The notes beneath the pieces are model-generated. The model saw only the letters and a program-made list of their open reading frames with translations, did not search any database and was not told the origin of the DNA. The position numbers and the translations under genes are program-made. DNA of 62,976 bases, the filler included, from Craspedostauros australis (Eukaryota), in the NCBI GenBank assembly GCA_030167865.1. It is 14 parts of 14 records of this genome, joined end to end, with 100 filler letters (N's around TTAATTAATTAA, not from the genome) between each part and the next. Parts side by side here need not be neighbours in the genome. Positions count along the whole stretch, not along the records: positions 25,495 to 30,652 come from JALAGF010004964.1; 13 more parts are not named here. One strand, 5' to 3'. This document shows positions 1 to 62,976 of this stretch, piece after piece. Positions within the stretch are counted from its first letter, which is position 1. The number at the start of each line of letters is the position of its first letter.

Positions 1-1460
1 GTTGTGCATGTGGCGGCGACGGCCAAGGCGGCCATGGAATGCATCCATGCACGTCGGGATGTCGACGTTGATGGCAGGGATGGTGTGGCGTCAGNNNNNN
101 NNNNNNNGCTCCAGAGAGGATCGGCAGGTGTGGCTGCATCCTGGAATGATTGTTGTGGCACGTTGGATGCGATGGCTTGTCTGGCGTTCTGGAGGAATGC
201 GAAACGGGATGCCGATGGTTGCTCGGGCTCGAACATGGTGGCGAAGAGCTGGGTGTTGGTTGATGTTGGTTGTCTTGTGGTGAATGCCTGTGCTTGGTTG
301 TTGGCGTATGGTGCTGCGAGGACGAGGAGTCCAAGGAAAAGGGAGAGCTTGATGCTGGATGTGGTTGGCTTGCTGTTGTTGTTCATGATCATGATTGTAT
401 TGTGTGTGTTGTGTGTATTGCTGTTGTTTTTGTTGTTGTTGTGGATGTTGTGGCTGTTGTGTTTGTGTCGCTTTTGATTTTGTGAGGAGAGGATGGACAT
501 CGGAAGAATCCACACCAACGCACAGTTGCACACATCCACAAACACAACCACAATGGAGAAGACTGTACAGAGGGAGAAGAACAACACGTGGGTGTTGGAG
601 TCATGATACTCCATGCAGAATCGCCATTCACAGCAACGTCACCAGTTTGATCAGTCCCCACTTATCGTCTCCGTTCTCCCCACGAAACTCAATTACCAAT
701 CCCGAAATGTGGAGAAGCGACCTGGTTGGTTGCCGAAACACGTCATCCATCAGTTCATGCCAGCGGCGAACATTTCGCTGTCCACACACAAACATTCAAC
801 CAGGCCCGAACAAGGCAAGAGCAATGATGCAACAACACCGGTGAGTGGGGAGAGGTTGGTCTTGTGTGGTGATCCCAATCCCAAATCAAATCACATACCA
901 CATACCACATACTTTGGTCCAAGCAACGGCAGAGTGGGGACGCAAACTGCACCTCCAATTTGCGTCGGGACGCAAGCTACGTAGGCCAGTACCAGGCCAA
1001 AATCATTAGGGATACTCGCGCGCTGTAAGTCCGAACCATGGACATCCTCCTGATCGTGCCATCCTTCCTCCTCTTCTCTCTCAACAGGTATTCATACTCC
1101 GACAGATGCGCACGTCTCATCATCCACACAGACGACCTACACATGGTCGAAGCATGTACATGCAACCCAGTAGTCCAGCAGCTTTCGTGATGATGCAACA
1201 TTGACAGGGAACATCAACTTGAGCACCGTCACCAATCGTGGGACACTTGAAGACCAGCTACTCTGTGTGCCTCGCTATTTGAGTCCGAGTATGGCGTACA
1301 GTTGTGGCGGGCGACTGCGGCAGCATCCGCAACCGCAAAAGCGAGAACAGAGACCCGCACACAGTGATAGACTGGCGACAATGCAACATCTCGCGTGCTC
1401 ACTATCGTCGTCATCATCATGGTGATACAGATCCAATCATACGAACCAACGTCATCTTCG

Positions 1461-1620
1461 CCATGCATACCGTGCATACCATGCATACCGTGCATACCAT
1501 GCATACCGTGCATACCATGCATACCGTGCATACCATGCATACCGTGCATACTATGCATACCGTGCATACCGTGCATACCGTGCATACCGTGCATACCATG
1601 CATACCATGCATACCATGCA
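1461..1620. repeat. 9-bp tandem repeat (CCRTGCATA) x ~18
   Basis: Alternating ccatgcata/ccgtgcata units; reads (PCI)n on + and (MHG)n on -. Confidence 0.95.
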
Positions 1621-2452
1621 GGCGATCCATCCTCCTCTCTGCAGTTGCTCTGCAACCAGTTTGCTCCGTCTTGTTTGGTGAAAATGTGAACTGGTTGAGT
1701 CGTGACGGGCCCGTTGTTGTTCTTGTTATTGTTCTCTTGAGTACTTGTAGCGCAATGATGATGATATTTGCGGATTTATGGGCCTTTCTCCGAGAACCAA
1801 TTAACAGTTGGAATGAGCAGGATAAGTCATTCGAAACCAGCACGCCCAACTGTGCATCTCGGGTTGTTGTTGTGTGGGGAGGGGAGAAGGGATGTTGTCT
1901 TTCGTAACGTGTTGTTCGTGGTTGGGTGCGAGATCATTGAAGCCGTGTTGACGGAAGCCTCTATAGAGGCTTCTGATTGGCCATCAAGGATAGACGTGGC
2001 AACGAATTCATGACAAACCGGTGTTCCTGTTTCCACACGTTTGCACCAAGGCTCACTTTCACCACACAACACCACAACTTCGTGTGCTTTGCGGGTGCTC
2101 GCTGCTTGTGGACCCACCTGTATTTCCTGTGTGCCGAACAAGACCAATGCTTGGGGATGGAAGTGTGGCTGAGACTGCTCCAGGAGTTGTGTTCTCTGCA
2201 CTCGCATGTATTCCGCCATGACTAGAACCTGTATGACAGATTGCAGAGGTTGCCGCTCCTGAATCGGCAAGCTGGCACCTTCTTCGTCCTCTCTGTGGCG
2301 TCTGTGAGAAACAAAGCAAAACAAAGCGCCTTGACCTTCCTCTCACAAAATACAAACCCATCCACTCCACAAACCGCAACAACAACAACAACAACAAACA
2401 GCAACAAACAGCAACAACAACAACAGCAACAACAATAATAACAGCAACCGCA

Positions 2453-3768
2453 ATGACAGCATACAACAACACGACGGCACTCATCGCACTCACGCTGCTG
2501 TGTCTGTGCAACTCAATCACAAACTGCCAAGCGTGGGTGACACACAACACACCATCGGCGTCAACAACATCAATCACACACACACGACAAGGACCGCCAC
2601 CAGCCGCCACGGCAACTCACATCAATCCACAGCAAACACACGTCCTCGTTCTCCCAGGCTTCGCAACCGCAGCCAGCGACTACGTCGATGACCTGGTTCC
2701 CAACATCGCACAGCAAGCCATCGACGCTGGATGGTGGGGCAACGACAACAGCAACAACAACGACGACATGACCAACGCAATGGATCACATCCACGTCCTG
2801 CCACTCCAGCGACATGATTGGGCACAGACCATCGCATTTGGCATGTGCGATCTCGACTTCATGACCTTCAAGGCACCAGCAACCAAGTGGGCGTACCGAT
2901 GGTACCTTCAGAAGGTGGCGAAAGAGGTCAAGAGAATCCAGGATGTCGCCAAGGAGGAAGGCACGACCGCCAAGATCATCCTGGTGGGACACTCCGCTGG
3001 TGGCTGGCTCGCAAGGTGAGTTTGGTGCCGCTTTGCTCCTGTGCAACTGCTCCTGTGCATGCTTCAACCATCCACTCTGCTCTACTCCATCCATTTCACT
3101 CACACTATCAACACCCGCGTTCTCCCCCCATGCATCATCACATGCATCTTTCATCATTTATCATTCGCCTCCGTCCAATCAACAGAGCCGCTGTCGGATA
3201 CGGAATGGATGAAACCAACAGCAAGGATCTGCAGATTGACATCGACAGCATTCTGGGAATCGTCACGCTCGGGTCTCCCCATATCCCATGCCCCAAGGGA
3301 TCCGTTGATATCACCGGCGGTGCACTCCGCATCGTTCACGACACCTTCCCAGGCGCCTTCTTCAACGACCGTCTCTTCTACGTGTCTGCTGCCGGATCCG
3401 CATTGAACGTCGAGCAGCAGCAAGCGCACATCCCTTCTCCAAACACCATGACCTCACAGCCAGATGCTGATCACATGCTTGCGTACCAATCGTACAAGTT
3501 GCTGTCTGGTCAAGGACACCAGGACGGTGATGGCATCGTCCCTGTGCCGCTTGCGCATCTGGAGGGTTCCAATCTCCAGATCACCTTGGACAACGTGTAC
3601 CACACCTCCATGCTGCAGAACCAACATCGACATCAACATGAGCACGATCAACACACATCTCCCACATCTGAAGCCTCGGAATCAAGATGGTACGGATCGA
3701 AGGACATCGTCCAGCAATGGTTCAGCCCTGTTCTGCACAAGGTGCTGCCAGCCATGATGGTTCAGTAG
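2453..3768 (+). CDS. Alpha/beta hydrolase (PGAP1/lipase-like), 2 exons (2453-3015, 3186-3768), N-terminal targeting peptide
   Basis: VLVLPGF, nucleophile elbow LVGHSAGG, IVTLGSPH, DGDGIVP, VYH. GT(3016)..AG(3185) intron joins GWLAR/AAVGYG in frame. Confidence 0.88.
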
Positions 3769-4356
3769 TTTGCGTGCCTGCGCTTAGACTTGAAGTCGCA
3801 GATGCAGCTGCAGTCAATCGCCGAACGAGTACGCAACCATGAATACCACAGCATCACACTGCCCGTCTGCATACAGACGCACACAATTTTCACCATACAC
3901 AAACATATCATACAATAGAATACCCTACAATAGATTACCAAACAATAGAATACCATGAGCGTGCGAATGATAATGGTCGAGGCGTCCACCGCGCTCATGG
4001 GGACAGCAGAGATCCTGGCTTGACACCATTCCGGTTTGGCCAATTCTACGAACACGAAGGAGCACTCAACTCAACTCCACTCCATCGTTGCACCCTTTGG
4101 TTCGAAGCTGGATGCTGCCTCGCTTGCTGTATTGATAGCGCATAATACTTCAGTTTGATGGATGCCTTCGGACCTGCTTCATCCAGTGGTTCAATGATGT
4201 TGCTCGGATGAGATGTGCACAAGAGAGAGGAGTTGGAGACGCGGTTTGGTGGTTGTGACGGATCTTTGTGGATACTTTTATCGACTCATTTGAATGGATC
4301 ACACACTTCGGTCGTGGAAGCTAGGGACTCATTTGGACACGACCAAACAAGAACAA

Positions 4357-4456
4357 NNNNNNNNNNNNNNNNNNNNNNNNNNNNNNNNNNNNNNNNNNNN
4401 TTAATTAATTAANNNNNNNNNNNNNNNNNNNNNNNNNNNNNNNNNNNNNNNNNNNN
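4357..4456. other. Artificial contig linker (N44-TTAATTAATTAA-N44). Same linker at 7081, 9601, 12880, 14606, 17497, 25395, 30653, 35768, 40873, 45084, 52743, 56917
   Basis: Identical 100-nt spacer with six-frame stops repeated 13 times. Confidence 0.98.
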
Positions 4457-7075
4457 CTTCGTGCTGTCTCCCACTTGGACGAATGACTTGATGTGCCGCA
4501 CGTTGAAGAGAGCGGCGTCCGAATTGACGATGTGACACGAGGCTCCGCTGTCGGCAAGCCAGGTGTCCTTGTTGACCTTGTCCTTGTGCTTGGTGCTCAG
4601 CTCGTGGAGCTGCTCCATGGCTGCTGCAGCTATCTCGTCGTCGAAGCTGCCGTCATCGTCGTCTTCATGAACTCCATGTTCGTTCCATGGATTCTCGTGA
4701 TGTCCGTCGTCGGTCTCATCGGATAGCTGCGCGTAGTCCGATGGAATCGTGTTGCTTCGGTGTGATCCCGTGGCTGGATCATATGGGTGGACGCGTGATC
4801 GCTCTCGCAAGAGTACACGCATACATCCTCCAAGGATGTAGTGTAGATCCGTCTCTGGGATCGTCTCTGTGTTGTCCGCTTCCAATATGCGGTTGATGAC
4901 GACCGAATTGGCGAGAATCTCTTCGATTGATCTGAAGTTCTCGGACAGGATGGACCCCATCATGTTCACCCATATTGGTCTGAGTACTCCTTGCACGTGC
5001 CCTGGAAAGAGATTCGTTCCTGCTTCCATTACGGCATCGAAGATGAGTTGCTTCTGGATCACCAATGCTGTCTCTGTTGCATATGGGACGGTGTCATGAC
5101 GATGGAGGAAGTTGGACTGGTTGGGATTCTCAATCGGTGGGAAGTCGATGTCTCTTGGATAGACGACGCGCTCGTTCGGATTAAAGCTGTCGTCTGGATG
5201 ATTGCCGTCNTCGGATTCGTCGCTGTCATCNTCGTCGAAGATGCCCGATCTGTTGTTCCCCGCTGCTGGAGGAGGCGGCGCCGCGCCGCTGTTCGTTTCG
5301 TCTTGGCCTCTATCATTGTCGTTGATCTGGTCGTCGGCCTCTTCGCTCATGGCCTCTTCGATGTCGCTATCGTTGGCCTCGCTGCCCATCTCGGCTCCGT
5401 CGCCGTATGGACCGATCAGGTCGTTCGCGTTGAAGCAGCATTCGTAGCTCACTTCGCGTCTTGGATCCACCTCGTGGATGATTGGCTCCTCGCTGAGCCA
5501 CTCCGGGACGATCTCATCGTCCTGTACTTCGTCGTCACTCCCGACGCATTCGAAGTTATCGAAGAAGGAGTCTTCGATGTAGTCGTCGGACACCAACATG
5601 CAGAGCGGCATGTCTTTCGCCGAGAGTACCATCTCGTGCCCGCTCTTGTCGTGTCCTTCCGCTGCCGTGTTGGCTTGTTCGTTGGCCTTCTTGTTCTCGT
5701 TGAACTTCTTCTTTCGGCACTCCGCCTCGCGGTGTCCGAAGATGCCACAGTAGTTGCACTTNNNNNNNNNNNNNNNNNNNNNNNNNNNNNNNNNNNNNNN
5801 NNNNNNNNNNNNNNNNNNNNNNNNNNNNNNNNNNNNNNNNNNNNNNNNNNNNNNNNNNNNNNNNNNNNNNNNNNNNNNNNNNNNNNNNNNNNNNNNNNNN
5901 CCACAGTTGTGGCAAGTACCCTTGAAGTTACCGGTGCTTGTGAAGCCGGTGTCGTTGCTCTTCGTGTTGCTGTCTTGGAAGTCGTCGACGTACGCTTTGC
6001 CTCCTCTGTGAGTGGCGTATGCAGTGCGGAGTACTCCTCTGATTGCATTGATGGTAACCAGTTCCGGATTGAACGTGAGTTGATGTTGGAAGTTCACGAT
6101 GTGAGTTCTGTACTCGTTGCTCACCGTGCTGAGGATNNNNNNNNNNNNNNNNNNNNNNNNNNNNNNNNNNNNNNNNNNNNNNNNNNNNNNNNNNNNNNNN
6201 NNNNNNNGCGTGATGTAGATGTCGGGGTCCGTGTCTCTCTTCATCTTTTCGTTGTTGAATTGGCGCTTGAGTTTGATCTTCGTCGCCGCGTCGGATGGAC
6301 GGAACTTCTCCGCGAGAACGTTCCACGCTGCGTGTGCATCTCCTTCAGGATAATCGTCGGAGACGCACTGGTTGATGTACTGGATGGCCTGCTTGCCTTT
6401 TCCTTTCTCTGCATCCATCATGAGGATCAAATCGCTGAAGCAGTCGCATCCCAGCTCGTAGATTTCCTCCATCGCTTCCTTGGCTTCATCGGTGGCTGCC
6501 GCGATCTCGCTCACTGTTGGCACCTTGGTCTTGCCCAACATTACGTCTCTCGTTTTCTGTGCACGAGCGTATGCCTTTGCTTGGGACTCCCATGCGCTAT
6601 AGTCTCCCTGTTCACCGCTGAACATCGGCGCCTTGATGCGTCGCTTGTTCACGTTGGCTGATGTCGCCATGTTGATTCGTTGTTTCGTTGTTGGTGCGCT
6701 CGCGCCCTTGATTTCCGTTTGTTTCTGTGTTGTCGATTCTTCGAATTTCGCTTGTTGTTTCGCGAGGATTGATTTGCTCACAAATTCTCCTCCTGGTGGT
6801 GTCTCACTTTTACCACTCCGTTTGGCTGTGCGAATGCTCTTCGTCACACCAGTCTCCTCTTGCTTGATCGCCTTGAGGATCCTCTCCTTCTCGCGATGTA
6901 GCCTCGCAGACCGTTCTTCTTCGGTCTCGTCGATCGCGCTTGCGTCTGCGCCTGATAGGACAGTAGTCGCTGCTACTTCCTTCTCTTGTCTTGGTGGAGT
7001 CTCACTCGCACCTTCTTCTCTCTTGATAGTCGGGTTGGACAGAGGGATGTCTTTCAATTCCTCTTCCTCGCTCAT
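4457..7075 (-). mobile_element. Ty1/copia (diatom CoDi-like) gag-protease polyprotein, family A, truncated at contig end
   Basis: Gag motifs (FSGEQGDYSAWE, AWNVLAEKF), zinc knuckle CNYCGIFGHREAEC, aspartic protease WLADSGASCH. Confidence 0.93.
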
Positions 7076-7180
7076 TCAGCNNNNNNNNNNNNNNNNNNNN
7101 NNNNNNNNNNNNNNNNNNNNNNNNTTAATTAATTAANNNNNNNNNNNNNNNNNNNNNNNNNNNNNNNNNNNNNNNNNNNN

Positions 7181-8190
7181 GTAGAAATAGTACTGATGCT
7201 TCTCAAAGTCATGTCCGCGGAAAACGTTGCTCAGGACCTTGAATTTTTTCAGTCGCCCATTGACAGCCTCGTGGCGCGCCCGAACAACACTCTTTGCTCG
7301 CAATTCCGCCACTGAGCCAGCATCATCCGGGGTTCTGATGTGTCCGCTTTCTCCTCTGTAACCGCGATCCGCCTCCACAAGTTCACCAGGAGCAAGGCGC
7401 TGTTTCATTTTCTTGCGAAAGATGACAATGTCACTGACAGATGCCTTGTAAGGCCCATGGATCCACACGATCTCCCCAGTTTGAATCGCAACTCCGACCT
7501 CGTATTTTAACCCTGGACCGTTAAACTTCTCGGAGTACCAGGACTTGTCAAACGGCTTCTGCTCGTAGATGCGCAGATCAGTACCATCAACAGAAACCAA
7601 ACACAATCTCCCTTTAGTGTTCTTGAAGCGATCTCCCCAACAAATCTGCCCGTTGAAAAATGGAAATAGAGCAATGACAGACAACGGTTGTGGAACTTGC
7701 ATGTGAGAATGGCTGTGTGTGTGGCACACATGGTGAATGATATTGTCGTGCGAGGTGCTCTTCTCTGCCAGTACCAACGGTTCCGCGGAATCCCCACAGG
7801 ACTAGTACGAGTAGAGTACACACAGAAGCNNNNNNNNNNNNNNNNNNNNNNNNNNNNNNNNNNNNNNACCAATGCGATTGCTTTCACGACAGGGAAAACG
7901 TGATTGCGCACCGTTCTGTCAGTCACCTTGAGCTCGCTCGCGAGGTCCTCTTCTGTCATGTACTTGCGCATGAAACGCAGTGCCCACAACAAGTACTTGG
8001 GGTGATTTGATTTTGGGGGCGGTGTCCACATCCCCCAAAGAATGGAGCATATTGAGGGGCAACAACCAAAACGACGACGAAACACCGCTCGAAGCTCATC
8101 AACCTGCTTCGTTTGCAATGCGTAGCGCTCATCAAACATGTTCAATGACAACTTGATGAAGTCCATCTCGACGCCTGTGAATCCCTTCAT
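7181..8190 (-). mobile_element. DDE_Tnp_4 (Harbinger/ISL2EU-like) transposase with one intron, 3' truncated
   Basis: Exon 1 from ATG 8190 with HTH-like LLWALRFMRKY..VTDRTVR. Exon 2 from 7645 after a cag acceptor: SVDGTD, KYEVGV, ADRGYRG, RARHEAVNGRLK. Donor hidden in an N gap. Confidence 0.88.
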
Positions 8191-8643
8191 GCTGATGGCT
8201 TGTTGCAATGGATCGGTTGTTGTTGCTTTCGTGGTTGCTTCGTGTTGGCGCAGGTGCGTCGCTTGTGCGAGTTTCAGCAGAAAAGGTGGTGAGTTGTCGG
8301 CATGCTGGCTCGGTCCTCCCCCCCCTTCTGTTGCGCGTCCACTTCCGCAGCAAAAAAAGCACCACTCTCTCGCCGTGAGACAAACAACACGGTGATCATT
8401 GTACGGCGACAGTTTCTCGCCGCCAACAGTTGGGAATGCCGGTCGGGCAGAATGGTGGTTCGTTGTTGCTCGTTTCTCCACCAAATTCGTGGGACGTTCC
8501 AGATCCCACCAAGAGGAACCCATCGCGGTGGATTTTTTCGCCACGGAACAAGTCAGACAATTGTCGCACAAAGTAGAACATCTTCGACATTCTCCGACGA
8601 CGTTGGCACACGTTGGAACATGTTGTAACATTTTTTGAGCAAA

Positions 8644-8695
8644 TTCACTAACCAGGTCGTTTTTCTTGGCAAAGTTCACTAACCAGGTCGTTTTT
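8644..8695. repeat. Direct repeat TTCACTAACCAGGTCGTTTTT x2, possible subterminal repeat of the DNA transposon
   Basis: Two copies about 450 bp upstream of the transposase ATG. Confidence 0.6.
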
Positions 8696-9083
8696 GTTCC
8701 TGACACGATGATTGGATCAATGAAATGGCCGGCGTATCGCTGCGACAGGGTCGAAAATAATAATTTAGCCACAAAGTCAACACATCAACCATTTCCCTGC
8801 AAAACAGTGGAAAGCAGTCTAGTTTATGATGTTGTCGGTGAATCCTGTTGAGCAGAGGGTCCAACCAGCTAATATCAATTGCATACTCACATCAGCCATT
8901 GGCATGTACCCACCTTGGAACGGTCCAGCTCCAATTACAAGGAGGATCAGATTACATTTAGTCAGTTCATGTCCTGCCATTCAGTCACTGTGTGTAATGA
9001 GTTGGTCATATGTGCATACAACATATCAAGCATACTTGATTGTAACAACTCCGCCACTCCAAACACACTCCAAAGGATCTGGC

Positions 9084-9600
9084 CACGAAGTATGAGGTCT
9101 CCAATCCATCTGGAAGGTAGTCAAATCTGAGAATCTAGATATCATGTAGTGTGGGTGGCAGTACCACGAGCCACGCACCATAGTGTGCAGTAGATTGCCC
9201 ATATGTGCATAGAAAATGTCAACCTCAATCAAATCCAGCCTGGCGGGAACTTACAACACACCCCAAAGTACCTGGTCACGAAGTATGAGGTCTCCAATCC
9301 ATCTGGAAGGCATCCATATCTGGATGTGGAGATTTTGTGTGGTGTTGTGGGTGGTCGTACTATGAGCTACGCACCATAGTGTACAGTAGATTGCCCATAT
9401 GTGCATAGAAAATGTCAACCTCAATCAAATCCAACCNGGCGGGAACTTACAACACACCCCAAAGTACCCGGTCACGAAGTATGAGTCCTCCAATCCATCT
9501 GCAAGGCATCCATATCTGGATGTGGAGATTTTGTGTGGTGTTGTGGGTGGTCGTACCACGAGCTACGCACAATACTGTACAGTAGATTGCCCATATGTGC
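9084..9600. repeat. ~195-bp tandem repeat, about 2.7 copies, running off the contig
   Basis: CACGAAGTATGAG..TCCAATCCATCTG recurs at ~9085, ~9278 and ~9473. Confidence 0.9.
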
Positions 9601-9700
9601 NNNNNNNNNNNNNNNNNNNNNNNNNNNNNNNNNNNNNNNNNNNNTTAATTAATTAANNNNNNNNNNNNNNNNNNNNNNNNNNNNNNNNNNNNNNNNNNNN

Positions 9701-9985
9701 TCCTGGTGGTGTCTCACTTTTCCCACTCTGTTTGGCTGTGCGAATGCTCTTCGTCACACCAGTCTCCTCTTGTTTGATCGCCTCGGGAATCCTCTTCTCC
9801 TTACGATGTAGTCTTGCAGACCGTTCCTCTTTGGTCTCGTCGATCGCGCTTGCGTCTGCGCCTGATAGGACAGTAGCCGCGGCTGCTTCCTTCTCTTCTC
9901 GAGGTGGAGTCTCACTCGCACCTTCTTCTCTCTTGATAGTCAGATTGGACAGAGGGATGTCTTTCAATTCCTCTTCCTCGCTCAT
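9701..9985 (-). mobile_element. Gag N-terminus of a second family-A copia copy
   Basis: MSEEEELKDIPLSN.., near-identical to 6791-7075. Confidence 0.93.
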
Positions 9986-10067
9986 TCAGCCTGCTGCTCT
10001 TGAATGATGTTGGTCTTCCTCGCACGATACGATTAGCGGGCTCGCCCTGATCTATCGTTTATAAACG

Positions 10068-10742
10068 TGTTGGCAAGTTCCGCTCACGGTAACCTACGAN
10101 NNNNNNNNNNNNNNTTGGTTGATAGTCGTCTGTTTGCTATTTCATTACGTTGGCACTCCGATACTCTCGGTGTCCGTTTGTTCTCTTGCCCGATGCTCTG
10201 GGCGCTTCAATCTGTTTCGTAGATTCGGTCTCCGACTATGAGTCGGTATGCGAGATCCTCTCTCGCTCTTCTCTGTATTCTCTCTCTCTCTCAACATCGT
10301 GCGCTCATGCTGCACGACACTCCGTGTTCGATGCGTACTCCGCATTCGACACTCCGTTCATTCAGTACTGGTTTCTACTCCATGAGTACTTACCATTTGA
10401 AGTTCACCTTCAGTATCCATGATGCTGATGCCCTCTTCAGTCATCGGATCTTTGCCTCCTGCTCTGACTTGGAGACAGCTGTTGACGTGGTGACATGATG
10501 ACATCCTGTCGACGTCAGTGGGCGTCCTTCTGCTCTCCAGATGTCACGTTCCATTGGTGATGCAGTAGTCTGTCAGATGATATTGTCATCTGAGGTTTAG
10601 TTGGGAAGTACCTCGAGATTCTCTTGGTACCATTGATGCGTGGACGGATGATCTTCTGATTCTCTCAGAAATCGTTATTTGCAAATTTCCTCCAGAAATC
10701 TTGCCCCTTTTCGTGTGTTCCATTTCCCCTGTAATTCTGACA
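10068..10742 (-). mobile_element. 5' LTR of family-A copia (TGTCAG...CCAACA)
   Basis: TG..CA ends about 80 bp upstream of gag. The homologous copy at 25495-25951 ends at the same GGAACTTGCCAACA. Confidence 0.85.
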
Positions 10743-10845
10743 AATCACAGTATACTATCGACACGAGTATAGTTATACCGTCCAAGTGCGTATGAGAGAA
10801 TAACGGGTGAGCGATGCACATATACACGTACATCTTGACATATAC

Positions 10846-11320
10846 TCACATGTACATCTCGACAGGCGCAGTGCGCTGCTCGTAGATGCGCTCAAGAGCC
10901 ACCCAAGCTGCACGAGGGTCTCCTCCCCCGTTCAGCATGCTCTTGCATCCCCACACCGCCTCGAAGGCAACTTTGCCTTCCTTCGAATCATGGCTAATAG
11001 CCAAGGTCAGTTCTTTGTAGGCGTACTTCGCCATCGCTTCCTTGTACTCGGCCAGGTCCGCAGCGCTTGGCTTGGCGCTCGCCTTGGTGCCAGTCTTGAG
11101 CTTGGTACCTGCCTCGGTCTTGATGGTTGGAACCAGGCTCTCGGTAACCTCAGAAGGAGCTTTCACTTCCACCTCAGAGTAGGCCATCAAGAACTTGTCT
11201 CTGTAACCCTTGCGGTTAGCACAAGAGAGGAACTTGGCCAGCCAGAACTTCCAGTTCTCCTTCTTGCCGTCGAAGTAGACCACCGGAAGGCGGTCGGTTT
11301 TGGCGTTGATGGTACTCATG
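10846..11320 (-). mobile_element. Truncated gag of a family-B copia
   Basis: LPVVYFDGKKENWKFWLAKF, GDPRAAWVALERIY (copia gag N-terminal motifs). Confidence 0.85.
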
Positions 11321-11388
11321 ATGATGGTGGATGATGGCTTGATGGTGCGGGGTGAAACGTAGGATTTCAATCTAAACGTTTCGAAACG

Positions 11389-11930
11389 TGTTGGAAATCC
11401 AGGGTGGTGTTAGTAGTAGGAGACTAATCGTGATTAGAATCTACTCTTTCGAACTGTGAGCTCTTCATTGCTCTTTCATCTTGATGATCGATCTCCTGCT
11501 GCAATCCCCATGGTTGCATCTGCTGATCTACCATGCATTCATCTTGCAAGGTTGCCTATCTCATGAATTCACCCTGTCTTTCCTCTGATAGATTCATCAT
11601 CGTAGACATCGTTGATTCACAGGCATCACCGATTCGATTCACTCAGTCGGATCATCATCTTCGTGTTTTTCACGAATGCATCGTTGCAGCCCCGTGTGAC
11701 ATGCAACCGTGCATTGGATGATTGCATTATCCTTCACAGTCATCATCATCCGATCCACACTTGTCATTCACCATCCGTCTCAGGATACCCTTCGCCCTGT
11801 CATGTACCTCACATTTTGGTGTTCACAATGTCATAGTGTGAGGTGCGGTAATATAGCGTTTCATGGCATTTGACTTCTCACTCTTGGGAGGTGCGGCAAT
11901 CACGCGTTTCATAACACCCGATTCCTGACA
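11389..11930 (-). mobile_element. 5' LTR of family-B copia (542 bp, TGTCAGGAATCG...TTTCCAACA)
   Basis: Termini shared with the family-C LTR; lies about 70 bp upstream of the gag ATG. Confidence 0.8.
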
Positions 11931-11994
11931 GGAACAACAGGACGCCCCGTGTCGCCACCGCGGCAGATGCCTATTATGAAGAATGAAATCGGAA

Positions 11995-12087
11995 GAGAAA
12001 GTGAGATTATGCTCACAGTTCTAAAACGGTACAGTTTCTAACAGCGGATTAGAGTACAGTACTAACTATAACCCCGGATTTCCAACA
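11995..12087 (+). mobile_element. Terminal fragment of a family-C LTR
   Basis: Reverse complement resembles 21470-21540 (TGTTGGAAATCCGGGGTTATAG..AACTGTACCGTTTTAGAACTGTGAG). Left boundary approximate. Confidence 0.75.
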
Positions 12088-12177
12088 AATATCGAGAAGT
12101 TGCGGTGTCCGATCGGTTGGTTAGTTTGGCTTGCTTCTTTGCTTCCCACCTGGCTTCCCGTTCGCGACGAAGTCGGT

Positions 12178-12879
12178 TCACGGATGTAGGAAACCGGTCC
12201 AAAGGTCTTCCTCTTGCTTTCCGAGATGGACGAGTCGCTTCCCGCCATCACTTTTTCCATCGTCATCTGCTTTGCCATCATCCCGATTGCTTTCATCCTG
12301 ATTGCTTTCATCAGCCCGTTCATCATCTTTATCTTTGCCATCATCGTCTTCGACATCGATTCGAATGGGATCGAAAGGATTCGAAGGATCACGAAAGATA
12401 CCGTCATCAGAGTCATCGTCGTCAGATGCAGCCTCCGGTTCATTCTTTTTCCATCGGACTCCCTTCCGAATGGGTTGGAACCCATCGTCATCGGCTGCGT
12501 TCGTCCCTTCCGGCTCCTTGGTCTCCAGAATGCGGACGTTGTCTCCAGCTGCCGTCCAGCCTTGATGTTCCCCAAATGTCTTGTCGATCCAGGTCACATC
12601 TCTCGTGTGAACGATCGCATTGGTATCAGGATTGAACATCCTGAATACTCCCGATGCGTGCCTTGTGCTGTATCCCACAAAGACCATTGGCTTACCGCGG
12701 TTCCGCAACTTCGCCGTGATCTTGCCGTGAAGTGACTTCACTATGCCAACCTCTCCGAACGTCCTCAAATGCTCGAGAAACTTTGGTGGAGAACCGAAGA
12801 ACGCCTCGTGGGGAGACTTCCGATTGAGCTTAGTGACCAGGATGTTGGACAAGAGCGTGGCTGTCTCCGCTGCCTCAGC
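12178..12879 (-). mobile_element. Copia integrase C-terminus/SH3 region fragment
   Basis: SPHEAFFG..LRTFGE, KLRNRGKPMVFVGYS, FRMFNP..HTRDVTW. Confidence 0.9.
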
Positions 12880-13078
12880 NNNNNNNNNNNNNNNNNNNNN
12901 NNNNNNNNNNNNNNNNNNNNNNNTTAATTAATTAANNNNNNNNNNNNNNNNNNNNNNNNNNNNNNNNNNNNNNNNNNNNGATGCAACTGTAATGGCATAG
13001 ACTCACCTCAATCGCGCCAATCGTGCATGACACTGACGATGCCCTCCAGAAGGTGCATGTCGATGGAGAGGAATTTGC

Positions 13079-13420
13079 ATAGGTATGGATTTGGTGGGAT
13101 AGAAATAGCACCAGACGGAATTGCGAAATAAAAATTGGACGACTACAAAGTAAACAATGAGGCGGAGGGGACGAGAGTGGTTCGTCCCTCCAGACGTCGA
13201 AACTGATAGAATGCGTGATGGAAACGTTCAGGTGAGGGCGCAAAAATTCTATTGCGAGGAATAACACGGGATCCCCGACATAGGTATGCTTTTGTTGGCA
13301 TAGGAATAGCACCAGGCGGAATTGCGAAATGAAATTGGACGACTACAAAGTAGACGACAAAGCGAAGAAGACGACGCCAGTCCAGGCATGTGGCTGTCGA
13401 AACCGATGGAGTCCGTGAAC
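13079..13420. repeat. Diverged direct repeat, period ~200 bp
   Basis: ATAGCACCAG.CGGAATTGCGAAAT..AAATTGGACGACTACAAAGTA at ~13105 and ~13305. Confidence 0.75.
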
Positions 13421-15695
13421 GCAGCGGAAAGGGGAAGATGTTGCAACTTTATCGTGAGAAATAAGACGAGAGAAAACGAGAATCCGNNNNNNNNNNNNNN
13501 NNNNNNNNNNNNNNNNNNNNNNNNNNNNNNNNCATTGTATTGGTGGGTGGGTATGTCGGAAGCGTTGAAATCAAGGTATGGAGTTCATCCAACGGAGAGG
13601 ATCGTGCAAAGGATGAATGCAGTAATGTTTGCAATTGTGCTACCCACGCAACAACATCGTATACCACTATTGAAAAATTCAGTAGATTGATTTGGGAGAA
13701 AATCGGGGAACCAGAAATTGGACACAAAGGACCCAAGACAAACAAGGAGTTGGCACGGCACAACTCCAGGTTGTGGCTCTCACACTCCTGTTCAAGCCAG
13801 AGTGGGTATGATGGTGCTGTCGTACACTGTCTAGTGTATGAGCACACCTGTCTTTCAATGATAAGAATCTAATCAGTGGATTGCTAGAGTAGGCACAAAG
13901 GGGCACCTGCAGAATTGCCACAGAATGCTACGAGGAAACCATCGCCGCCGACACCAAGCGGCATGCCGAATGGAATAAGATTCTTGAATGATCGATCCCA
14001 AATGCTCTGCTCCAAGTACAACGCAATCTCCATGATGCTGGTAACATTGTCTGGTACAAATGGACTGACTCCAAGGCAAAAGTGCTGCCTTCTGCCCATG
14101 GGCTAATCAGTGACTTGCGCCATTCCCTTTCACAGTTGCGTGTAGCAATTTGTGGCTGCACGTACCGGCGTTTGCTCCACCCATCTGCACCATGTCCTGC
14201 GATGGCACCAATACGGCGACTATGGTTCGTCGCCAAGTGTGTCGATACGGTATCCTTGGGATGATCACAGCTCGCTCCATCCATCCATTCGTCNNNNNNN
14301 NNNNNNNNNNNNNNNNNNNNNNNNNNNNNNNNNNNNNNNNNNNNNNNNNNNNNNNNNNNNNNNNNNNNNNNNNNNNNNNNNNNNNNNTCTGGAGTGTGCG
14401 CGATTTGTCGCTCGGCTTGTGAATCAGGATGCGCAGTTCTCTTGCAAATGGACACCAGTTCTCGGCGCAGAGCAGTGGCTCACATTTTGCTCGCACGCGG
14501 ACACAAGTCAATCGCGGCGAGAGGACGAGTACACGCCATCAATTCGAAAATGTTTGTGCTTGCGAGGAAATCGGAACAAGCTCTCAGCCTCATCCACACT
14601 ACCTCNNNNNNNNNNNNNNNNNNNNNNNNNNNNNNNNNNNNNNNNNNNNTTAATTAATTAANNNNNNNNNNNNNNNNNNNNNNNNNNNNNNNNNNNNNNN
14701 NNNNNTGAGGCGGATGTTCCTGTCGATCACCTCTGTTGAGCATCGATGCTCTGGAAGTCACGAGCCAAGACGGCGGCACTCATGCCTATGGATAGAATGC
14801 GCATGGTGTTGTGTGTTGGTGGTCCGTGTGGCAGGAACAGTGGAGGCGGCACAGTATCACTCTGCTTGTTGATTGCTGAACGTGTCAACTCATCCCAATA
14901 CGCAATGTGGTGTTGGTTTGATGTTGAGGACTCTTGTTGCCTGTGCGGATGGTGATTGTTGCAATGCGGTGGGATGGCAACCAGCCAAATCCAAATGAGA
15001 TGGGTTGCAACCAACGAAGGCAATCACATTGGTGGCTTCATCGGCGGCTTCATGGTTGTTCGAGGCATTGGCTCACACCTCAAGTTGATGCTTGCGATGG
15101 CAGGCGGACGAGGGTCAGTGGTCTTGCAGATGCCACGATGACGCAAGCAAGCGTGGGCCATGGTGCACATGGTGGTGGCGGCGGTGGTGGCGACGATGAC
15201 AGCTCTCTCTGTTTCCGAAGACTTTGACGTTGTTTGCTTCGGATTGGTGTTGCGTTGATTGTGGCCAAACGAGAACTCTGTTGTGGTGCTTCTTTCTTGT
15301 TGTTGGTCGCACGCATTTTCGTGATGGATGGGAACAGAAAGATCCAATCCGCGCGAACCAGACGCGTTTGATCAAGAGGAGACAAACACAGGCAAACAGA
15401 AGGAGGAGACCATGCGAACAAGACAACAACACACACACACCACTCAACACCATACTCAACCGCGTGAACAACAGACATCGAATTGCCACTCATATTCATC
15501 ACACAGCGTATGGTACTCATACTCATACTCATACTAATACTAATACAAGCTGTTGCATACACAAACATCGATATCTCTCCCACAGGCAGCTCCGACCACA
15601 GACATCCTCGACAGCCAATCCAACGTAAATCGTCCAACGTCCAACGTCCAACGTCTATCGTCCAGCAACCATCGACCATCCACCACACTATCAAA

Positions 15696-17496
15696 ATGCC
15701 GAGTGTTACGAACACACAACTCATTGATGCTTCCTTCAGAGGTGACTTGGCAGTGTTGAAGAAGTGGAAGAAGCAGAACAAGACACATCATGAAGGAGAT
15801 GGTGTCAACTGCAAAGACATCCACGATTTCACTCCCCTTCAATGGGCATGCTACAACGGCCAGCTGGAGTGTGTCAAGTACCTCATCAAATCATGTGAGG
15901 CGGACATCAACAGCAAAAACAACGATGGTTCCACTCCCCTTCATCACGCATGCTACAACGGCCACCTGGAGTGTGCCAAGTACCTCATCGAATCATGTGA
16001 GGCGGACATCAACTGCAAAGACAACAATGGTGACACTCCCCTTCATCTGGCATGCTACAACGGCCACCTGGAGTGTGCCAAGTACCTCATCGAATCATGT
16101 GAGGCGGACATCAACTGCAAAAACAACGATGGTGACACTCCCCTTCATCTGGCATGCTCCAAAGGCCACCTGGAGTGTGTTGCGTACCTCGTTGCATCAG
16201 CCAATGCCGATACCGACATTCAAAACAAAGACAACAAAACGCCCCTCGATATGATCGATGCAACACTTCAAATCAAGATAAACCGTCTCACACATCTGAG
16301 TCGCTGCAACCCACAACTGCAGCAGCAGTTGAAAGAGAATGAGCAGGAGAATGAACAACTGAAACAGCAGTTGAAATGGAAGGAGGAAGAGAAGACACAG
16401 AAGGAGGAAGAGAATGAACAACTGAAACAGCAGTTGGAACGAGAGGAGGAAGAGAAGAAGCAGAAGGAGCAAGAGAATGAACAACTGAAACGGCAGTTGG
16501 AACGGAAGGAGCAAGAGAATGAACAACTGAAACAGCAGTTGGGACGAGAGGAGGAAGAGAAGACACAGAAGGAGCAGGAGAACGAACAACTGAAACAGCA
16601 GTTGGAACAACAGTTGGAACAGCAGAAGGAAGAAATGCAACACATGCTCTCGAAAAGTCAACAGGAGAAAGAACAGCTGAAACAGCAGCTGAAACAACAT
16701 CTCAAGATCAGCATCGACCAAGATCGTCTCGTCGCTATTCGTGCTGAGGCCATCGCAGACATTACCTTCCTGTGTGGACAAGGGGACGAACAACAAGCAA
16801 TCAAGGCAAACTCCGGAGTCCTCAGGGTCACTGTCCCATCCATTCAGACACTGATCAACAAAGGAATCCAACATCAGCACGCGAATGATGACACCGAAGA
16901 CGGCGCGGTCCCCATCGAAACAACTATCCCTCTCCCCAACCTTCAACCAAAACACGTCCGATATGTCCTCCAATGCATCTACTCAGGCGAGATATCCTTC
17001 AATGACAGCGCTCATAATGACAACGCTGCTGCTCACGTCAGCGCTCACATCGGCGCTCACTCCAACTCACACCACGATACAAATGCCTCTCACCAGCCAA
17101 CTCCCACCCTCAATGGACAGGACGATCTGCAACAGCTCATCCTTGTGGCCAACGAGTTCGGCTTCTGGCGACTCAAGCTTGCTCTTGAAGCAGAGTTGGC
17201 CCGCAAGCATCTCACAGAGGACACCATGATAGATGTGTTGATATTCGCCGATCAACACAACTGCGTGGTGTTGAAGGATACCGCAATGAGGATGGCAGCT
17301 GAAAATGAGAACAAATTGTTCACTCATCCAGATTCTAAGCAGCTATTTCATCACCCTCACCTAATGGGAGTCATTCATGACCTCTGCCATGGTAGAATGG
17401 AGAGTGACGGACTTGATGATGAGTACAGTGGCATGTCCATGATGGAGCTGTACAAGGTCATAGATGAGGACAAGGGTACAGAACAAGTGGATTCAT
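15696..17496 (+). CDS. Ankyrin (4 repeats) / coiled-coil / BTB-POZ(+BACK-like) protein, 3' truncated
   Basis: TPLHxACYNGHLEC repeats, ENEQLKQQL heptads, ADITFLCG..YVLQCIYSG..LVANEFGFWRLKLALE. Start chosen by homology with the 28230 paralogue. Confidence 0.9.
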
Positions 17497-17596
17497 NNNN
17501 NNNNNNNNNNNNNNNNNNNNNNNNNNNNNNNNNNNNNNNNTTAATTAATTAANNNNNNNNNNNNNNNNNNNNNNNNNNNNNNNNNNNNNNNNNNNN

Positions 17597-20156
17597 GCCG
17601 ACCTCCCAGCCCACTCGCCTGCCAACATCCAAACCATCAGCTGCCCCAGTGGTCTTCGATTCCACCATCGAGGTCATTTGCAAGCCCGATGGTGCCACCA
17701 CCCTCACAACAGAAGAGAGAAGCGCCAAGACCATCATCTGCAACTCTGCCAAGCCATCCTGCCGCGAGGCCGTGACCGCCGTGAAGGAATCCAAGCAACT
17801 GCAGAACTTCTTTGGATGTGCAGGAGACCTCAGTGAAGGAGCCGCACGCAAGCTCTTCCAAAAGTACTCGTCAAACGACGTGCTCTCCGGCCAATTGTCC
17901 CTGATCGCTGCCACCAACGCGATCCTTGTCACCGAACGACCAGACGCAGTGAAGGCAGCATGCGCGGCCATCGCTGCGATGCAATCGCCTCGTGTCGCCA
18001 CCCCATGCTGTCAAGGATCCTCGGGATGCACTTCAGTCACCGGTTCCGCCTCCAACTCTCCTCCATTCATGACCGTTGCGATCACGGCATGTACTGGTGA
18101 CAGCGCATGCAAGGATATGGGCCCCAATCCCCTCATCCTCGATTCCTCCTGCACTGGAGATAGCGCATGCGAGTTGATGAATGAGAATGAGATCAATCCC
18201 TTCATCACAGGAGTCACCTTCGTTGGTGAGATGGCATGCACCACCTCTCAATCTTGTGAGGGAGTGGGACGCCGCTCTCATGGTGATGTCACCATCCAGA
18301 CTGGTGCATGCATTGGGTCAGAGGCATGCAATGCAGCTGGCCGTCGTGTGGAGCAATCAGCACCATCCTTTCGCTTCCGAAGCCACATCCACATCGGGGC
18401 GAATGCGTGCATTGGCAGCAATGCCTGCAAGGATGCCCATTCCACTGTCAACCATGGTACTGCTGGCAAGTATGCAGGCAGCTTGACCATTGGTGCTGGT
18501 GGCTGTGCCGCCGATGGCTCATGCGAGAAGATGGGCTTCCATGACAGGATGAGAACCGACCTCGTCGTCCCTCCTGGTGGATGTGGCAGTATCGAAGGAT
18601 GCAGAGGATGCATGACGAAGACGGAGTGCAACTCCGACGAGGTTTACATCATCAGCGATATCGATGGGGCCTGTCCAAAGGGAGGCAGTGACAGTAACAT
18701 GAATCCCACTGGTGATAAAGTGGAGGAGTACTGTATTGGCAAGGACACCTTGCCCACAGACTGTCCGACTTTCTCTCCAACTCCTTTCCCAACACCTGTC
18801 ACGTCTAGTCCAACTAGCGCCCCAACCAATTCGCCATCCCAGACGCCGTCATATCTACCGTCAGGCACTCCATCACGAGTCCCATCCGAGATGCCATCCG
18901 CACAGCCCTCCCAACAGCCGTCCGCGCTCCCATCCACCCAACCATCTGACATGCCATCATCAAGCTCACAGCCTTCGCAAGAGCCGTCCGCACAGCCTTC
19001 CACACTCCCATCCACCCAACCATCTGGCATGCCGTCAGTATCTGGCATGCCGTCAGTTGCCCCAAGCTCACAGCCTTCGCAAGAGCCTACAAGAACAAGC
19101 AGCCCAACTCTCACCCCGGCATCCTTCACTGTTGGATGTCTTGAGACACCGGGTGATGACACATCAACGTTCAATTCCATCCCTGGTGACGTATGGTGCG
19201 ATGGTGCAACAGGCACGTGCGCACACTTCGTCTCCATGGTTGATGCTCTGGATGAGGGTAAGCACAACATGATCAAGAGCATCTTTGCATGCAATGATGC
19301 AGACCCTCCACAGCCCGTGGCGTTGGAGGTGGCACAGGAACGCTTTGACAAGATAAAAAACGACGAAAGTGTGACCAACGCATTGTTGGCGATTGTGGAC
19401 GAGGACAAGAAGCTCTTCACTGGTAGCGCGCCTGTGGTGACGGATGCGTGCGGGACCGACTGCTGCACGGGTGAGGATGCTTGCACCGTTGACCCTGGTG
19501 ATGGTGGTGTCATAACCGTGAGCTCAGGGTCTTGTGCCGCACTTCGCGCATGCAAATCCATGCGTCCCAACGCAATCATACTTGATAGTTGCAAGGGAGC
19601 CGCTTCTTGCATTGGGGTGGGCGCTTTCTCCGGAGATCAGCCAGCTGCTGGCGCCGAAGTCGGATTCAGGGTGATCGGACCAAGAGCTTGTGTTGCAAGC
19701 GTGAGCTGCAACTTTATTGGAACAAATATCTTTGGCAATGTACGAGTGGAAGAAGGAGCATGCAATACAATGAATGCATGCAGTTACATTGCCTATCGCA
19801 GCAACCAAGGGTCTACAACCACGGATCCGATCGTGGCAAGTGTCTTCATCGGAAAGAATGCGTGCCAAGGGGATCTCCCTTGCATTTCCTTGCATGGCGA
19901 GAAATCGACCAAATCTGCAGGAGATGTAATCATCGAAGCCGGTGCGTGCTGGGGCCAGAACGCGTGCAATAGTCTTGGCCACAGTGACAGTGCAACCAAT
20001 GACATCATCATCAGAGCAGGAGTCTGCACGACAGACGCCGCCTGCAAAAGTTGCGCCAAAGCAAAATTGTGTACGTCAGACACAGCAACGTACGTAATCG
20101 ACCACGCAGACTCGGATTGCCCTGGACCATACCCATCTGCCTGTCAAGAACTCTAA
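17597..20156 (+). CDS. Cys-rich extracellular protein: two (S/A)CxGxx(A/S)C repeat domains separated by a Pro/Ser/Thr mucin-like linker; 5' truncated
   Basis: >835-aa ORF; repeats such as ACTGDSAC, ACIGSEAC, ACWGQNAC; PSxxPS stalk at 18770-19120. Confidence 0.85.
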
Positions 20157-21469
20157 CCATCACATACGCAGCCACACATACTAGTATGCTCTAGTTCGAA
20201 CTCTACCGCCATTTTCCTGGTGTGTGCGGGCAAAGCAGAGCACTCGGTGACGATGACGTAGCCTCTAGCTCCGCTTGTGTCTTCTGCACTATCTCAGTGA
20301 CTAATCGAGTGAAGGATACTGTGTTGGTGCCAGATGTATCTTTGTCGTTGTTGTTGCTGTCACTGTTGCTGGTGTTGATTTCCACGGAATGGCAAACAAC
20401 AGTCCTTGCCATCATCAAGCATCACACTCCCATCACCATCATCAACAACACCCAAATTGGAGTCAATCACAGGAAAAAGTGACCTGGCCAGCACAGCAAC
20501 ATCAACAAAGATCATGACACTCGTGACGGTGGTTCCAGAAACGGTGGTATTGGAGGCATCCGATACTCTATAGTGGCATACACACTGACATGTACAAAGA
20601 GCGTGAGAGACTGCATTGTCTGTCATGGTCCATTCCTTCAAAAATACATTCTCATGATGATGACAAGAGAAGATAGGCTGCAGGATTTATCCTGCAGCCA
20701 AAACGTTACGCCCAAGTCGGCGTCACATCACGGACCGGGTATCTAACCACATCAACCTCTTCCTCTCAATGTTGGGCCTCCAATGAACCCCTTAGACTTC
20801 TCTAAGGTCTTACATTTTACGAGCTATAGAGGGCTAAAAATCATGGATATTTTACAGATTAGGTGAGCAGCTCACAGAGTTCTCTTTGCTTGTGGGCGCT
20901 TCAATTTAGTCACAGTGAGTTGGCATTCCGCGCCTTTTGGATGTTGTTAGAAAAAGAATCAGTCCTTCAACCGGTTTGATGCTGTTTGATGTTGAGGACA
21001 AAGCTAATTGCAGATGATGCTGTAACTTAGTAGAGTTGAAGAGTACAGCTGTGAAGATGTTTCTGATTGCTTGTTTTATGGTGTTGAGATGGCTATTGAT
21101 AGGGCGGTCGAGTAAAAAGGTAGGGAGCATGCTGTCATGCCACAGAGCCGTTCTAGTCTGGCAGCGATGCGTTGTTGCTGGCCTGCAGATGGGATTGTCG
21201 GAGATGCCAGTTTGAAGAGCAGGGCTTGATCCGCGCATAGATATGCTTCAAGGCAGGCTCTGGTTCTGCAAGATGGTGCGTCAGACAGGTAGCAGGTGGT
21301 CATGAGCTGCGAGTTGAGCTGGATGTAGCTCACAGGTTCAACCGCACACCATGCACGTGGTAGGTACCCATCTCGGTATCGGGGTGGGTGTACCAGATAC
21401 GATGTATGCGACTTGATCAGTTGAGTCCTGTAACAGTCCCGGGTAGAGCCTGTCCCAACTGAGGGGAAG

Positions 21470-22259
21470 TGTTGGAAATCCGGGGTTATAGTAGAGTCTA
21501 ATGCTTATTAAACTGTACCGTTTTAGAACTGTGAGAACAACACTCTCATTTCTCAAATCGTCAACTCGTTTGCCCATGATGATGCTGATGGCCTCCTGTA
21601 GTTGCCCCTCATAATCATCATTACAATCTCTCTCCGTCATGTCCATTTCATTGCTCATGACAAGTGCATTTCATCATGCTCAGACTGTTGAGAGATCAGT
21701 CTACACTCCTGAGGCGCATGCATGCCGATGCTCGATTCACTCTCTTCTCATCAGACATCCATCACTCATTCAGTGCACTCTTCCGTGTTGTTCACTCACT
21801 CTTCTCACATGTTCACCAACAATCACACTTGCTCAGAGCATGGAGTTCTGGCACGATCAGTCCAGTCCTTCGATGCTGTTCCAGTCCGCGCTTTGTTCTC
21901 CTTCGCTGGTTCTCTGTCAGTCACGTAATCATGTTCTGGGTTCCGAGCGACTCAACAGTGATAGCGTTTTCGCATAGATGTTTCAGGTTAACCGGTCAAC
22001 CCTCATGCTTGGAACACTTCGGTGTTCCGGTCTCCCTTTCACATCCATCGTTCGCCATACCAGTTCGTCAATCCACTCAAACCATGTCTCACGATTAGTC
22101 TGTCCGTCGTCCGTCATAATCCTGACACACAGAGGAGGAGGTCCACAATAGACTTGGGAGCGTGTCCGACTTTGATAGATCGGTCAGTCTAATTTTGGTA
22201 TTATGGGAGGTGCGGCAATCTAGGATAATACGACATAGTCGCACCCGCGATTCCTGACA
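21470..22259 (-). mobile_element. Solo LTR, family C (790 bp), with 6-bp TSD GGGAAG
   Basis: TG..CA ends; GGGAAG at 21464-21469 and 22260-22265; partial copies at 57017-57402 and ~11995-12087. Strand by analogy with families A and B. Confidence 0.9.
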
Positions 22260-22463
22260 GGGAAGAAACACAGCAACAGTCGCCAACACCCACCAACAAA
22301 GAATCAAAGCCACCAGAGACGACTTCGGCACAGAGTGATCATCACCATTCCGAACATCCACCCCTGCTTGGCATTGGCAACTTGCGAGCAGACCATACTA
22401 CTACATCGCACGAGAGTGAAGCAGCTGCGAGAGCATCCACAACTACAACTGCATTTCTAACAG

Positions 22464-24270
22464 GAGCATTCCAATCGTCATCATGTCATTCCCATCGTCA
22501 TCAACATCAACAACAACATCAACATCATCGTCGTTGTGAATAACGAGAAGAACAGCTGCAGCGTAGAGTCGTGTGGGATTGGGACAGCTGCATCGACGAG
22601 TACTTACTTCGAGACCATCATGCAACGATGTTCGCGATCCATCAATGTGGTGGAAGGTGAGATGTTCTCGACTGTGTGCTGGGGCACGATACAGCAGCTG
22701 GTCAGAGCACCTCGGTGCACGGTGCGGTTGGATTCGCAGTATGTTTGCGACGGCTCGCCTGATGCGAACGAAGCAACGCAGCGGGCACTGCCGACGCCCA
22801 AGTATTTGGCGCAGCAAGTCATCCAGCATCACTTCACACTGGATACGCTCAACATCATGATCATTGGTGCGGGACCGGTGGGGCTGCATCTGGCCAACGT
22901 CCTCAACCACGTCAAGGAGAATCAATCGATCCGCATCCTCATGTTCGAAAAACGGGTGGAGCGTCTGGGTCGCAATGAATCCTATTCCAGAGATTGGATC
23001 ACCGAGATCGGCTTCAGCACTTGTACGCAGGGAGATCCGCGCGTCGTCAACTACCTCGACGAGGTCGTGATGCGGAAAGCGACCACGAATACGACCGTTC
23101 ATGCTGAGAATCAGAGCACCAACAATGCTGCTAGCAAGGATGCCGCCAAGAAGGAACGCCTTGTCAACTTGCCACCCATGGTCATCGAAACGCTCCTGCT
23201 GCTCTCCAACCGCGATCTCAGCGTCAAGTTCCTCTTTGACGATATTCGAACACGCTGGCATCTGCTTCAGGATGTGCCGAACCTCATCGTCTTTGATGCC
23301 TCCGGTCATCGCATGGACACGTTTCAGCGGACTGGCACGAAGGTGGACACCGACAACCGTTCCTTTCTGGGGCGCATCCTGTACACCACGGATTCGCAAC
23401 GGTCCATCGACGTCACTGAATGGTCGCCAGACTTCACGTTCAACACCGCCACGACACCATACAAGTGGCAGTACATAGATAATACGGACTACCCGGTGCT
23501 GAAGGACCTCAACTTCTTGCCGCGGATTGTAACAGAAACAACAACGCAGAACACTGTGCTGTATCCGATCACACCAGACGGCGATGCATTCAAATTGTGC
23601 ATGCTGAAGCTCAACGACGTCCGATTCGCCAAGCAGGCGACAGGGATCTACAGCACCTGGAAGACTTACATGAAGAGCGTCATGCAATCGAGCCACCCGC
23701 TCTGCACCGAAGAAGCATGCGGCGAGGCCGACGGCTTCGATTGTGACACATACTGCAAACTGGCCTGGGGATGGGAGGCCTCCAAGCACTACCGGCGCGA
23801 CATTTACAACCGCATGAAGGTGGAATGGCCCTACTTCTCCACCATGTGCCATGTGCGCCGTGGTGTCATTGATACCAGATCAGTTTGACGTCTTCGATCA
23901 ATTCTTTCAGCTCGGCATGGCAACCGGCAGGCCCATCCAGAAATTGCCCATCGCGGCCTTTCAGCACAAGACGGTGTTCGAGGAGAACAATCTGATCCAA
24001 GCACTGCAGTACTTCCGCGCCCATTCCGGTTTCTCCTATCCCATTGCAAGCACGTTCTCGTACGCACCGTACATCTACAACGATGTCGTCGTTCCGTTGA
24101 CCGCAACGACCGATGCCAGGATACGCAACGCGCCGGTGCTGAGAATCGGTGATTCATTGTCGTCCAGCAACGCAAATCTTGGTAACGGGCTTAGTCAGCA
24201 TCTGCAAATCATTGAGAAGTTTACGGACAACTTGCAGTCGTTCCAGACACCACACCGGAGCATACAATAA
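22464..24270 (+). pseudogene. FAD-dependent monooxygenase-like gene frameshifted by a 7-bp duplication; 5' end uncertain
   Basis: IIGAGPVG..FEKR, VFDASG, and VLRIGDS..LGNGL in a second frame; CCATGTG duplicated at 23842-23855. Confidence 0.75.
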
Positions 24271-24699
24271 GAAGGTGGACATGTGTCCCTATTAGCACTG
24301 CTTCAGATCAACTCTTCGAAGCCGGGGCAGATGTTGGTGCATCCAATGAAAAATGTGGAATGCACTGTGAAGTTATTGTATATCTTGGGACGTGCGTTAT
24401 GTAACGCATTGCATGCTCTACGGGCAGATAATATCGCGTTGGAGGTATGTCTACAGACACTGTGTGTCGCATAGTCCAATTTCGCATGTTCGAGGCATCC
24501 TCATATGTAGTCGTATCTTCCGCAGTCCACCACACCACCGCTCTATTCCCAATTGGATGCTTCCAGTTGTCCATAGAAGGAGGTATGCTGGATGTGCAAC
24601 ACAGCAAGGAACACAGATGCGGGAGCATTGCGTATCCAGCCAGCATCACATGTCATTGCCATGATTCCCATGTTCCATTTCGTACAAACGCAGCAGCGA

Positions 24700-25394
24700 C
24701 TCACCCGTGGGAAACAGCTTGCTGTTGGAGGTGCGGCCATCAAACTTGGTCTTTGTGAAGGAACGCCACAAGTGGAGATGTGCACGTGGAAGGCAACGTA
24801 GTGTGTCCATTGCAGGCGGTCTGGGAAGTCGGATGGCATGATCATGAAGCCTTGGAACAGCATGGAGACACCAAACCACCCTGCCACGAGCGTCATGTTG
24901 AGAAGGTACCAGAAGAGTTAGTTGAACTTGAGCATTGCCATGATAATGAACGAGGCGAGGAATGCCAGCAACCCAGTGCCTGAGATCGAATCAAAACCTT
25001 GCATCATTTGGTAGACAATGGGATGGCAGTAGTCATTGAGCAGCTCCTTGTCGAAGATGCTGTGCACGATGACCACGAAGGGCAGCATGGCGACCCTCAT
25101 GAAGATGAAGAAATCCACACAGTAGAACAGCACTGCTGCACGCAAAAGGATACTCTCATGGTCATCGCGTTCACCGAGCTCCCAAAACAGCGCACTGACC
25201 AGCAATACCAGCATTGAGTGCATTGCATGACAACGCGTGCGAAGAGGATGCCTGGGTTGAGCCAGATGTGTTGGGCCAGACGTTGATGAAGTACCAGGAC
25301 GTCAATTCCATGATTGCCGCTAATCTGCGCAAACGGAGCAAGTCCTGCTGTTCCTCATGCATGAGCTATTGTTGGCTGTAGGTGCGCTGTACGA
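24700..25394 (-). pseudogene. Decayed ABCG transporter membrane domain
   Basis: ALFWELG, AAVLFYCVDFFIFM, DKELLNDYCHP, FQGFMIMPSDFP..LQWTHYVAFH, split by stops and frameshifts. Confidence 0.8.
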
Positions 25395-25494
25395 NNNNNN
25401 NNNNNNNNNNNNNNNNNNNNNNNNNNNNNNNNNNNNNNTTAATTAATTAANNNNNNNNNNNNNNNNNNNNNNNNNNNNNNNNNNNNNNNNNNNN

Positions 25495-25951
25495 GCCTAC
25501 TGACGTCGACAGGATGTCATCGTGTCACCACGTCGACATCTGTCTCCAGGTCAGAGCAGGAGGCGAAGATCCGATGACCGAAGGGCATCAGCATCATGGA
25601 TACGGAAGGTGAAGTTCAAATGGTAAGTACTCATGGAGTAGGAACCAGTACTGAACGAACGGAGTGTCGAATGCAGAGTACGCATCAAACACGGAGTATC
25701 GTGTAGCACGAAGTACACGATGCTGAGACAGAGAGAGAGAATACAGAGAAGAGCAAGAGAGCATCTCGCGTACCGACTCATAGTTGGAGACCAAATCTAC
25801 GAAACAGATTGAAGCGCCGAGAGCATCGGGCAAGAGAACGGGCGTACACTGAGAGGATCGGAGTAGCCAACTAATGAAATAGCAAACGAACGACTACCAA
25901 CCACCACCATCTTCCACGATCGTAGGTTACCAATCATGGAACTTGCCAACA
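25495..25951 (+). mobile_element. Family-A LTR, 3' portion (3' LTR or solo LTR)
   Basis: Reverse-complement match to ~10068-10520; ends CCAACA followed by unrelated flank. Confidence 0.88.
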
Positions 25952-27342
25952 TTGATGCCTTTTTCCTGGGTCTGCGTTGCTGACAAAGGACGTCATCATC
26001 AAACATAGATCGCAGGTATGTCAAGTAGGCACAGATTTTGGCATGGGTCTTTGCTGATGTGGCGATGTTGCCTTCTGTCTGTGTGCTGTTTGTGGGATGC
26101 GACGACTCGTCAAACGCCTCCTCCCAATACTACTGCAGTTCTCTGGCAACCCTTGTGCTGCTGCTTTTGCAATTATGGGCACACAGCAGCTTGGGGTCGC
26201 GCTTGACAGCCTGCTTCAGCCTATCCTATCCCCACAGGTTGGCAAGGAAATTGTAGAATGGCTTCACCGCGACAGCAACGTCCTTGCACAAGATGCGCGG
26301 TTCCGTTTGAATGGCCTTCTGCGCCACATGCAGATGGAAGATGACAGATGGCAGATGTAGGACACGAAGTTGAGCATGCCCTGCACTTGTTGCATGGACA
26401 GCCAATTAGAAATGTGGTGCCATTGCATTCGCGACTTGACCCATTCCTTCTGGATGGATTGACTGTGCGATGCGGCTTCATTCCGTAGACGCTCTCAGAC
26501 GACGGAGTGCATGTCCTCATCTTGTACTTGATCAACATGCAACTGTATGGAATTCATGAGGTGCCGCACCTTGATGTTGATGTTGGATGATGACAGTGGT
26601 GCCAGCATGTCTGTCTTGGCACTCGTCCTGGCATTCATCCTGACGTCTGGCGGAGCTGACTGGAATGTATCGGTCGTTGAGGCCAGCAATCTGGAGCATT
26701 CATTCTGTGTCGGCACATTCACGAATATTGGCACTGGTGGCAGATGAGAATTTGCATGTTGGTAGGTGTTTAAGTATGAATCCGTGATTGACAGTGATTG
26801 ACAGCCTGCAGCAATATCAACCATGACCATGTTGGTGGCAGTTTCTTGCAAAGGCAACCGAGGTTGCTGCTTGTGTCAGAGCAGAAATGCCCACTGAGAA
26901 GACAAGGGCATGCCTCCCAAACTCCATGCTCTTTTGTTTCGGACATCAGCCGCATCGATCCTGTTTCCTTCTCCTCTTCCACACATCATCCATGCTTGTG
27001 CTCATGACCGCATGAGTCCTTGTACGACCTATTCATGATCGCTGTACATATCTGTACAAGCATCATGTAGAGTTGAGGAAGATTCGGACACCATGTGGAC
27101 TCTTATACCATCAATGCATGGAGTAATGGAGTTGCACTAGGTGAGGAGGTGTAAGTATGAATATTTGCAGGAGCATCTGCATGATTTGAAGGTCCTTGCC
27201 ATTTGTCTGCCAATCCACACCTTCGCCATTCCACAACCTCAGCAACAAACATGAGAGATGAAGAAGAGAATCGTTCTTGGGATGTTCTTCGTTCATTGAA
27301 AGAGCACTATTGCAAAATCACAAGGGGACAGTAAAAGCAAAG

Positions 27343-27411
27343 TACCATGCCAAGATTTGAACCCGGAACCTCAGCAAGAATTGCTGGTGCTCTGCCATTG
27401 AGCTACAGGCG
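27343..27411 (-). pseudogene. tRNA-like sequence (tRNA pseudogene or SINE head)
   Basis: TAGCTCAATGG A-box, D-stem GCTC/GAGC, CAGCA/TGCTG stem, GGTTCAAATC B-box; poor acceptor stem and non-canonical anticodon loop. Confidence 0.6.
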
Positions 27412-28229
27412 TTGTGATTGCTGAAATGAACACAAGTGAAATTTATAGATAATGGGGGCTATGGAAGTAACATACTTAGCACAATGCAGATTTGTGCTGA
27501 TATTCATAGCATGCCCTTTTGGAAACATGGAACTTGACTTCATGGTAGGGTTGGTTGCCGAGCATGTTGGTCAAAGCACTGATCAACTCTGTGGGTGTCA
27601 TCAAAGACATGCCAGCACATGCGCAAAAATACACACACCCAGAATGTACGGAGGCGCCTATGACCTTTTGGGCCAATGGCAACATGCAACGACCATTTCG
27701 AACCAGTTGTGTGCCACGGTCAATGATCTCTCGCATTCGTTGTGCTTCAACAGATGTCCAAACAGACGTTGATCTTCTTCGATGGTTTTACTCATAGCAG
27801 TCGAAGATTCTCGTTTTCAGCGATGTCACGCAACAGAACTCTGTTGTCCCTCCTTCTTTCTTCTTGTTGTCCACGTACATTTTCGCAATGGATGGGAACC
27901 GGTGGATGCGAACCAGAACCAGGGGTGCGATCAAGAGAAGGACCCAAATCAGAATCAGGGGTGCGATCAAGAGAAGGAGGCAAACACAAAGAGAAGACCA
28001 AGACAACAAGACAACAAGACAACAAGACAACAACACACACCACTCAACCCCATACTCGAGCACATCAACAACAGACATCGAGTTACCACACAGTGTATGA
28101 TACCCATACGAATACAAGCTTTTGAAGACACCACCATCGATATCTCCGCCATAGGTAACTCGAACTACACTCTTCCTCGACAGCCAATCCAACGTCAATC
28201 GTCCAGTAATCACCGACCATCCCCTCAAA

Positions 28230-30652
28230 ATGCCGAATGTTACGAACGAACAACTCTTTGCTGCTGTCATGGCAGGCGACTTGTCGGTGTTGCAGGAATG
28301 GAAGACGCAGAACCAGACGCAGAATGAAGGAGTTGATGTCAACAAGGTCACAGACAGGAGTGGTTACACCCCCCTCCATGTGGCATGCATAAACGGCCAG
28401 CTGGAATGTGCGAAGTACCTCATCGAATCATGCAGGGCCGACACCAACTGCAAAGACAAAGATGGTTTCACTCCCCTCCATGTGGCATGCATAAACGGCC
28501 AGCTGGAATGTGCGAAGTACCTCATCGAATCATGCAGGGCCGACACCAACTGCAAAGACAAAGATGGTTTCACTCCCCTTCATGTGGCATGCATAAACGA
28601 CCAGCTGGAGTGTGTCAAGTACCTCATCGAATCACACGGGGCTGACATCAACTGCAAAAACAGCAATGGTTTCACTCCCCTTCATGTGGCATGCAGTAAC
28701 GGCCAGCTGGAATGTGTGAAGTACCTCATCGAATCACGCGGGGCTGACATCAACTGCAAAAGCAACGATGGTGAAACTCCCCTTCATCGGGCATGCCACA
28801 ACGGTCAGCTGGAGTGTGTGAAGTACCTCATCGAATCATGCAGGGCCAACACCAACTGCAAAGACAACAAAGGTCTCACTCCCCTCCATGTGGCATGCAT
28901 ATACGGCCAGCTGGAATGTGCGAAGTACCTCATCGAATCATGCAGGGCCGACACCAACTGCAAAGACAAAGATGGTTTCACTCCCCTTCATGTGGCATGC
29001 ATAAACGACCAGCTGGAGTGTGTCAAGTACCTCATCGAATCACACGGGGCTGACATCAACTGCAAAGACAACAATGGTGGCACTCCCCTTCATGTGGCAT
29101 GCAGTAACGGCCAGCTGGAATGTGTGAAGTACCTCATCGAATCACGCAGGGCCAACATCAACTGCAAAGACAACAATGGTGAAACTCCCCTTCATGGGGC
29201 ATGCTACAACGGCGAGCTGGAGTGTGTGAAGTACCTCATCGAATCATGCAGGGCCAACGCCAACTGCAAAGACAATGGCGGTGGCACTCCCCTTAATGAC
29301 GCATGCCAAACCGGCCACCTGGAATGTGTGAAGTACCTCATCGAATCACGCAGGGCCAACATCAACTGCAAAGACAACAATGGTCTCACTCCCCTTCATC
29401 TGGCATGCATGTACGGCCAGCTGGGGTGCATCAAGTACCTCATCGCATCAGCCAATGCCGATATCGACATCCAAAACAAAGACAACAAAACCCCTCTCGA
29501 TGTGATCAGCACAAACGATCAAATCAAGGTGATGAGATCGATCATCACTGGTCTCAGTCTCCGCAACCTGCAACTGCGGCAGCAGTTGAAAGAGAACAAG
29601 CAGGAAGGCCAGCAACTGAAGCTGGAGTTGGGACAGCAGAAGGAAGAAATGCAGCGCATGCTCTCAAAAAGTCAACGAGAGAGCAAACAACTGAAACTGC
29701 AGTTGGAACGGGAGGGGCAAGAGAAGGACCAGGAGAACGAACAACTGAAGTGGCAGTTGAAACAGCAGAAGGAAGCAATGCAGGGCATGCTCTTGAAGAG
29801 TCAACGAGAGAACGAACAACTGAAATGGCAGTTGGAACGGGAGGGGCAAGAGAAGAACAAGAAGGGCCAGGAGAATGAACAACGAAAACGGCAGTTGAAA
29901 CAACAGAAGGAAGAAATGCAGGACATGCTCTCAAAAAGTCGATGGGAGAACGCACAACTGAAGCGGGAGTTGGGACAGCAGACGGAAGAAATTCGGCGTT
30001 TGCTCTTGAAAAGTCAACGAGAGAGCGGACAACTGAAACGGAAGTTGGAATGGGAGGGGCAAGAGAAGAACAAGAAGAACCAGGAGAACAAGCGACTGAA
30101 ACAGCAGTTGAAACAGCAGTCAAAACAACAGCCAAAACAGCAGAAGGAAGCAATGCAGGGCATGGTCTCGACAACTCGACGGGAGAACGAACAGCTGAAA
30201 CAGCAGTTGGAACGGAAGGGGCAAGAGAAGAAACAAAAGGACCAGGAGAACGAACAACTGAAGCGGCAGTTGAAACAGCAGAAGGAAGCAATGCAGGGCA
30301 TGGTCTCGAAAACTCAACGAGAGAGCGAACAACTGAAACGGCAGCTGAAACAACACTTCAAGATCAGCATCGACCAAGATCGTCGCACCGCTGTTCGTGC
30401 CGAGGCCATCGCAGACACTACCTTCCTGTGCGGACAAGGGGACGACCAACAATCAATCAAGGCAAACTCCGCAGTCCTCATTGTCACTGTTCCATCCATT
30501 CAGACATTGATCAACTCTGGAATCCAACATCAATGCGCTCACGATGGTGCTCAAGATGGAACTGAACCCATCCAAACAACCATCCCTCTTCCCAACCTTC
30601 AACCAAAACACGTCCGACACGTCCTCCAATGCATCTACACAGGTGAGATGTC
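28230..30652 (+). CDS. Ankyrin (11 repeats) / coiled-coil / BTB-POZ protein, 3' truncated
   Basis: Eleven 34-aa/102-bp repeats (28362-29483), long Q/E/K coiled coil, BTB start ADTTFLCG..HVLQCIYTG; paralogue of the 15696 gene. Confidence 0.92.
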
Positions 30653-30752
30653 NNNNNNNNNNNNNNNNNNNNNNNNNNNNNNNNNNNNNNNNNNNNTTAA
30701 TTAATTAANNNNNNNNNNNNNNNNNNNNNNNNNNNNNNNNNNNNNNNNNNNN

Positions 30753-32070
30753 CAGATCTCTCCGTCCCTGCAGCGTGCGGTGGCCGATGTCGCGCTGCCG
30801 TTGACGACCGTGCGATCCAAGACCACCAATTGGTTCTCATCCAACAAGGAGTTCCAGCTGCTGCACTTCAATCTCAGACAAATGATCATGGATGTGGGCG
30901 GCGACACGACGAAGGCGCTGATCCAAGAGGACGGTGAAGCCATGGCTCACCATGCTCCATCATGCGAGGAGTGTTGCAGGAGGTGTTGCTGGAGGAGCTG
31001 AAGACGACGCCCGTGCATCTCCGCAAGCAGGTGGCGAATGCGGAACATGAAAAGACGGAGGCGTGACATGCCATTCATCTTGCGTTTGGAGATGGAACGA
31101 AGGAAGGCCGGGCTGGTACGATATGGTGGTGGGCTGTGATGGTGTCAACAGCGTCGTCAAGCAGTACATCAACAACAATGCGCGGTCCCCATCAGACAGC
31201 CAACGCAATTCGGTGGTTGTGTACTCTGGTATCCGCATCCGGTACGCCATCCGGGATGTCGCCAAAGAGGACAGCGACAGTAACAGTGGCAGCCGTAGCG
31301 GCGACCGAAGGAACAAACCCGCACAAGATTCCATCCTGCAGCAACATTTTGGCAATGGCGCCTACAGCCTCACTGACAACTACGGTACTGGTATCAAGCG
31401 TGATACCATCAGAGGCTGCTTCATCATCTTCCGCAACGCCTTCCCCTTCTCCAAGCCCACTGCCACCAATAACGACAACAACGTCGCTTGGAAGGCATCA
31501 TCCGAGGCCAAACGCATCCAGCAACAGATGCGACAGTAGATCGATGATGCCAAGATCTCCATGCACACCATCAGGCCCATCATCGATCGACTCATGGGTA
31601 ATGCCGATCGTTTCTTCGAGTTGGGGATCTACCTCCACAATCCCTTTGCGTGACGGGCCAAGGCGATGGTTGCCACCAACGGCAACCGCAACTGCAACCG
31701 CAATGGAGGCACCAGCGCACGCCATACCACAGTTTCTTGGACAGGACACCAATCAGGCCATCCAAGACGCTCATGGTCTGGCCAACGCCATGCAGCGGTA
31801 CACCGCGCAGTACAATGAACAAGCCAATGGTGGGAACAGACTCGAAGACATCCTGCAGACAGTATACAACGACAAGCGATAGTCTACCACTACGACCGCC
31901 ACGGCCAAGGCTGGTCTGCTGGGATACCTGGAGGCCTTGTCGGGACCGTTGGCCAAGTTCCGGGTTGTGTCCTTCTTCATCATGGACAAGACGGGCGTTG
32001 CGAAGAAGACCGTTCTGGATGCTGCCGTTCCGAGGATACGAGAATGTGTGGAGCAGTGTGAAATCGTGAT
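30753..32070 (+). pseudogene. Decayed FAD-dependent monooxygenase (class A flavoprotein hydroxylase family)
   Basis: YDMVVGCDGVNSVV and AHAIPQFLGQDTNQAIQDA motifs in different frames, several stops. Confidence 0.8.
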
Positions 32071-32313
32071 GTGGTGCAGATAGGTTATGTGGACGACTTT
32101 CGCTTGTTGTTGATGGACCAACCATACTCATACGATCTAGACATTCCATACTTCTCACCAACCGCAGCACACAACCACAGTCACAATCATAATCACAAGC
32201 GAACATCTCCCTATCAATCAATCAATCAACCAACCATCTCCCTTGTTCCATCCTACTCGTACAACGCCACACTCACATGCACCAGAGCATCAATACTGTC
32301 TTCATGCGCTGTT

Positions 32314-33771
32314 CTAATTACTCGACGACCAGAGTCCTCCAAGCCAATCCAGGATCGCATCAATCATCGATGTGCCGTTCTTTTCCACACAGCAAGCAGA
32401 ATCATCATCAACTCGGATGAGCCGATCCGCTCTCTTGTCATCCCACGCCTGTTTCAATATCTCACTGCTCTGCAGCAGAAGATGGAAAGTCTCGCTCGTG
32501 GGATCCATTGTACCCATTAGGCCCAGTGCATGCATTGTACCCCAATGTCTGCTTGTCCTAATCAGCATCTCCCCAAACAGGGCCAGTGGTCGTGACCATG
32601 TTGGAAGGGAACACAGCGTTGCTCTCACCTTGTTGCGATGATTTCGCCGCAAGATACGTTCAACAAGCGCATTGTACAAATGGACATGTTCTTCAGGCGG
32701 GCATGGACCAATGTCGAGATCGGTGAGTTGGGTAGTCTGCTCCAAGGCTTGCTGAAGTGCTTCCATCTGTGCCGAGAAGATCTCAGGCGGAACTTCAAAC
32801 ATGCCGGGATCCCCAAAGTGACGGTATGTGAGAGATGACAAGCCCTTGTTTCCCAGGAGCGATATCAAAGTGTCGAACATTATCATCTGCTCTGGCTCCG
32901 ATACTTCGTTCCAAATATCGGCAACCCTGAGCTTCTTCAGGTGTGATGCATCTGAAAGGTGTTGGATGATCTGGTCGATTTCTTGTTGTGAGTAGATTTG
33001 TTGGGCGCTGTTGACCCGGCAGAGAAATATGTTGAGCTTGTTGATGCGCTTGTTTGACTGGAATAGCTTCGCCAAGCTATCGCAAGTGACGCGGGTGTCC
33101 AAAAAGGATACTTCGGTGATGCTGCAATTGTTTGGAGACAGCCATCTGCACAAATCAGCGCTCCCATTGGCAAGCTTACATTTTTGAAACACAACGTATT
33201 TGGAGTTTTGGGAGATGTTGAACATGAGCTTGTCGCAATCAACAAGATCACATGAGCACAAATTCACACGATGTGTCACAAGAGGGATATCGTGGAGCTG
33301 CTTCATCTTCACGAAGCATTGAGTCAAGTAGATGCCTTCGTCGAATGAAAGTTTGAGTGGATGTTCGGCAGCCAATCGAAGTACGAAGCGAATCGCTTGC
33401 TTGTCTTCTTCTCCGAATTGATCATTGCTGCCGAATTCCAGAGTCAGGGATCGAATGTGCATCCGCCCACAGCCCCTGCGAAACGGATCGCTCAGTAGAA
33501 CATGGGGTGATAAAGCAATGTGCTTGTGCCGCCGCTTCATCGAGTCCAAGCCAGCAAAGGTGAATCCTGCTTCGATGGCCATGTCCCAGTGTTCCATCCG
33601 CTTGGGTGTGACACTGTAGCAGTGGATCTGCTGTCTTGGATGACTCTGCACATTGAACACGGTCTTCGGTGACAACTTTTTTCGATGGAGTTGTTTCCAG
33701 AAAGTCTTGAAGTCTGGATCACGATCGCTGTTGGTATTGGTGTTGGCAACAGCATCCATGTTGTGGTTCAT
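32314..33771 (-). CDS. Hypothetical protein, possibly RNI-like/degenerate LRR
   Basis: 485-aa ORF with LxxLxL-like strands (INKLNI, LKKLRV, LSSLTY, LTDLDI). Confidence 0.7.
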   Translation of the reverse strand: MNHNMDAVANTNTNSDRDPDFKTFWKQLHRKKLSPKTVFNVQSHPRQQIHCYSVTPKRMEHWDMAIEAGFTFAGLDSMKRRHKHIALSPHVLLSDPFRRGCGRMHIRSLTLEFGSNDQFGEEDKQAIRFVLRLAAEHPLKLSFDEGIYLTQCFVKMKQLHDIPLVTHRVNLCSCDLVDCDKLMFNISQNSKYVVFQKCKLANGSADLCRWLSPNNCSITEVSFLDTRVTCDSLAKLFQSNKRINKLNIFLCRVNSAQQIYSQQEIDQIIQHLSDASHLKKLRVADIWNEVSEPEQMIMFDTLISLLGNKGLSSLTYRHFGDPGMFEVPPEIFSAQMEALQQALEQTTQLTDLDIGPCPPEEHVHLYNALVERILRRNHRNKVRATLCSLPTWSRPLALFGEMLIRTSRHWGTMHALGLMGTMDPTSETFHLLLQSSEILKQAWDDKRADRLIRVDDDSACCVEKNGTSMIDAILDWLGGLWSSSN

Positions 33772-34745
33772 CCTTTTCTTGTTGTTGCTGATTGTTGCTG
33801 ATTGTTACTGATGATGATTGTTGCTGTTGGTGGTACAATCGTACGAGTAGAGTAGGTAGAATATGTGGTTCCAAATCAGTTGCGCTTGGATGGCGATTGT
33901 GAGCTCATCTGCTCAAGTTTGCTGTCCTCCATTTCATGATCCTGTGCATTGATCACGAAGCAACGTGTTGTCAGTCAACACGCCTACATGGACTGCGCAG
34001 TTCCACCACAGTGTATGGTGTGGTACGACTATGGTGTGGTGTGGTGCGACCGTGGACAGCCACATCACAACCCGAAGCTGGCTAGCTAGCTCGCTCGCTC
34101 GCACGATACGACCTTCGATGATGCCCAACTTGGCCACGCTGTGCAGGCGTGCCTCTTCATGTGATACATAGTTTGTGTAACATGAGTACATCCCTCTGTG
34201 ATGTTCTCGGGGGAGTCAACCACGATACTATTATATTATACTCCGATCGATACACTTCTTCGGGAGTTGGATGTTCTCGGACGACTCCAATGGGCTGATC
34301 CACGATGTGAAGAATCCATCACGATGACTTCTTCAGTGGACATCAGAGGCGGTTCTCTCGTTTTGTGGTGAGGATGACGATGATGACCACTCGTGTTTCA
34401 ATCCACAACAAACGTATCCAAGACTCCTTCCTGCCACCATGATGCGGTTGGAACGATGCAATCGTCAAACAGCACGACAACACCACAAGAAGCAGACATG
34501 AAGCTTCTCCTCGCTTTCGTCTTGGCGCCTCACCATGTTTGTACAATGATCGTACCCATGCAAGCACAGAACGTCTCATCGTTGGTCGCCACTCGCATGG
34601 ACAAAGGTCAAGACAAGGAGGTGATTGGAGCAGTGCGCACACCATCTCGCTACCATCGCCGAGTTGATCATTATGATTGTAGTACAACCATCAAGCCACA
34701 ACACTGCCATGTTCGTCATCACATCATGATCCATCCACGCAAATC

Positions 34746-35701
34746 ATGAGGATTCTTTCCATCACTCGCATCTGCGTGGCAGTTGTGCTCCCCAGTTCTG
34801 TCATTGTCGATTCTACTGTTCGTGCTGATGATGGTGCTGATGATGATGGTGCTGATGATGATGGTGCTGGTGCTGGTGCTGGTGATGTCAAGCAACAGGA
34901 TAGGGAACCGCAACTGAACATGATGCATCCACAACGTCTGCGGCTGCTCTAACCGCGCATCCCCGCACATGCGGCAAGGCACGGCATGCAGCGCCAATCG
35001 CAACAGCAGCGCGATTCGATATTGAGGTGCTGGACACCGTCGATATCACTGGCAGGAGACTTGCTCTATCCACAGTGGGTAATCAACCATATTCCATCTT
35101 CTACCGTCCCAGCTCATGGAATGCGCCTGGTGCCTGGACGGAGATTGCATCCGGAACCATCGAGGCGAGAGGTGTCGACGAGTTCACTGATGTGATCTCG
35201 TTCAATCCACCGCTGTCGTTTTCAGCAAGTGATGGCGTGGTCGCCATCCGCATCGACACTAGCACAAACCAATTGAGGGATATCGCTAACAGCATTGAGC
35301 CAATTCCGTCAGATTGGTTCGACTGCCAGAACGGCCCATTCACCATGTTCACGGGGATTTCGAGTGGCGTCGTTGGTGACAATCCTCCTCCTCTATTCAA
35401 AGGCATCTTCGATTACTTCATGGGATCGTTGGAGTCCTGCAACGGAAAATCGAAGATGCCGTCCGCTGTGCCATCACCCGCACCATCAACTCTTGCATCG
35501 TCCACTTCCTCATTCACTCCGTCTTTTCCACCATCTGCATCGCCGTCAAACCTTCCAAGCAACACAGCCAGCGGGGCACCTTCGATGCAGCCTACTTATG
35601 CACCTACCAGCTCAGCTTTCTCACCAATGATCCCTTCCACGGTATCCGTCATGCTGGTGATGGCCTTATCAATCATGACAACAGTCACGTTGCTAAACTA
35701 G
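34746..35701 (+). CDS. Putative secreted/GPI-anchored protein; 5' part in a different frame (intron or frameshift near 34900)
   Basis: Signal-like N-terminus at 34746; main frame open 34904-35701 with beta-rich domain, P/S stalk and hydrophobic C-terminal tail. Confidence 0.55.
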
Positions 35702-35927
35702 GCTGTGAAATTGTCACGAAGACCATTCCTGCTCATTCTTCAAAGTAGACCCTCCAAAAACACAGACNNNNNNNNNNNNNNNNNNNNNNNNNNNNNNNNN
35801 NNNNNNNNNNNTTAATTAATTAANNNNNNNNNNNNNNNNNNNNNNNNNNNNNNNNNNNNNNNNNNNNGTTGCGCTGTTCGCCTCACCATTGCGCAACCAC
35901 AACCATCAAGTCCGGACATCACTATCC

Positions 35928-37505
35928 ATGACCTCACCGTCTCTCATTCCGCCCAAGTCGACCTCTGATGATGCATCCCCGTCAATCATCACCCATCAGG
36001 ATCTCCTACGCGCCGCAGAACAAGGAGACATGGATACCCTCACTGCGTGGAAGACAGCATTCCCACAAACCTCCATCGACACGATCAAGGATGACCGCGA
36101 CAAGACTGCACTCCACTTCGCATGCTCCAACGGCCAACTTGAAACGATCAAACAGTTGATGGAATCATGCGGAGCAAACGTCAATGCCAAATCCATGGAT
36201 GGAGAGACTGCGCTACACTATGCATGCGCACAGGGCAACCTTGATGTCGTGGAATACCTGGCCGGATCGCATGCCGCAGATGTCAACCTCCAGGATAACT
36301 CCGGCAAGGTGGCACTCCACGACGCTTGTACCGAGGGTCATGTGGCCATCGTGAAGACTCTGATCGAGTCACATTCTGCAAGCGCTCTCGTGCAAGATGA
36401 GAAGGGTGAGAATGCCCTCCATGCTGCGTGTCTTCATGGACACTTGGATGTTGTGGAGTACTTCGTTGGATCATGTGGAGTGGAAATCAATGTGCAAGAT
36501 GAATCTGGCAATACTGCGATCCACAATGCGTGTCTGAAGGGTCATCTTCACATTTTGAAGTATGTGATGGAGGCTCGTACTGTGGCCATCGACGTCCAGA
36601 ACAATGACGGCGATACCGCACTCCATATTGCTTGTAGAAACGGTCATTTGGATGTTGTGAAATGGTTGGTGGAGTCAGGTCAGGTGGACATCAATGCCAA
36701 AGACGAGAATGGCGACAGTAGCCTTCACTGCGCAAGTGCTGGAGGTCATCTGGATTTGGTGAAGTATTTGTTGGAATCAGGCGAAGCCAACGTGAATGCT
36801 GAGAATCATGAGCGCGAGACTCCAGTCTACAAGGCATATTGCCACAGCCACTTCGATGTTGTCGAGCATCTCATCGGAACACCAAGCATACATCCCAACT
36901 CCCAACACGAGGATGGCAACACCGTGCTCCATCTCGCAAGTGGCGGTGGCCATCTCGATGTTGTGAAGTGGCTGGTTGAATCCGGCAAAGCCAATATCAA
37001 CGCGAAGAACGACAAGCACGAGACTCCACTCTACAAGGCATATCGCAACAGCCACTTCGAGGTTGTCAAGTATCTGGTCGCAGCACCTACTGTCGATTTG
37101 AACGTCAAAGGCAAGGATGGTCGATCGATACTCCATCGCGCAAGCGCTGATGGTCATCTCGACGTTGTGAAGTCGTTGGTTGAACAAGGCAAGGTAGATG
37201 TCAACATCAAAACCAACAGGTCTGGCAACACTGCACTGCACAGAGCGTGCTTCAATGGTAGATTGGAGGTTGTGAAGTATTTGGTGAAAGTCTGGAACGC
37301 AGAAATCAACATTCAAAACAAGTATGGCAGAACTCCACTTTGGCGGGCAAGTTTCTGTGGCCATTTGGAGGTGGTCAAGTACTTGGTGGAATCGTGCAAC
37401 GCAGACATCAGCATCAAGACCAGCAGTGGCTTGACTGCGCTGAATATTGCGATTAAAAAGGGCCGCACTGATGTTGTCGACTACTTGACCATTCTTGCTT
37501 CATGA
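35928..37505 (+). CDS. Ankyrin repeat protein (~14 divergent repeats)
   Basis: Repeated TALHxAC..GHLDVVKYLVE. Confidence 0.92.
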   Translation: MTSPSLIPPKSTSDDASPSIITHQDLLRAAEQGDMDTLTAWKTAFPQTSIDTIKDDRDKTALHFACSNGQLETIKQLMESCGANVNAKSMDGETALHYACAQGNLDVVEYLAGSHAADVNLQDNSGKVALHDACTEGHVAIVKTLIESHSASALVQDEKGENALHAACLHGHLDVVEYFVGSCGVEINVQDESGNTAIHNACLKGHLHILKYVMEARTVAIDVQNNDGDTALHIACRNGHLDVVKWLVESGQVDINAKDENGDSSLHCASAGGHLDLVKYLLESGEANVNAENHERETPVYKAYCHSHFDVVEHLIGTPSIHPNSQHEDGNTVLHLASGGGHLDVVKWLVESGKANINAKNDKHETPLYKAYRNSHFEVVKYLVAAPTVDLNVKGKDGRSILHRASADGHLDVVKSLVEQGKVDVNIKTNRSGNTALHRACFNGRLEVVKYLVKVWNAEINIQNKYGRTPLWRASFCGHLEVVKYLVESCNADISIKTSSGLTALNIAIKKGRTDVVDYLTILAS

Positions 37506-37933
37506 GAGCATAGCTATAAATTGGACAAAAACCAACCAACCACCTGTCAATGGAATCTCCATGAGTAGCTGTCAAATGCTTAACATCCATCGTTGACATA
37601 AATCAGTCGTTACTGGACTATTTTTCAGTGGACAACAATTACTTCACTATGAGAGGATTGTACGCTGTTCTGTGCTGAACGCCGCTTCGTGTTGCAAGGT
37701 CATGGTACCTCTGTCCAGCCCATACGCCGTAATGTATTGCGACGTGTTGCGATATGTTGTGGCAGGTATATGTATGGCATGCGATTGCACTTTGCATCTC
37801 TTGGAGGAAAGCGGTACATGGTCTGAGATTCACGATACATCTCAGACATACCATCGGAGTCGTGATCCATGTGTTGATGCGGCGCACTGTGGTTGCGCCT
37901 GATTATCATGTGAAATATCATACATTGACGTGC

Positions 37934-39583
37934 CTATTTCTGCACACCCATCTCCTCATCGGTGTCAGCCTCGGAGCTCTCGTTCTCCTCCTGGTTCAGC
38001 TTGTTCATGGCAGCAGTCTCCATGCGAAGGGCAGACTCGAAGACGGGGGCATTCTCCTCGTTGCTGCAGGCGTTGATCTCCTCGCGAAGTCCCTTGATGT
38101 TAGACAGGATGCGCTCGCGACGGACGGAGTAAGACTCGTTCTGTGTGGCCAAAGCCTTCTGGAGCTCGAGGTACTCGCGTGGGACGGCGGTAGAACCGGC
38201 CTCACCGACAAGCACGTTGGTTCCCAAATGCATGTTGCGGTTGCTCTGGTGGTATGGCTTCATGCCGGCGGCTCGCTCCTCTGGGGTGCCGATGTACACC
38301 TCATCGAGCTGGAAGCCAGAGACGGCCTTGTGAATGGAGGCAAGAACCCAGGCACCGGAGCAGATACCGGTGGCTTCCAACAACAGACAGAACTGGAGGA
38401 AGATGTAGACGATTGGGTTGGAGAGGAAGGCGATGGGGAAGACGGATGCGACCAGCTGCCATGTGATGGAGGCGATGATGGTGGTGATGAGGGCTCCGAG
38501 AAGTCCGGTGTTGAAGAATTCCTGGGTGCTGTCAGAGACTCCGAAGATGTTCTCGCCTTCGCCCACCTCGACATCGAGGGTGGTGACATGGGCGATGATG
38601 AAGAAGCACATGGTCACGCAGATCTGACGTCCGATCATGAATCCTGGAAGGTTGCGTCCGTCACCGCGGAAGAGGAGCTCGCAGGTCTTGCGGGCCATTG
38701 GATGGTCTCCACGCTCCTCCTTTGGAAGCTTGGCGACGGCGAAGAAGGCGATCTGCATACCCTCGAGCATACCAACGATGGACATGAAGAGGAAGAAGAG
38801 GATGACAGCGACTCCGTTTGTCACTCCGGCCCACATGGTGGTCTTTCCATCGAAGAGGGCGACCAGGGTGACGGCCATGGCGTAGCACAGGATGGCGAGG
38901 GAGATGAGGATGCGGCTCCAGTAGAAGAGGTTCTGGGCACCGTCGCGTGGTGGTTCCTTCGACTCGATTTCCTTGCCGGAGGCTCAGACGAAGAACATCT
39001 GGACGAGGTAGCACGAATGCAGAAGTCCAGAGAACTCGATGGCGAGGGCGACGTAGAGGGTGAAGACGGCGAAGAAGTTGTTGATGTAGTCAAGCATGCA
39101 CAGGGAGACGTTGACTTGGGAGTTGAACAGTCCGGCTTGAGCAGTCATGAGGATCATGGCGGCTCCGGATCCGAGGAAGATCTGGATGATGATGTCTGGG
39201 AGTCCGAAGACTTCGGCGTCAGCGAGCGGGGCACCGCACTGGTTGATGGTGAAGACCATGAGGAGGACCATGAACTGACGTCCCATGAGGTAGTGATCGA
39301 GGTTGTCACCCTTGTGGGCGAGGGAGGTGCACTTGTGGCTGGTTGGGTGGGATTCGACGTAGAGGTCGCGGTCGACTGGTGGGAGACCGACGAGGGAACC
39401 CTGTCCTCCCTCCACCATGTTGAGCCAGACAAGGGCGGCGATCATGATGACGACGGCGACCACTGGGTGGACCTCGGACGAGACCTTGGTCTGCTCATTG
39501 AAGACGAGTCCGCAGACGATGGTGATCGAGAAGATGAGGAGTCCAGTGGAGTACACCGACTTGATGAGCTGAATGGGATCCAT
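37934..39583 (-). pseudogene. SIT: Silicon transporter with a single in-frame TGA (38984-38986)
   Basis: All four GXQ motifs (EGGQ, GRQ, EGMQ, GRQ), multiple TM helices, C-terminal coiled coil. Both ORF halves share a frame: ..QMFFV*ASGKEIES.. Confidence 0.93.
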
Positions 39584-39780
39584 CTTGGTTGTTGTTGTGT
39601 TGATACTCTGGTTGTTGCTGTGATTGAGCGTTGCAGAGATTGCGAGATTTGAGATTGTGAGTGATGTACAGTCGGGTTCGATGAATGCCGTGAAGGCATG
39701 TGTGGTTGAATGTGGTCGTACGTGGTCGTATGCAGTTGCACATAACGCATTGGTTTCGAAAATAACGGATGTGACACAAT

Positions 39781-40137
39781 TGTCGCGACATGGGTTATAA
39801 GCGTTAATTTCTTGTGTTCATGCAGGACGTGGACTGGCTCCGTGGTTCGATTCCGCAGCGCGCTATTTTAACATGGTAGCGTGGCCTAAGGTTCGATTCC
39901 GTCGGCTGGTACCCACCCCTGCTACAAAAACACACAGAAACACCCGAAACTTGCCGACTGCCTACAGCGGCAGTATAAAGATAGAGTGTGGGGGGTCCTC
40001 ATGATAGGGGGGCTCAAGGGCATGAATCCAAGAATTAGGGAGGGTGTCGCGANATGGGTTATAAGCGTTAATTTCTTGTGTTCATGCAGGGCGTGGACTG
40101 GCTCCGTGGTTCGATTCCGCAGCGCGCTATTTTAACA
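39781..40137 (+). mobile_element. Complete TRIM (miniature LTR retroelement), 357 bp
   Basis: 93-bp LTRs 39781-39873 and 40045-40137 (TG..CA, 1 mismatch plus 1 N), PBS TGGTAGCGTGG at 39874, PPT AGGGAGGG 40037-40044, TSD CACAAT on both sides. Confidence 0.93.
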
Positions 40138-40478
40138 CACAATCACGTGGAGACGTGCACACATTGAGGACAAAGCGATTTGTGAGTGTGGTTTTGACAT
40201 CGAGCCAGAGAGTACACTGCTCAACGCTCTGCGAGTACAAGATGATGATTGTAGAGTGGTCGATTGTGTATTGTATTCTTTGTTGTATTCTGTTCTATTG
40301 TATTCTATGTTCTATGGTGTATGGGGTGCTGTATGGTTGCTGTATTGGTGTTGGTGCTCGGTCGTGATGAGATTCACTTCCTTGCGTGAAAAATTGTGTG
40401 TGTGTGGAGATGTGCGAGAATGTGCACGAGGATGCGCGAGGATTCACAACAAGCCTCGTGGTGCTGCAGCGCATTTGT

Positions 40479-40872
40479 TTATGCCATGACGCTGTCATCC
40501 GAAGACTGAAGACGAGCCATGAAGAGGTCAGTCATGCGGTTGCCGCCCTGGAGCTTCGCAGACTTCACGATGCTTGACACATCCTTGTCCCAGATCTCCT
40601 CGTATGACTTGATCAGTCCGGACACTGGGCAGCGCTTCATGACGACGGTTCCGCTCAGGAAGCACTTGGGCGAGAATGGACCGCGGAATGTCAAGTCCTC
40701 CTCGAAGCGGAAGGTCACGGCGTGCTTGGTCACCGAAAGGGTGTCCTCGATGAGTCGCGACTCGCATTCAGCTGCGTCAAAGAGCATGCGGCAGCCGCGG
40801 ACCCATTGCTCGCGGTAGTACTTGCCATCGAGGTCGGATCCGTCCTTGAAGGTGGCCTGCTCATCGTAGATG
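40479..40872 (-). CDS. C-terminal part of a probable NTF2/SnoaL-fold protein; 5' truncated
   Basis: IYDEQATFKD..LSGTVVMKRCPVSGLIKSYEEIWD; strong codon bias. Confidence 0.7.
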
Positions 40873-41245
40873 NNNNNNNNNNNNNNNNNNNNNNNNNNNN
40901 NNNNNNNNNNNNNNNNTTAATTAATTAANNNNNNNNNNNNNNNNNNNNNNNNNNNNNNNNNNNNNNNNNNNNCGCTGACGCCAACAACCATCACACCGAC
41001 TGCACAAGCGCAACAACAGGAACAACATCCGTTGCTGTTGCGACCTCTGCCGTCATCGGGCAACAAACCACTTCCGACGTCGTCGGTATCGGCCACGCAT
41101 CGACCAGGGTTACCACTCATTGTTGCAATCATCATCATTGGACATGCGAAGGAGCGATTATGCACTACTATCACGGGACGCTTCACAAGCCACATATCCC
41201 CCATCGCATCACGCACCACACGTCCCTTTACGATTGACTTGCACG

Positions 41246-42697
41246 ATGAACATCAAGCACCTGTGCGTGGACCTTTCCGCGCACGGCCTCGGCCACTTAG
41301 CTCAAACATCTGCCGTCCTCAATTCTCTCTGCGCCAACCTAAAACAGCGAGCACCCATCCAATCACAACTGCAAGCACCATCACAAGCACCACAACATCC
41401 TCCCTCTAACCTAAAGCTGACCATCCGATCAAACCATAAGACCAAGAATATTCGGCAACGCGTGCATGCCTTTGCAAATTACCAACAAGGTGTTGATTGC
41501 GACAACAACACCAGCAGCGATGAACATCAGCCTGGCGCAAACGGAAGGCATACCAGCACGACCGACCCGAACCTATGCCTGATTCCGTATGAACAAGATA
41601 TCGGCCTATCCATGATCGATGCCATGACTTGCGATCTCGAAAGCAGCGGCCGATGGTATCTGGACAATCACTTGAACTACAAGCAGCGGGTGTCCGAGGC
41701 TGCGTACAAATTGGAGCAGCTCCAACCGGACGTGCTGTTCTGCAACATACCCTTCGTCTCCATCGAAGCGGCGGCGCTCGTGGGCATCCCTTCAGTCGCC
41801 ATGTGCAGCTTAAATTGGGCCGACATCTTTCACGGCTACTTCGTCGAGCACGAGACTCAGTTCGATAGAACAGTCATGACCGAGGCATACGAGCAGATGC
41901 TGAACGCGTACTCCAAGGCGGACGTCTTCCTACGACCCACCCCTTCCATGGATATGGCAAGTTTGCACAACACGCAGGAGATTGGACCGATCATATCCGA
42001 AGGCACGCGGCGTGATCTGCGAGACATCGTGTTCACAGCAACCGGATGCCGTTTCCACAAATTCGTCTTGATTGGCCTCGGAGGGCTGAAGTCCAACGGC
42101 ATTCCCGAGTACCTGAATCAATGGCCCAAGATCGACGGCACCGCGTTCATCTTCCCAGATTCCGCATTGGCAGCGTTCGAAAGCGCCGACGCTCACGACC
42201 AAGACGGTTTAAGAAACGATCCAGAGCTGAAATCTCCAAGCTCGCGTCGAGGTGCTCGCAATGAGTGCCGACCCGATTTCATTCCTCAATCCGTCGTGGA
42301 ACGGTCCATCCCGTACATCGATATCGTCGCATCGGTTGACTGCATCATGACGAAGACTGGGTACGGAACTCAGACGGAAGCCGTGCTCCACCAGGTCCCA
42401 ACGTTGTGCATGGAGCGCCGTGATTGGCCCGAACACGCTGCGCTGAAGCGATGGCACTCCGCCCACGGCCCTGTCATCTTTTCAGAATGGAAGCCAGCCG
42501 AGCTGTTTGGCTGCGACCGCAACGACTTCGACAGCCTCATGCAGTCGGGTACCGCCCACGGATGCAACCTCAGTGCGCACTTCGAGGAACTCCTGGGTGC
42601 TGACAGCAAGGATTGGGCCAAGTATCCACCCATCCAATCCACCGGCGCTCAAGAAGCTGTCTCGATCCTCGAGCGGATGCTCTTCCCGCCCAACTGA
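41246..42697 (+). CDS. GT-B fold glycosyltransferase-like protein (resembles the arabinokinase N-terminal domain family)
   Basis: SAHGLGH, PDVLFCNIPF, SLNWADIF, LIGLGG, YIDIVASVDCIMTKTGYGT.EA, RRDWPE; intronless. Confidence 0.85.
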   Translation: MNIKHLCVDLSAHGLGHLAQTSAVLNSLCANLKQRAPIQSQLQAPSQAPQHPPSNLKLTIRSNHKTKNIRQRVHAFANYQQGVDCDNNTSSDEHQPGANGRHTSTTDPNLCLIPYEQDIGLSMIDAMTCDLESSGRWYLDNHLNYKQRVSEAAYKLEQLQPDVLFCNIPFVSIEAAALVGIPSVAMCSLNWADIFHGYFVEHETQFDRTVMTEAYEQMLNAYSKADVFLRPTPSMDMASLHNTQEIGPIISEGTRRDLRDIVFTATGCRFHKFVLIGLGGLKSNGIPEYLNQWPKIDGTAFIFPDSALAAFESADAHDQDGLRNDPELKSPSSRRGARNECRPDFIPQSVVERSIPYIDIVASVDCIMTKTGYGTQTEAVLHQVPTLCMERRDWPEHAALKRWHSAHGPVIFSEWKPAELFGCDRNDFDSLMQSGTAHGCNLSAHFEELLGADSKDWAKYPPIQSTGAQEAVSILERMLFPPN

Positions 42698-43526
42698 GGC
42701 GACGTATGCACAAGTACGGATGGGTACAAGTTTCGCCTGACCGCGGTTCCTCCATGTTCAATGTCGTGTTCTAATCTCGGCATTGCAAACGAGTGGCGTA
42801 GAATAACGTAGAACGTGAATAGTGTCTCGTGAATGGAACAGCCACAGAGATTGATTCGAATGACGAGGCACACTCGAGGCCTCATGTTACATGCATTGAA
42901 GTTCGCGCCAAGACTCACTCGAGTGTCATCTTTCGAGACTAACTTGTATGATAGCTCGTAGAGTACCACCATTCTGGACGCACTGCTGCTCATACGAGCT
43001 GCTCCACTCCACGAGTACGCGATTCATCATGCTTCAATGGCTCGTATTTCTTCCGTACTACTTCTGTATTTGTGTCGGATACATCTCCTCTACGACCTTG
43101 GCACGTCACGACGACTGGACGGTTGCAAGCAGGGCGAGAGCAAAACTTGAACCAAAGTCACGCCGCGCCGTTCACAGTGTTGTATTATTCGAATTTGGAT
43201 TCAATTCGGAGACCCACAACAGTGCCACCAAGGAACGCATGGTGTCAACCGGAGAGTATGGTGCTTGCATTCTTGCGGTTTCAAATCTAAAGAAAGGCTG
43301 GAGCGACTCGGTCGCTTGGGGAGAGCACTGCACACGAACACCAAATCTCCGCTCCAAACAAGAGGGGGTAGGTCCGCGACCATTCGGACGTGCCCAAAGA
43401 TTGGCAATTGTGATTGCAATGTTTTGCTCCATCTCTGTGGCTGGGAACAGGAGCGTGCGTCGCTTCACATGCCGTTGGGGTGGTGTCTTCTCATCCAGTG
43501 TGATTCCTCTCAGCACCCTCTCACAC

Positions 43527-45083
43527 AGGGACACCCGGCAAAAAGCAGCGGAGACGGAAACTCGACTAGTACGACTAATTCGACATCGAAAAACGATTTT
43601 GTCACCAGACACAAGAAAGCCGCAATTGACATTCCACGATTGGCGAAGAACGGATGTTCTTTCGAAGAACTTAGTGAGACATCCTGTTGGCCCTACTTCG
43701 GACAAATACAACGAGGCATCGATGCCGCTGGCCCAAATGACCGAGTCCCGTCAATACCGATGACAATCAGCGCCTAAATCTAAATAAATCGAATGACGAC
43801 TATTTATTTCGAATGACGTCTAAGTGAATCAAATGACGTCTAAATATATCTAATGACGTCTAAATAAATCAAATGACGTCTAAATATATCTAATGACGTC
43901 TAAATCAATCGCACAAGTTTATCATTCGTGACCCAAGAAGACAAGGTCGGGAAGTGATCGAACTAATCAAGTGCGCTTGGTCACACAAGCAAACCACAAA
44001 ATGGTGGCCTCATCGGCCTTGCCCTGCTCTGGACAGATCACAACAGAGACGAGTGTGGAGTTGGAGTGTTGTTGTCTACGTTTTAATGTAATGACTACTG
44101 TATACATGTGAAACAGACTGTAGAAAGAGTTCGTGGTCACACTGCAAAGAGTTCTGATCCGTTGTCCATTTGGTACTGTATGATGACACACACTGCTTCG
44201 AAAGCATGCATGTGACACTCGTACCCATGGCGAAAAGTGTCGTCCATCGACTTGAATTTCTTGATCCGCCCGTTGAAGCTTTCGTGACGACATCGTGCCC
44301 GACTTTTGAACTTGGCGAGCCGCCACGAGTCGGTACCGCTTGGAAGTGACAGTTGTTCGCGTTGAGCCGCCACGCTGGTTTGGTATCCACGATCGGCGAT
44401 GGCAAGTTTCCCTGTTGCCAGTTTGTCCATGAGACCATGACGGAAAATAGCCCGGTCGTGGGTGCCACCAGGGACACCCGGCAAAAAGCAACGGAAACGT
44501 ATTTCGACTAGTACGACTACTTTGACATCCAAAACCAATTTTGTCACTCAGACACAAGAAGCCCGCAATTGACATTTCACGATTGGCGAAGAACGAATCT
44601 CCTCTCGAAGAACTTACTGAGGAATTCTGTTGGACCTATTTCGGAGAAACAAACCGAGGCATTGATGCCGCTGGCCAAATTGATCGAGTCCCGTATATGC
44701 CGATGACAAACAGCTTCTAATTCTAAATAAATCGAATGACGGATAAATAAATCGAATTGCGGATATTATTTTCGAATGACGGATAAATAAATCGAATGAC
44801 GGATAAATAAATCAAATAACGTCTAAATATATCTAATGACGGATAAATAAATCGAATGACGGATATTATTTTCGAATGACGGATAAATAAATCGAATGAC
44901 GGATATTATTTTCGAATGACGGATAAATAAATCGCACCATTTTGTCACTCGTGACCCAAGAAGACAAGGTCGGGAAGTGATCGAACTAATCAAGTGCACT
45001 TGGTCACACAAACAAACCACGAAATGGTGGCTCTCCTCGACTCTGCCCTGCTCTGGACAGATCACAACAGAGACGAGTGTGGA
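43527..45083. repeat. Tandem ~1-kb duplication, each copy containing an AT-rich minisatellite (TAAATAAATCGAATGACGGA-like)
   Basis: 43527-44060 resembles 44470-45083; minisatellite at ~43780-43910 and ~44725-44930. Confidence 0.85.
44137..44470 (-). mobile_element. C-terminal fragment of a DDE_Tnp_4 transposase
   Basis: DRAIFR, ADRGY, RARCRHESFNGRIKKF..FRH; same family as 7181-8190. Confidence 0.85.
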
Positions 45084-45183
45084 NNNNNNNNNNNNNNNNN
45101 NNNNNNNNNNNNNNNNNNNNNNNNNNNTTAATTAATTAANNNNNNNNNNNNNNNNNNNNNNNNNNNNNNNNNNNNNNNNNNNN

Positions 45184-46324
45184 TATGCATCCGTCGATTG
45201 TGTTGGAAACGCGGCTCGATGCTGATGATGGTCTGCACAAGCAGTTCGTGGAGCACATCCAGAATGTGGCCCGTTCCGATCTTGCGCACGTCGTCACGAA
45301 ATCAATACGGTGGGAATCACTGCCGTGGCGCATCTGGTGTCCTGGGAGGCACATGGAATGGCAGTACCAATCATTGATCGATGCTAACGGCAGTGGCGAT
45401 GGCGATGGCGACGGCAATGCCAATGGCGATGATAAGGATACTGATAAGGATACTGACAAGGATACTGACATCCATTCCGAAGCATCGATGGGAAGCCTGT
45501 TTCTGCTTCGTGTGAAGGAGTGTGTCACGGCAGGGCTGACCATTGGGTTCGTCCTTCCCACCACCACATCACCACCTCCACTACCATCGTCATCGTCGTC
45601 ACTATCATCATCACTTCCTGCTCCAATCAACTCGCAATCAGATCAACAGCACGGCCAAGAGCAACAGCTCGTCCCCATCCAACAACTCCAGACCATACAG
45701 CTACCTCATCATCGGCACACGTCACTCCGCAAGGACGTCAAGTCATGCAACGAAGACAAGAACAGAACCATCCATTGCGTTTCGACGCTGGAGTTGATTC
45801 CCACAGCATTGCGTGCACGGACGCCAACATCAGCAGGGATGAGGAATGTCCTGCATTCACCCAAACATCGAAATCATCCGTCAACAGACACAATGGACGC
45901 AACTTCAAACACGAACGCAGCAGGCACAGGCACAGGCACAACGGGTGCAATGAGTACGATGAGTACGATGGGAATGGATTCAGAAAGTACCAACAGCACC
46001 AACAGTATCAACAGTGTCAACAGTACCTCCGCCATGGAGCGTGGTTCATCTCGCACATCCACCAAAGATACCAAAGACAACAATGATGCCAACGAGGAAT
46101 ATCGCAAAAGGGGTGCACAGAAGCAGCTTCAGCAGCAGGGCAAGCTGTGGTCGATTGCGAAGAGTCGGTTCGGCATGTCTCAACAGGATGGGAGCGAGAT
46201 GCATCGGTACCTGCAGAGTCGCCTTTCCGCAATCGCTCATGACAACTGGGTGGGCCAATGCACGCATGGTCACTCGTGCAAGACTTCCAGCCGTCTTGTT
46301 TTGGAGTCGATGATGAAGGAATGA
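45184..46324 (+). CDS. 3' part of the GT-A-like gene that begins at 50410
   Basis: 45184-45885 is identical to 52041-52742; frame continues to a stop at 46324. Confidence 0.85.
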
Positions 46325-46637
46325 AGGAATGACGAAGTGAAAGGAAGAAGCCGAGAGAGTAAAGCTCTCTGACTCTGACTCTCTCTCCACGATACGCACT
46401 CGTATGGCATAACACACACGCGATAAATTGCCATGCTCTTTTCCAATGCGCAAGCAAGCAGTTTTGCAGGTACGGGTGGAGCATCAATGTTTACGTACGT
46501 ACGAGCTGTATGATTATTATTATACAATAGACTACCAATGTGTGTGATACTCTACTCTGCTGCACTATGGAATATTATGCCTGTTGCACAACACTAGTCG
46601 TATGGTGTGCCCGCATGCATCATTCCCACGATGCATC

Positions 46638-48809
46638 TCACAAGAACAGGATCATCGAAGCTGGCAGCAGCAGCAGCTGCGCCAGACAACCCGCGATCAA
46701 TGCCATCGCTGGTTTCGTTGATGCGTCGGATGCTGGAGTTGGCATGGATGTTGGAACGGACGTTGGCAGGCTGACGGGCAAATCAGTGTGCGATGACGAT
46801 GGCGCGATGCTCGGAGTACTGCTTGGCTCAGAAGACGGTGATTGCGATGGCAGTTCCACCACAAGATCTGCAAGGTCGAAGTTTTCCGGGAGCACCAGTC
46901 CCTCGATGATGTGAACGATCCCATTGGAGGCAAGGAAGTTGGTCTCCAACACCTTGACTCCGTTGACGGTGAGCTCGGTTGACGATCTTTCAAGATTGAA
47001 GACTCTCCCATTCTGCGCGGCCAACCATGTCACGCCGAAATCGATCTGGTTGATCGAGGCGACCTCAAGAGACATGTGCCCGTCAATGATGTCAAAAATA
47101 AGATCGGGTCGGTCCAACAGCTTTGCGTAAGCTGCTGGATCCTGCTGTTCCAACTTTTGAAAGGCTTCATCCGTGGGCGCCATGAGGGTGACGTCGGTCT
47201 CTCCGACAAGCTTGCTCTTCAGCTGTGGGCTGCGTTGGATCATCATGGCGAGGGTTCTCAAAGAGTCGTTCGTGCTGACCACGTCGACAATGGACATCCC
47301 GAACCATAATGGGACATGCGCGGCGTCGATGGTATGGACGACGCCTAGATTGAACGAGGTGATATCTGCCTTGACAATTGTGGCTATGCCGTTGATGGTA
47401 ATGCTGGGATCACCGGAGGACGTGGCTTCGCCACCAGGCTCGGTGACGGAGATGAGCAGCGGGTTGGCATCGAGGGTGCGTAGCTGATCCCCGTCATTCA
47501 TGGATTCGGTCGTCACGATTTGACCGGTGACAATGTAACGTAGCGCGAAGTCTTCGGCGTGAGCAGCAAATCCCGGCGGTATGCGCTTTTCGCGAAAGAG
47601 AGATGCGAGATCGGAGATGGCGCTGTTTCTTGGGGCGAAGACCGTGACATTCGGTTCCAGCTTGAGAGCGTTGAGAGCAATGGGTGCGTAGGCTACAATC
47701 GTGTGAAAATTGGCGAGGTCGTCATCGAGCACAAGGCGCTCCAACGCTGTCGTCGGAAGAATCGGCGATGTGACGAAATGAAAGTAACCGTTTGAAGCGA
47801 CCAAAGAGATTCCAAGAAAACTCCCCCCTCCAACAATAACAGCATTTTCAGTCTCACGTAGAGTAAGGCGAGTGAACGTGAGCTCCTGACCAAGCAAGGT
47901 GATGGGGACCGCATTCTCATTCTCATTCTCGGTAATAAGAAGCCTGTCGAAGGGATCATTGACGATGTGCTGCAGCAGCAAGTTCCTGCGAAGGACGGGG
48001 TCCTCGAAATGGCGAACGTAGAGTGGATTCAAGAGGGCTCTATTCATTTCGGGGTTGGTGACAAGGAAGGCCGTGTAACCAGCGTTGGTGTCAATCAGGT
48101 CGAGCAGACCCTCCTCCTGGAGCATGTCACGGAAGTTGGTGGAGGAGACGTCATCCGATACACTCTGCGCAAGATTTCGTCGCATCCATCTACTGGTGAT
48201 GACCGAGTCAATGATGTGGACGATCCCGTTGGTCGCAGGGATAGATCGGATGACGTTGGCGGTGCCGTCGAACGTGGAAATGGTGAAGTCACCAGACGGA
48301 GATCCGGTGAGCCTCCAAAAAGGGAATTCATTCCGTCTGAGGAGCTCCACAAAGACAGCGTCAATGAAGGTGTCCGGATCGAGGAGGATGTGGCTTTCGA
48401 CGAAAAGACGAGACTGTTCACGCCACCTTCCTCCGTCAAACTGGTTGAGAAGGGCCTGGTTGAAGTTCCCCATTGCCTCGTTGCTGGGGAGCAGCATCGT
48501 GAAGAACCTTCGTGCAAATCTGATGTTCTTGTTGTCAACGATGAGATCGACAACTTCGACAAACCTGGACAGTTCCGGCTCCGATGTCATGATCTCCGCA
48601 ACCGTCAAGGTGGGCGAGGCTGCCCTGCGCGAAGCGACTGCGGACGAGCGCCCATGGTCCGTGCCAATGGTCTGATCAGCTTCAACTTGAATGCCGACGC
48701 CGGTGTCGATCACACCAACTCCAACGTCGTGCAACTCGCCAATGCAGACGCACTCGTGTGCAAAGGCAACAGCCACGACGGCCACCAGAGGCTTCCACGT
48801 TGCCCTCAT
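46638..48809 (-). CDS. Fasciclin (4x FAS1) surface protein with signal peptide and probable GPI tail
   Basis: TVFAPRNSA/TLMAPTDEAF (H1) and ATNGIVHIID/ASNGIVHIIE (H2) motifs, P/S stalk, hydrophobic ends. Confidence 0.92.
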   Translation of the reverse strand: MRATWKPLVAVVAVAFAHECVCIGELHDVGVGVIDTGVGIQVEADQTIGTDHGRSSAVASRRAASPTLTVAEIMTSEPELSRFVEVVDLIVDNKNIRFARRFFTMLLPSNEAMGNFNQALLNQFDGGRWREQSRLFVESHILLDPDTFIDAVFVELLRRNEFPFWRLTGSPSGDFTISTFDGTANVIRSIPATNGIVHIIDSVITSRWMRRNLAQSVSDDVSSTNFRDMLQEEGLLDLIDTNAGYTAFLVTNPEMNRALLNPLYVRHFEDPVLRRNLLLQHIVNDPFDRLLITENENENAVPITLLGQELTFTRLTLRETENAVIVGGGSFLGISLVASNGYFHFVTSPILPTTALERLVLDDDLANFHTIVAYAPIALNALKLEPNVTVFAPRNSAISDLASLFREKRIPPGFAAHAEDFALRYIVTGQIVTTESMNDGDQLRTLDANPLLISVTEPGGEATSSGDPSITINGIATIVKADITSFNLGVVHTIDAAHVPLWFGMSIVDVVSTNDSLRTLAMMIQRSPQLKSKLVGETDVTLMAPTDEAFQKLEQQDPAAYAKLLDRPDLIFDIIDGHMSLEVASINQIDFGVTWLAAQNGRVFNLERSSTELTVNGVKVLETNFLASNGIVHIIEGLVLPENFDLADLVVELPSQSPSSEPSSTPSIAPSSSHTDLPVSLPTSVPTSMPTPASDASTKPAMALIAGCLAQLLLLPASMILFL

Positions 48810-50409
48810 CTTCCTGTTCTACTAGCATGTACGTGACTTCCACAGTCAAAGCAGCTGCAGTTGCTCTTCAGTCTCTTCCGTCTCCTCTGTCTCCGCCACG
48901 TTTCGTCTTGCCCTCTCCGTCCACTGTCTGCGCTGCTCGTACTGCGTACATGCAATAGATCGTATTTGTGGCATGTCACAACTACCATCGTAATTGGGGC
49001 TCGCCATCACTCGAAGCTCTCGCCCTTGTGGCCGATCAATGCGGGTGTCGCCAAGGAACCATTTGCGCCACCATCAAGCGGTTCTCCACACATAACACAC
49101 AACCTGCACTACCGACCACCATAACCAACGCATCCTACAAGAATGGATAGTTCGTGACTCAGTGTGCTTCCAAGTCACATGAGTCGAACGTTTGACAAAT
49201 TTATGCCTGAGGGATGGACAGACGGAAAATAGTGTGTCCATGTTAGTAGTCCACGACTGAACGCATGACATAGTATGTCCCAATCACGCATTCAAAATAT
49301 GACATTTCATTTGGCCTACCGAGGCCATTCTAGTTGTACGTATTGTTGGTACAAAAGGGACACCCTTATGAGAGTCCAGACGATCAGAACAGGTCTTTAC
49401 GGATCTATGGACATGCTGGTACCACACACTATTCCTGTGGTGCTTGAAGGTGAATCTAATTTCTCCACACGTCGACAGCACATGACTTCGCAGTCTCCCT
49501 CGTGTTGGAATGACCCACTGCAGTTTGCGCATGTGGAGACGTTTGGTAATGTGATTTGCCTCACTTGAGCACTGTGCTATGTCACAATACTACACTGCAC
49601 TGCACTGCACTGCCCTGTACTCTGCAACACAAGACTATCAGGAAGAGTGCATCCGAGATCATTCACCGTCCTTGTTGAGCTCGGTTGGTTGTGCCCTGGC
49701 GCCAGTAACCATCAGAGAGAGTCCTCGTCTTGTCAAGTCGTTGACAGAACAAAGCACCTGTCGCCTCCGAACCTGCGCACGTGGAAATCACACATTTTGT
49801 GATCATTGGTTTGGTTCGCGGACATCGCCGCGCGAACACACATAAAAGGAGGACGAGGCACACTTAGGTCCATCGCAGGGACATTTAACGTCAAATGACA
49901 AAATTGTGCAGGACAATCGGCATGCGGCGCCGCAAGCACGCACTTCTCGCACGTGGAAATCCATGTGAATTATGTGTGCACGATATGTCGATATCATCAC
50001 AACTGAATACTGTACTATTAAATTAAAAACTTGTGGCACTCCCGCCGCTATTTAAAATTGATAACACGAGCCAAATTTTCGGCGTCACACAAACATCATG
50101 ACGGACGCCATCGGCCAACATCACCAAAAGCAATCTCTGCCATCTCCTCGGCGGTCGAGACCAGCCAAAGACTGCTGAGGATACGAACGACCGACTATAC
50201 TTCTCATGGTACTCCATCCGGTCGAACCTTGTCGTTTGCTTCTTCATCATCATCAGCGGCGGCGGTAGCGACAGCAGCGAAGAAGACGAGGACAATCACA
50301 GAAGAAGAAAGGTGTTCGGAGGACGGATCAACAGCTCTCACACATCCCTGCATAGCCGCAGAACAGGAGACGGCAGTCAGCAACGAACAACGAACAACAA
50401 GCAGAGTCA

Positions 50410-52742
50410 ATGCATCGCAGGTCGCCGGCTTCGTTGCGCAATGGCACGGGGTCACCATCGTCGCCGCCGCTGAGACACGGCGCACGCTCGAATCCACACT
50501 CCCATCTGAGTCCGCAGTACCAATACCAGAGCCTGTCTGGGACATCGCCACCACACATCAAGGACAATGGACAGCCCAAACGGCTCGACTTCGAGACGTC
50601 GGATCCAACTTCGCCTTCGACCGTCTCAACCGCGTCGGCATCTGCACTGGCGCAGGCGTGCCACTACAGCTCATCGTGCTCGTGCGAGTATTCGTGTTCA
50701 TCCTCGGGAACGTCTTCTTCATCTCCGTCATCACCGTCATCATCATCATCATCATCAGCAGCTTCGACCGAAGCATCAACGACAATGAGGTTGCCGTTGA
50801 CACCGAGAGACAAGCCACAAAGCGCGGATCCAAGGAGGAGTGTTGGTGGCAGAGAGATGGATCGACAGAAGCATCGGCATGGTGGCTGGTTGCTGTCCTG
50901 TTTCGGCACCCAAACGAAGCTGGCAAGGCATCAAGGTCATCAAAGTCATCAAGGGCGTCAGCCTCATCGATCACGGAGATACAAATCGTCATCCATCATC
51001 ACTTTCATCGTCGCAGCAACCCTGATCGCCTGGATGGGGAGCGTTTCTTTCGTCTGCGTGTACTTGCAAAGAACTGCATTGCATCCACAAGCCACCTTCG
51101 GCGGTCACAAGCAACTGCAGAAGTCTGAAGGGGCCAGAAGTGCCGAGAGCATCATCTCCAAACCGCACAGCACAGGACAGTCTCACTTGAGATCCAGCTT
51201 CCTTCGCACCCACTATCGACACCCGCTGGAAGACTCCACCGCCATCAATCAAGCTCTCCACGAGGCTTCGGCTTTGAATGTTGCCTCAATCTCGACTCCG
51301 ACAGCTCAGCCTGATTCTGATTATCCAAAGGGAACAGCCAACGCCATCAACACCGTCAACACTGTCAACGCCGCCTCTGCTACACGAGCATCTGCAACAA
51401 CCACAGGATCAATGCCAGCTTCAGCAATGTCAGCCTCACCGACACAGCCGCACAACGGAATCGTCCACATCATCCACACACGCTTCATGCAGAACCAACC
51501 AAACCTACTTGATCTGGGATATGCTCGGCTGGAGTTGCTCCGAGTCTTCTTCCTCAAGACCATGCTCTTGCAGACATCCAACAACTTCCTCCTCGTCATC
51601 CGTACAGATCCCAACCTCCATCCCTCGTTGCGTGACAAGCTGTTGGACTTGATCCAATCCTTCGAACGTCAACAACTTGCTAGTGCAAGTGCAGCACACC
51701 AAGGTGCAGCGCAACAAGATCCAGCACATCGCTCAGCCCCTATAGTGTTGCTCATCGCCAGCAACGACATTCCATCAAGCCAATACTCGAGCATCCTTAC
51801 TCCATTGTCCGGTGATGCTGCCATTTGGCACGGAGACATGGAGCGTGCGCAGAACTATCTTCTCTCCGTCATCAATCCAACTGCTGCAACTGTAACTGCA
51901 ACTGGCTCTCCTGCAACAAATCGGTACATGCATGATACTCCTGATGATCACAACAGCACCAGCAATGGCACCAAGAACAGTGACAGCGAGAACAGTGGCA
52001 ACAACAGTGACAACGCCAACAGTAGTAGTACTGAAACCGGTATGCATCCGTCGATTGTGTTGGAAACGCGGCTCGATGCTGATGATGGTCTGCACAAGCA
52101 GTTCGTGGAGCACATCCAGAATGTGGCCCGTTCCGATCTTGCGCACGTCGTCACGAAATCAATACGGTGGGAATCACTGCCGTGGCGCATCTGGTGTCCT
52201 GGGAGGCACATGGAATGGCAGTACCAATCATTGATCGATGCTAACGGCAGTGGCGATGGCGATGGCGACGGCAATGCCAATGGCGATGATAAGGATACTG
52301 ATAAGGATACTGACAAGGATACTGACATCCATTCCGAAGCATCGATGGGAAGCCTGTTTCTGCTTCGTGTGAAGGAGTGTGTCACGGCAGGGCTGACCAT
52401 TGGGTTCGTCCTTCCCACCACCACATCACCACCTCCACTACCATCGTCATCGTCGTCACTATCATCATCACTTCCTGCTCCAATCAACTCGCAATCAGAT
52501 CAACAGCACGGCCAAGAGCAACAGCTCGTCCCCATCCAACAACTCCAGACCATACAGCTACCTCATCATCGGCACACGTCACTCCGCAAGGACGTCAAGT
52601 CATGCAACGAAGACAAGAACAGAACCATCCATTGCGTTTCGACGCTGGAGTTGATTCCCACAGCATTGCGTGCACGGACGCCAACATCAGCAGGGATGAG
52701 GAATGTCCTGCATTCACCCAAACATCGAAATCATCCGTCAAC
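50410..52742 (+). CDS. Type II membrane GT-A-like protein (putative rhamnosyltransferase-like family), 5' part
   Basis: TM at ~50995-51060; IIHTRFMQ..RLELLRVF..QTSNNF and ETRLDADDGL (DxD) motifs. Confidence 0.8.
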
Positions 52743-53217
52743 NNNNNNNNNNNNNNNNNNNNNNNNNNNNNNNNNNNNNNNNNNNNTTAATTAATTAANN
52801 NNNNNNNNNNNNNNNNNNNNNNNNNNNNNNNNNNNNNNNNNNCTGGATGTCAAGAACCGAGTTGACGTCAATGTGTTCTCATGTGTCGACATTGAAGTTT
52901 GGCTTGGGCAAAAAGAAGAGGACACCGAAGCCATTTCGGCACCTGTAAAAGCCACCGAGCAAGATGACGCCGCGATGGTCCGCCACTTCTCGAAGGAACC
53001 GATCTGTGGAGGAACCGCAGGCCGCGACTTTCGCATCAAAAGCGAAGCAGACGCAACACCACCATTCACCATCTGTTGTTGTCGCACAACACAAGGCAAT
53101 ACTTCTGCTCTGCGAGTGCTACCTATAAAATGCTATACATACTGCAAAAGGTTCCATTCCATGACATGCACCATTATTTTATAGAATAGAATATAATAAT
53201 ACATGCATTAGTTGACG

Positions 53218-55792
53218 ATGCCGTCACCAGCGCTGAAATCGTCGCGAAGCGCAAGCTTCGTGCACAACCTCGAGACGGCCATAATGGAGCTGACGCAGGA
53301 CGATGGCGACGAAACCCTGCATTCCGCCCATGCTCAGACCGTTGCCGGCCGCGATGGACTTGCCACCATCAGCGATGCACCGACGCATGACAGCGACAAT
53401 GACAGCACGTCCCGTCTGGATTCGCGAGATGTCGGCGAGGCCGACGTAATGGCAGCCGCGCTGTCCGCATCCCTGTCGGCCATGGAGGTCGATCTCGAGG
53501 ATGGCGTGGGACTGGAAGCACCGGCAGAAATCGTTCGGCAGCAAACGGAGTTGCTGGAAGCCATCGAGGCGCGGCCGAGACACGACGGCAGCTCGGTCGC
53601 TGGCCAAGCTCTGCGACGGAAGTCCACGGATAGTCTCATCGACATTCATGATCAGTGCGAGGATTTGGTCTCCAGCAAGGACAGTGGCGATGAGGAGGCA
53701 ACGTCGCATGCATCTGCGGAGACAAAGCAGGTGTCCGCGAAGAAGAAACGGAAAAAGACTAAGACCAAATCAACATCAACAGCATCGTCAGCATCATCAG
53801 CGTCACATGACGAGACTATTGGCATGAGCAATAATGACAAGAGCAATAATGGCATGAGCAATGTTAAAAGCAAAAGCAAGAGCAAGAATAAAACCAAGGG
53901 CAAAGGCAAAAGTAAGAAGCGAACGGGCAAGAAGGACAAAGGAGCAAAGAAGGAGGAGAAGAGCCGGTCTTCGCCGCAAGCAGCATCCAAGGCTTCGCAG
54001 AAAAATGTATCGGAAATGGAAACCCTGGTCTCTCATTTGGACAACATGGATCATTCTGGCCATGCACCCAGTGGCAAAGACAAAGACAAAGACACCAGCT
54101 TCAAACTGCAGTGCGCCGCGAACAGCGTGCGCAAGGGCTCGCCACGGCCAAGACACACGATCGCCGAGGTCTCAGCTTCCGCGCGACGTAAGAAGGAGCA
54201 GCAGAAGCCAAGAAGGGCCAAGTCGCAACGTCAAGCTCGACCTAGGCAAAGCTCCGATGCCTCCACGGATCCTCTCCAACCGCCTTCGCAGGACAGCGTG
54301 CAGAATGCGGTCGCACCCCGAGGCGCGCCGTCGCAGGTGGGGGCATTCCGGTTAGGACCGCGGACGTCGCATGCCGAAGACGACAACAGCCAGCTTGACA
54401 AGGAGTTCGACAATCTCATCGACGACGACGAAGATACCATCTTGCCGCAGCAAATTTTTTCGGATTCCATTGTTCAACAACCAACTCTCATGTTGGATGC
54501 GGTTTCCACAAACGACTTGGTGCAAGCGATTCGGGACGAGATTCTGGGCGCGGCAATCGTGCCAGTTGCGGTGCCCGCTTCTCAGGACTCTTCCGCGAGG
54601 CATGGCACTGCCCCCACAGACGATGCCCAAGTGGCAAATTCTGATGACGACGATGATATTGAGAATGTCCGCATCCGAAGTAACAAGATGGAACAATCAA
54701 CCAATCGTGGGCGAGAGAGCGCGATCTTGAGTGACAATGCGTGGTTCAAGAGAGTCATCATGATAATCCTGGCCATCGTTGTGCTCATGATTGTTGGTGT
54801 TGTCGTGGCGCTTATCGCCATCTTCGCTGATGGCGGTGGCAGTGGTAGTAGTGGTGGCACCAACAATCCCAATGGTCCCCAAAGGACCGCTGTGCCGAAA
54901 GAAGTATCTCCAACAGCAGCACCAACATCATTCGCCGAGACTTATCTGACTGCTGAGCAGCAAGCGCTGCTTGATTCTCTGCGCAGTGCCGTGGATCCGC
55001 CGATGGATTCCATTTTGACGATCGATTCACCGCAGTTCCGGGCCTTGGACTACCTCTGCCCAGCTCCGTCTCCACCATCCGCAACCGCCAACTCGGACGT
55101 ACCCTTCTGCACGAACCACACGACGAACCCATCCGTCGTCAGCCAGGCCTACGCGCTGTTGACGTTCTACTTCGGGGCCGTCAACGCCACACAACCGACC
55201 TCCTTGCTGTCCGATCCCATCTGTACATGGCCGGGCGTCGCGTCATGCTCCGAATCGCACGANCCCACCGTCACCGCTTTTGATTATTCCAATTCCAATC
55301 TGATTGGCACCATCCCCGACGAGATGATATTTCTGGAACACCTTGAGGTATTCAATGTATCTTCGAATCGCCTCAGCGGGACCCTGCCTGGCCGCTTCGG
55401 TAGTGATTGGGTCAATATGAGTAAGTCCCATGCGGTAGGAGGACAATCCGCACTCGACTCTGCTCTATTCAAACCACGATGCATTGACTCACTCACAATG
55501 CCATGCCATGCCATCCGTTTTCTCAACTTCCACCGCAGCCATCTTTGATGTGTCGGACAACGATCTCACGGGCGCTGTTCCGACAGAGTTCAGTGATTGG
55601 GCCCATGTCGATGCCATTCACTTGCACAACAACGCGTTGACGGGTCGCGTCCCGCCCTTCTTGTGCCTGAACCGCGATATCCGTGGATTCTATATGAGCT
55701 CGGATTGTGCATTCGATGGCGGAACTATTTCGTGTCCATGTTGCAGTGTCTGTTGCGGGACCAATGTGGGGTGCGCCCCGCATCTAGTGTAG
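53218..55792 (+). CDS. Single-pass membrane LRR protein, 2 exons (53218-55420, 55539-55792)
   Basis: Disordered N-terminus, TM ~54750-54825, CTWPGVASC cap, LxGxIP LRRs, terminal CPCCSVC; GTAAGT(55421)..CAG(55538) intron restores the frame. Confidence 0.88.
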
Positions 55793-56094
55793 AGTACCGT
55801 ACAATGTACTAGATAAGTGGCGCACTTGGCAAGTATTCTGCATATTAATAGTATACTGCATGGCAACAACCCATCGTCCTCCACCACAAGTGAATGAACA
55901 GCAGAGGAAACAACTTGCGCGATGGCCTGGCGACAGTTCATCGCCACAGCAAACATAAACGTGGGGAAGGGCGTCCACAAAAAATGAAGTGTCTACATTA
56001 ATGTTTCTTCCATCCTGGCAACGAGGAGGATGGAAAAGTGCAAGGGTAGTATCATACCATACGATACCTCTATAGCGCCGTTGATGATGCCCAG

Positions 56095-56916
56095 CTACGT
56101 GCACGCAAGGCAAGTGCTGCCACTGGGGATGTTGAGAGTGGCCGTCAATGGGTAGCACACATTTTGCGAAGGACCATCCGGAGGGGGAACTGGCATCCCA
56201 GGTTCGTCGAAGTGGCACTGGTTGCAAGCCTCGCCTGGTGTTGTCGGGATTTGAGTGCACACGCCGTCGCCAAGGGTGATGTCGGCGTTGAAGTAGAATC
56301 CGTATCCCATGAATTGGCACGAGTACAGTGCGGTGCAGGCCAACGCTCCGATTCTGGTGTTGCCCTCGAACTGGTTGTAGTAAGTTTCATCGATAATATT
56401 ACCCACCAGGTCGTACTCCGTGTAGGTGTAGTGCGAATTGACGTAGGAGCACGAACCGTTGTTTGCGCAGGAGCCCCTGCCGATGTTGACAAACGAATTT
56501 CGCTTGTTGTCCGTGCCCATGTTGCCTCTCGTCGGGGTGGAAGTGAGGTACTCGGCAGTTCCGGCTCCCAGTGCCGCGCACGAATTCGTTCCGAGGCAAG
56601 AAAATGGTTGGACGATGCTGTATCCGTTGGCCTGTGCTCCGAGGGAGTAGCACGCGGAGCCGCCCAGGCAGGAGAATGGGCCGATGATGCCAGTCCTCTC
56701 ACTACCGGAGTTGAAGTTGAAGTAGGAGCAGGCTTTGTCCTGGCCGGGGTTTTGGCAGCTCGACTGGAACACGATCGTTTGCGGTTCGAGGTTGTCGCAG
56801 GAGTTCATTCCGATGCAGCTATTGGCGCTGATGCTGGCGACGCCGACCCAGCTGCAGTCGGCGGCACCTCCGGGGCAGCAGGTGTTGCCAGACTGTTGGC
56901 AAAAAGCGATGGCATC
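56095..56916 (-). CDS. Cys-rich (S/A)CxGxx(A/S)C repeat domain protein, C-terminal part
   Basis: SCIGMNSC, SCLGGSAC, SCLGTNSC, SCANNGSC; same domain type as 17597-20156. Confidence 0.8.
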   Translation of the reverse strand, partial: DAIAFCQQSGNTCCPGGAADCSWVGVASISANSCIGMNSCDNLEPQTIVFQSSCQNPGQDKACSYFNFNSGSERTGIIGPFSCLGGSACYSLGAQANGYSIVQPFSCLGTNSCAALGAGTAEYLTSTPTRGNMGTDNKRNSFVNIGRGSCANNGSCSYVNSHYTYTEYDLVGNIIDETYYNQFEGNTRIGALACTALYSCQFMGYGFYFNADITLGDGVCTQIPTTPGEACNQCHFDEPGMPVPPPDGPSQNVCYPLTATLNIPSGSTCLACT

Positions 56917-57016
56917 NNNNNNNNNNNNNNNNNNNNNNNNNNNNNNNNNNNNNNNNNNNNTTAATTAATTAANNNNNNNNNNNNNNNNNNNNNNNNNNNN
57001 NNNNNNNNNNNNNNNN

Positions 57017-57402
57017 GTTGTTCACTCACTCCTCTCACATGCTCACCGACAATCACACTTGCTCAGAACATGGAGTTCTGGCACGATCGGTCCAGTCCTT
57101 CGATGTTGTTCCAGTCCGCGCTTTGTTCTCCTTCGCTGGTTCTCTGTCGGTTACGTAATCATGTTCTGGGTTCCGAGCGATTCAATCCGTGATTGCGTTC
57201 TTGCATAGATGTTTCAGGTTAACNNNNNNNNNNNNNNNNNNNNNNNNNNNNNNNNNNNNNNNNNNNNNNNNNNNNNNNNNNNNNNNNNNNNNNNNNNNNN
57301 NNNNNNNNNNNNNNNNNNNAGATCGGTGAGTCTAATTTTGGTATTATGGGAGGTGCGGCAATCTAGGATAATACGGCATAGTCGTACCCTCGATTCCTGA
57401 CA
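57017..57402 (-). mobile_element. Partial family-C LTR
   Basis: Matches ~21787-22259 and ends ATTCCTGACA. Confidence 0.9.
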
Positions 57403-57743
57403 GGCACTGTTCAGCGAGGCTCAAATTGTGAGGCTGGCGACATCACATCCGTTTTTCATATCACACTCGCTGAAAATGCCGTTGTATTCCGCCTTCAGTG
57501 ATTCTTTGCTTTCCTCTTCCAAGGGCGTCATCTCCTCTCGTCTCTTCTCGTGTCCTTTCTGTCTTCATCAGGTGCTTCCTTCAAGCGTACATGGGTGTAG
57601 CAACATCATCCCTTTTGATGTTCATCTTCAATACGTCTTGGCTTCGTGACATCGTACCTTCCGCAAACTCAAAAAATCATGGAGCTCACAATTTCATCGT
57701 GCTCACAAAAATCATCATACTCAGTTGGATTTTCGTGTAACGC

Positions 57744-58017
57744 TGTGACACGATCCGGAAGGGAAGGCCTAGCCAACTACCAGTTTGGATGAAACTGGGG
57801 ATGCAGTTGGCGAGGGACGACCGTCTGGGAAGATAGTTGTAGTTGACAATGAGTAGATTAGAGTTGTTGTGCTGATCTTGAGTTTTGCTATTTGTTATTT
57901 GATAGTCTGCATTGTGAGTTGATCAGGTTGAGATGTAGGATGAAGAAATGATGCTCAGTTGGATAGTGTGGCTCTGCACTGATCATAAGAACTTCCGTTC
58001 TGAGAACGGACAATCTC

Positions 58018-58056
<39 letters not shown>

Positions 58057-58436
58057 TATCTGTGGTAGTCATTCTATGCTTGAGTACAAAGACTTGACGA
58101 CTTGATTGAGGTTGTAATTGAGAACATAGGTTGTCAAGCGATTGGAATTGCAGTTGGATTCCCTGCTTGTGTTGAAGCAGGGCGGATCTCCTTGTTGTTG
58201 TCATGTGGAGTTGTTAGTTGGCATAGCTGACACTGGAATCGAGATGAGCTGTAACACAAGGGTTCAAGGGAGCATATAGTTCCCGGAGTGCAATGAGTCC
58301 AGTGAATCAAGTGGTTTGAGTCGGCGATGATTCGAGGATGAGAGTGGGAGGTAGGGAGAAAGAAGCACTTTCTATAGTTGTTGGTGGAAGGTTTTCGCCC
58401 CAAAATAGCGCGCCAAAACAATTTCATGGTGTGACA
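57744..58436. mobile_element. Possible LTR-like element containing a (CT)n tract
   Basis: TGTGACAC..GTGTGACA imperfect inverted ends, CT microsatellite ~58014-58054; no TSD seen. Confidence 0.3.
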
Positions 58437-58665
58437 TGGAACACACTAAGTGGAAAGTAGTCTGTTCTTTAGATGAACTTCAACTAATAGTGTGTGTGTG
58501 GATATGTGCTACACTACTTTGCTCTTCTTGGATGTGGGCGACTGGAGTTCGTCGTGGTGGATCTGCCTTTGCGTCTGGGTGTTGGGCCGTTAGTGGCTCG
58601 ATCAAAATCCAAACGAGTGCAAGCGCAAGAGCTCAAGCGATCGGTTCAGGGTCAAGTCCAGGTCT

Positions 58666-61115
58666 TCATAATTCAGAATTAGAATCATTGCCTTCCTCTT
58701 GATGGCAAATCTCACCGTCAGGGCACTTCGATTTTAACATAGGGTAGCATTTGAATTGTACGCAGAAATAACCCGGATAACAGTCACGGTCATTGCAGCA
58801 TTCAAAGCCGTCTGGAACACCCAGCTGCCCTTTAATGTCCTTCAGATCTTGCGCAAAGAGAAGAAAAGGGAACGGAAGAGGTGGAATGGTCGCATTGGCG
58901 GCAAAGTACAGAGTCTGGTCACCCGAGGAAAGATGACGATCGGAGAAAGGAGTCTTCGCCGCTGAATCTGGCACTGTCAAGCTCACTGTCGTTGGGTTTT
59001 CGCTCTCTTTTTCAATCTCCCAAATGCCTGCTGGTGCAAGGGCGAACTTGTGCTGACTCCCGAGTTTGTTTGAGAATAAGCCACTGAAATCGGTCTCCTC
59101 AATCTCAATCTCAAGATGTGTCAGGTGTTGTCCTGCGCAGAGGCGACTGGTGGTGGCAACGAACTTTACGGTCGGGAGTTTGGAGAGGGCGATGTCTCTT
59201 GAATACATGAAGGTATGTTCGCGGTAATAGTGCAGAAGGTTGAAGCCGAAGACATTGAGGTTGATCTCGATGGCCGCAATCGCTCCGATCGCGTAGCCTA
59301 GGTCGACATCGAATTTGGTGAAATGGAAGAGTTCATTGATGGAATGATCATGATGCGACGGCAACAACAGTTCCTTTGGGGTGCTTGCGGCCTCGATAGA
59401 AAGCTTCGGTCCAGCTTCAACGAAAGGAGCTAGCCCGAGGACTCCATAGAGTGCCACATCGGCTCCCAGTCGCAACCCCCCATAAAGGTCCAGCGATGCA
59501 CTGGCACTGATATCGTAGTTGAAGTGCCTCTCTGGGTCTGGGCTCTTTGCGCCTGGGCCCCATCCTTTCCCAAGCACGTAGCTGGCTTGCCAATCAAATT
59601 CGTCTCGCGACGTAGCAGATACCCCAAAGCTTGCTTCAAGATTCGCTTCGGCTTCAAGAACGAGGTCAGTGATGGGAGTGATTTTGATGCTCACCGGAAC
59701 CCCACCCACCACAAATGTGACCCATCTGCCCTTCCATTTGTGCAATGCGATGGTTTTGGAGAAGTCGTAGGATATGGACTCTGTGACTGTGAGCGATGCC
59801 GTTTGTTCGAGGACGACGGAGACTGCGACCGAGGCATCGAAAAAAGGCTTTCCATACCAATGCACCCCCATGCTCACGTGAGACTCCAGCCAAAAGTCAA
59901 ACTCAACGGAGTAGTCGATGTCGATGGGCCCAATGCTCTCGCTCTTCTCGAACTGGAAAGTGAAATGAGCGGCGGACAAGTATTCAATGCGAGATTGCAA
60001 AGTGCCACCGCCGCTGCCGCCGCTACCACCACTGTCTCCCAGATCTTTCGGCACCTTTACGACCGAAGACATGTCGAGCAGATCGTAGATATCCGAAAGG
60101 GTTCCAGTCTTCGCCCTCCAGGCGAGTAGTGCCTTGCTGACTACTCCGACCGGGTTTTCAAACTCCTCGGGCGAGATTAGGTTGACGATGTAAGGCTCGC
60201 CCTCCCTATCGTTGCCTGTGATCCAGTCCCCCTCCTTGAAAGATCCACTTTGGCTTTCTGGAAAGTGAATGAAGACCTCGTCACCCTCCTTCGTACTCCA
60301 CACATGGTCCGTATCTTCGTCCAAGTAGATCACGTTCTTGCGTTGGTTCAACACAGGGTCGACTGTCGAGATCTGCACTGGGCGGAATTCTCGGTTTGAA
60401 GACACCCAGTCATCGCCAACTTTAGCAACGACGAGCAGACTGTGATGGACTCCAACCTTGAGGTTTTCGACGGCGTGGAAGAGTTCAGTAGTTTCGTGGT
60501 TGTACACTGACTCATCCGCACGAAGATCTTCAAGCGAGGCATCTGCGAAGTTCATGGCACCCTCCACGACGAAAATTTCGTGCACGACGACACAGTCTTC
60601 GCCATTGAAGTCGTCAGCGGCGTCATCAAACTCAGCAGCGGGCCACACTACCTCGACCGCTCCTTTGCGTGCCGAGATCGCCGCAGTTAAGCCTGGAAAG
60701 ATGAGCTTAGCTTGTTCTTTGTTGCATTGCTTGGGAGTATACTCACTCTGTCGTAGTTTACATAATTGCAGTATGCGATTGCATTGCACAAGTATCGTTG
60801 GAGACGAAGGAAGGTGATAGATTGACTCATTTTGTGTGTGTGAGTAGGGTTGTAAACACGGTGCCCAAGTCAAACCGGTCCCTCCTCAAAGATCGATGAA
60901 TGGAGGAGGCATAGCAATACCAACCAGCTGAAAATCGGAGCCACCATACCTCAGCCTCGTTGTCCGACACTGTGCGGCCAATGTGACAATGAACTTACCG
61001 GCTGTCCTGGATTGGTGTTGGCGGCTTGGGCGCCCATGCTGCCGCTCGCAAGCACGAGGCAGGCGAGCGATACAAGGCCGATGAGGCGACCGCTGTTGGT
61101 CGAAGGCAAGGTCAT
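58666..61115 (-). CDS. Secreted beta-rich protein with Cys-rich C-terminus; 5' exon structure unresolved
   Basis: Main exon ~60692-58666 after a ttccag acceptor; candidate signal-peptide exon 61115-60999 ending at a GTAAGT donor. Confidence 0.65.
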
Positions 61116-62976
61116 AGTCCGTGTTGGTTTGTTGTTGTTGTTGCTGATGCTTTCGAAGATGATCCAGGTTGGAATTGTGAGCCTTTGGTTTGGATGTGAT
61201 GGAATGAGACGACACAGAACAGAACAGCACGCTCATTCTGTATTCGTCGCGAATGGACGCTGGGGCGAGGCTCGGTAGCAACCGTCTGTGCCAAAGAGCT
61301 GTTCCGGATTTTGTTTCGGCTTGTTTCTCCTCGTCGTTTTCTTCGACATCGACCCATGACGTCCATCCTCGCCCTCCCTTCGCAGCTGGTGTTAACGCAT
61401 CAAGCAGAGGGCTTCATCGGCCCCTGCCAACATTCGGATACCAAGGAAAGCAGACAACTGCTGCTCATCCCGACCATAAATCTCAATGGCGTGTCATCTG
61501 CATGTTTGTGGCACCGGGAAACGTTTTCCCTCAACATGCGACCTTGCACATGTGTGAAAGCAGGAAAAGAGTATGCCAAAGTGCGACCGTTGCATGTTGG
61601 CGAAAGCAGGAAGAACATGCATCAAAGGCACAAATCTGAGAAGGATGAGATCTTGGGAGCACGAAGCGATGCAACTTGACTTTGGTCCAGACAACGAACC
61701 GCCTGCAGAGTGCTCGTGTGTACCGTCTCCACATAGCCAGCCGGTCGACTTTGACTTCAACTTGGCTAACATCCTGACTCCGGACGGAAGAGGCCCACAT
61801 CCGATCCCAGCAAAGTGAAATGAAGATTCTTCAGGTCGATCTTAATGGCATGGTCACGGTCGAGTGACGCTGGTCCAATAAATCTGACTGCCTGTGACGG
61901 CAAACAGGATCTCGTTGGTCTGCTTCATGCTTCATGGTTGGCACTTCTGCGTCCCACACTTCATGCATCCTTCAATGCAACATTCTGTGCAATCTTCCTG
62001 TGCCCCACACGCATGTTGATCCGAATTGCGTATCATCTTCAGCACATCATCGGCACGTCCGAAACCGAAGACTTTCATCACCGTCAGAGTTGCCTTTTTG
62101 TTCCTTTGTCGAGAGAGCAAGAGAGAGTTGATGTGTTGGTTGTGTGTGGTTGTGCTCCTGTTGTTGTTTCAGTGGAAAACGATGGAGCCGTTTCGTTCGG
62201 GAACACCAGCGTCTGGGGGAAACGGACACGGGGCTCGTTTAACTCGTATTGATCGATTCGGCGGCCCTACCTTCGATGTCGCTACACAACTGATCTGAAT
62301 CAGAGAGAGATAGAGCAGCTGTTCTCGTTACCATTATGCGATACATGTATGTATGGTATTATGCATTAGAGTAGTCCACATTCACAAGTACAGGCCCCAG
62401 CTTCAGCGCGTAGCTTGCATTCTCCTGCACTCTCTTGGCATTATTCAGTACAAATACGCAATGGGACATCTGTCGAGTACGATGTCGATAGGATTCTTCC
62501 CAGGAGCCAAAGGAAACCCAGTCTTGGGCAAAACAAGATCAGCAGAAGCACCAACAGCACCAATGCAGCCACCAGAATATAATGCTACTACTCCATGTCA
62601 TTCAACATTGCTGAGTGGGGTAGGTGGAAATCCAACTCAAGCTACAATACAATCTGAGTCGGGTATGTATGGCATCGCAGAACAGTGATCCCAACACTCT
62701 CAGATACAAGAGGGAGAACATACAATACTTGTCTGATACTCGCTGGAAGATCTTCGAAGGGTTGCTGGTTGCAAAAGACTGCTTCCATGTGGTGCCATCG
62801 TGGTGGTGGTCCGTTGCGGTATCTATTCAGCAAGTATTGTGGAGACTGGTAAATTGATACTTGCTCGCTGAAAGACGTTGTCGTGCCTACTACACAACAG
62901 GCGTGATAGGCCGGGGAGACCTTGCCACACGCACGCACAAGTGCAATGAAAGCCCTACTTCTCTACGATAGTGCTA

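Follow-up and report, generated by a model that had tools for sequence, protein, structure and literature searches.

An ankyrin–BTB reading frame at a contig end

The DNA analysed here (the window, 62,976 nucleotides with filler) comes from a draft assembly of the diatom Craspedostauros australis (GCA_030167865.1) and consists of 14 unlinked contigs of 1.6–7.8 kb each, separated by N-TTAATTAATTAA-N spacers. On the plus strand of one contig, positions 28230–30652 translate without a stop through 807 codons, with the ankyrin array in the same frame. The product (P0001) comprises, in order, an N-terminal cap, eleven ankyrin units, a degenerate cap, a Q/K/E-rich helical linker and the start of a BTB domain. 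The order of ankyrin repeats, helical linker and BTB expected from the original prediction is therefore present. The start codon and N-terminal cap (MPNVTNEQLFAAVMAGDLSVLQEWK..., 28230..28361, plus strand), placed by translation and family alignment, are conserved family-wide, and the cap is predicted to form helices at residues 6–15 and 18–30. The 5' flank and leader (27835..28229, plus strand) are shared with the region upstream of a paralog described below (73–75% identity by blastn); this stretch contains a (CAAGACAA)4.9 microsatellite at 27999–28037, detected with Tandem Repeats Finder (TRF). Elsewhere in the window, a different contig carries a silicon transporter gene, in keeping with a diatom source.

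Position 30652 is where the contig stops, inside the BTB domain, and not where the gene stops; what follows is an artificial N44-TTAATTAATTAA-N44 spacer between unlinked contigs (30653..30752, unstranded). A GTGAG at the contig end was considered as an intron start and rejected. The loose ends of public run contigs at 30648/30649 extend the frame as ..GE(I/K)SFN.., as in the paralog; the reading frame therefore carries on past this point and GTGAG does not begin an intron. The gene is real yet incompletely assembled, and belongs to a small diatom-lineage family.

Eleven near-identical ankyrin units with a four-unit duplication

The array (28362..29483, plus strand) was delimited with TRF, Pfam and a solenoid model. 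TRF reported a single array at 28361–29450 with a period of 102, 10.7 copies, 85% matches, 0% indels and a score of 1492. Cutting in the G-x-TPLH register yielded the eleven predicted repeats of 102 bp (34 aa), built on the scaffold G-x-TPLH-x-AC-xx-GQLEC-x-KYLIES-xx-A-xx-NCK-xxx. In Pfam, PF00023 scored 388 bits (11 stretches) and PF12796 scored 375 bits, with 11–12 ankyrin stretches overall, and the array was modelled as a canonical ankyrin solenoid (pLDDT 85.5) matching AnkB (4rlv) with a TM score of 0.80 and an rmsd of 2.9. By these Pfam scores and this model the product belongs to the ankyrin repeat proteins (Pfam Ank clan). A degenerate twelfth repeat, or C-cap (NKTPLDVIS..., 29484..29585, plus strand), is about 40% identical to the units, and family alignment shows it conserved by position in the paralog and in Craspedostauros relatives.

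The units are strikingly alike. Mean DNA identity is 84.4% (68.6–98.0) among all eleven and 86.6% (77.5–98.0) among units 1–10; the corresponding amino-acid means are 72.7% and 76.7%, with some pairs reaching 97%. For comparison, the units of another ankyrin gene in the window (35928–37505) are just 54.4% identical. The expected higher-order duplication was found at 28464..29279 (plus strand), where units 2–5 (28464–28871) and 6–9 (28872–29279) form two copies of a 408-bp block with 94.9% identity over 408 nt; the unit pairs across the copies are 98, 98, 92 and 91% identical, and an identity of 98% likewise links unit 1 to unit 2. By type the units run a, a-b-c-d, a-b-e-d, e, f. Units within the gene are 84–98% identical, versus 68–85% to the units of the paralog. 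In a unit tree the last units of both genes pair by position (support 97/99), and internal units never pair across the two genes. The array would thus be the recent product of tandem duplications in register, one of which copied a block of four units, and its scaffold would since have been kept nearly invariant, silent sites included.

Repeat shuffling had also been proposed. Duplication of units is evident in the 408-bp block, and repeat number differs in a relative, in which three sequences of one 90% cluster carry 4, 4 and 6 internal ankyrin units in differing combinations between flanks that are identical over the printed stretches. Recombination between units was not borne out: a PHI-like test was not significant (1478/5000 permutations), with 19 of 91 site pairs incompatible in a four-gamete test.

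Downstream of the C-cap, residues 456–705 (29595..30344, plus strand) form a repetitive linker that is 74% Q/K/E/L/R and built on a module of about 43 aa (TRF periods 129–213). It is predicted helical as far as it was modelled, to residue 476. The coiled coil originally proposed needs correcting to this helical linker, which has no global heptad periodicity and a weak local heptad signal.

Coverage of the array by contigs of public runs

Exact repeats inside the array reach 164 nt (at an offset of 408) and 107 nt (at an offset of 102), and a short-read assembly could therefore have placed units in the wrong order or mixed units of different paralogs. Public run X1, the one run with contigs that fit, contains 0.33 of the words of the stretch compared with it and may come from the source sample. 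Its contigs include 634 that fit at 90% or better, and 201 of these do so in two positions. None of them reaches across the array, and nothing covers the initial four depth bins (27500–27923). As many as 14 X1 contigs read a different nucleotide at one and the same site; near-copies are therefore numerous. Within the array, four X1 contigs leave out 703, 423, 1034 and 330 nt, and in the linker a fifth steps back 204 nt; the sides of all five are only 22–43 letters long. Once replaced letters are subtracted, three of the omissions come to 4, 10 and 3 whole units, figures that such short sides make unreliable. Runs X2 and X3 gave no matching contigs, and none of the runs listed as containing the stretch is of RNA.

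Amino-acid change is concentrated on the putative binding face

All residues that the original prediction listed before TPLH (Y/F/E/L/G), after TPLH (V/R/G/D/L) and after AC (IN/SN/HN/IY/YN/QT/MY) are present, and the anticipated beta-turn variation falls at unit positions 32–34. Further variable positions are 24/25 (C/H/R/A and R/G/N), 17, 27 and 28. In the excerpt of the ANK-N5C report used here (PMC4308713), library positions 2, 3, 5, 10 and 13 served as the randomised binding surface; these equal unit positions 33, 34, 2, 7 and 10. The five library positions of DARPins/ANK-N5C correspond to five of the six at which the natural units vary most, in agreement with the proposed overlap with DARPin-randomised sites. 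Ankyrin repeats in general vary most at these same positions. A clustering of differences at them is thus to be expected, and the case for selection comes only from setting those differences against silent change.

Differences between units are spread evenly over the three codon positions (208/199/206), and whole-unit dN/dS between units is 0.90–0.98. Nonsynonymous events are nonetheless strongly clustered: 14 of the 34 codons are free of them, and the index of dispersion is 2.07, a value reached by 8 of 10000 shuffles. At binding-face codons the nonsynonymous rate is 3.4–5.4 times the whole-unit silent rate (binomial p 1e-3 to 2.5e-6); for the five library positions taken by themselves the factor is 3.9–5.4 (p 1e-4 to 2.5e-6). 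A conservative count, allowing one event per new residue type, gave 18 events against 10 silent events (p 0.0015). Concave-face positions thus show an excess of nonsynonymous change, by crude event counts without a codon model, and the lack of such an excess, named beforehand as grounds for discarding the prediction, was not seen. The test is crude, being based on minimum-event counts over 11 non-independent units; at that level the excess at the binding face supports diversifying selection. Since duplication, amino-acid change would have occurred mainly at the beta-turn and first-helix positions of the concave binding face.

A paralog with a complete SPOP-type BTB module

The N-terminal two thirds of the BTB domain (ISIDQDR... 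to ...CIYTGEM, 30363..30652, plus strand), cut by the contig end, were identified by Pfam and are 79% identical to the paralog. The Pfam match (PF00651) in P0001 is partial, covering residues 726–806 and profile positions 9–75 of 110 with 22.4 bits (cut-off 20.5). The paralog (P0002, 600 aa, 15696..17495, plus strand) has an N-cap, four ankyrin units with a cap, a linker that is shorter, and the BTB/3-box/BACK region in full. A contig end truncates it as well, about 40 aa short of the family C-terminus; its BTB match scores 27.2 bits against the same cut-off of 20.5. With Pfam scores above cut-off in P0001 and P0002, and Z scores of 10–17 between the paralog model and BTB structures, both proteins fall within the BTB/POZ domain family, and Pfam BTB scores across the ankyrin–BTB family are marginal (22–34 bits vs 20.5).

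The paralog C-terminus was modelled with a pLDDT of 84.4, with helices at 177–257 after the BTB core, so that the modelled BTB is followed by 3-box and BACK helices, as in SPOP-type proteins. Its best Foldseek match is the BTB-BACK region of SPOP (4j8z_B, E 7.7e-8, target TM 0.82), and VIA-align against 4j8z_A gave a Z score of 16.9 and an rmsd of 2.4 Å over 175/179 residues. The next structural matches are KEAP1, NPR1, vaccinia A55 and KLHL11 (Z 12.7–14.5); among the matches, vaccinia A55, KLHL11, KLHL3 and KBTBD2 were solved as Cullin-3 complexes. By sequence, the Pfam match to BACK_BPM_SPOP is weak and below cut-off (E 0.0049, paralog), and a search with the C-terminus as a single sequence reached SPOP at just E 0.081; a strong profile match to SPOP is partly circular, the alignment having included MATH-BTB proteins. 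When the A3 alignment profile was compared with solved structures, ankyrin matches dominated.

No MATH domain was found by Pfam in P0001 or P0002 (E<=0.1), and ankyrin repeats stand in that place. Between the paralogs, dN/dS is 0.40 in the BTB part versus 0.68–1.41 in the ankyrin parts, making the BTB the most constrained part. In SPOP, Cul3 is contacted through a hydrophobic-x-Glu motif in the alpha3-beta4 loop. The corresponding loop varies in length and sequence among 15 family sequences and has no conserved Glu column in an alignment that is unreliable there. From the SPOP-like BTB/3-box/BACK fold of the model, and from MATH-BTB proteins being the next-nearest relatives, we infer a possible Cullin-3 adaptor function.

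A small diatom-lineage family

The existence of a family, assumed in the original prediction, was established by the paralog in the window and by 19 relatives at E<=1e-10 in a library of 1.84 billion proteins. The library gave 93 matches, 26 of which were scanned by Pfam: 6 combine ankyrin and BTB, and 14 combine MATH with BTB or BACK. Outside the family, the closest relatives by sequence are accordingly MATH-BTB proteins. The species names attached to the relatives seen are all Craspedostauros australis, and members were found in transcriptome-derived collections of a relative. A search with the whole of P0001 for a close paralog was set aside, having returned generic long ankyrin proteins alone (4335 at E<=1e-30; best identities 27–47%). 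Metagenome contigs searched with the paralog C-terminus and alignment A3 contained no relative, nor did the viral contigs scanned. Viral BTB structures fit worse than SPOP (best E 4e-6), so nothing indicates a viral origin. The family was not found in the literature searched; it is small and undescribed.

Discussion

On balance, the locus is best explained as an incompletely assembled gene of an ankyrin–BTB family, probably one whose array has recently grown, whose binding face is diversifying and whose C-terminus resembles a Cullin-3 adaptor. The proposed protein would join an ankyrin solenoid, through a long helical linker, to a BTB/3-box/BACK module of the SPOP/MATH-BTB type, the array occupying the place of the MATH substrate-binding domain of SPOP. 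Its BTB/BACK end would, by analogy, dimerise and may dock on Cullin-3, while the ankyrin face may recruit targets for ubiquitylation; candidate targets are pathogen, mating-related or ordinary cellular proteins. The specificity of that face would evolve fast under diversifying selection.

Several other accounts bear on parts of this reading. The array could partly be an assembly artefact, in which real units from several paralogs or alleles were combined, or in which unit number or order, including the 408-bp block, was made by the assembler. We hold this to be somewhat unlikely. A draft of contigs of only 1.6–7.8 kb, the exact 164-nt and 107-nt repeats within the array and the 634 fitting X1 contigs, 201 of them fitting twice and none crossing the array amid abundant near-copies, all speak for it; yet the array is wholly in frame without gaps or Ns, its unit types are orderly, and its distinct terminal units match the paralog by position. 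The per-position statistics would, moreover, hold for real family units even in a wrong order. The diversification could also be non-adaptive, a young expansion by slippage or unequal crossing-over followed by drift at exposed positions, with a fixed partner or decay ahead. Such an expansion is consistent with dN/dS between units near 1 (0.90–0.98), with codon-position differences as equal as under neutrality, with variation at positions generally unconstrained in ankyrin repeats, and with a fairly high dN/dS even in the BTB (0.40 between paralogs). Relaxed constraint cannot, however, raise nonsynonymous above silent change as seen on the binding face (3.4–5.4-fold), the conservative count is still in excess (18 vs 10, p 0.0015), and 14 of 34 codons lack any amino-acid change; an 807-codon open frame and the members in transcriptome-derived collections of a relative likewise speak against this account, which we consider unlikely.

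Many BTB proteins do not bind Cullin-3. The BTB/BACK region might accordingly serve self-association only, so that the protein would act as an oligomeric scaffold with ankyrin repeats and not as a ubiquitin-ligase receptor; this improbable reading draws on the number of such non-binding proteins, the unconserved alpha3-beta4 loop and the marginal Pfam BTB scores (22–34 bits vs 20.5). Against it stand the 3-box/BACK helices of the paralog model, top structural matches to SPOP, KEAP1, NPR1 and Cullin-3 complex entries, and MATH-BTB proteins as nearest neighbours outside the family. The role in innate immunity suggested by the original prediction found no support in the analysis. It is very unlikely, in our estimate, that the family serves sexual reproduction instead of defence, whether by recognising mates or gametes or by controlling meiotic proteins. 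In the portion of the Seminavis robusta study considered (PMC7335047), expanded BTB/POZ families show reproduction-biased expression and are among the genes with elevated piN/piS, a precedent for such a role; these families are, however, not established as the same family or as bearing ankyrin repeats. The most far-reaching proposal, that the family is a diatom repertoire for recognition of non-self or mates, built on a SPOP-derived Cullin-3 receptor with a face diversified by duplication, exchange and positive selection, seems to us quite doubtful.

The favoured reading, of a Cullin-3 adaptor-like ankyrin–BTB protein with a diversifying face, has parallels in several known systems. Ankyrin repeats are the recognition part of cullin-ligase receptors in ASB (ankyrin-SOCS box) and poxvirus ankyrin/F-box-like proteins, and animal ABTB/BTBD11 combine ankyrin with BTB. 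The ASB and poxvirus adaptor boxes are SOCS and F-box, versus BTB here, and the likeness lies in common domains. Plant NPR1, a structural match at Z 14.5, also has ankyrin and BTB, in the opposite order, with BTB first. SPOP, the best structural match of the paralog C-terminus (Z 16.9–17.0), and the MATH-BTB (BPM) proteins share the order of substrate-binding domain, BTB, 3-box and BACK. The present proteins differ in having an ankyrin array for MATH, a long repetitive helical linker before the BTB and, inside the BTB, a loop rich in His/Asn/Ala, some 40 residues long, that is modelled with low confidence. In MATH-BTB proteins of nematodes and plants, positive selection acts in the substrate-binding and not the cullin-binding domain, according to the passage of PMC4334554 that reports Thomas 2006, an asymmetry mirrored by the dN/dS contrast between the paralogs.

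Fungal NOD-like receptors carry highly conserved ANK/TPR/WD repeats that vary in number, with a criterion of internal identity >85% over >=100 residues, in the sections of Dyrka et al. 2014 used here (PMC4986451). As described there, their ankyrin repeats resemble the array in having units of 33–34 residues that are highly conserved within a protein, in differing in repeat number, and in placing variable or positively selected sites at the inner helix and beta-hairpin of the concave face. In contrast, amino-acid identity between the present units (72.7–76.7%) falls under that 85% criterion, and the host is a diatom. No NACHT or NB-ARC domain was found by Pfam in P0001 or P0002, the partner domain being BTB/BACK. 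Unlike DARPin libraries, the array belongs to a natural protein. Its unit, of 34 residues, has an extra residue after helix 2, by alignment to ankyrin-1, and varies also at 24/25, at the end of helix 2, positions held constant in the libraries.

The ingredients are each known elsewhere: fast-evolving cullin adaptors, internally conserved repeats and ankyrin recognition in ligase receptors. The evidence base for their combination is one truncated gene in a fragmented draft. If the recognition reading is true, diatoms would have reached independently the logic of fungal NLR repeats together with that of nematode MATH-BTB expansions, and fast-changing viral, bacterial or gamete proteins may be tagged for ubiquitylation. 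The family would also be a natural counterpart to designed ankyrin binders. Little is known of the intracellular recognition of viruses, bacteria or mates by diatoms, and a lineage-restricted family with a fast-changing ankyrin surface, coupled to a module of the ubiquitin-ligase type, would offer a concrete candidate that can be tested for this role.

Results

Eleven near-identical ankyrin units in an open frame

The ankyrin-BTB gene at 28230-30652 (+) comprises an 807-codon open frame that starts at 28230 and leaves its contig without a stop codon. Within this frame, Tandem Repeats Finder (TRF) delineated an array at 28361-29450 with a period of 102, 10.7 copies, 85% matches, no indels and a score of 1492. 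Cutting in the G-x-TPLH register gave the 11 units of 102 bp originally predicted (28362-29483), followed by a degenerate twelfth unit that forms the cap. DNA identity among units 1-10 averages 86.6% (77.5-98.0), compared with 54.4%, the ordinary state, for the ankyrin units of a gene at 35928-37505 in the same window. Repeats 2-5 do recur as 6-9, with 94.9% identity across 408 nt, and unit 1 is 98% identical to unit 2. Informative sites gave the order of unit types as a, a-b-c-d, a-b-e-d, e, f, where type e looks like the 5' half of c joined to the 3' half of d. The variable residue sets listed in the original prediction were all present. Cys is almost invariant at scaffold positions 9, 16 and 30 and also occurs at variable position 24 in 5 of the 11 units, amounting to 37 of 374 residues (9.9%), unusually high for a cytosolic ankyrin domain.

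Pfam detected ankyrin families and BTB in the encoded protein, and nothing else. The BTB match covers the first two thirds of the domain (residues 726-806) and scores 22.4 bits (cut-off 20.5). The intervening linker of 250 residues is 74% Q+K+E+L+R, with a module of ~43 residues (TRF periods 129-213 nt). The predicted coiled coil is plausible: the linker start was modelled as a single long helix, but no global 3.5-residue periodicity was found in the linker and the local signal was weak (reached by 7 of 300 shuffles). Position 30652, taken previously as the gene end, is the final base of contig 25495-30652. Contigs from a public run extend the frame beyond 30649 as ..GEISFN.., matching a paralog, and a GTGAG at the contig end was therefore ruled out as an intron start. 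The leader region of the gene, 73-75% identical to the sequence upstream of the paralog, contains a (CAAGACAA)4.9 microsatellite at 27999-28037.

A paralog with a complete C-terminal module

The paralog (15696-17495 (+), 600 residues) lies on another contig. After the same N-cap come four ankyrin units and a cap, then a shorter linker, and the C-terminal module is complete. Homology between the two loci begins ~400 bp before the start codon. The last 266 residues of the paralog were modelled using a 35-sequence alignment (mean pLDDT 84.4, pTM 0.80). The top PDB matches were SPOP BTB-BACK chains, with 4j8z_B found by Foldseek (E 7.7e-8, target TM 0.82) and 4j8z_A by VIA-align (Z 16.9, rmsd 2.4 Å, 175 of 179 residues aligned). 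These were followed by KEAP1, NPR1, vaccinia A55 and KLHL11 (Z 12.7-14.5), the A55 and KLHL11 entries having been solved with Cullin-3. A single-sequence search of the domain against SPOP reached E 0.081 at best, and a profile search gave 9e-45, a value that is partly circular because the alignment included MATH-BTB proteins. A His/Asn/Ala-rich insertion of ~40 residues is located inside the BTB domain (residues ~440-480, ~17015-17135), with low model confidence; it also occurs in the closest relative of the paralog and is shorter or absent in the remaining family members.

Probable selection on the binding face

Differences between units are equally distributed over codon positions 1, 2 and 3 (208/199/206), and the overall dN/dS of 0.90-0.98 is far from ordinary purifying selection. 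The residue is invariant in 14 of 34 codons, and nonsynonymous events are over-dispersed (index 2.07, reached by 8 of 10000 shuffles). Test sites were drawn from the literature so as not to pick them post hoc. A passage of the ANK-N5C library paper (PMC4308713) gives the most variable natural positions as 2, 3, 5, 10, 13 and 33, forming the concave binding surface, and in an excerpt from a survey covering 7407 ankyrin repeats the concave face, where interactions are enriched, spans positions 32-12 in that survey's numbering. The library positions correspond to unit positions 33, 34, 2, 7 and 10 (plus 31), covering five of the six most variable. Counting minimum substitution events per codon at transition/transversion ratios of 1-4, the nonsynonymous rate at the five codons was 3.9-5.4 times the whole-unit silent rate (binomial p 1.3e-4 to 2.5e-6), bearing out the anticipated excess at binding-face codons. 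Because ankyrin repeats of every kind are least constrained at these positions, the argument depends solely on this comparison with silent change. Similar ratios were obtained after dropping unit 11 or enlarging the site set, and a conservative count, scoring each new residue type as one event, gave 18 versus 10 silent (p 0.0015). The youngest copies (units 1/2, 2/6 and 3/7) show six differences; five alter the residue, four of them at unit positions 2, 11 and 33 and one at 32 in the beta-turn. A further variable cluster at positions 24/25, at the end of helix 2, lies beyond the classical face. The results support diversifying selection on the units, in a test that covers 11 non-independent units of one draft locus and uses event counts rather than a codon model.

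Between the two genes (dS 0.2-0.3), dN/dS was 1.41 for the N-cap (43 codons, noisy), 0.89 for the last unit, 0.68 for the internal units and 0.40 for the BTB part; thus the substrate-side domains evolve faster than the BTB domain. According to a passage in PMC4334554, Thomas (2006) reported that MATH-BTB and F-box families are asymmetric in the same way.

Origin and turnover of the units

Units within the gene are 84-98% identical, versus 68-85% to those of the paralog. In a maximum-likelihood tree of 15 units, the last units of both genes pair by position (support 97/99), no internal unit pairs across the genes, and the three internal units of the paralog form their own group with weak support. 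Such a pattern typically marks the edge repeats as old, and the internal units were probably amplified or homogenised after the genes split. For one relative, a single 90% cluster includes three sequences with 4, 4 and 6 units in differing in-register combinations, and the flanks of these internal units are identical over the stretches compared. Such variants fit unequal exchange; transcript-assembly artefacts are a possible alternative source. A four-gamete count found 19 of 91 site pairs incompatible, which requires recombination or recurrent mutation, and the proposed recombination between units gained no significance in a PHI-like permutation test (1478 of 5000).

Misassembly is a real concern for the number and order of units. 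The array contains exact repeats of 164 nt and 107 nt, and in the single public run containing the stretch, possibly the source sample, 634 contigs fit at 90% or more; 201 of these fit at two locations, and no contig crosses the whole array. The window itself was put together from 14 contigs, each 1.6-7.8 kb long, with the same artificial spacer (44 N, TTAATTAATTAA, 44 N) at every junction, for example at 17497-17596, 25395-25494 and 30653-30752. The contigs are unlinked across spacers, and gene order across them is therefore uninformative.

Other genes in the window

The gene at 35928-37505 (+) is a complete ankyrin-only gene (525 aa) with ~13 diverged 34-residue units and a family-like N-cap. 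Its neighbour on the same contig, ~430 bp away, is a silicon transporter gene at 37934-39817 (-), read as two adjoining ORFs (Pfam Silic_transp, 6e-143 and 3e-91); this contig is different from that of the ankyrin-BTB gene. The presence of a silicon transporter agrees with a diatom origin of the window. In its background section, a diatom paper connects silica morphogenesis with ankyrin proteins (dAnks). Other contigs carry mobile-element fragments at 7181-7801 (-) and 12178-12879 (-), with DDE_Tnp_4 transposase and retroviral-type polymerase SH3-like domains, a fasciclin-domain ORF at 46638-48818 (-) (three stretches, 3e-47) and a collagen-like repeat ORF at 1229-1933 (-).

Family and putative function

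A HMMER search of 1.84 billion representative proteins retrieved 93 hits at E≤1e-3, 19 at E≤1e-10 and 8 at E≤1e-30. All named relatives are from Craspedostauros australis; the others carry a marine transcriptome tag or derive from JGI contigs. Pfam scanning of 26 hits revealed ankyrin plus BTB in 6 and MATH with BTB or BACK in 14, which points to MATH-BTB proteins (SPOP/BPM class) as the closest relatives beyond the family. The relatives within the family have 1 to ~11 ankyrin units with 28-56% mean identity to each other, and most are without the long Q/K/E linker; judged from these sequences, near-identical units are a trait of the two genes in the window and not family-wide. The literature searched contained no account of an ankyrin-BTB family in diatoms.

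The defining MATH domain is missing, so the protein is not a member of the SPOP/MATH-BTB family. We infer that it works like a SPOP/MATH-BTB adaptor, with putative Cullin-3 binding, dimerisation and targets suggested by the fold and the relatives. Its repeat dynamics resemble those described in part of a paper on 'highly conserved' ankyrin repeats of fungal NLRs (PMC4986451); however, fungal NLRs carry a NOD domain, which the diatom protein lacks, and the diatom units fall below the 85% identity criterion given there. The original prediction raised innate immunity as a possible role. An alternative, equally conjectural, would be a role in reproduction: sections of the Seminavis robusta genome paper (PMC7335047) associate reproduction-biased expression with expanded BTB/POZ families and also name these families among genes with elevated piN/piS.

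Follow-up and report, generated by a model that had tools for sequence, protein, structure and literature searches.

A young TRIM retroelement with tRNA-type B-box motifs in the diatom Craspedostauros australis

The element described here was found in a 62,976-nt stretch of DNA from Craspedostauros australis (GenBank assembly GCA_030167865.1), referred to as the window. The window consists of 14 pieces joined by 100-nt spacers (44 N, TTAATTAATTAA, 44 N) and is not one continuous stretch. The element is located on a piece of 5,005 nt at positions 35868-40872, which originates from JALAGF010004966.1. An open reading frame of 639 codons (37733-39649) ends about 130 nt before it. This ORF has homologues and belongs to no Pfam family. 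No tRNA genes were detected in the window with ARAGORN at default settings. Another piece of the window carried a fragment of a copia-type gag on the minus strand (6209-7075).

The element has a length of 357 nt, and its sequence features are given for the plus strand. A repeat finder identified two LTRs of 93 nt with TG...CA ends, the 5' LTR at 39781-39873 and the 3' LTR at 40045-40137, which enclose 171 nt. Direct reading identified a target-site duplication of 6 nt, CACAAT, at 39775-39780 and again after the 3' LTR at 40138-40143. The LTRs differ in two positions, a true mismatch of A at 39827 versus G at 40091 and a C at 39789 versus an N at 40053. The single mismatch that had been given for the 93-nt repeats is thus correct, for 92 comparable positions, because the other difference is an N. 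The 5' LTR is opened by the palindrome TGTCGCGACA. This palindrome had been assigned to both LTR starts; it is present in the 5' LTR, and the copy in the 3' LTR has an N as its ninth base. A putative TATA-like motif, TTATAAG, is located at 39795-39801, about 34 nt upstream of an A-box-like motif discussed below. Directly after the 5' LTR, the sequence starting at 39874 is TGGTAGCGTGGCC, a TGG-type primer site, and the primer-binding site (PBS) TGGTAGCGTGG(CC) covers 39874-39886. The polypurine tract (PPT) AAGAATTAGGGAGGG at 40030-40044 comprises 13 purines among 15 bases. The longest ATG-initiated ORF inside the element encodes 44 amino acids, and neither gag nor pol is present. Short TG...CA terminal repeats, a size below 1 kb, a purine tract, a duplication of 4-6 nt and the lack of coding sequence are among the criteria for TRIMs (terminal-repeat retrotransposons in miniature), and all of these were found. 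The element is a genuine TRIM that inserted recently. The original prediction of a structurally complete miniature LTR element, with its duplication, TGG-type PBS, PPT and absence of an ORF, was confirmed in each of these parts.

The B-box or T-loop motif GGTTCGATTCC occurs three times in the element, in the 5' LTR (39844-39854), in the internal leader (39890-39900) and in the 3' LTR (40108-40118). All three were identified by the repeat finder and by motif counts, and the motif in the 3' LTR was also covered by the T-arm alignment of Rfam. They belong to the 12-mer GGTTCGATTCCG, which is present once per LTR and, in the internal part, once at 17 nt from its start. Allowing up to one mismatch, GGTTCGATTCC was found four times in the whole window versus 0.92 expected occurrences, and none of 100 shuffles reached four. 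When the internal part was shuffled 2000 times, only 4 shuffles reached the score of its local alignment with the LTR, which rests on the common 12-mer. The T-loop-type motifs are beyond chance. The three perfect B-boxes of the original prediction are exact in sequence and position.

The last third of the LTR has a layout resembling the 3' end of a tRNA gene. Counted from the T-loop of GGTTCGATTCC, the order is 5 nt, GCGCGCT (7 nt), A, TTTT and AACA, which is the LTR end. At GGTTCGATTCC, four of five possible T-stem pairs are formed. The acceptor-3'-strand-like GCGCGCT plus A is located at 39858-39865, at tRNA-gene spacing after the T-arm, and the T4 run at 39866-39869, repeated at 40130-40133, lies 4 nt before the LTR end. 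The order and spacing correspond to T-arm, acceptor 3' strand, discriminator and terminator of a tRNA gene. The leader copy has the same spacing, with the T-loop followed by CCGTC, GGCTGGT, A and CC. Upstream of it, positions 39875-39886 match, base for base, the 12 nt that open human tRNA-Leu-AAG-1-1 in its printed sequence (PMC10359600; cf. PMC6392044). Based on the Leu-like 5' end and the retained spacing, the leader reads as a tRNA with its middle deleted. A predicted leader hairpin at 39875-39913, which is not significant (z = -0.3), resembles the 'top half' of a tRNA, with an acceptor-5'-like strand, TGGCC, TAAGG, the T-loop and then ...CTGGTACC. A second hairpin connects U5 and PBS. Here, the acceptor-like strand GCGCGCUA pairs with the PBS bases UAGCGUG, both in the folds and in the Rfam alignment.

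Searches for a complete tRNA were negative. ARAGORN gave no matches in the element at default settings or with the option -ps. Two candidates obtained at relaxed thresholds were rejected. At ps80, a 'tRNA-Ala' at 39822-39913 was at background frequency, with 48 matches in the window. At ps90, a 'tRNA-Lys' in the 3' LTR (40041-40129) was one of four in the window and borrowed 4 nt of the purine tract. No match to the Rfam tRNA family was listed at E values up to 10, and the matches listed were only partial ones to the tmRNA clan, over the T-arm region. One of these was a weak match over the T-arm and the U5/PBS hairpin (16.7 bits, E = 0.03). In the 3' LTR, only a T-arm hairpin of 15 nt was aligned (4.8 bits), and the leader had no Rfam match. 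A cloverleaf is absent according to the tRNA finders, and the tRNA likeness was detectable no further than the T-arm. Folds were predicted for the LTR with and without the leader, for the leader hairpin and for the RNA as a whole. Their z values ranged from +1.7 to -0.95, and none was significantly better than those of shuffled sequences.

The use of TGGTAGCG as primer site implies a tRNA ending in ...CGCUACCA, with U72, A73 and A1. The combination of U72 and A73 with A1 is taken here to be the signature of eukaryotic initiator tRNA-Met. By this analogy, the primer site suits initiator tRNA-Met better than tRNA-Leu, and initiator tRNA-Met is the most likely primer. A tRNA-Leu primer is not supported, because a PBS for human tRNA-Leu-AAG would match the site in just its first four contiguous bases. 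The PBS had been described as resembling the complement of a tRNA-Leu 3' end; the Leu likeness resides instead in the sense 5' end at 39875-39886. The first 8 nt of the PBS, tggtagcg, occur 13 times in the DataS1 file of Helenus elements (PMC10886601), and in the available portion of that file they begin the internal portions of Helenus-5_PGr, Helenus-4_PSt and Helenus-7_PTrit. Searches of the literature for this octamer together with Ty1 and PBS gave nothing relevant. Two other roles for sequences around the primer site were rejected. The leader motif is not a complement of the primer's T-arm that would extend the PBS, as the implied T-arm would not pair when aligned by hand. Self-priming of the Tf1 type was discarded, as the PBS pairs with the adjacent U5 end and not with the 5' end of the RNA.

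Evidence for mobility came from one independent public sequencing run, X1 (share of sampled words, 0.17). Contigs from X1 tiled positions 39781-40074 with zero or one difference each. This interval runs from the LTR through the primer site, the internal part and the purine tract into the 3' LTR. The X1 copy was about 99% identical to the element in the window. One contig that matched from 39781 carried 255 nt of unrelated sequence directly before this position and therefore departed from the window sequence exactly at the 5' LTR start; another spanned the junction of internal part and 3' LTR (40008-40074). Matches of X1 to the flank were limited to 39400-39583, inside the neighbouring ORF, with 15 differences per approximately 100-110 nt (about 87% identity). 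Based on these differences, X1 is not a sample of this assembly. Overlapping contigs of 57 nt that differed by one letter point to variant copies. Summed word depth in X1 was 113-404 for the element versus 23-49 for the homologue of the neighbouring gene, values that measure neither copy number nor expression in a run whose kind, RNA or DNA, is a guess. The different flank to which the element is joined in X1 indicates that it is mobile and exists in several places, with more than a single copy, and the same family occupies another site in X1. The intact B-boxes of the X1 copy are uninformative on selection, given its identity of about 99%. The original prediction had made its case dependent on further copies; a second insertion junction is present in X1, though no further copy of the LTR or the internal part was found within the 62,976-nt window.

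The element was not found in scans of other sequence collections. The combined signature of LTR B-box and PBS matched 12 loci in a metagenome collection, none of which was related to the element. Nine of the 12 represented a single unrelated sequence family, and in L003 and L011 the signature was located inside long ORFs; L005 was identical in sequence to L003. Matches between these loci and the element in blastn shared at most 18 nt. Viral contigs had no matches to the LTR-B-box/PBS signature or to the PPT/LTR junction, and no matches to the LTR start were obtained in the prokaryote genomes scanned.

Among the closest described systems are the Helenus elements, TRIMs with tRNA-like LTRs (Kojima 2024, Biology 13:119, PMC10886601). 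According to the available sections of that paper, TRIMp3 comprises Helenus, Ajax and Cassandra, of which only Cassandra has its transcription by Pol III validated. Helenus elements measure 311-1263 nt, with PBS, PPT and duplications of 4-5 nt (5 nt in fungal and plant Helenus), and the hosts given there are six animal phyla, Selaginella and, among the fungi, rusts and agarics. The present element shares with them the size below 1 kb, the LTRs, the PBS, the PPT and a short target-site duplication. Judged by eye in part of DataS1, Helenus LTRs consist of a tRNA-like body, a T-run and a short tail ending in CA (PMC10886601). The LTR described here likewise has a box B of the GGTTC type and, after it, a strand resembling an acceptor, a run of T and a short CA-ending tail. 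The sequence ggttcgattcc occurs 15 times in the whole DataS1 file. Primer sites of the TGGTAGCG type are found in rust-fungus families, and the T-arm-like sequence gggttcaat is located inside the internal parts of Helenus-2_PGr-I, Helenus-3_PSt-I and LTR-1_PTrit-I in the portion of DataS1 consulted (PMC10886601); T-arm-like motifs in internal parts are thus a further likeness to some Helenus elements. In contrast, what can be recognised of a tRNA in the present element is limited to the 3' part, and its LTR lacks a box A placed at tRNA spacing. Table 2 of PMC10886601, as far as it was available, gives a tRNA gene prediction for many Helenus LTRs, whereas the present element was not called by tRNA finders. 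The LTR of 93 nt is shorter than the shortest Helenus LTRs, which measure about 110-120 nt by eye in part of DataS1, and the duplication is 6 nt instead of 4 or 5. With the 3' layout, the box B and the type of primer site in common with the Helenus sequences consulted, but with no tRNA body recognised and no correctly placed box A, the element is Helenus-like and a possible member.

Other classes share some features with the element. [quoted passage not shown] No 5S rRNA match was obtained in the element with Rfam at E values up to 10. Ordinary TRIMs ('TRIMp2') agree in size, terminal repeats, PBS, PPT, target-site duplication, absence of an ORF and dependence on a partner, whereas their LTRs are without tRNA-type motifs. 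Ty1/copia elements primed by the 3' end of initiator tRNA-Met share the TGT...ACA LTR ends and a primer site of the TGGTAGCG type, but their gag and pol are missing from the present element. Similarity to tRNA-derived SINEs (SINE2) exists in the short length, the non-coding sequence and the tRNA-type box B. SINEs are moved by LINE proteins and are without LTRs, PBS and PPT, whereas the present element has all three and no A-rich tail. Among copia elements, Copia-39_PHord is cited in the available text of PMC10886601 as an example using initiator tRNA-Met, and diatom CoDi elements are described in PMC2806351, in the available part of which Blackbeard has a 4-nt duplication, TTCC.

The best explanation, held at a probability of roughly 0.6, is a young non-autonomous TRIM that was moved in trans and whose motifs originate in a tRNA gene or in a SINE derived from a tRNA. 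An autonomous LTR element would supply, in trans, the proteins that package the RNA of the element and reverse-transcribe it. Ty1/copia elements are a likely source of these proteins, and the partner would most likely be of this type. No autonomous partner with the same LTR ends was found. The minus strand would be primed at 39874-39884 by a tRNA ending in ...CGCUACCA, most likely initiator tRNA-Met, and the plus strand from the purine tract (40030-40044). The ancestral LTR may have acquired a tRNA gene or tRNA-derived SINE, whose 5' half later decayed or was deleted, and the leader may represent a second, partial tRNA-like copy. The layout of a tRNA-gene 3' end in the last third of the LTR is the same in the fungal Helenus sequences consulted, and on this basis the motifs are read as descendants of a tRNA or SINE. 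By analogy with Helenus, tRNA-type sequence is the most likely ancestor of the T-loop motifs.

A rival explanation takes the tRNA-type boxes as a working internal Pol III promoter and the element as a true TRIMp3, which appears somewhat unlikely from the arrangement of the motifs. The A-box-like motif TGGCTCCGTGG is present at 39835-39845, repeated at 40099-40109, with one mismatch to an 11-nt consensus as assumed here. It starts 55 nt upstream of the leader B-box, with the T4 run at 39866-39869 between the two. A start-to-start distance of 55 nt between box A and box B is acceptable and in the range of tRNA genes with introns or long arms. The A-box-like motif upstream of the internal B-box was thus located as predicted, but its frequency was no higher than chance, with 21 matches of TGGCTCCGTGG quality in the window versus 22.1 expected. 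Inside the LTR, it overlaps the B-box by 2 nt, with 9 nt from start to start, and neither TRGCY nor an A-like motif was read 30-60 nt upstream of the LTR B-box. The promoter might consist of the A-like box of the LTR and the B-box of the leader, or of the LTR B-box alone with the TATA-like motif, and the T4 run in the 3' LTR would act as terminator. The perfect, non-random B-boxes are consistent with such a promoter, as is the agreement of TGGCTCCGTGG with the 'TRGCY...YGG' given in the available text of Kojima 2024 (PMC10886601). The length of 357 nt is within the range of 311-1263 nt that is tied there to Pol III processivity, and a split A/B pair would be complete solely in the context of the 5' LTR. 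The T4 run 4 nt from the LTR end corresponds to the Helenus LTRs consulted; since these have one, a T-run near the LTR end is by itself no argument against Pol III. The T4 run at 39866-39869, however, would make many Pol III enzymes stop some 40 nt past the start, a tRNA-like body was detected neither by ARAGORN nor by Rfam, and the Helenus promoter itself is unvalidated according to its author (PMC10886601, available sections). With an A-box at chance level, overlapping A and B motifs, an intervening T4 run and a likeness restricted to the T-arm, the earlier reading as a tRNA-type promoter is weak. Whether TFIIIC or Pol III is still recruited by the B-boxes is doubtful. In a more specific form, the element would be the first stramenopile TRIM driven by Pol III (TRIMp3), with a promoter split between the box-A-like motif of the LTR and the box B of the leader. 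The promoter would then be complete only at the 5' LTR, and at the 3' LTR the LTR's own box B and the T4 run would provide a terminator and a landing site for TFIIIC. This form is clearly unlikely; if true, it would solve the problem that the same LTR must both start and stop transcription in a way unlike Cassandra or Helenus.

The sense T-arm motifs next to the primer site may instead serve reverse transcription or packaging and not transcription. They could mimic the top half of a tRNA and be recognised by the Gag or reverse transcriptase of the partner or by a tRNA-binding host factor, or they could be a structural U5/PBS element inherited from the leader of the autonomous partner. The two 12-mers arranged symmetrically around the U5/PBS hairpin, the 7-nt T-loop presented in the leader hairpin fold and the presence of T-arm-like motifs in the three fungal Helenus internal parts named above fit such a function. 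The folds are no better than those of shuffles, though, no complementarity between the tRNA-like LTR sequence and the PBS was found in Helenus (PMC10886601), and a motif in sense orientation cannot pair with the primer's own T-arm. A role of this kind is quite improbable. It is also conceivable that the locus is no retroelement at all and that a local tandem duplication of 264 nt or an assembly artefact mimics the order LTR-internal-LTR. The assembly is represented by 14 spacer-joined pieces, the 3' LTR contains an N and the window holds a single copy, which would be compatible with an artefact. A tandem duplication would not put a 6-nt repeat outside both LTRs in the order of a target duplication, and the coincidence of TG..CA ends, of TGG after the 5' LTR and of 13 purines among the 15 bases before the 3' LTR stands against it. 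The X1 run reproduces the order LTR-PBS-internal-PPT-LTR, with the LTR start on a different flank. Together, the X1 junction and the target duplication leave a tandem duplication, or an artefact of the assembly, barely credible.

The preferred reading of a trans-mobilised TRIM with tRNA- or SINE-derived motifs places the element within a known class. The original prediction knew of no such element described in a diatom. The class itself is in print as Helenus or TRIMp3 (PMC10886601), and only the occurrence in a diatom or stramenopile is unreported in the sections consulted. Diatoms, stramenopiles, oomycetes and protists are without mention in the main text of PMC10886601, and none is listed in its Table 1. 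No report of a TRIM in a diatom was found in a limited search of open-access text, and term look-up in PMC2806351, PMC8147415 and 10.1101/2025.10.24.684338, as far as their text was available, gave no mention of TRIMs or tRNA-like LTRs. The window's stretches of tRNA-like 3' ends appeared in no paper of the literature searched. In the stramenopile Ectocarpus, TRIMs and LARDs are reported (review PMC3145265, available sections). What may be new is the occurrence outside the reported groups; the concept is known from fungi, animals and a plant. With the idea already in print, the finding would be incremental.

If the family is abundant in its host, the range of tRNA-flavoured TRIMs of the Helenus/TRIMp3 kind would reach past fungi, animals and Selaginella. 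Perfect B-boxes, to which TFIIIC could potentially bind, would then be scattered beside genes, as in the present copy next to the 639-codon ORF, and the annotation of tRNAs and repeats could be confused. The element represents a small and tractable case of a transposable element for the question whether such motifs are promoters, accessories of the primer site or fossils.

Contigs of X1, an independent public sequencing run in which the element has a different flank, were compared with positions 39400-40500. The element was ~99% identical, whereas the neighbouring coding sequence, a 639-codon ORF (37733-39649) ending ~130 nt before the element, was matched only at ~87% identity. Either the ORF matches derive from a paralogue or a different species, or the element is far more recent than the split between the two sources.

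Helenus elements are TRIMs with tRNA-like LTRs (Kojima 2024, PMC10886601). In part 1 of the 10 parts of their sequence file (DataS1), the T-arm-like motif gggttcaat was present in the internal portions of three fungal elements, Helenus-2_PGr-I, Helenus-3_PSt-I and LTR-1_PTrit-I. The sections of the article text covered here held no comment on T-arm-like motifs in Helenus internal portions. Within this part of the source, the fungal motifs parallel the leader B-box (39890-39900), the T-loop-type motif in the internal part of the 357-nt element.

LTR-retrotransposon remains were present elsewhere in the window. A copia-type gag fragment on the minus strand at 6209-7075 matched Pfam Retrotran_gag_2 (E = 5e-5), a match that did not reach the curated threshold. 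Related repeats were shared across pieces, 6791-7080 with 9701-9990 at 92% identity and 10068-10523 with 25951-25495 at 86%, and LTR-retrotransposon debris is therefore present in several copies. Near 10632-10621, the minus strand reads TGGTACCAAGAG, a possible further primer site.

The window comprised 14 pieces of 1.6-7.8 kb, separated by identical 100-nt spacers (for example 40873-40972, 44 N + TTAATTAATTAA + 44 N). It looks like a pseudomolecule assembled from draft contigs, and pieces on either side of a spacer are not implied to be adjacent in the genome. One piece (45184-52742) carried the same 702 nt at both ends, with 45184-45885 and 52041-52742 being 100% identical, and could be a circular unit, a tandem unit or an assembly overlap. 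A 9-nt unit array at 1425-1658 alternated between CCATGCATA and CCGTGCATA.

Three ORFs rich in ankyrin repeats were located on separate pieces, two with an additional BTB domain (15468-17495 and 28155-30653) and one at 35868-37502. DNA repeats at 70-85% identity are common to these ORFs on different pieces, suggesting that they belong to an expanded gene family.
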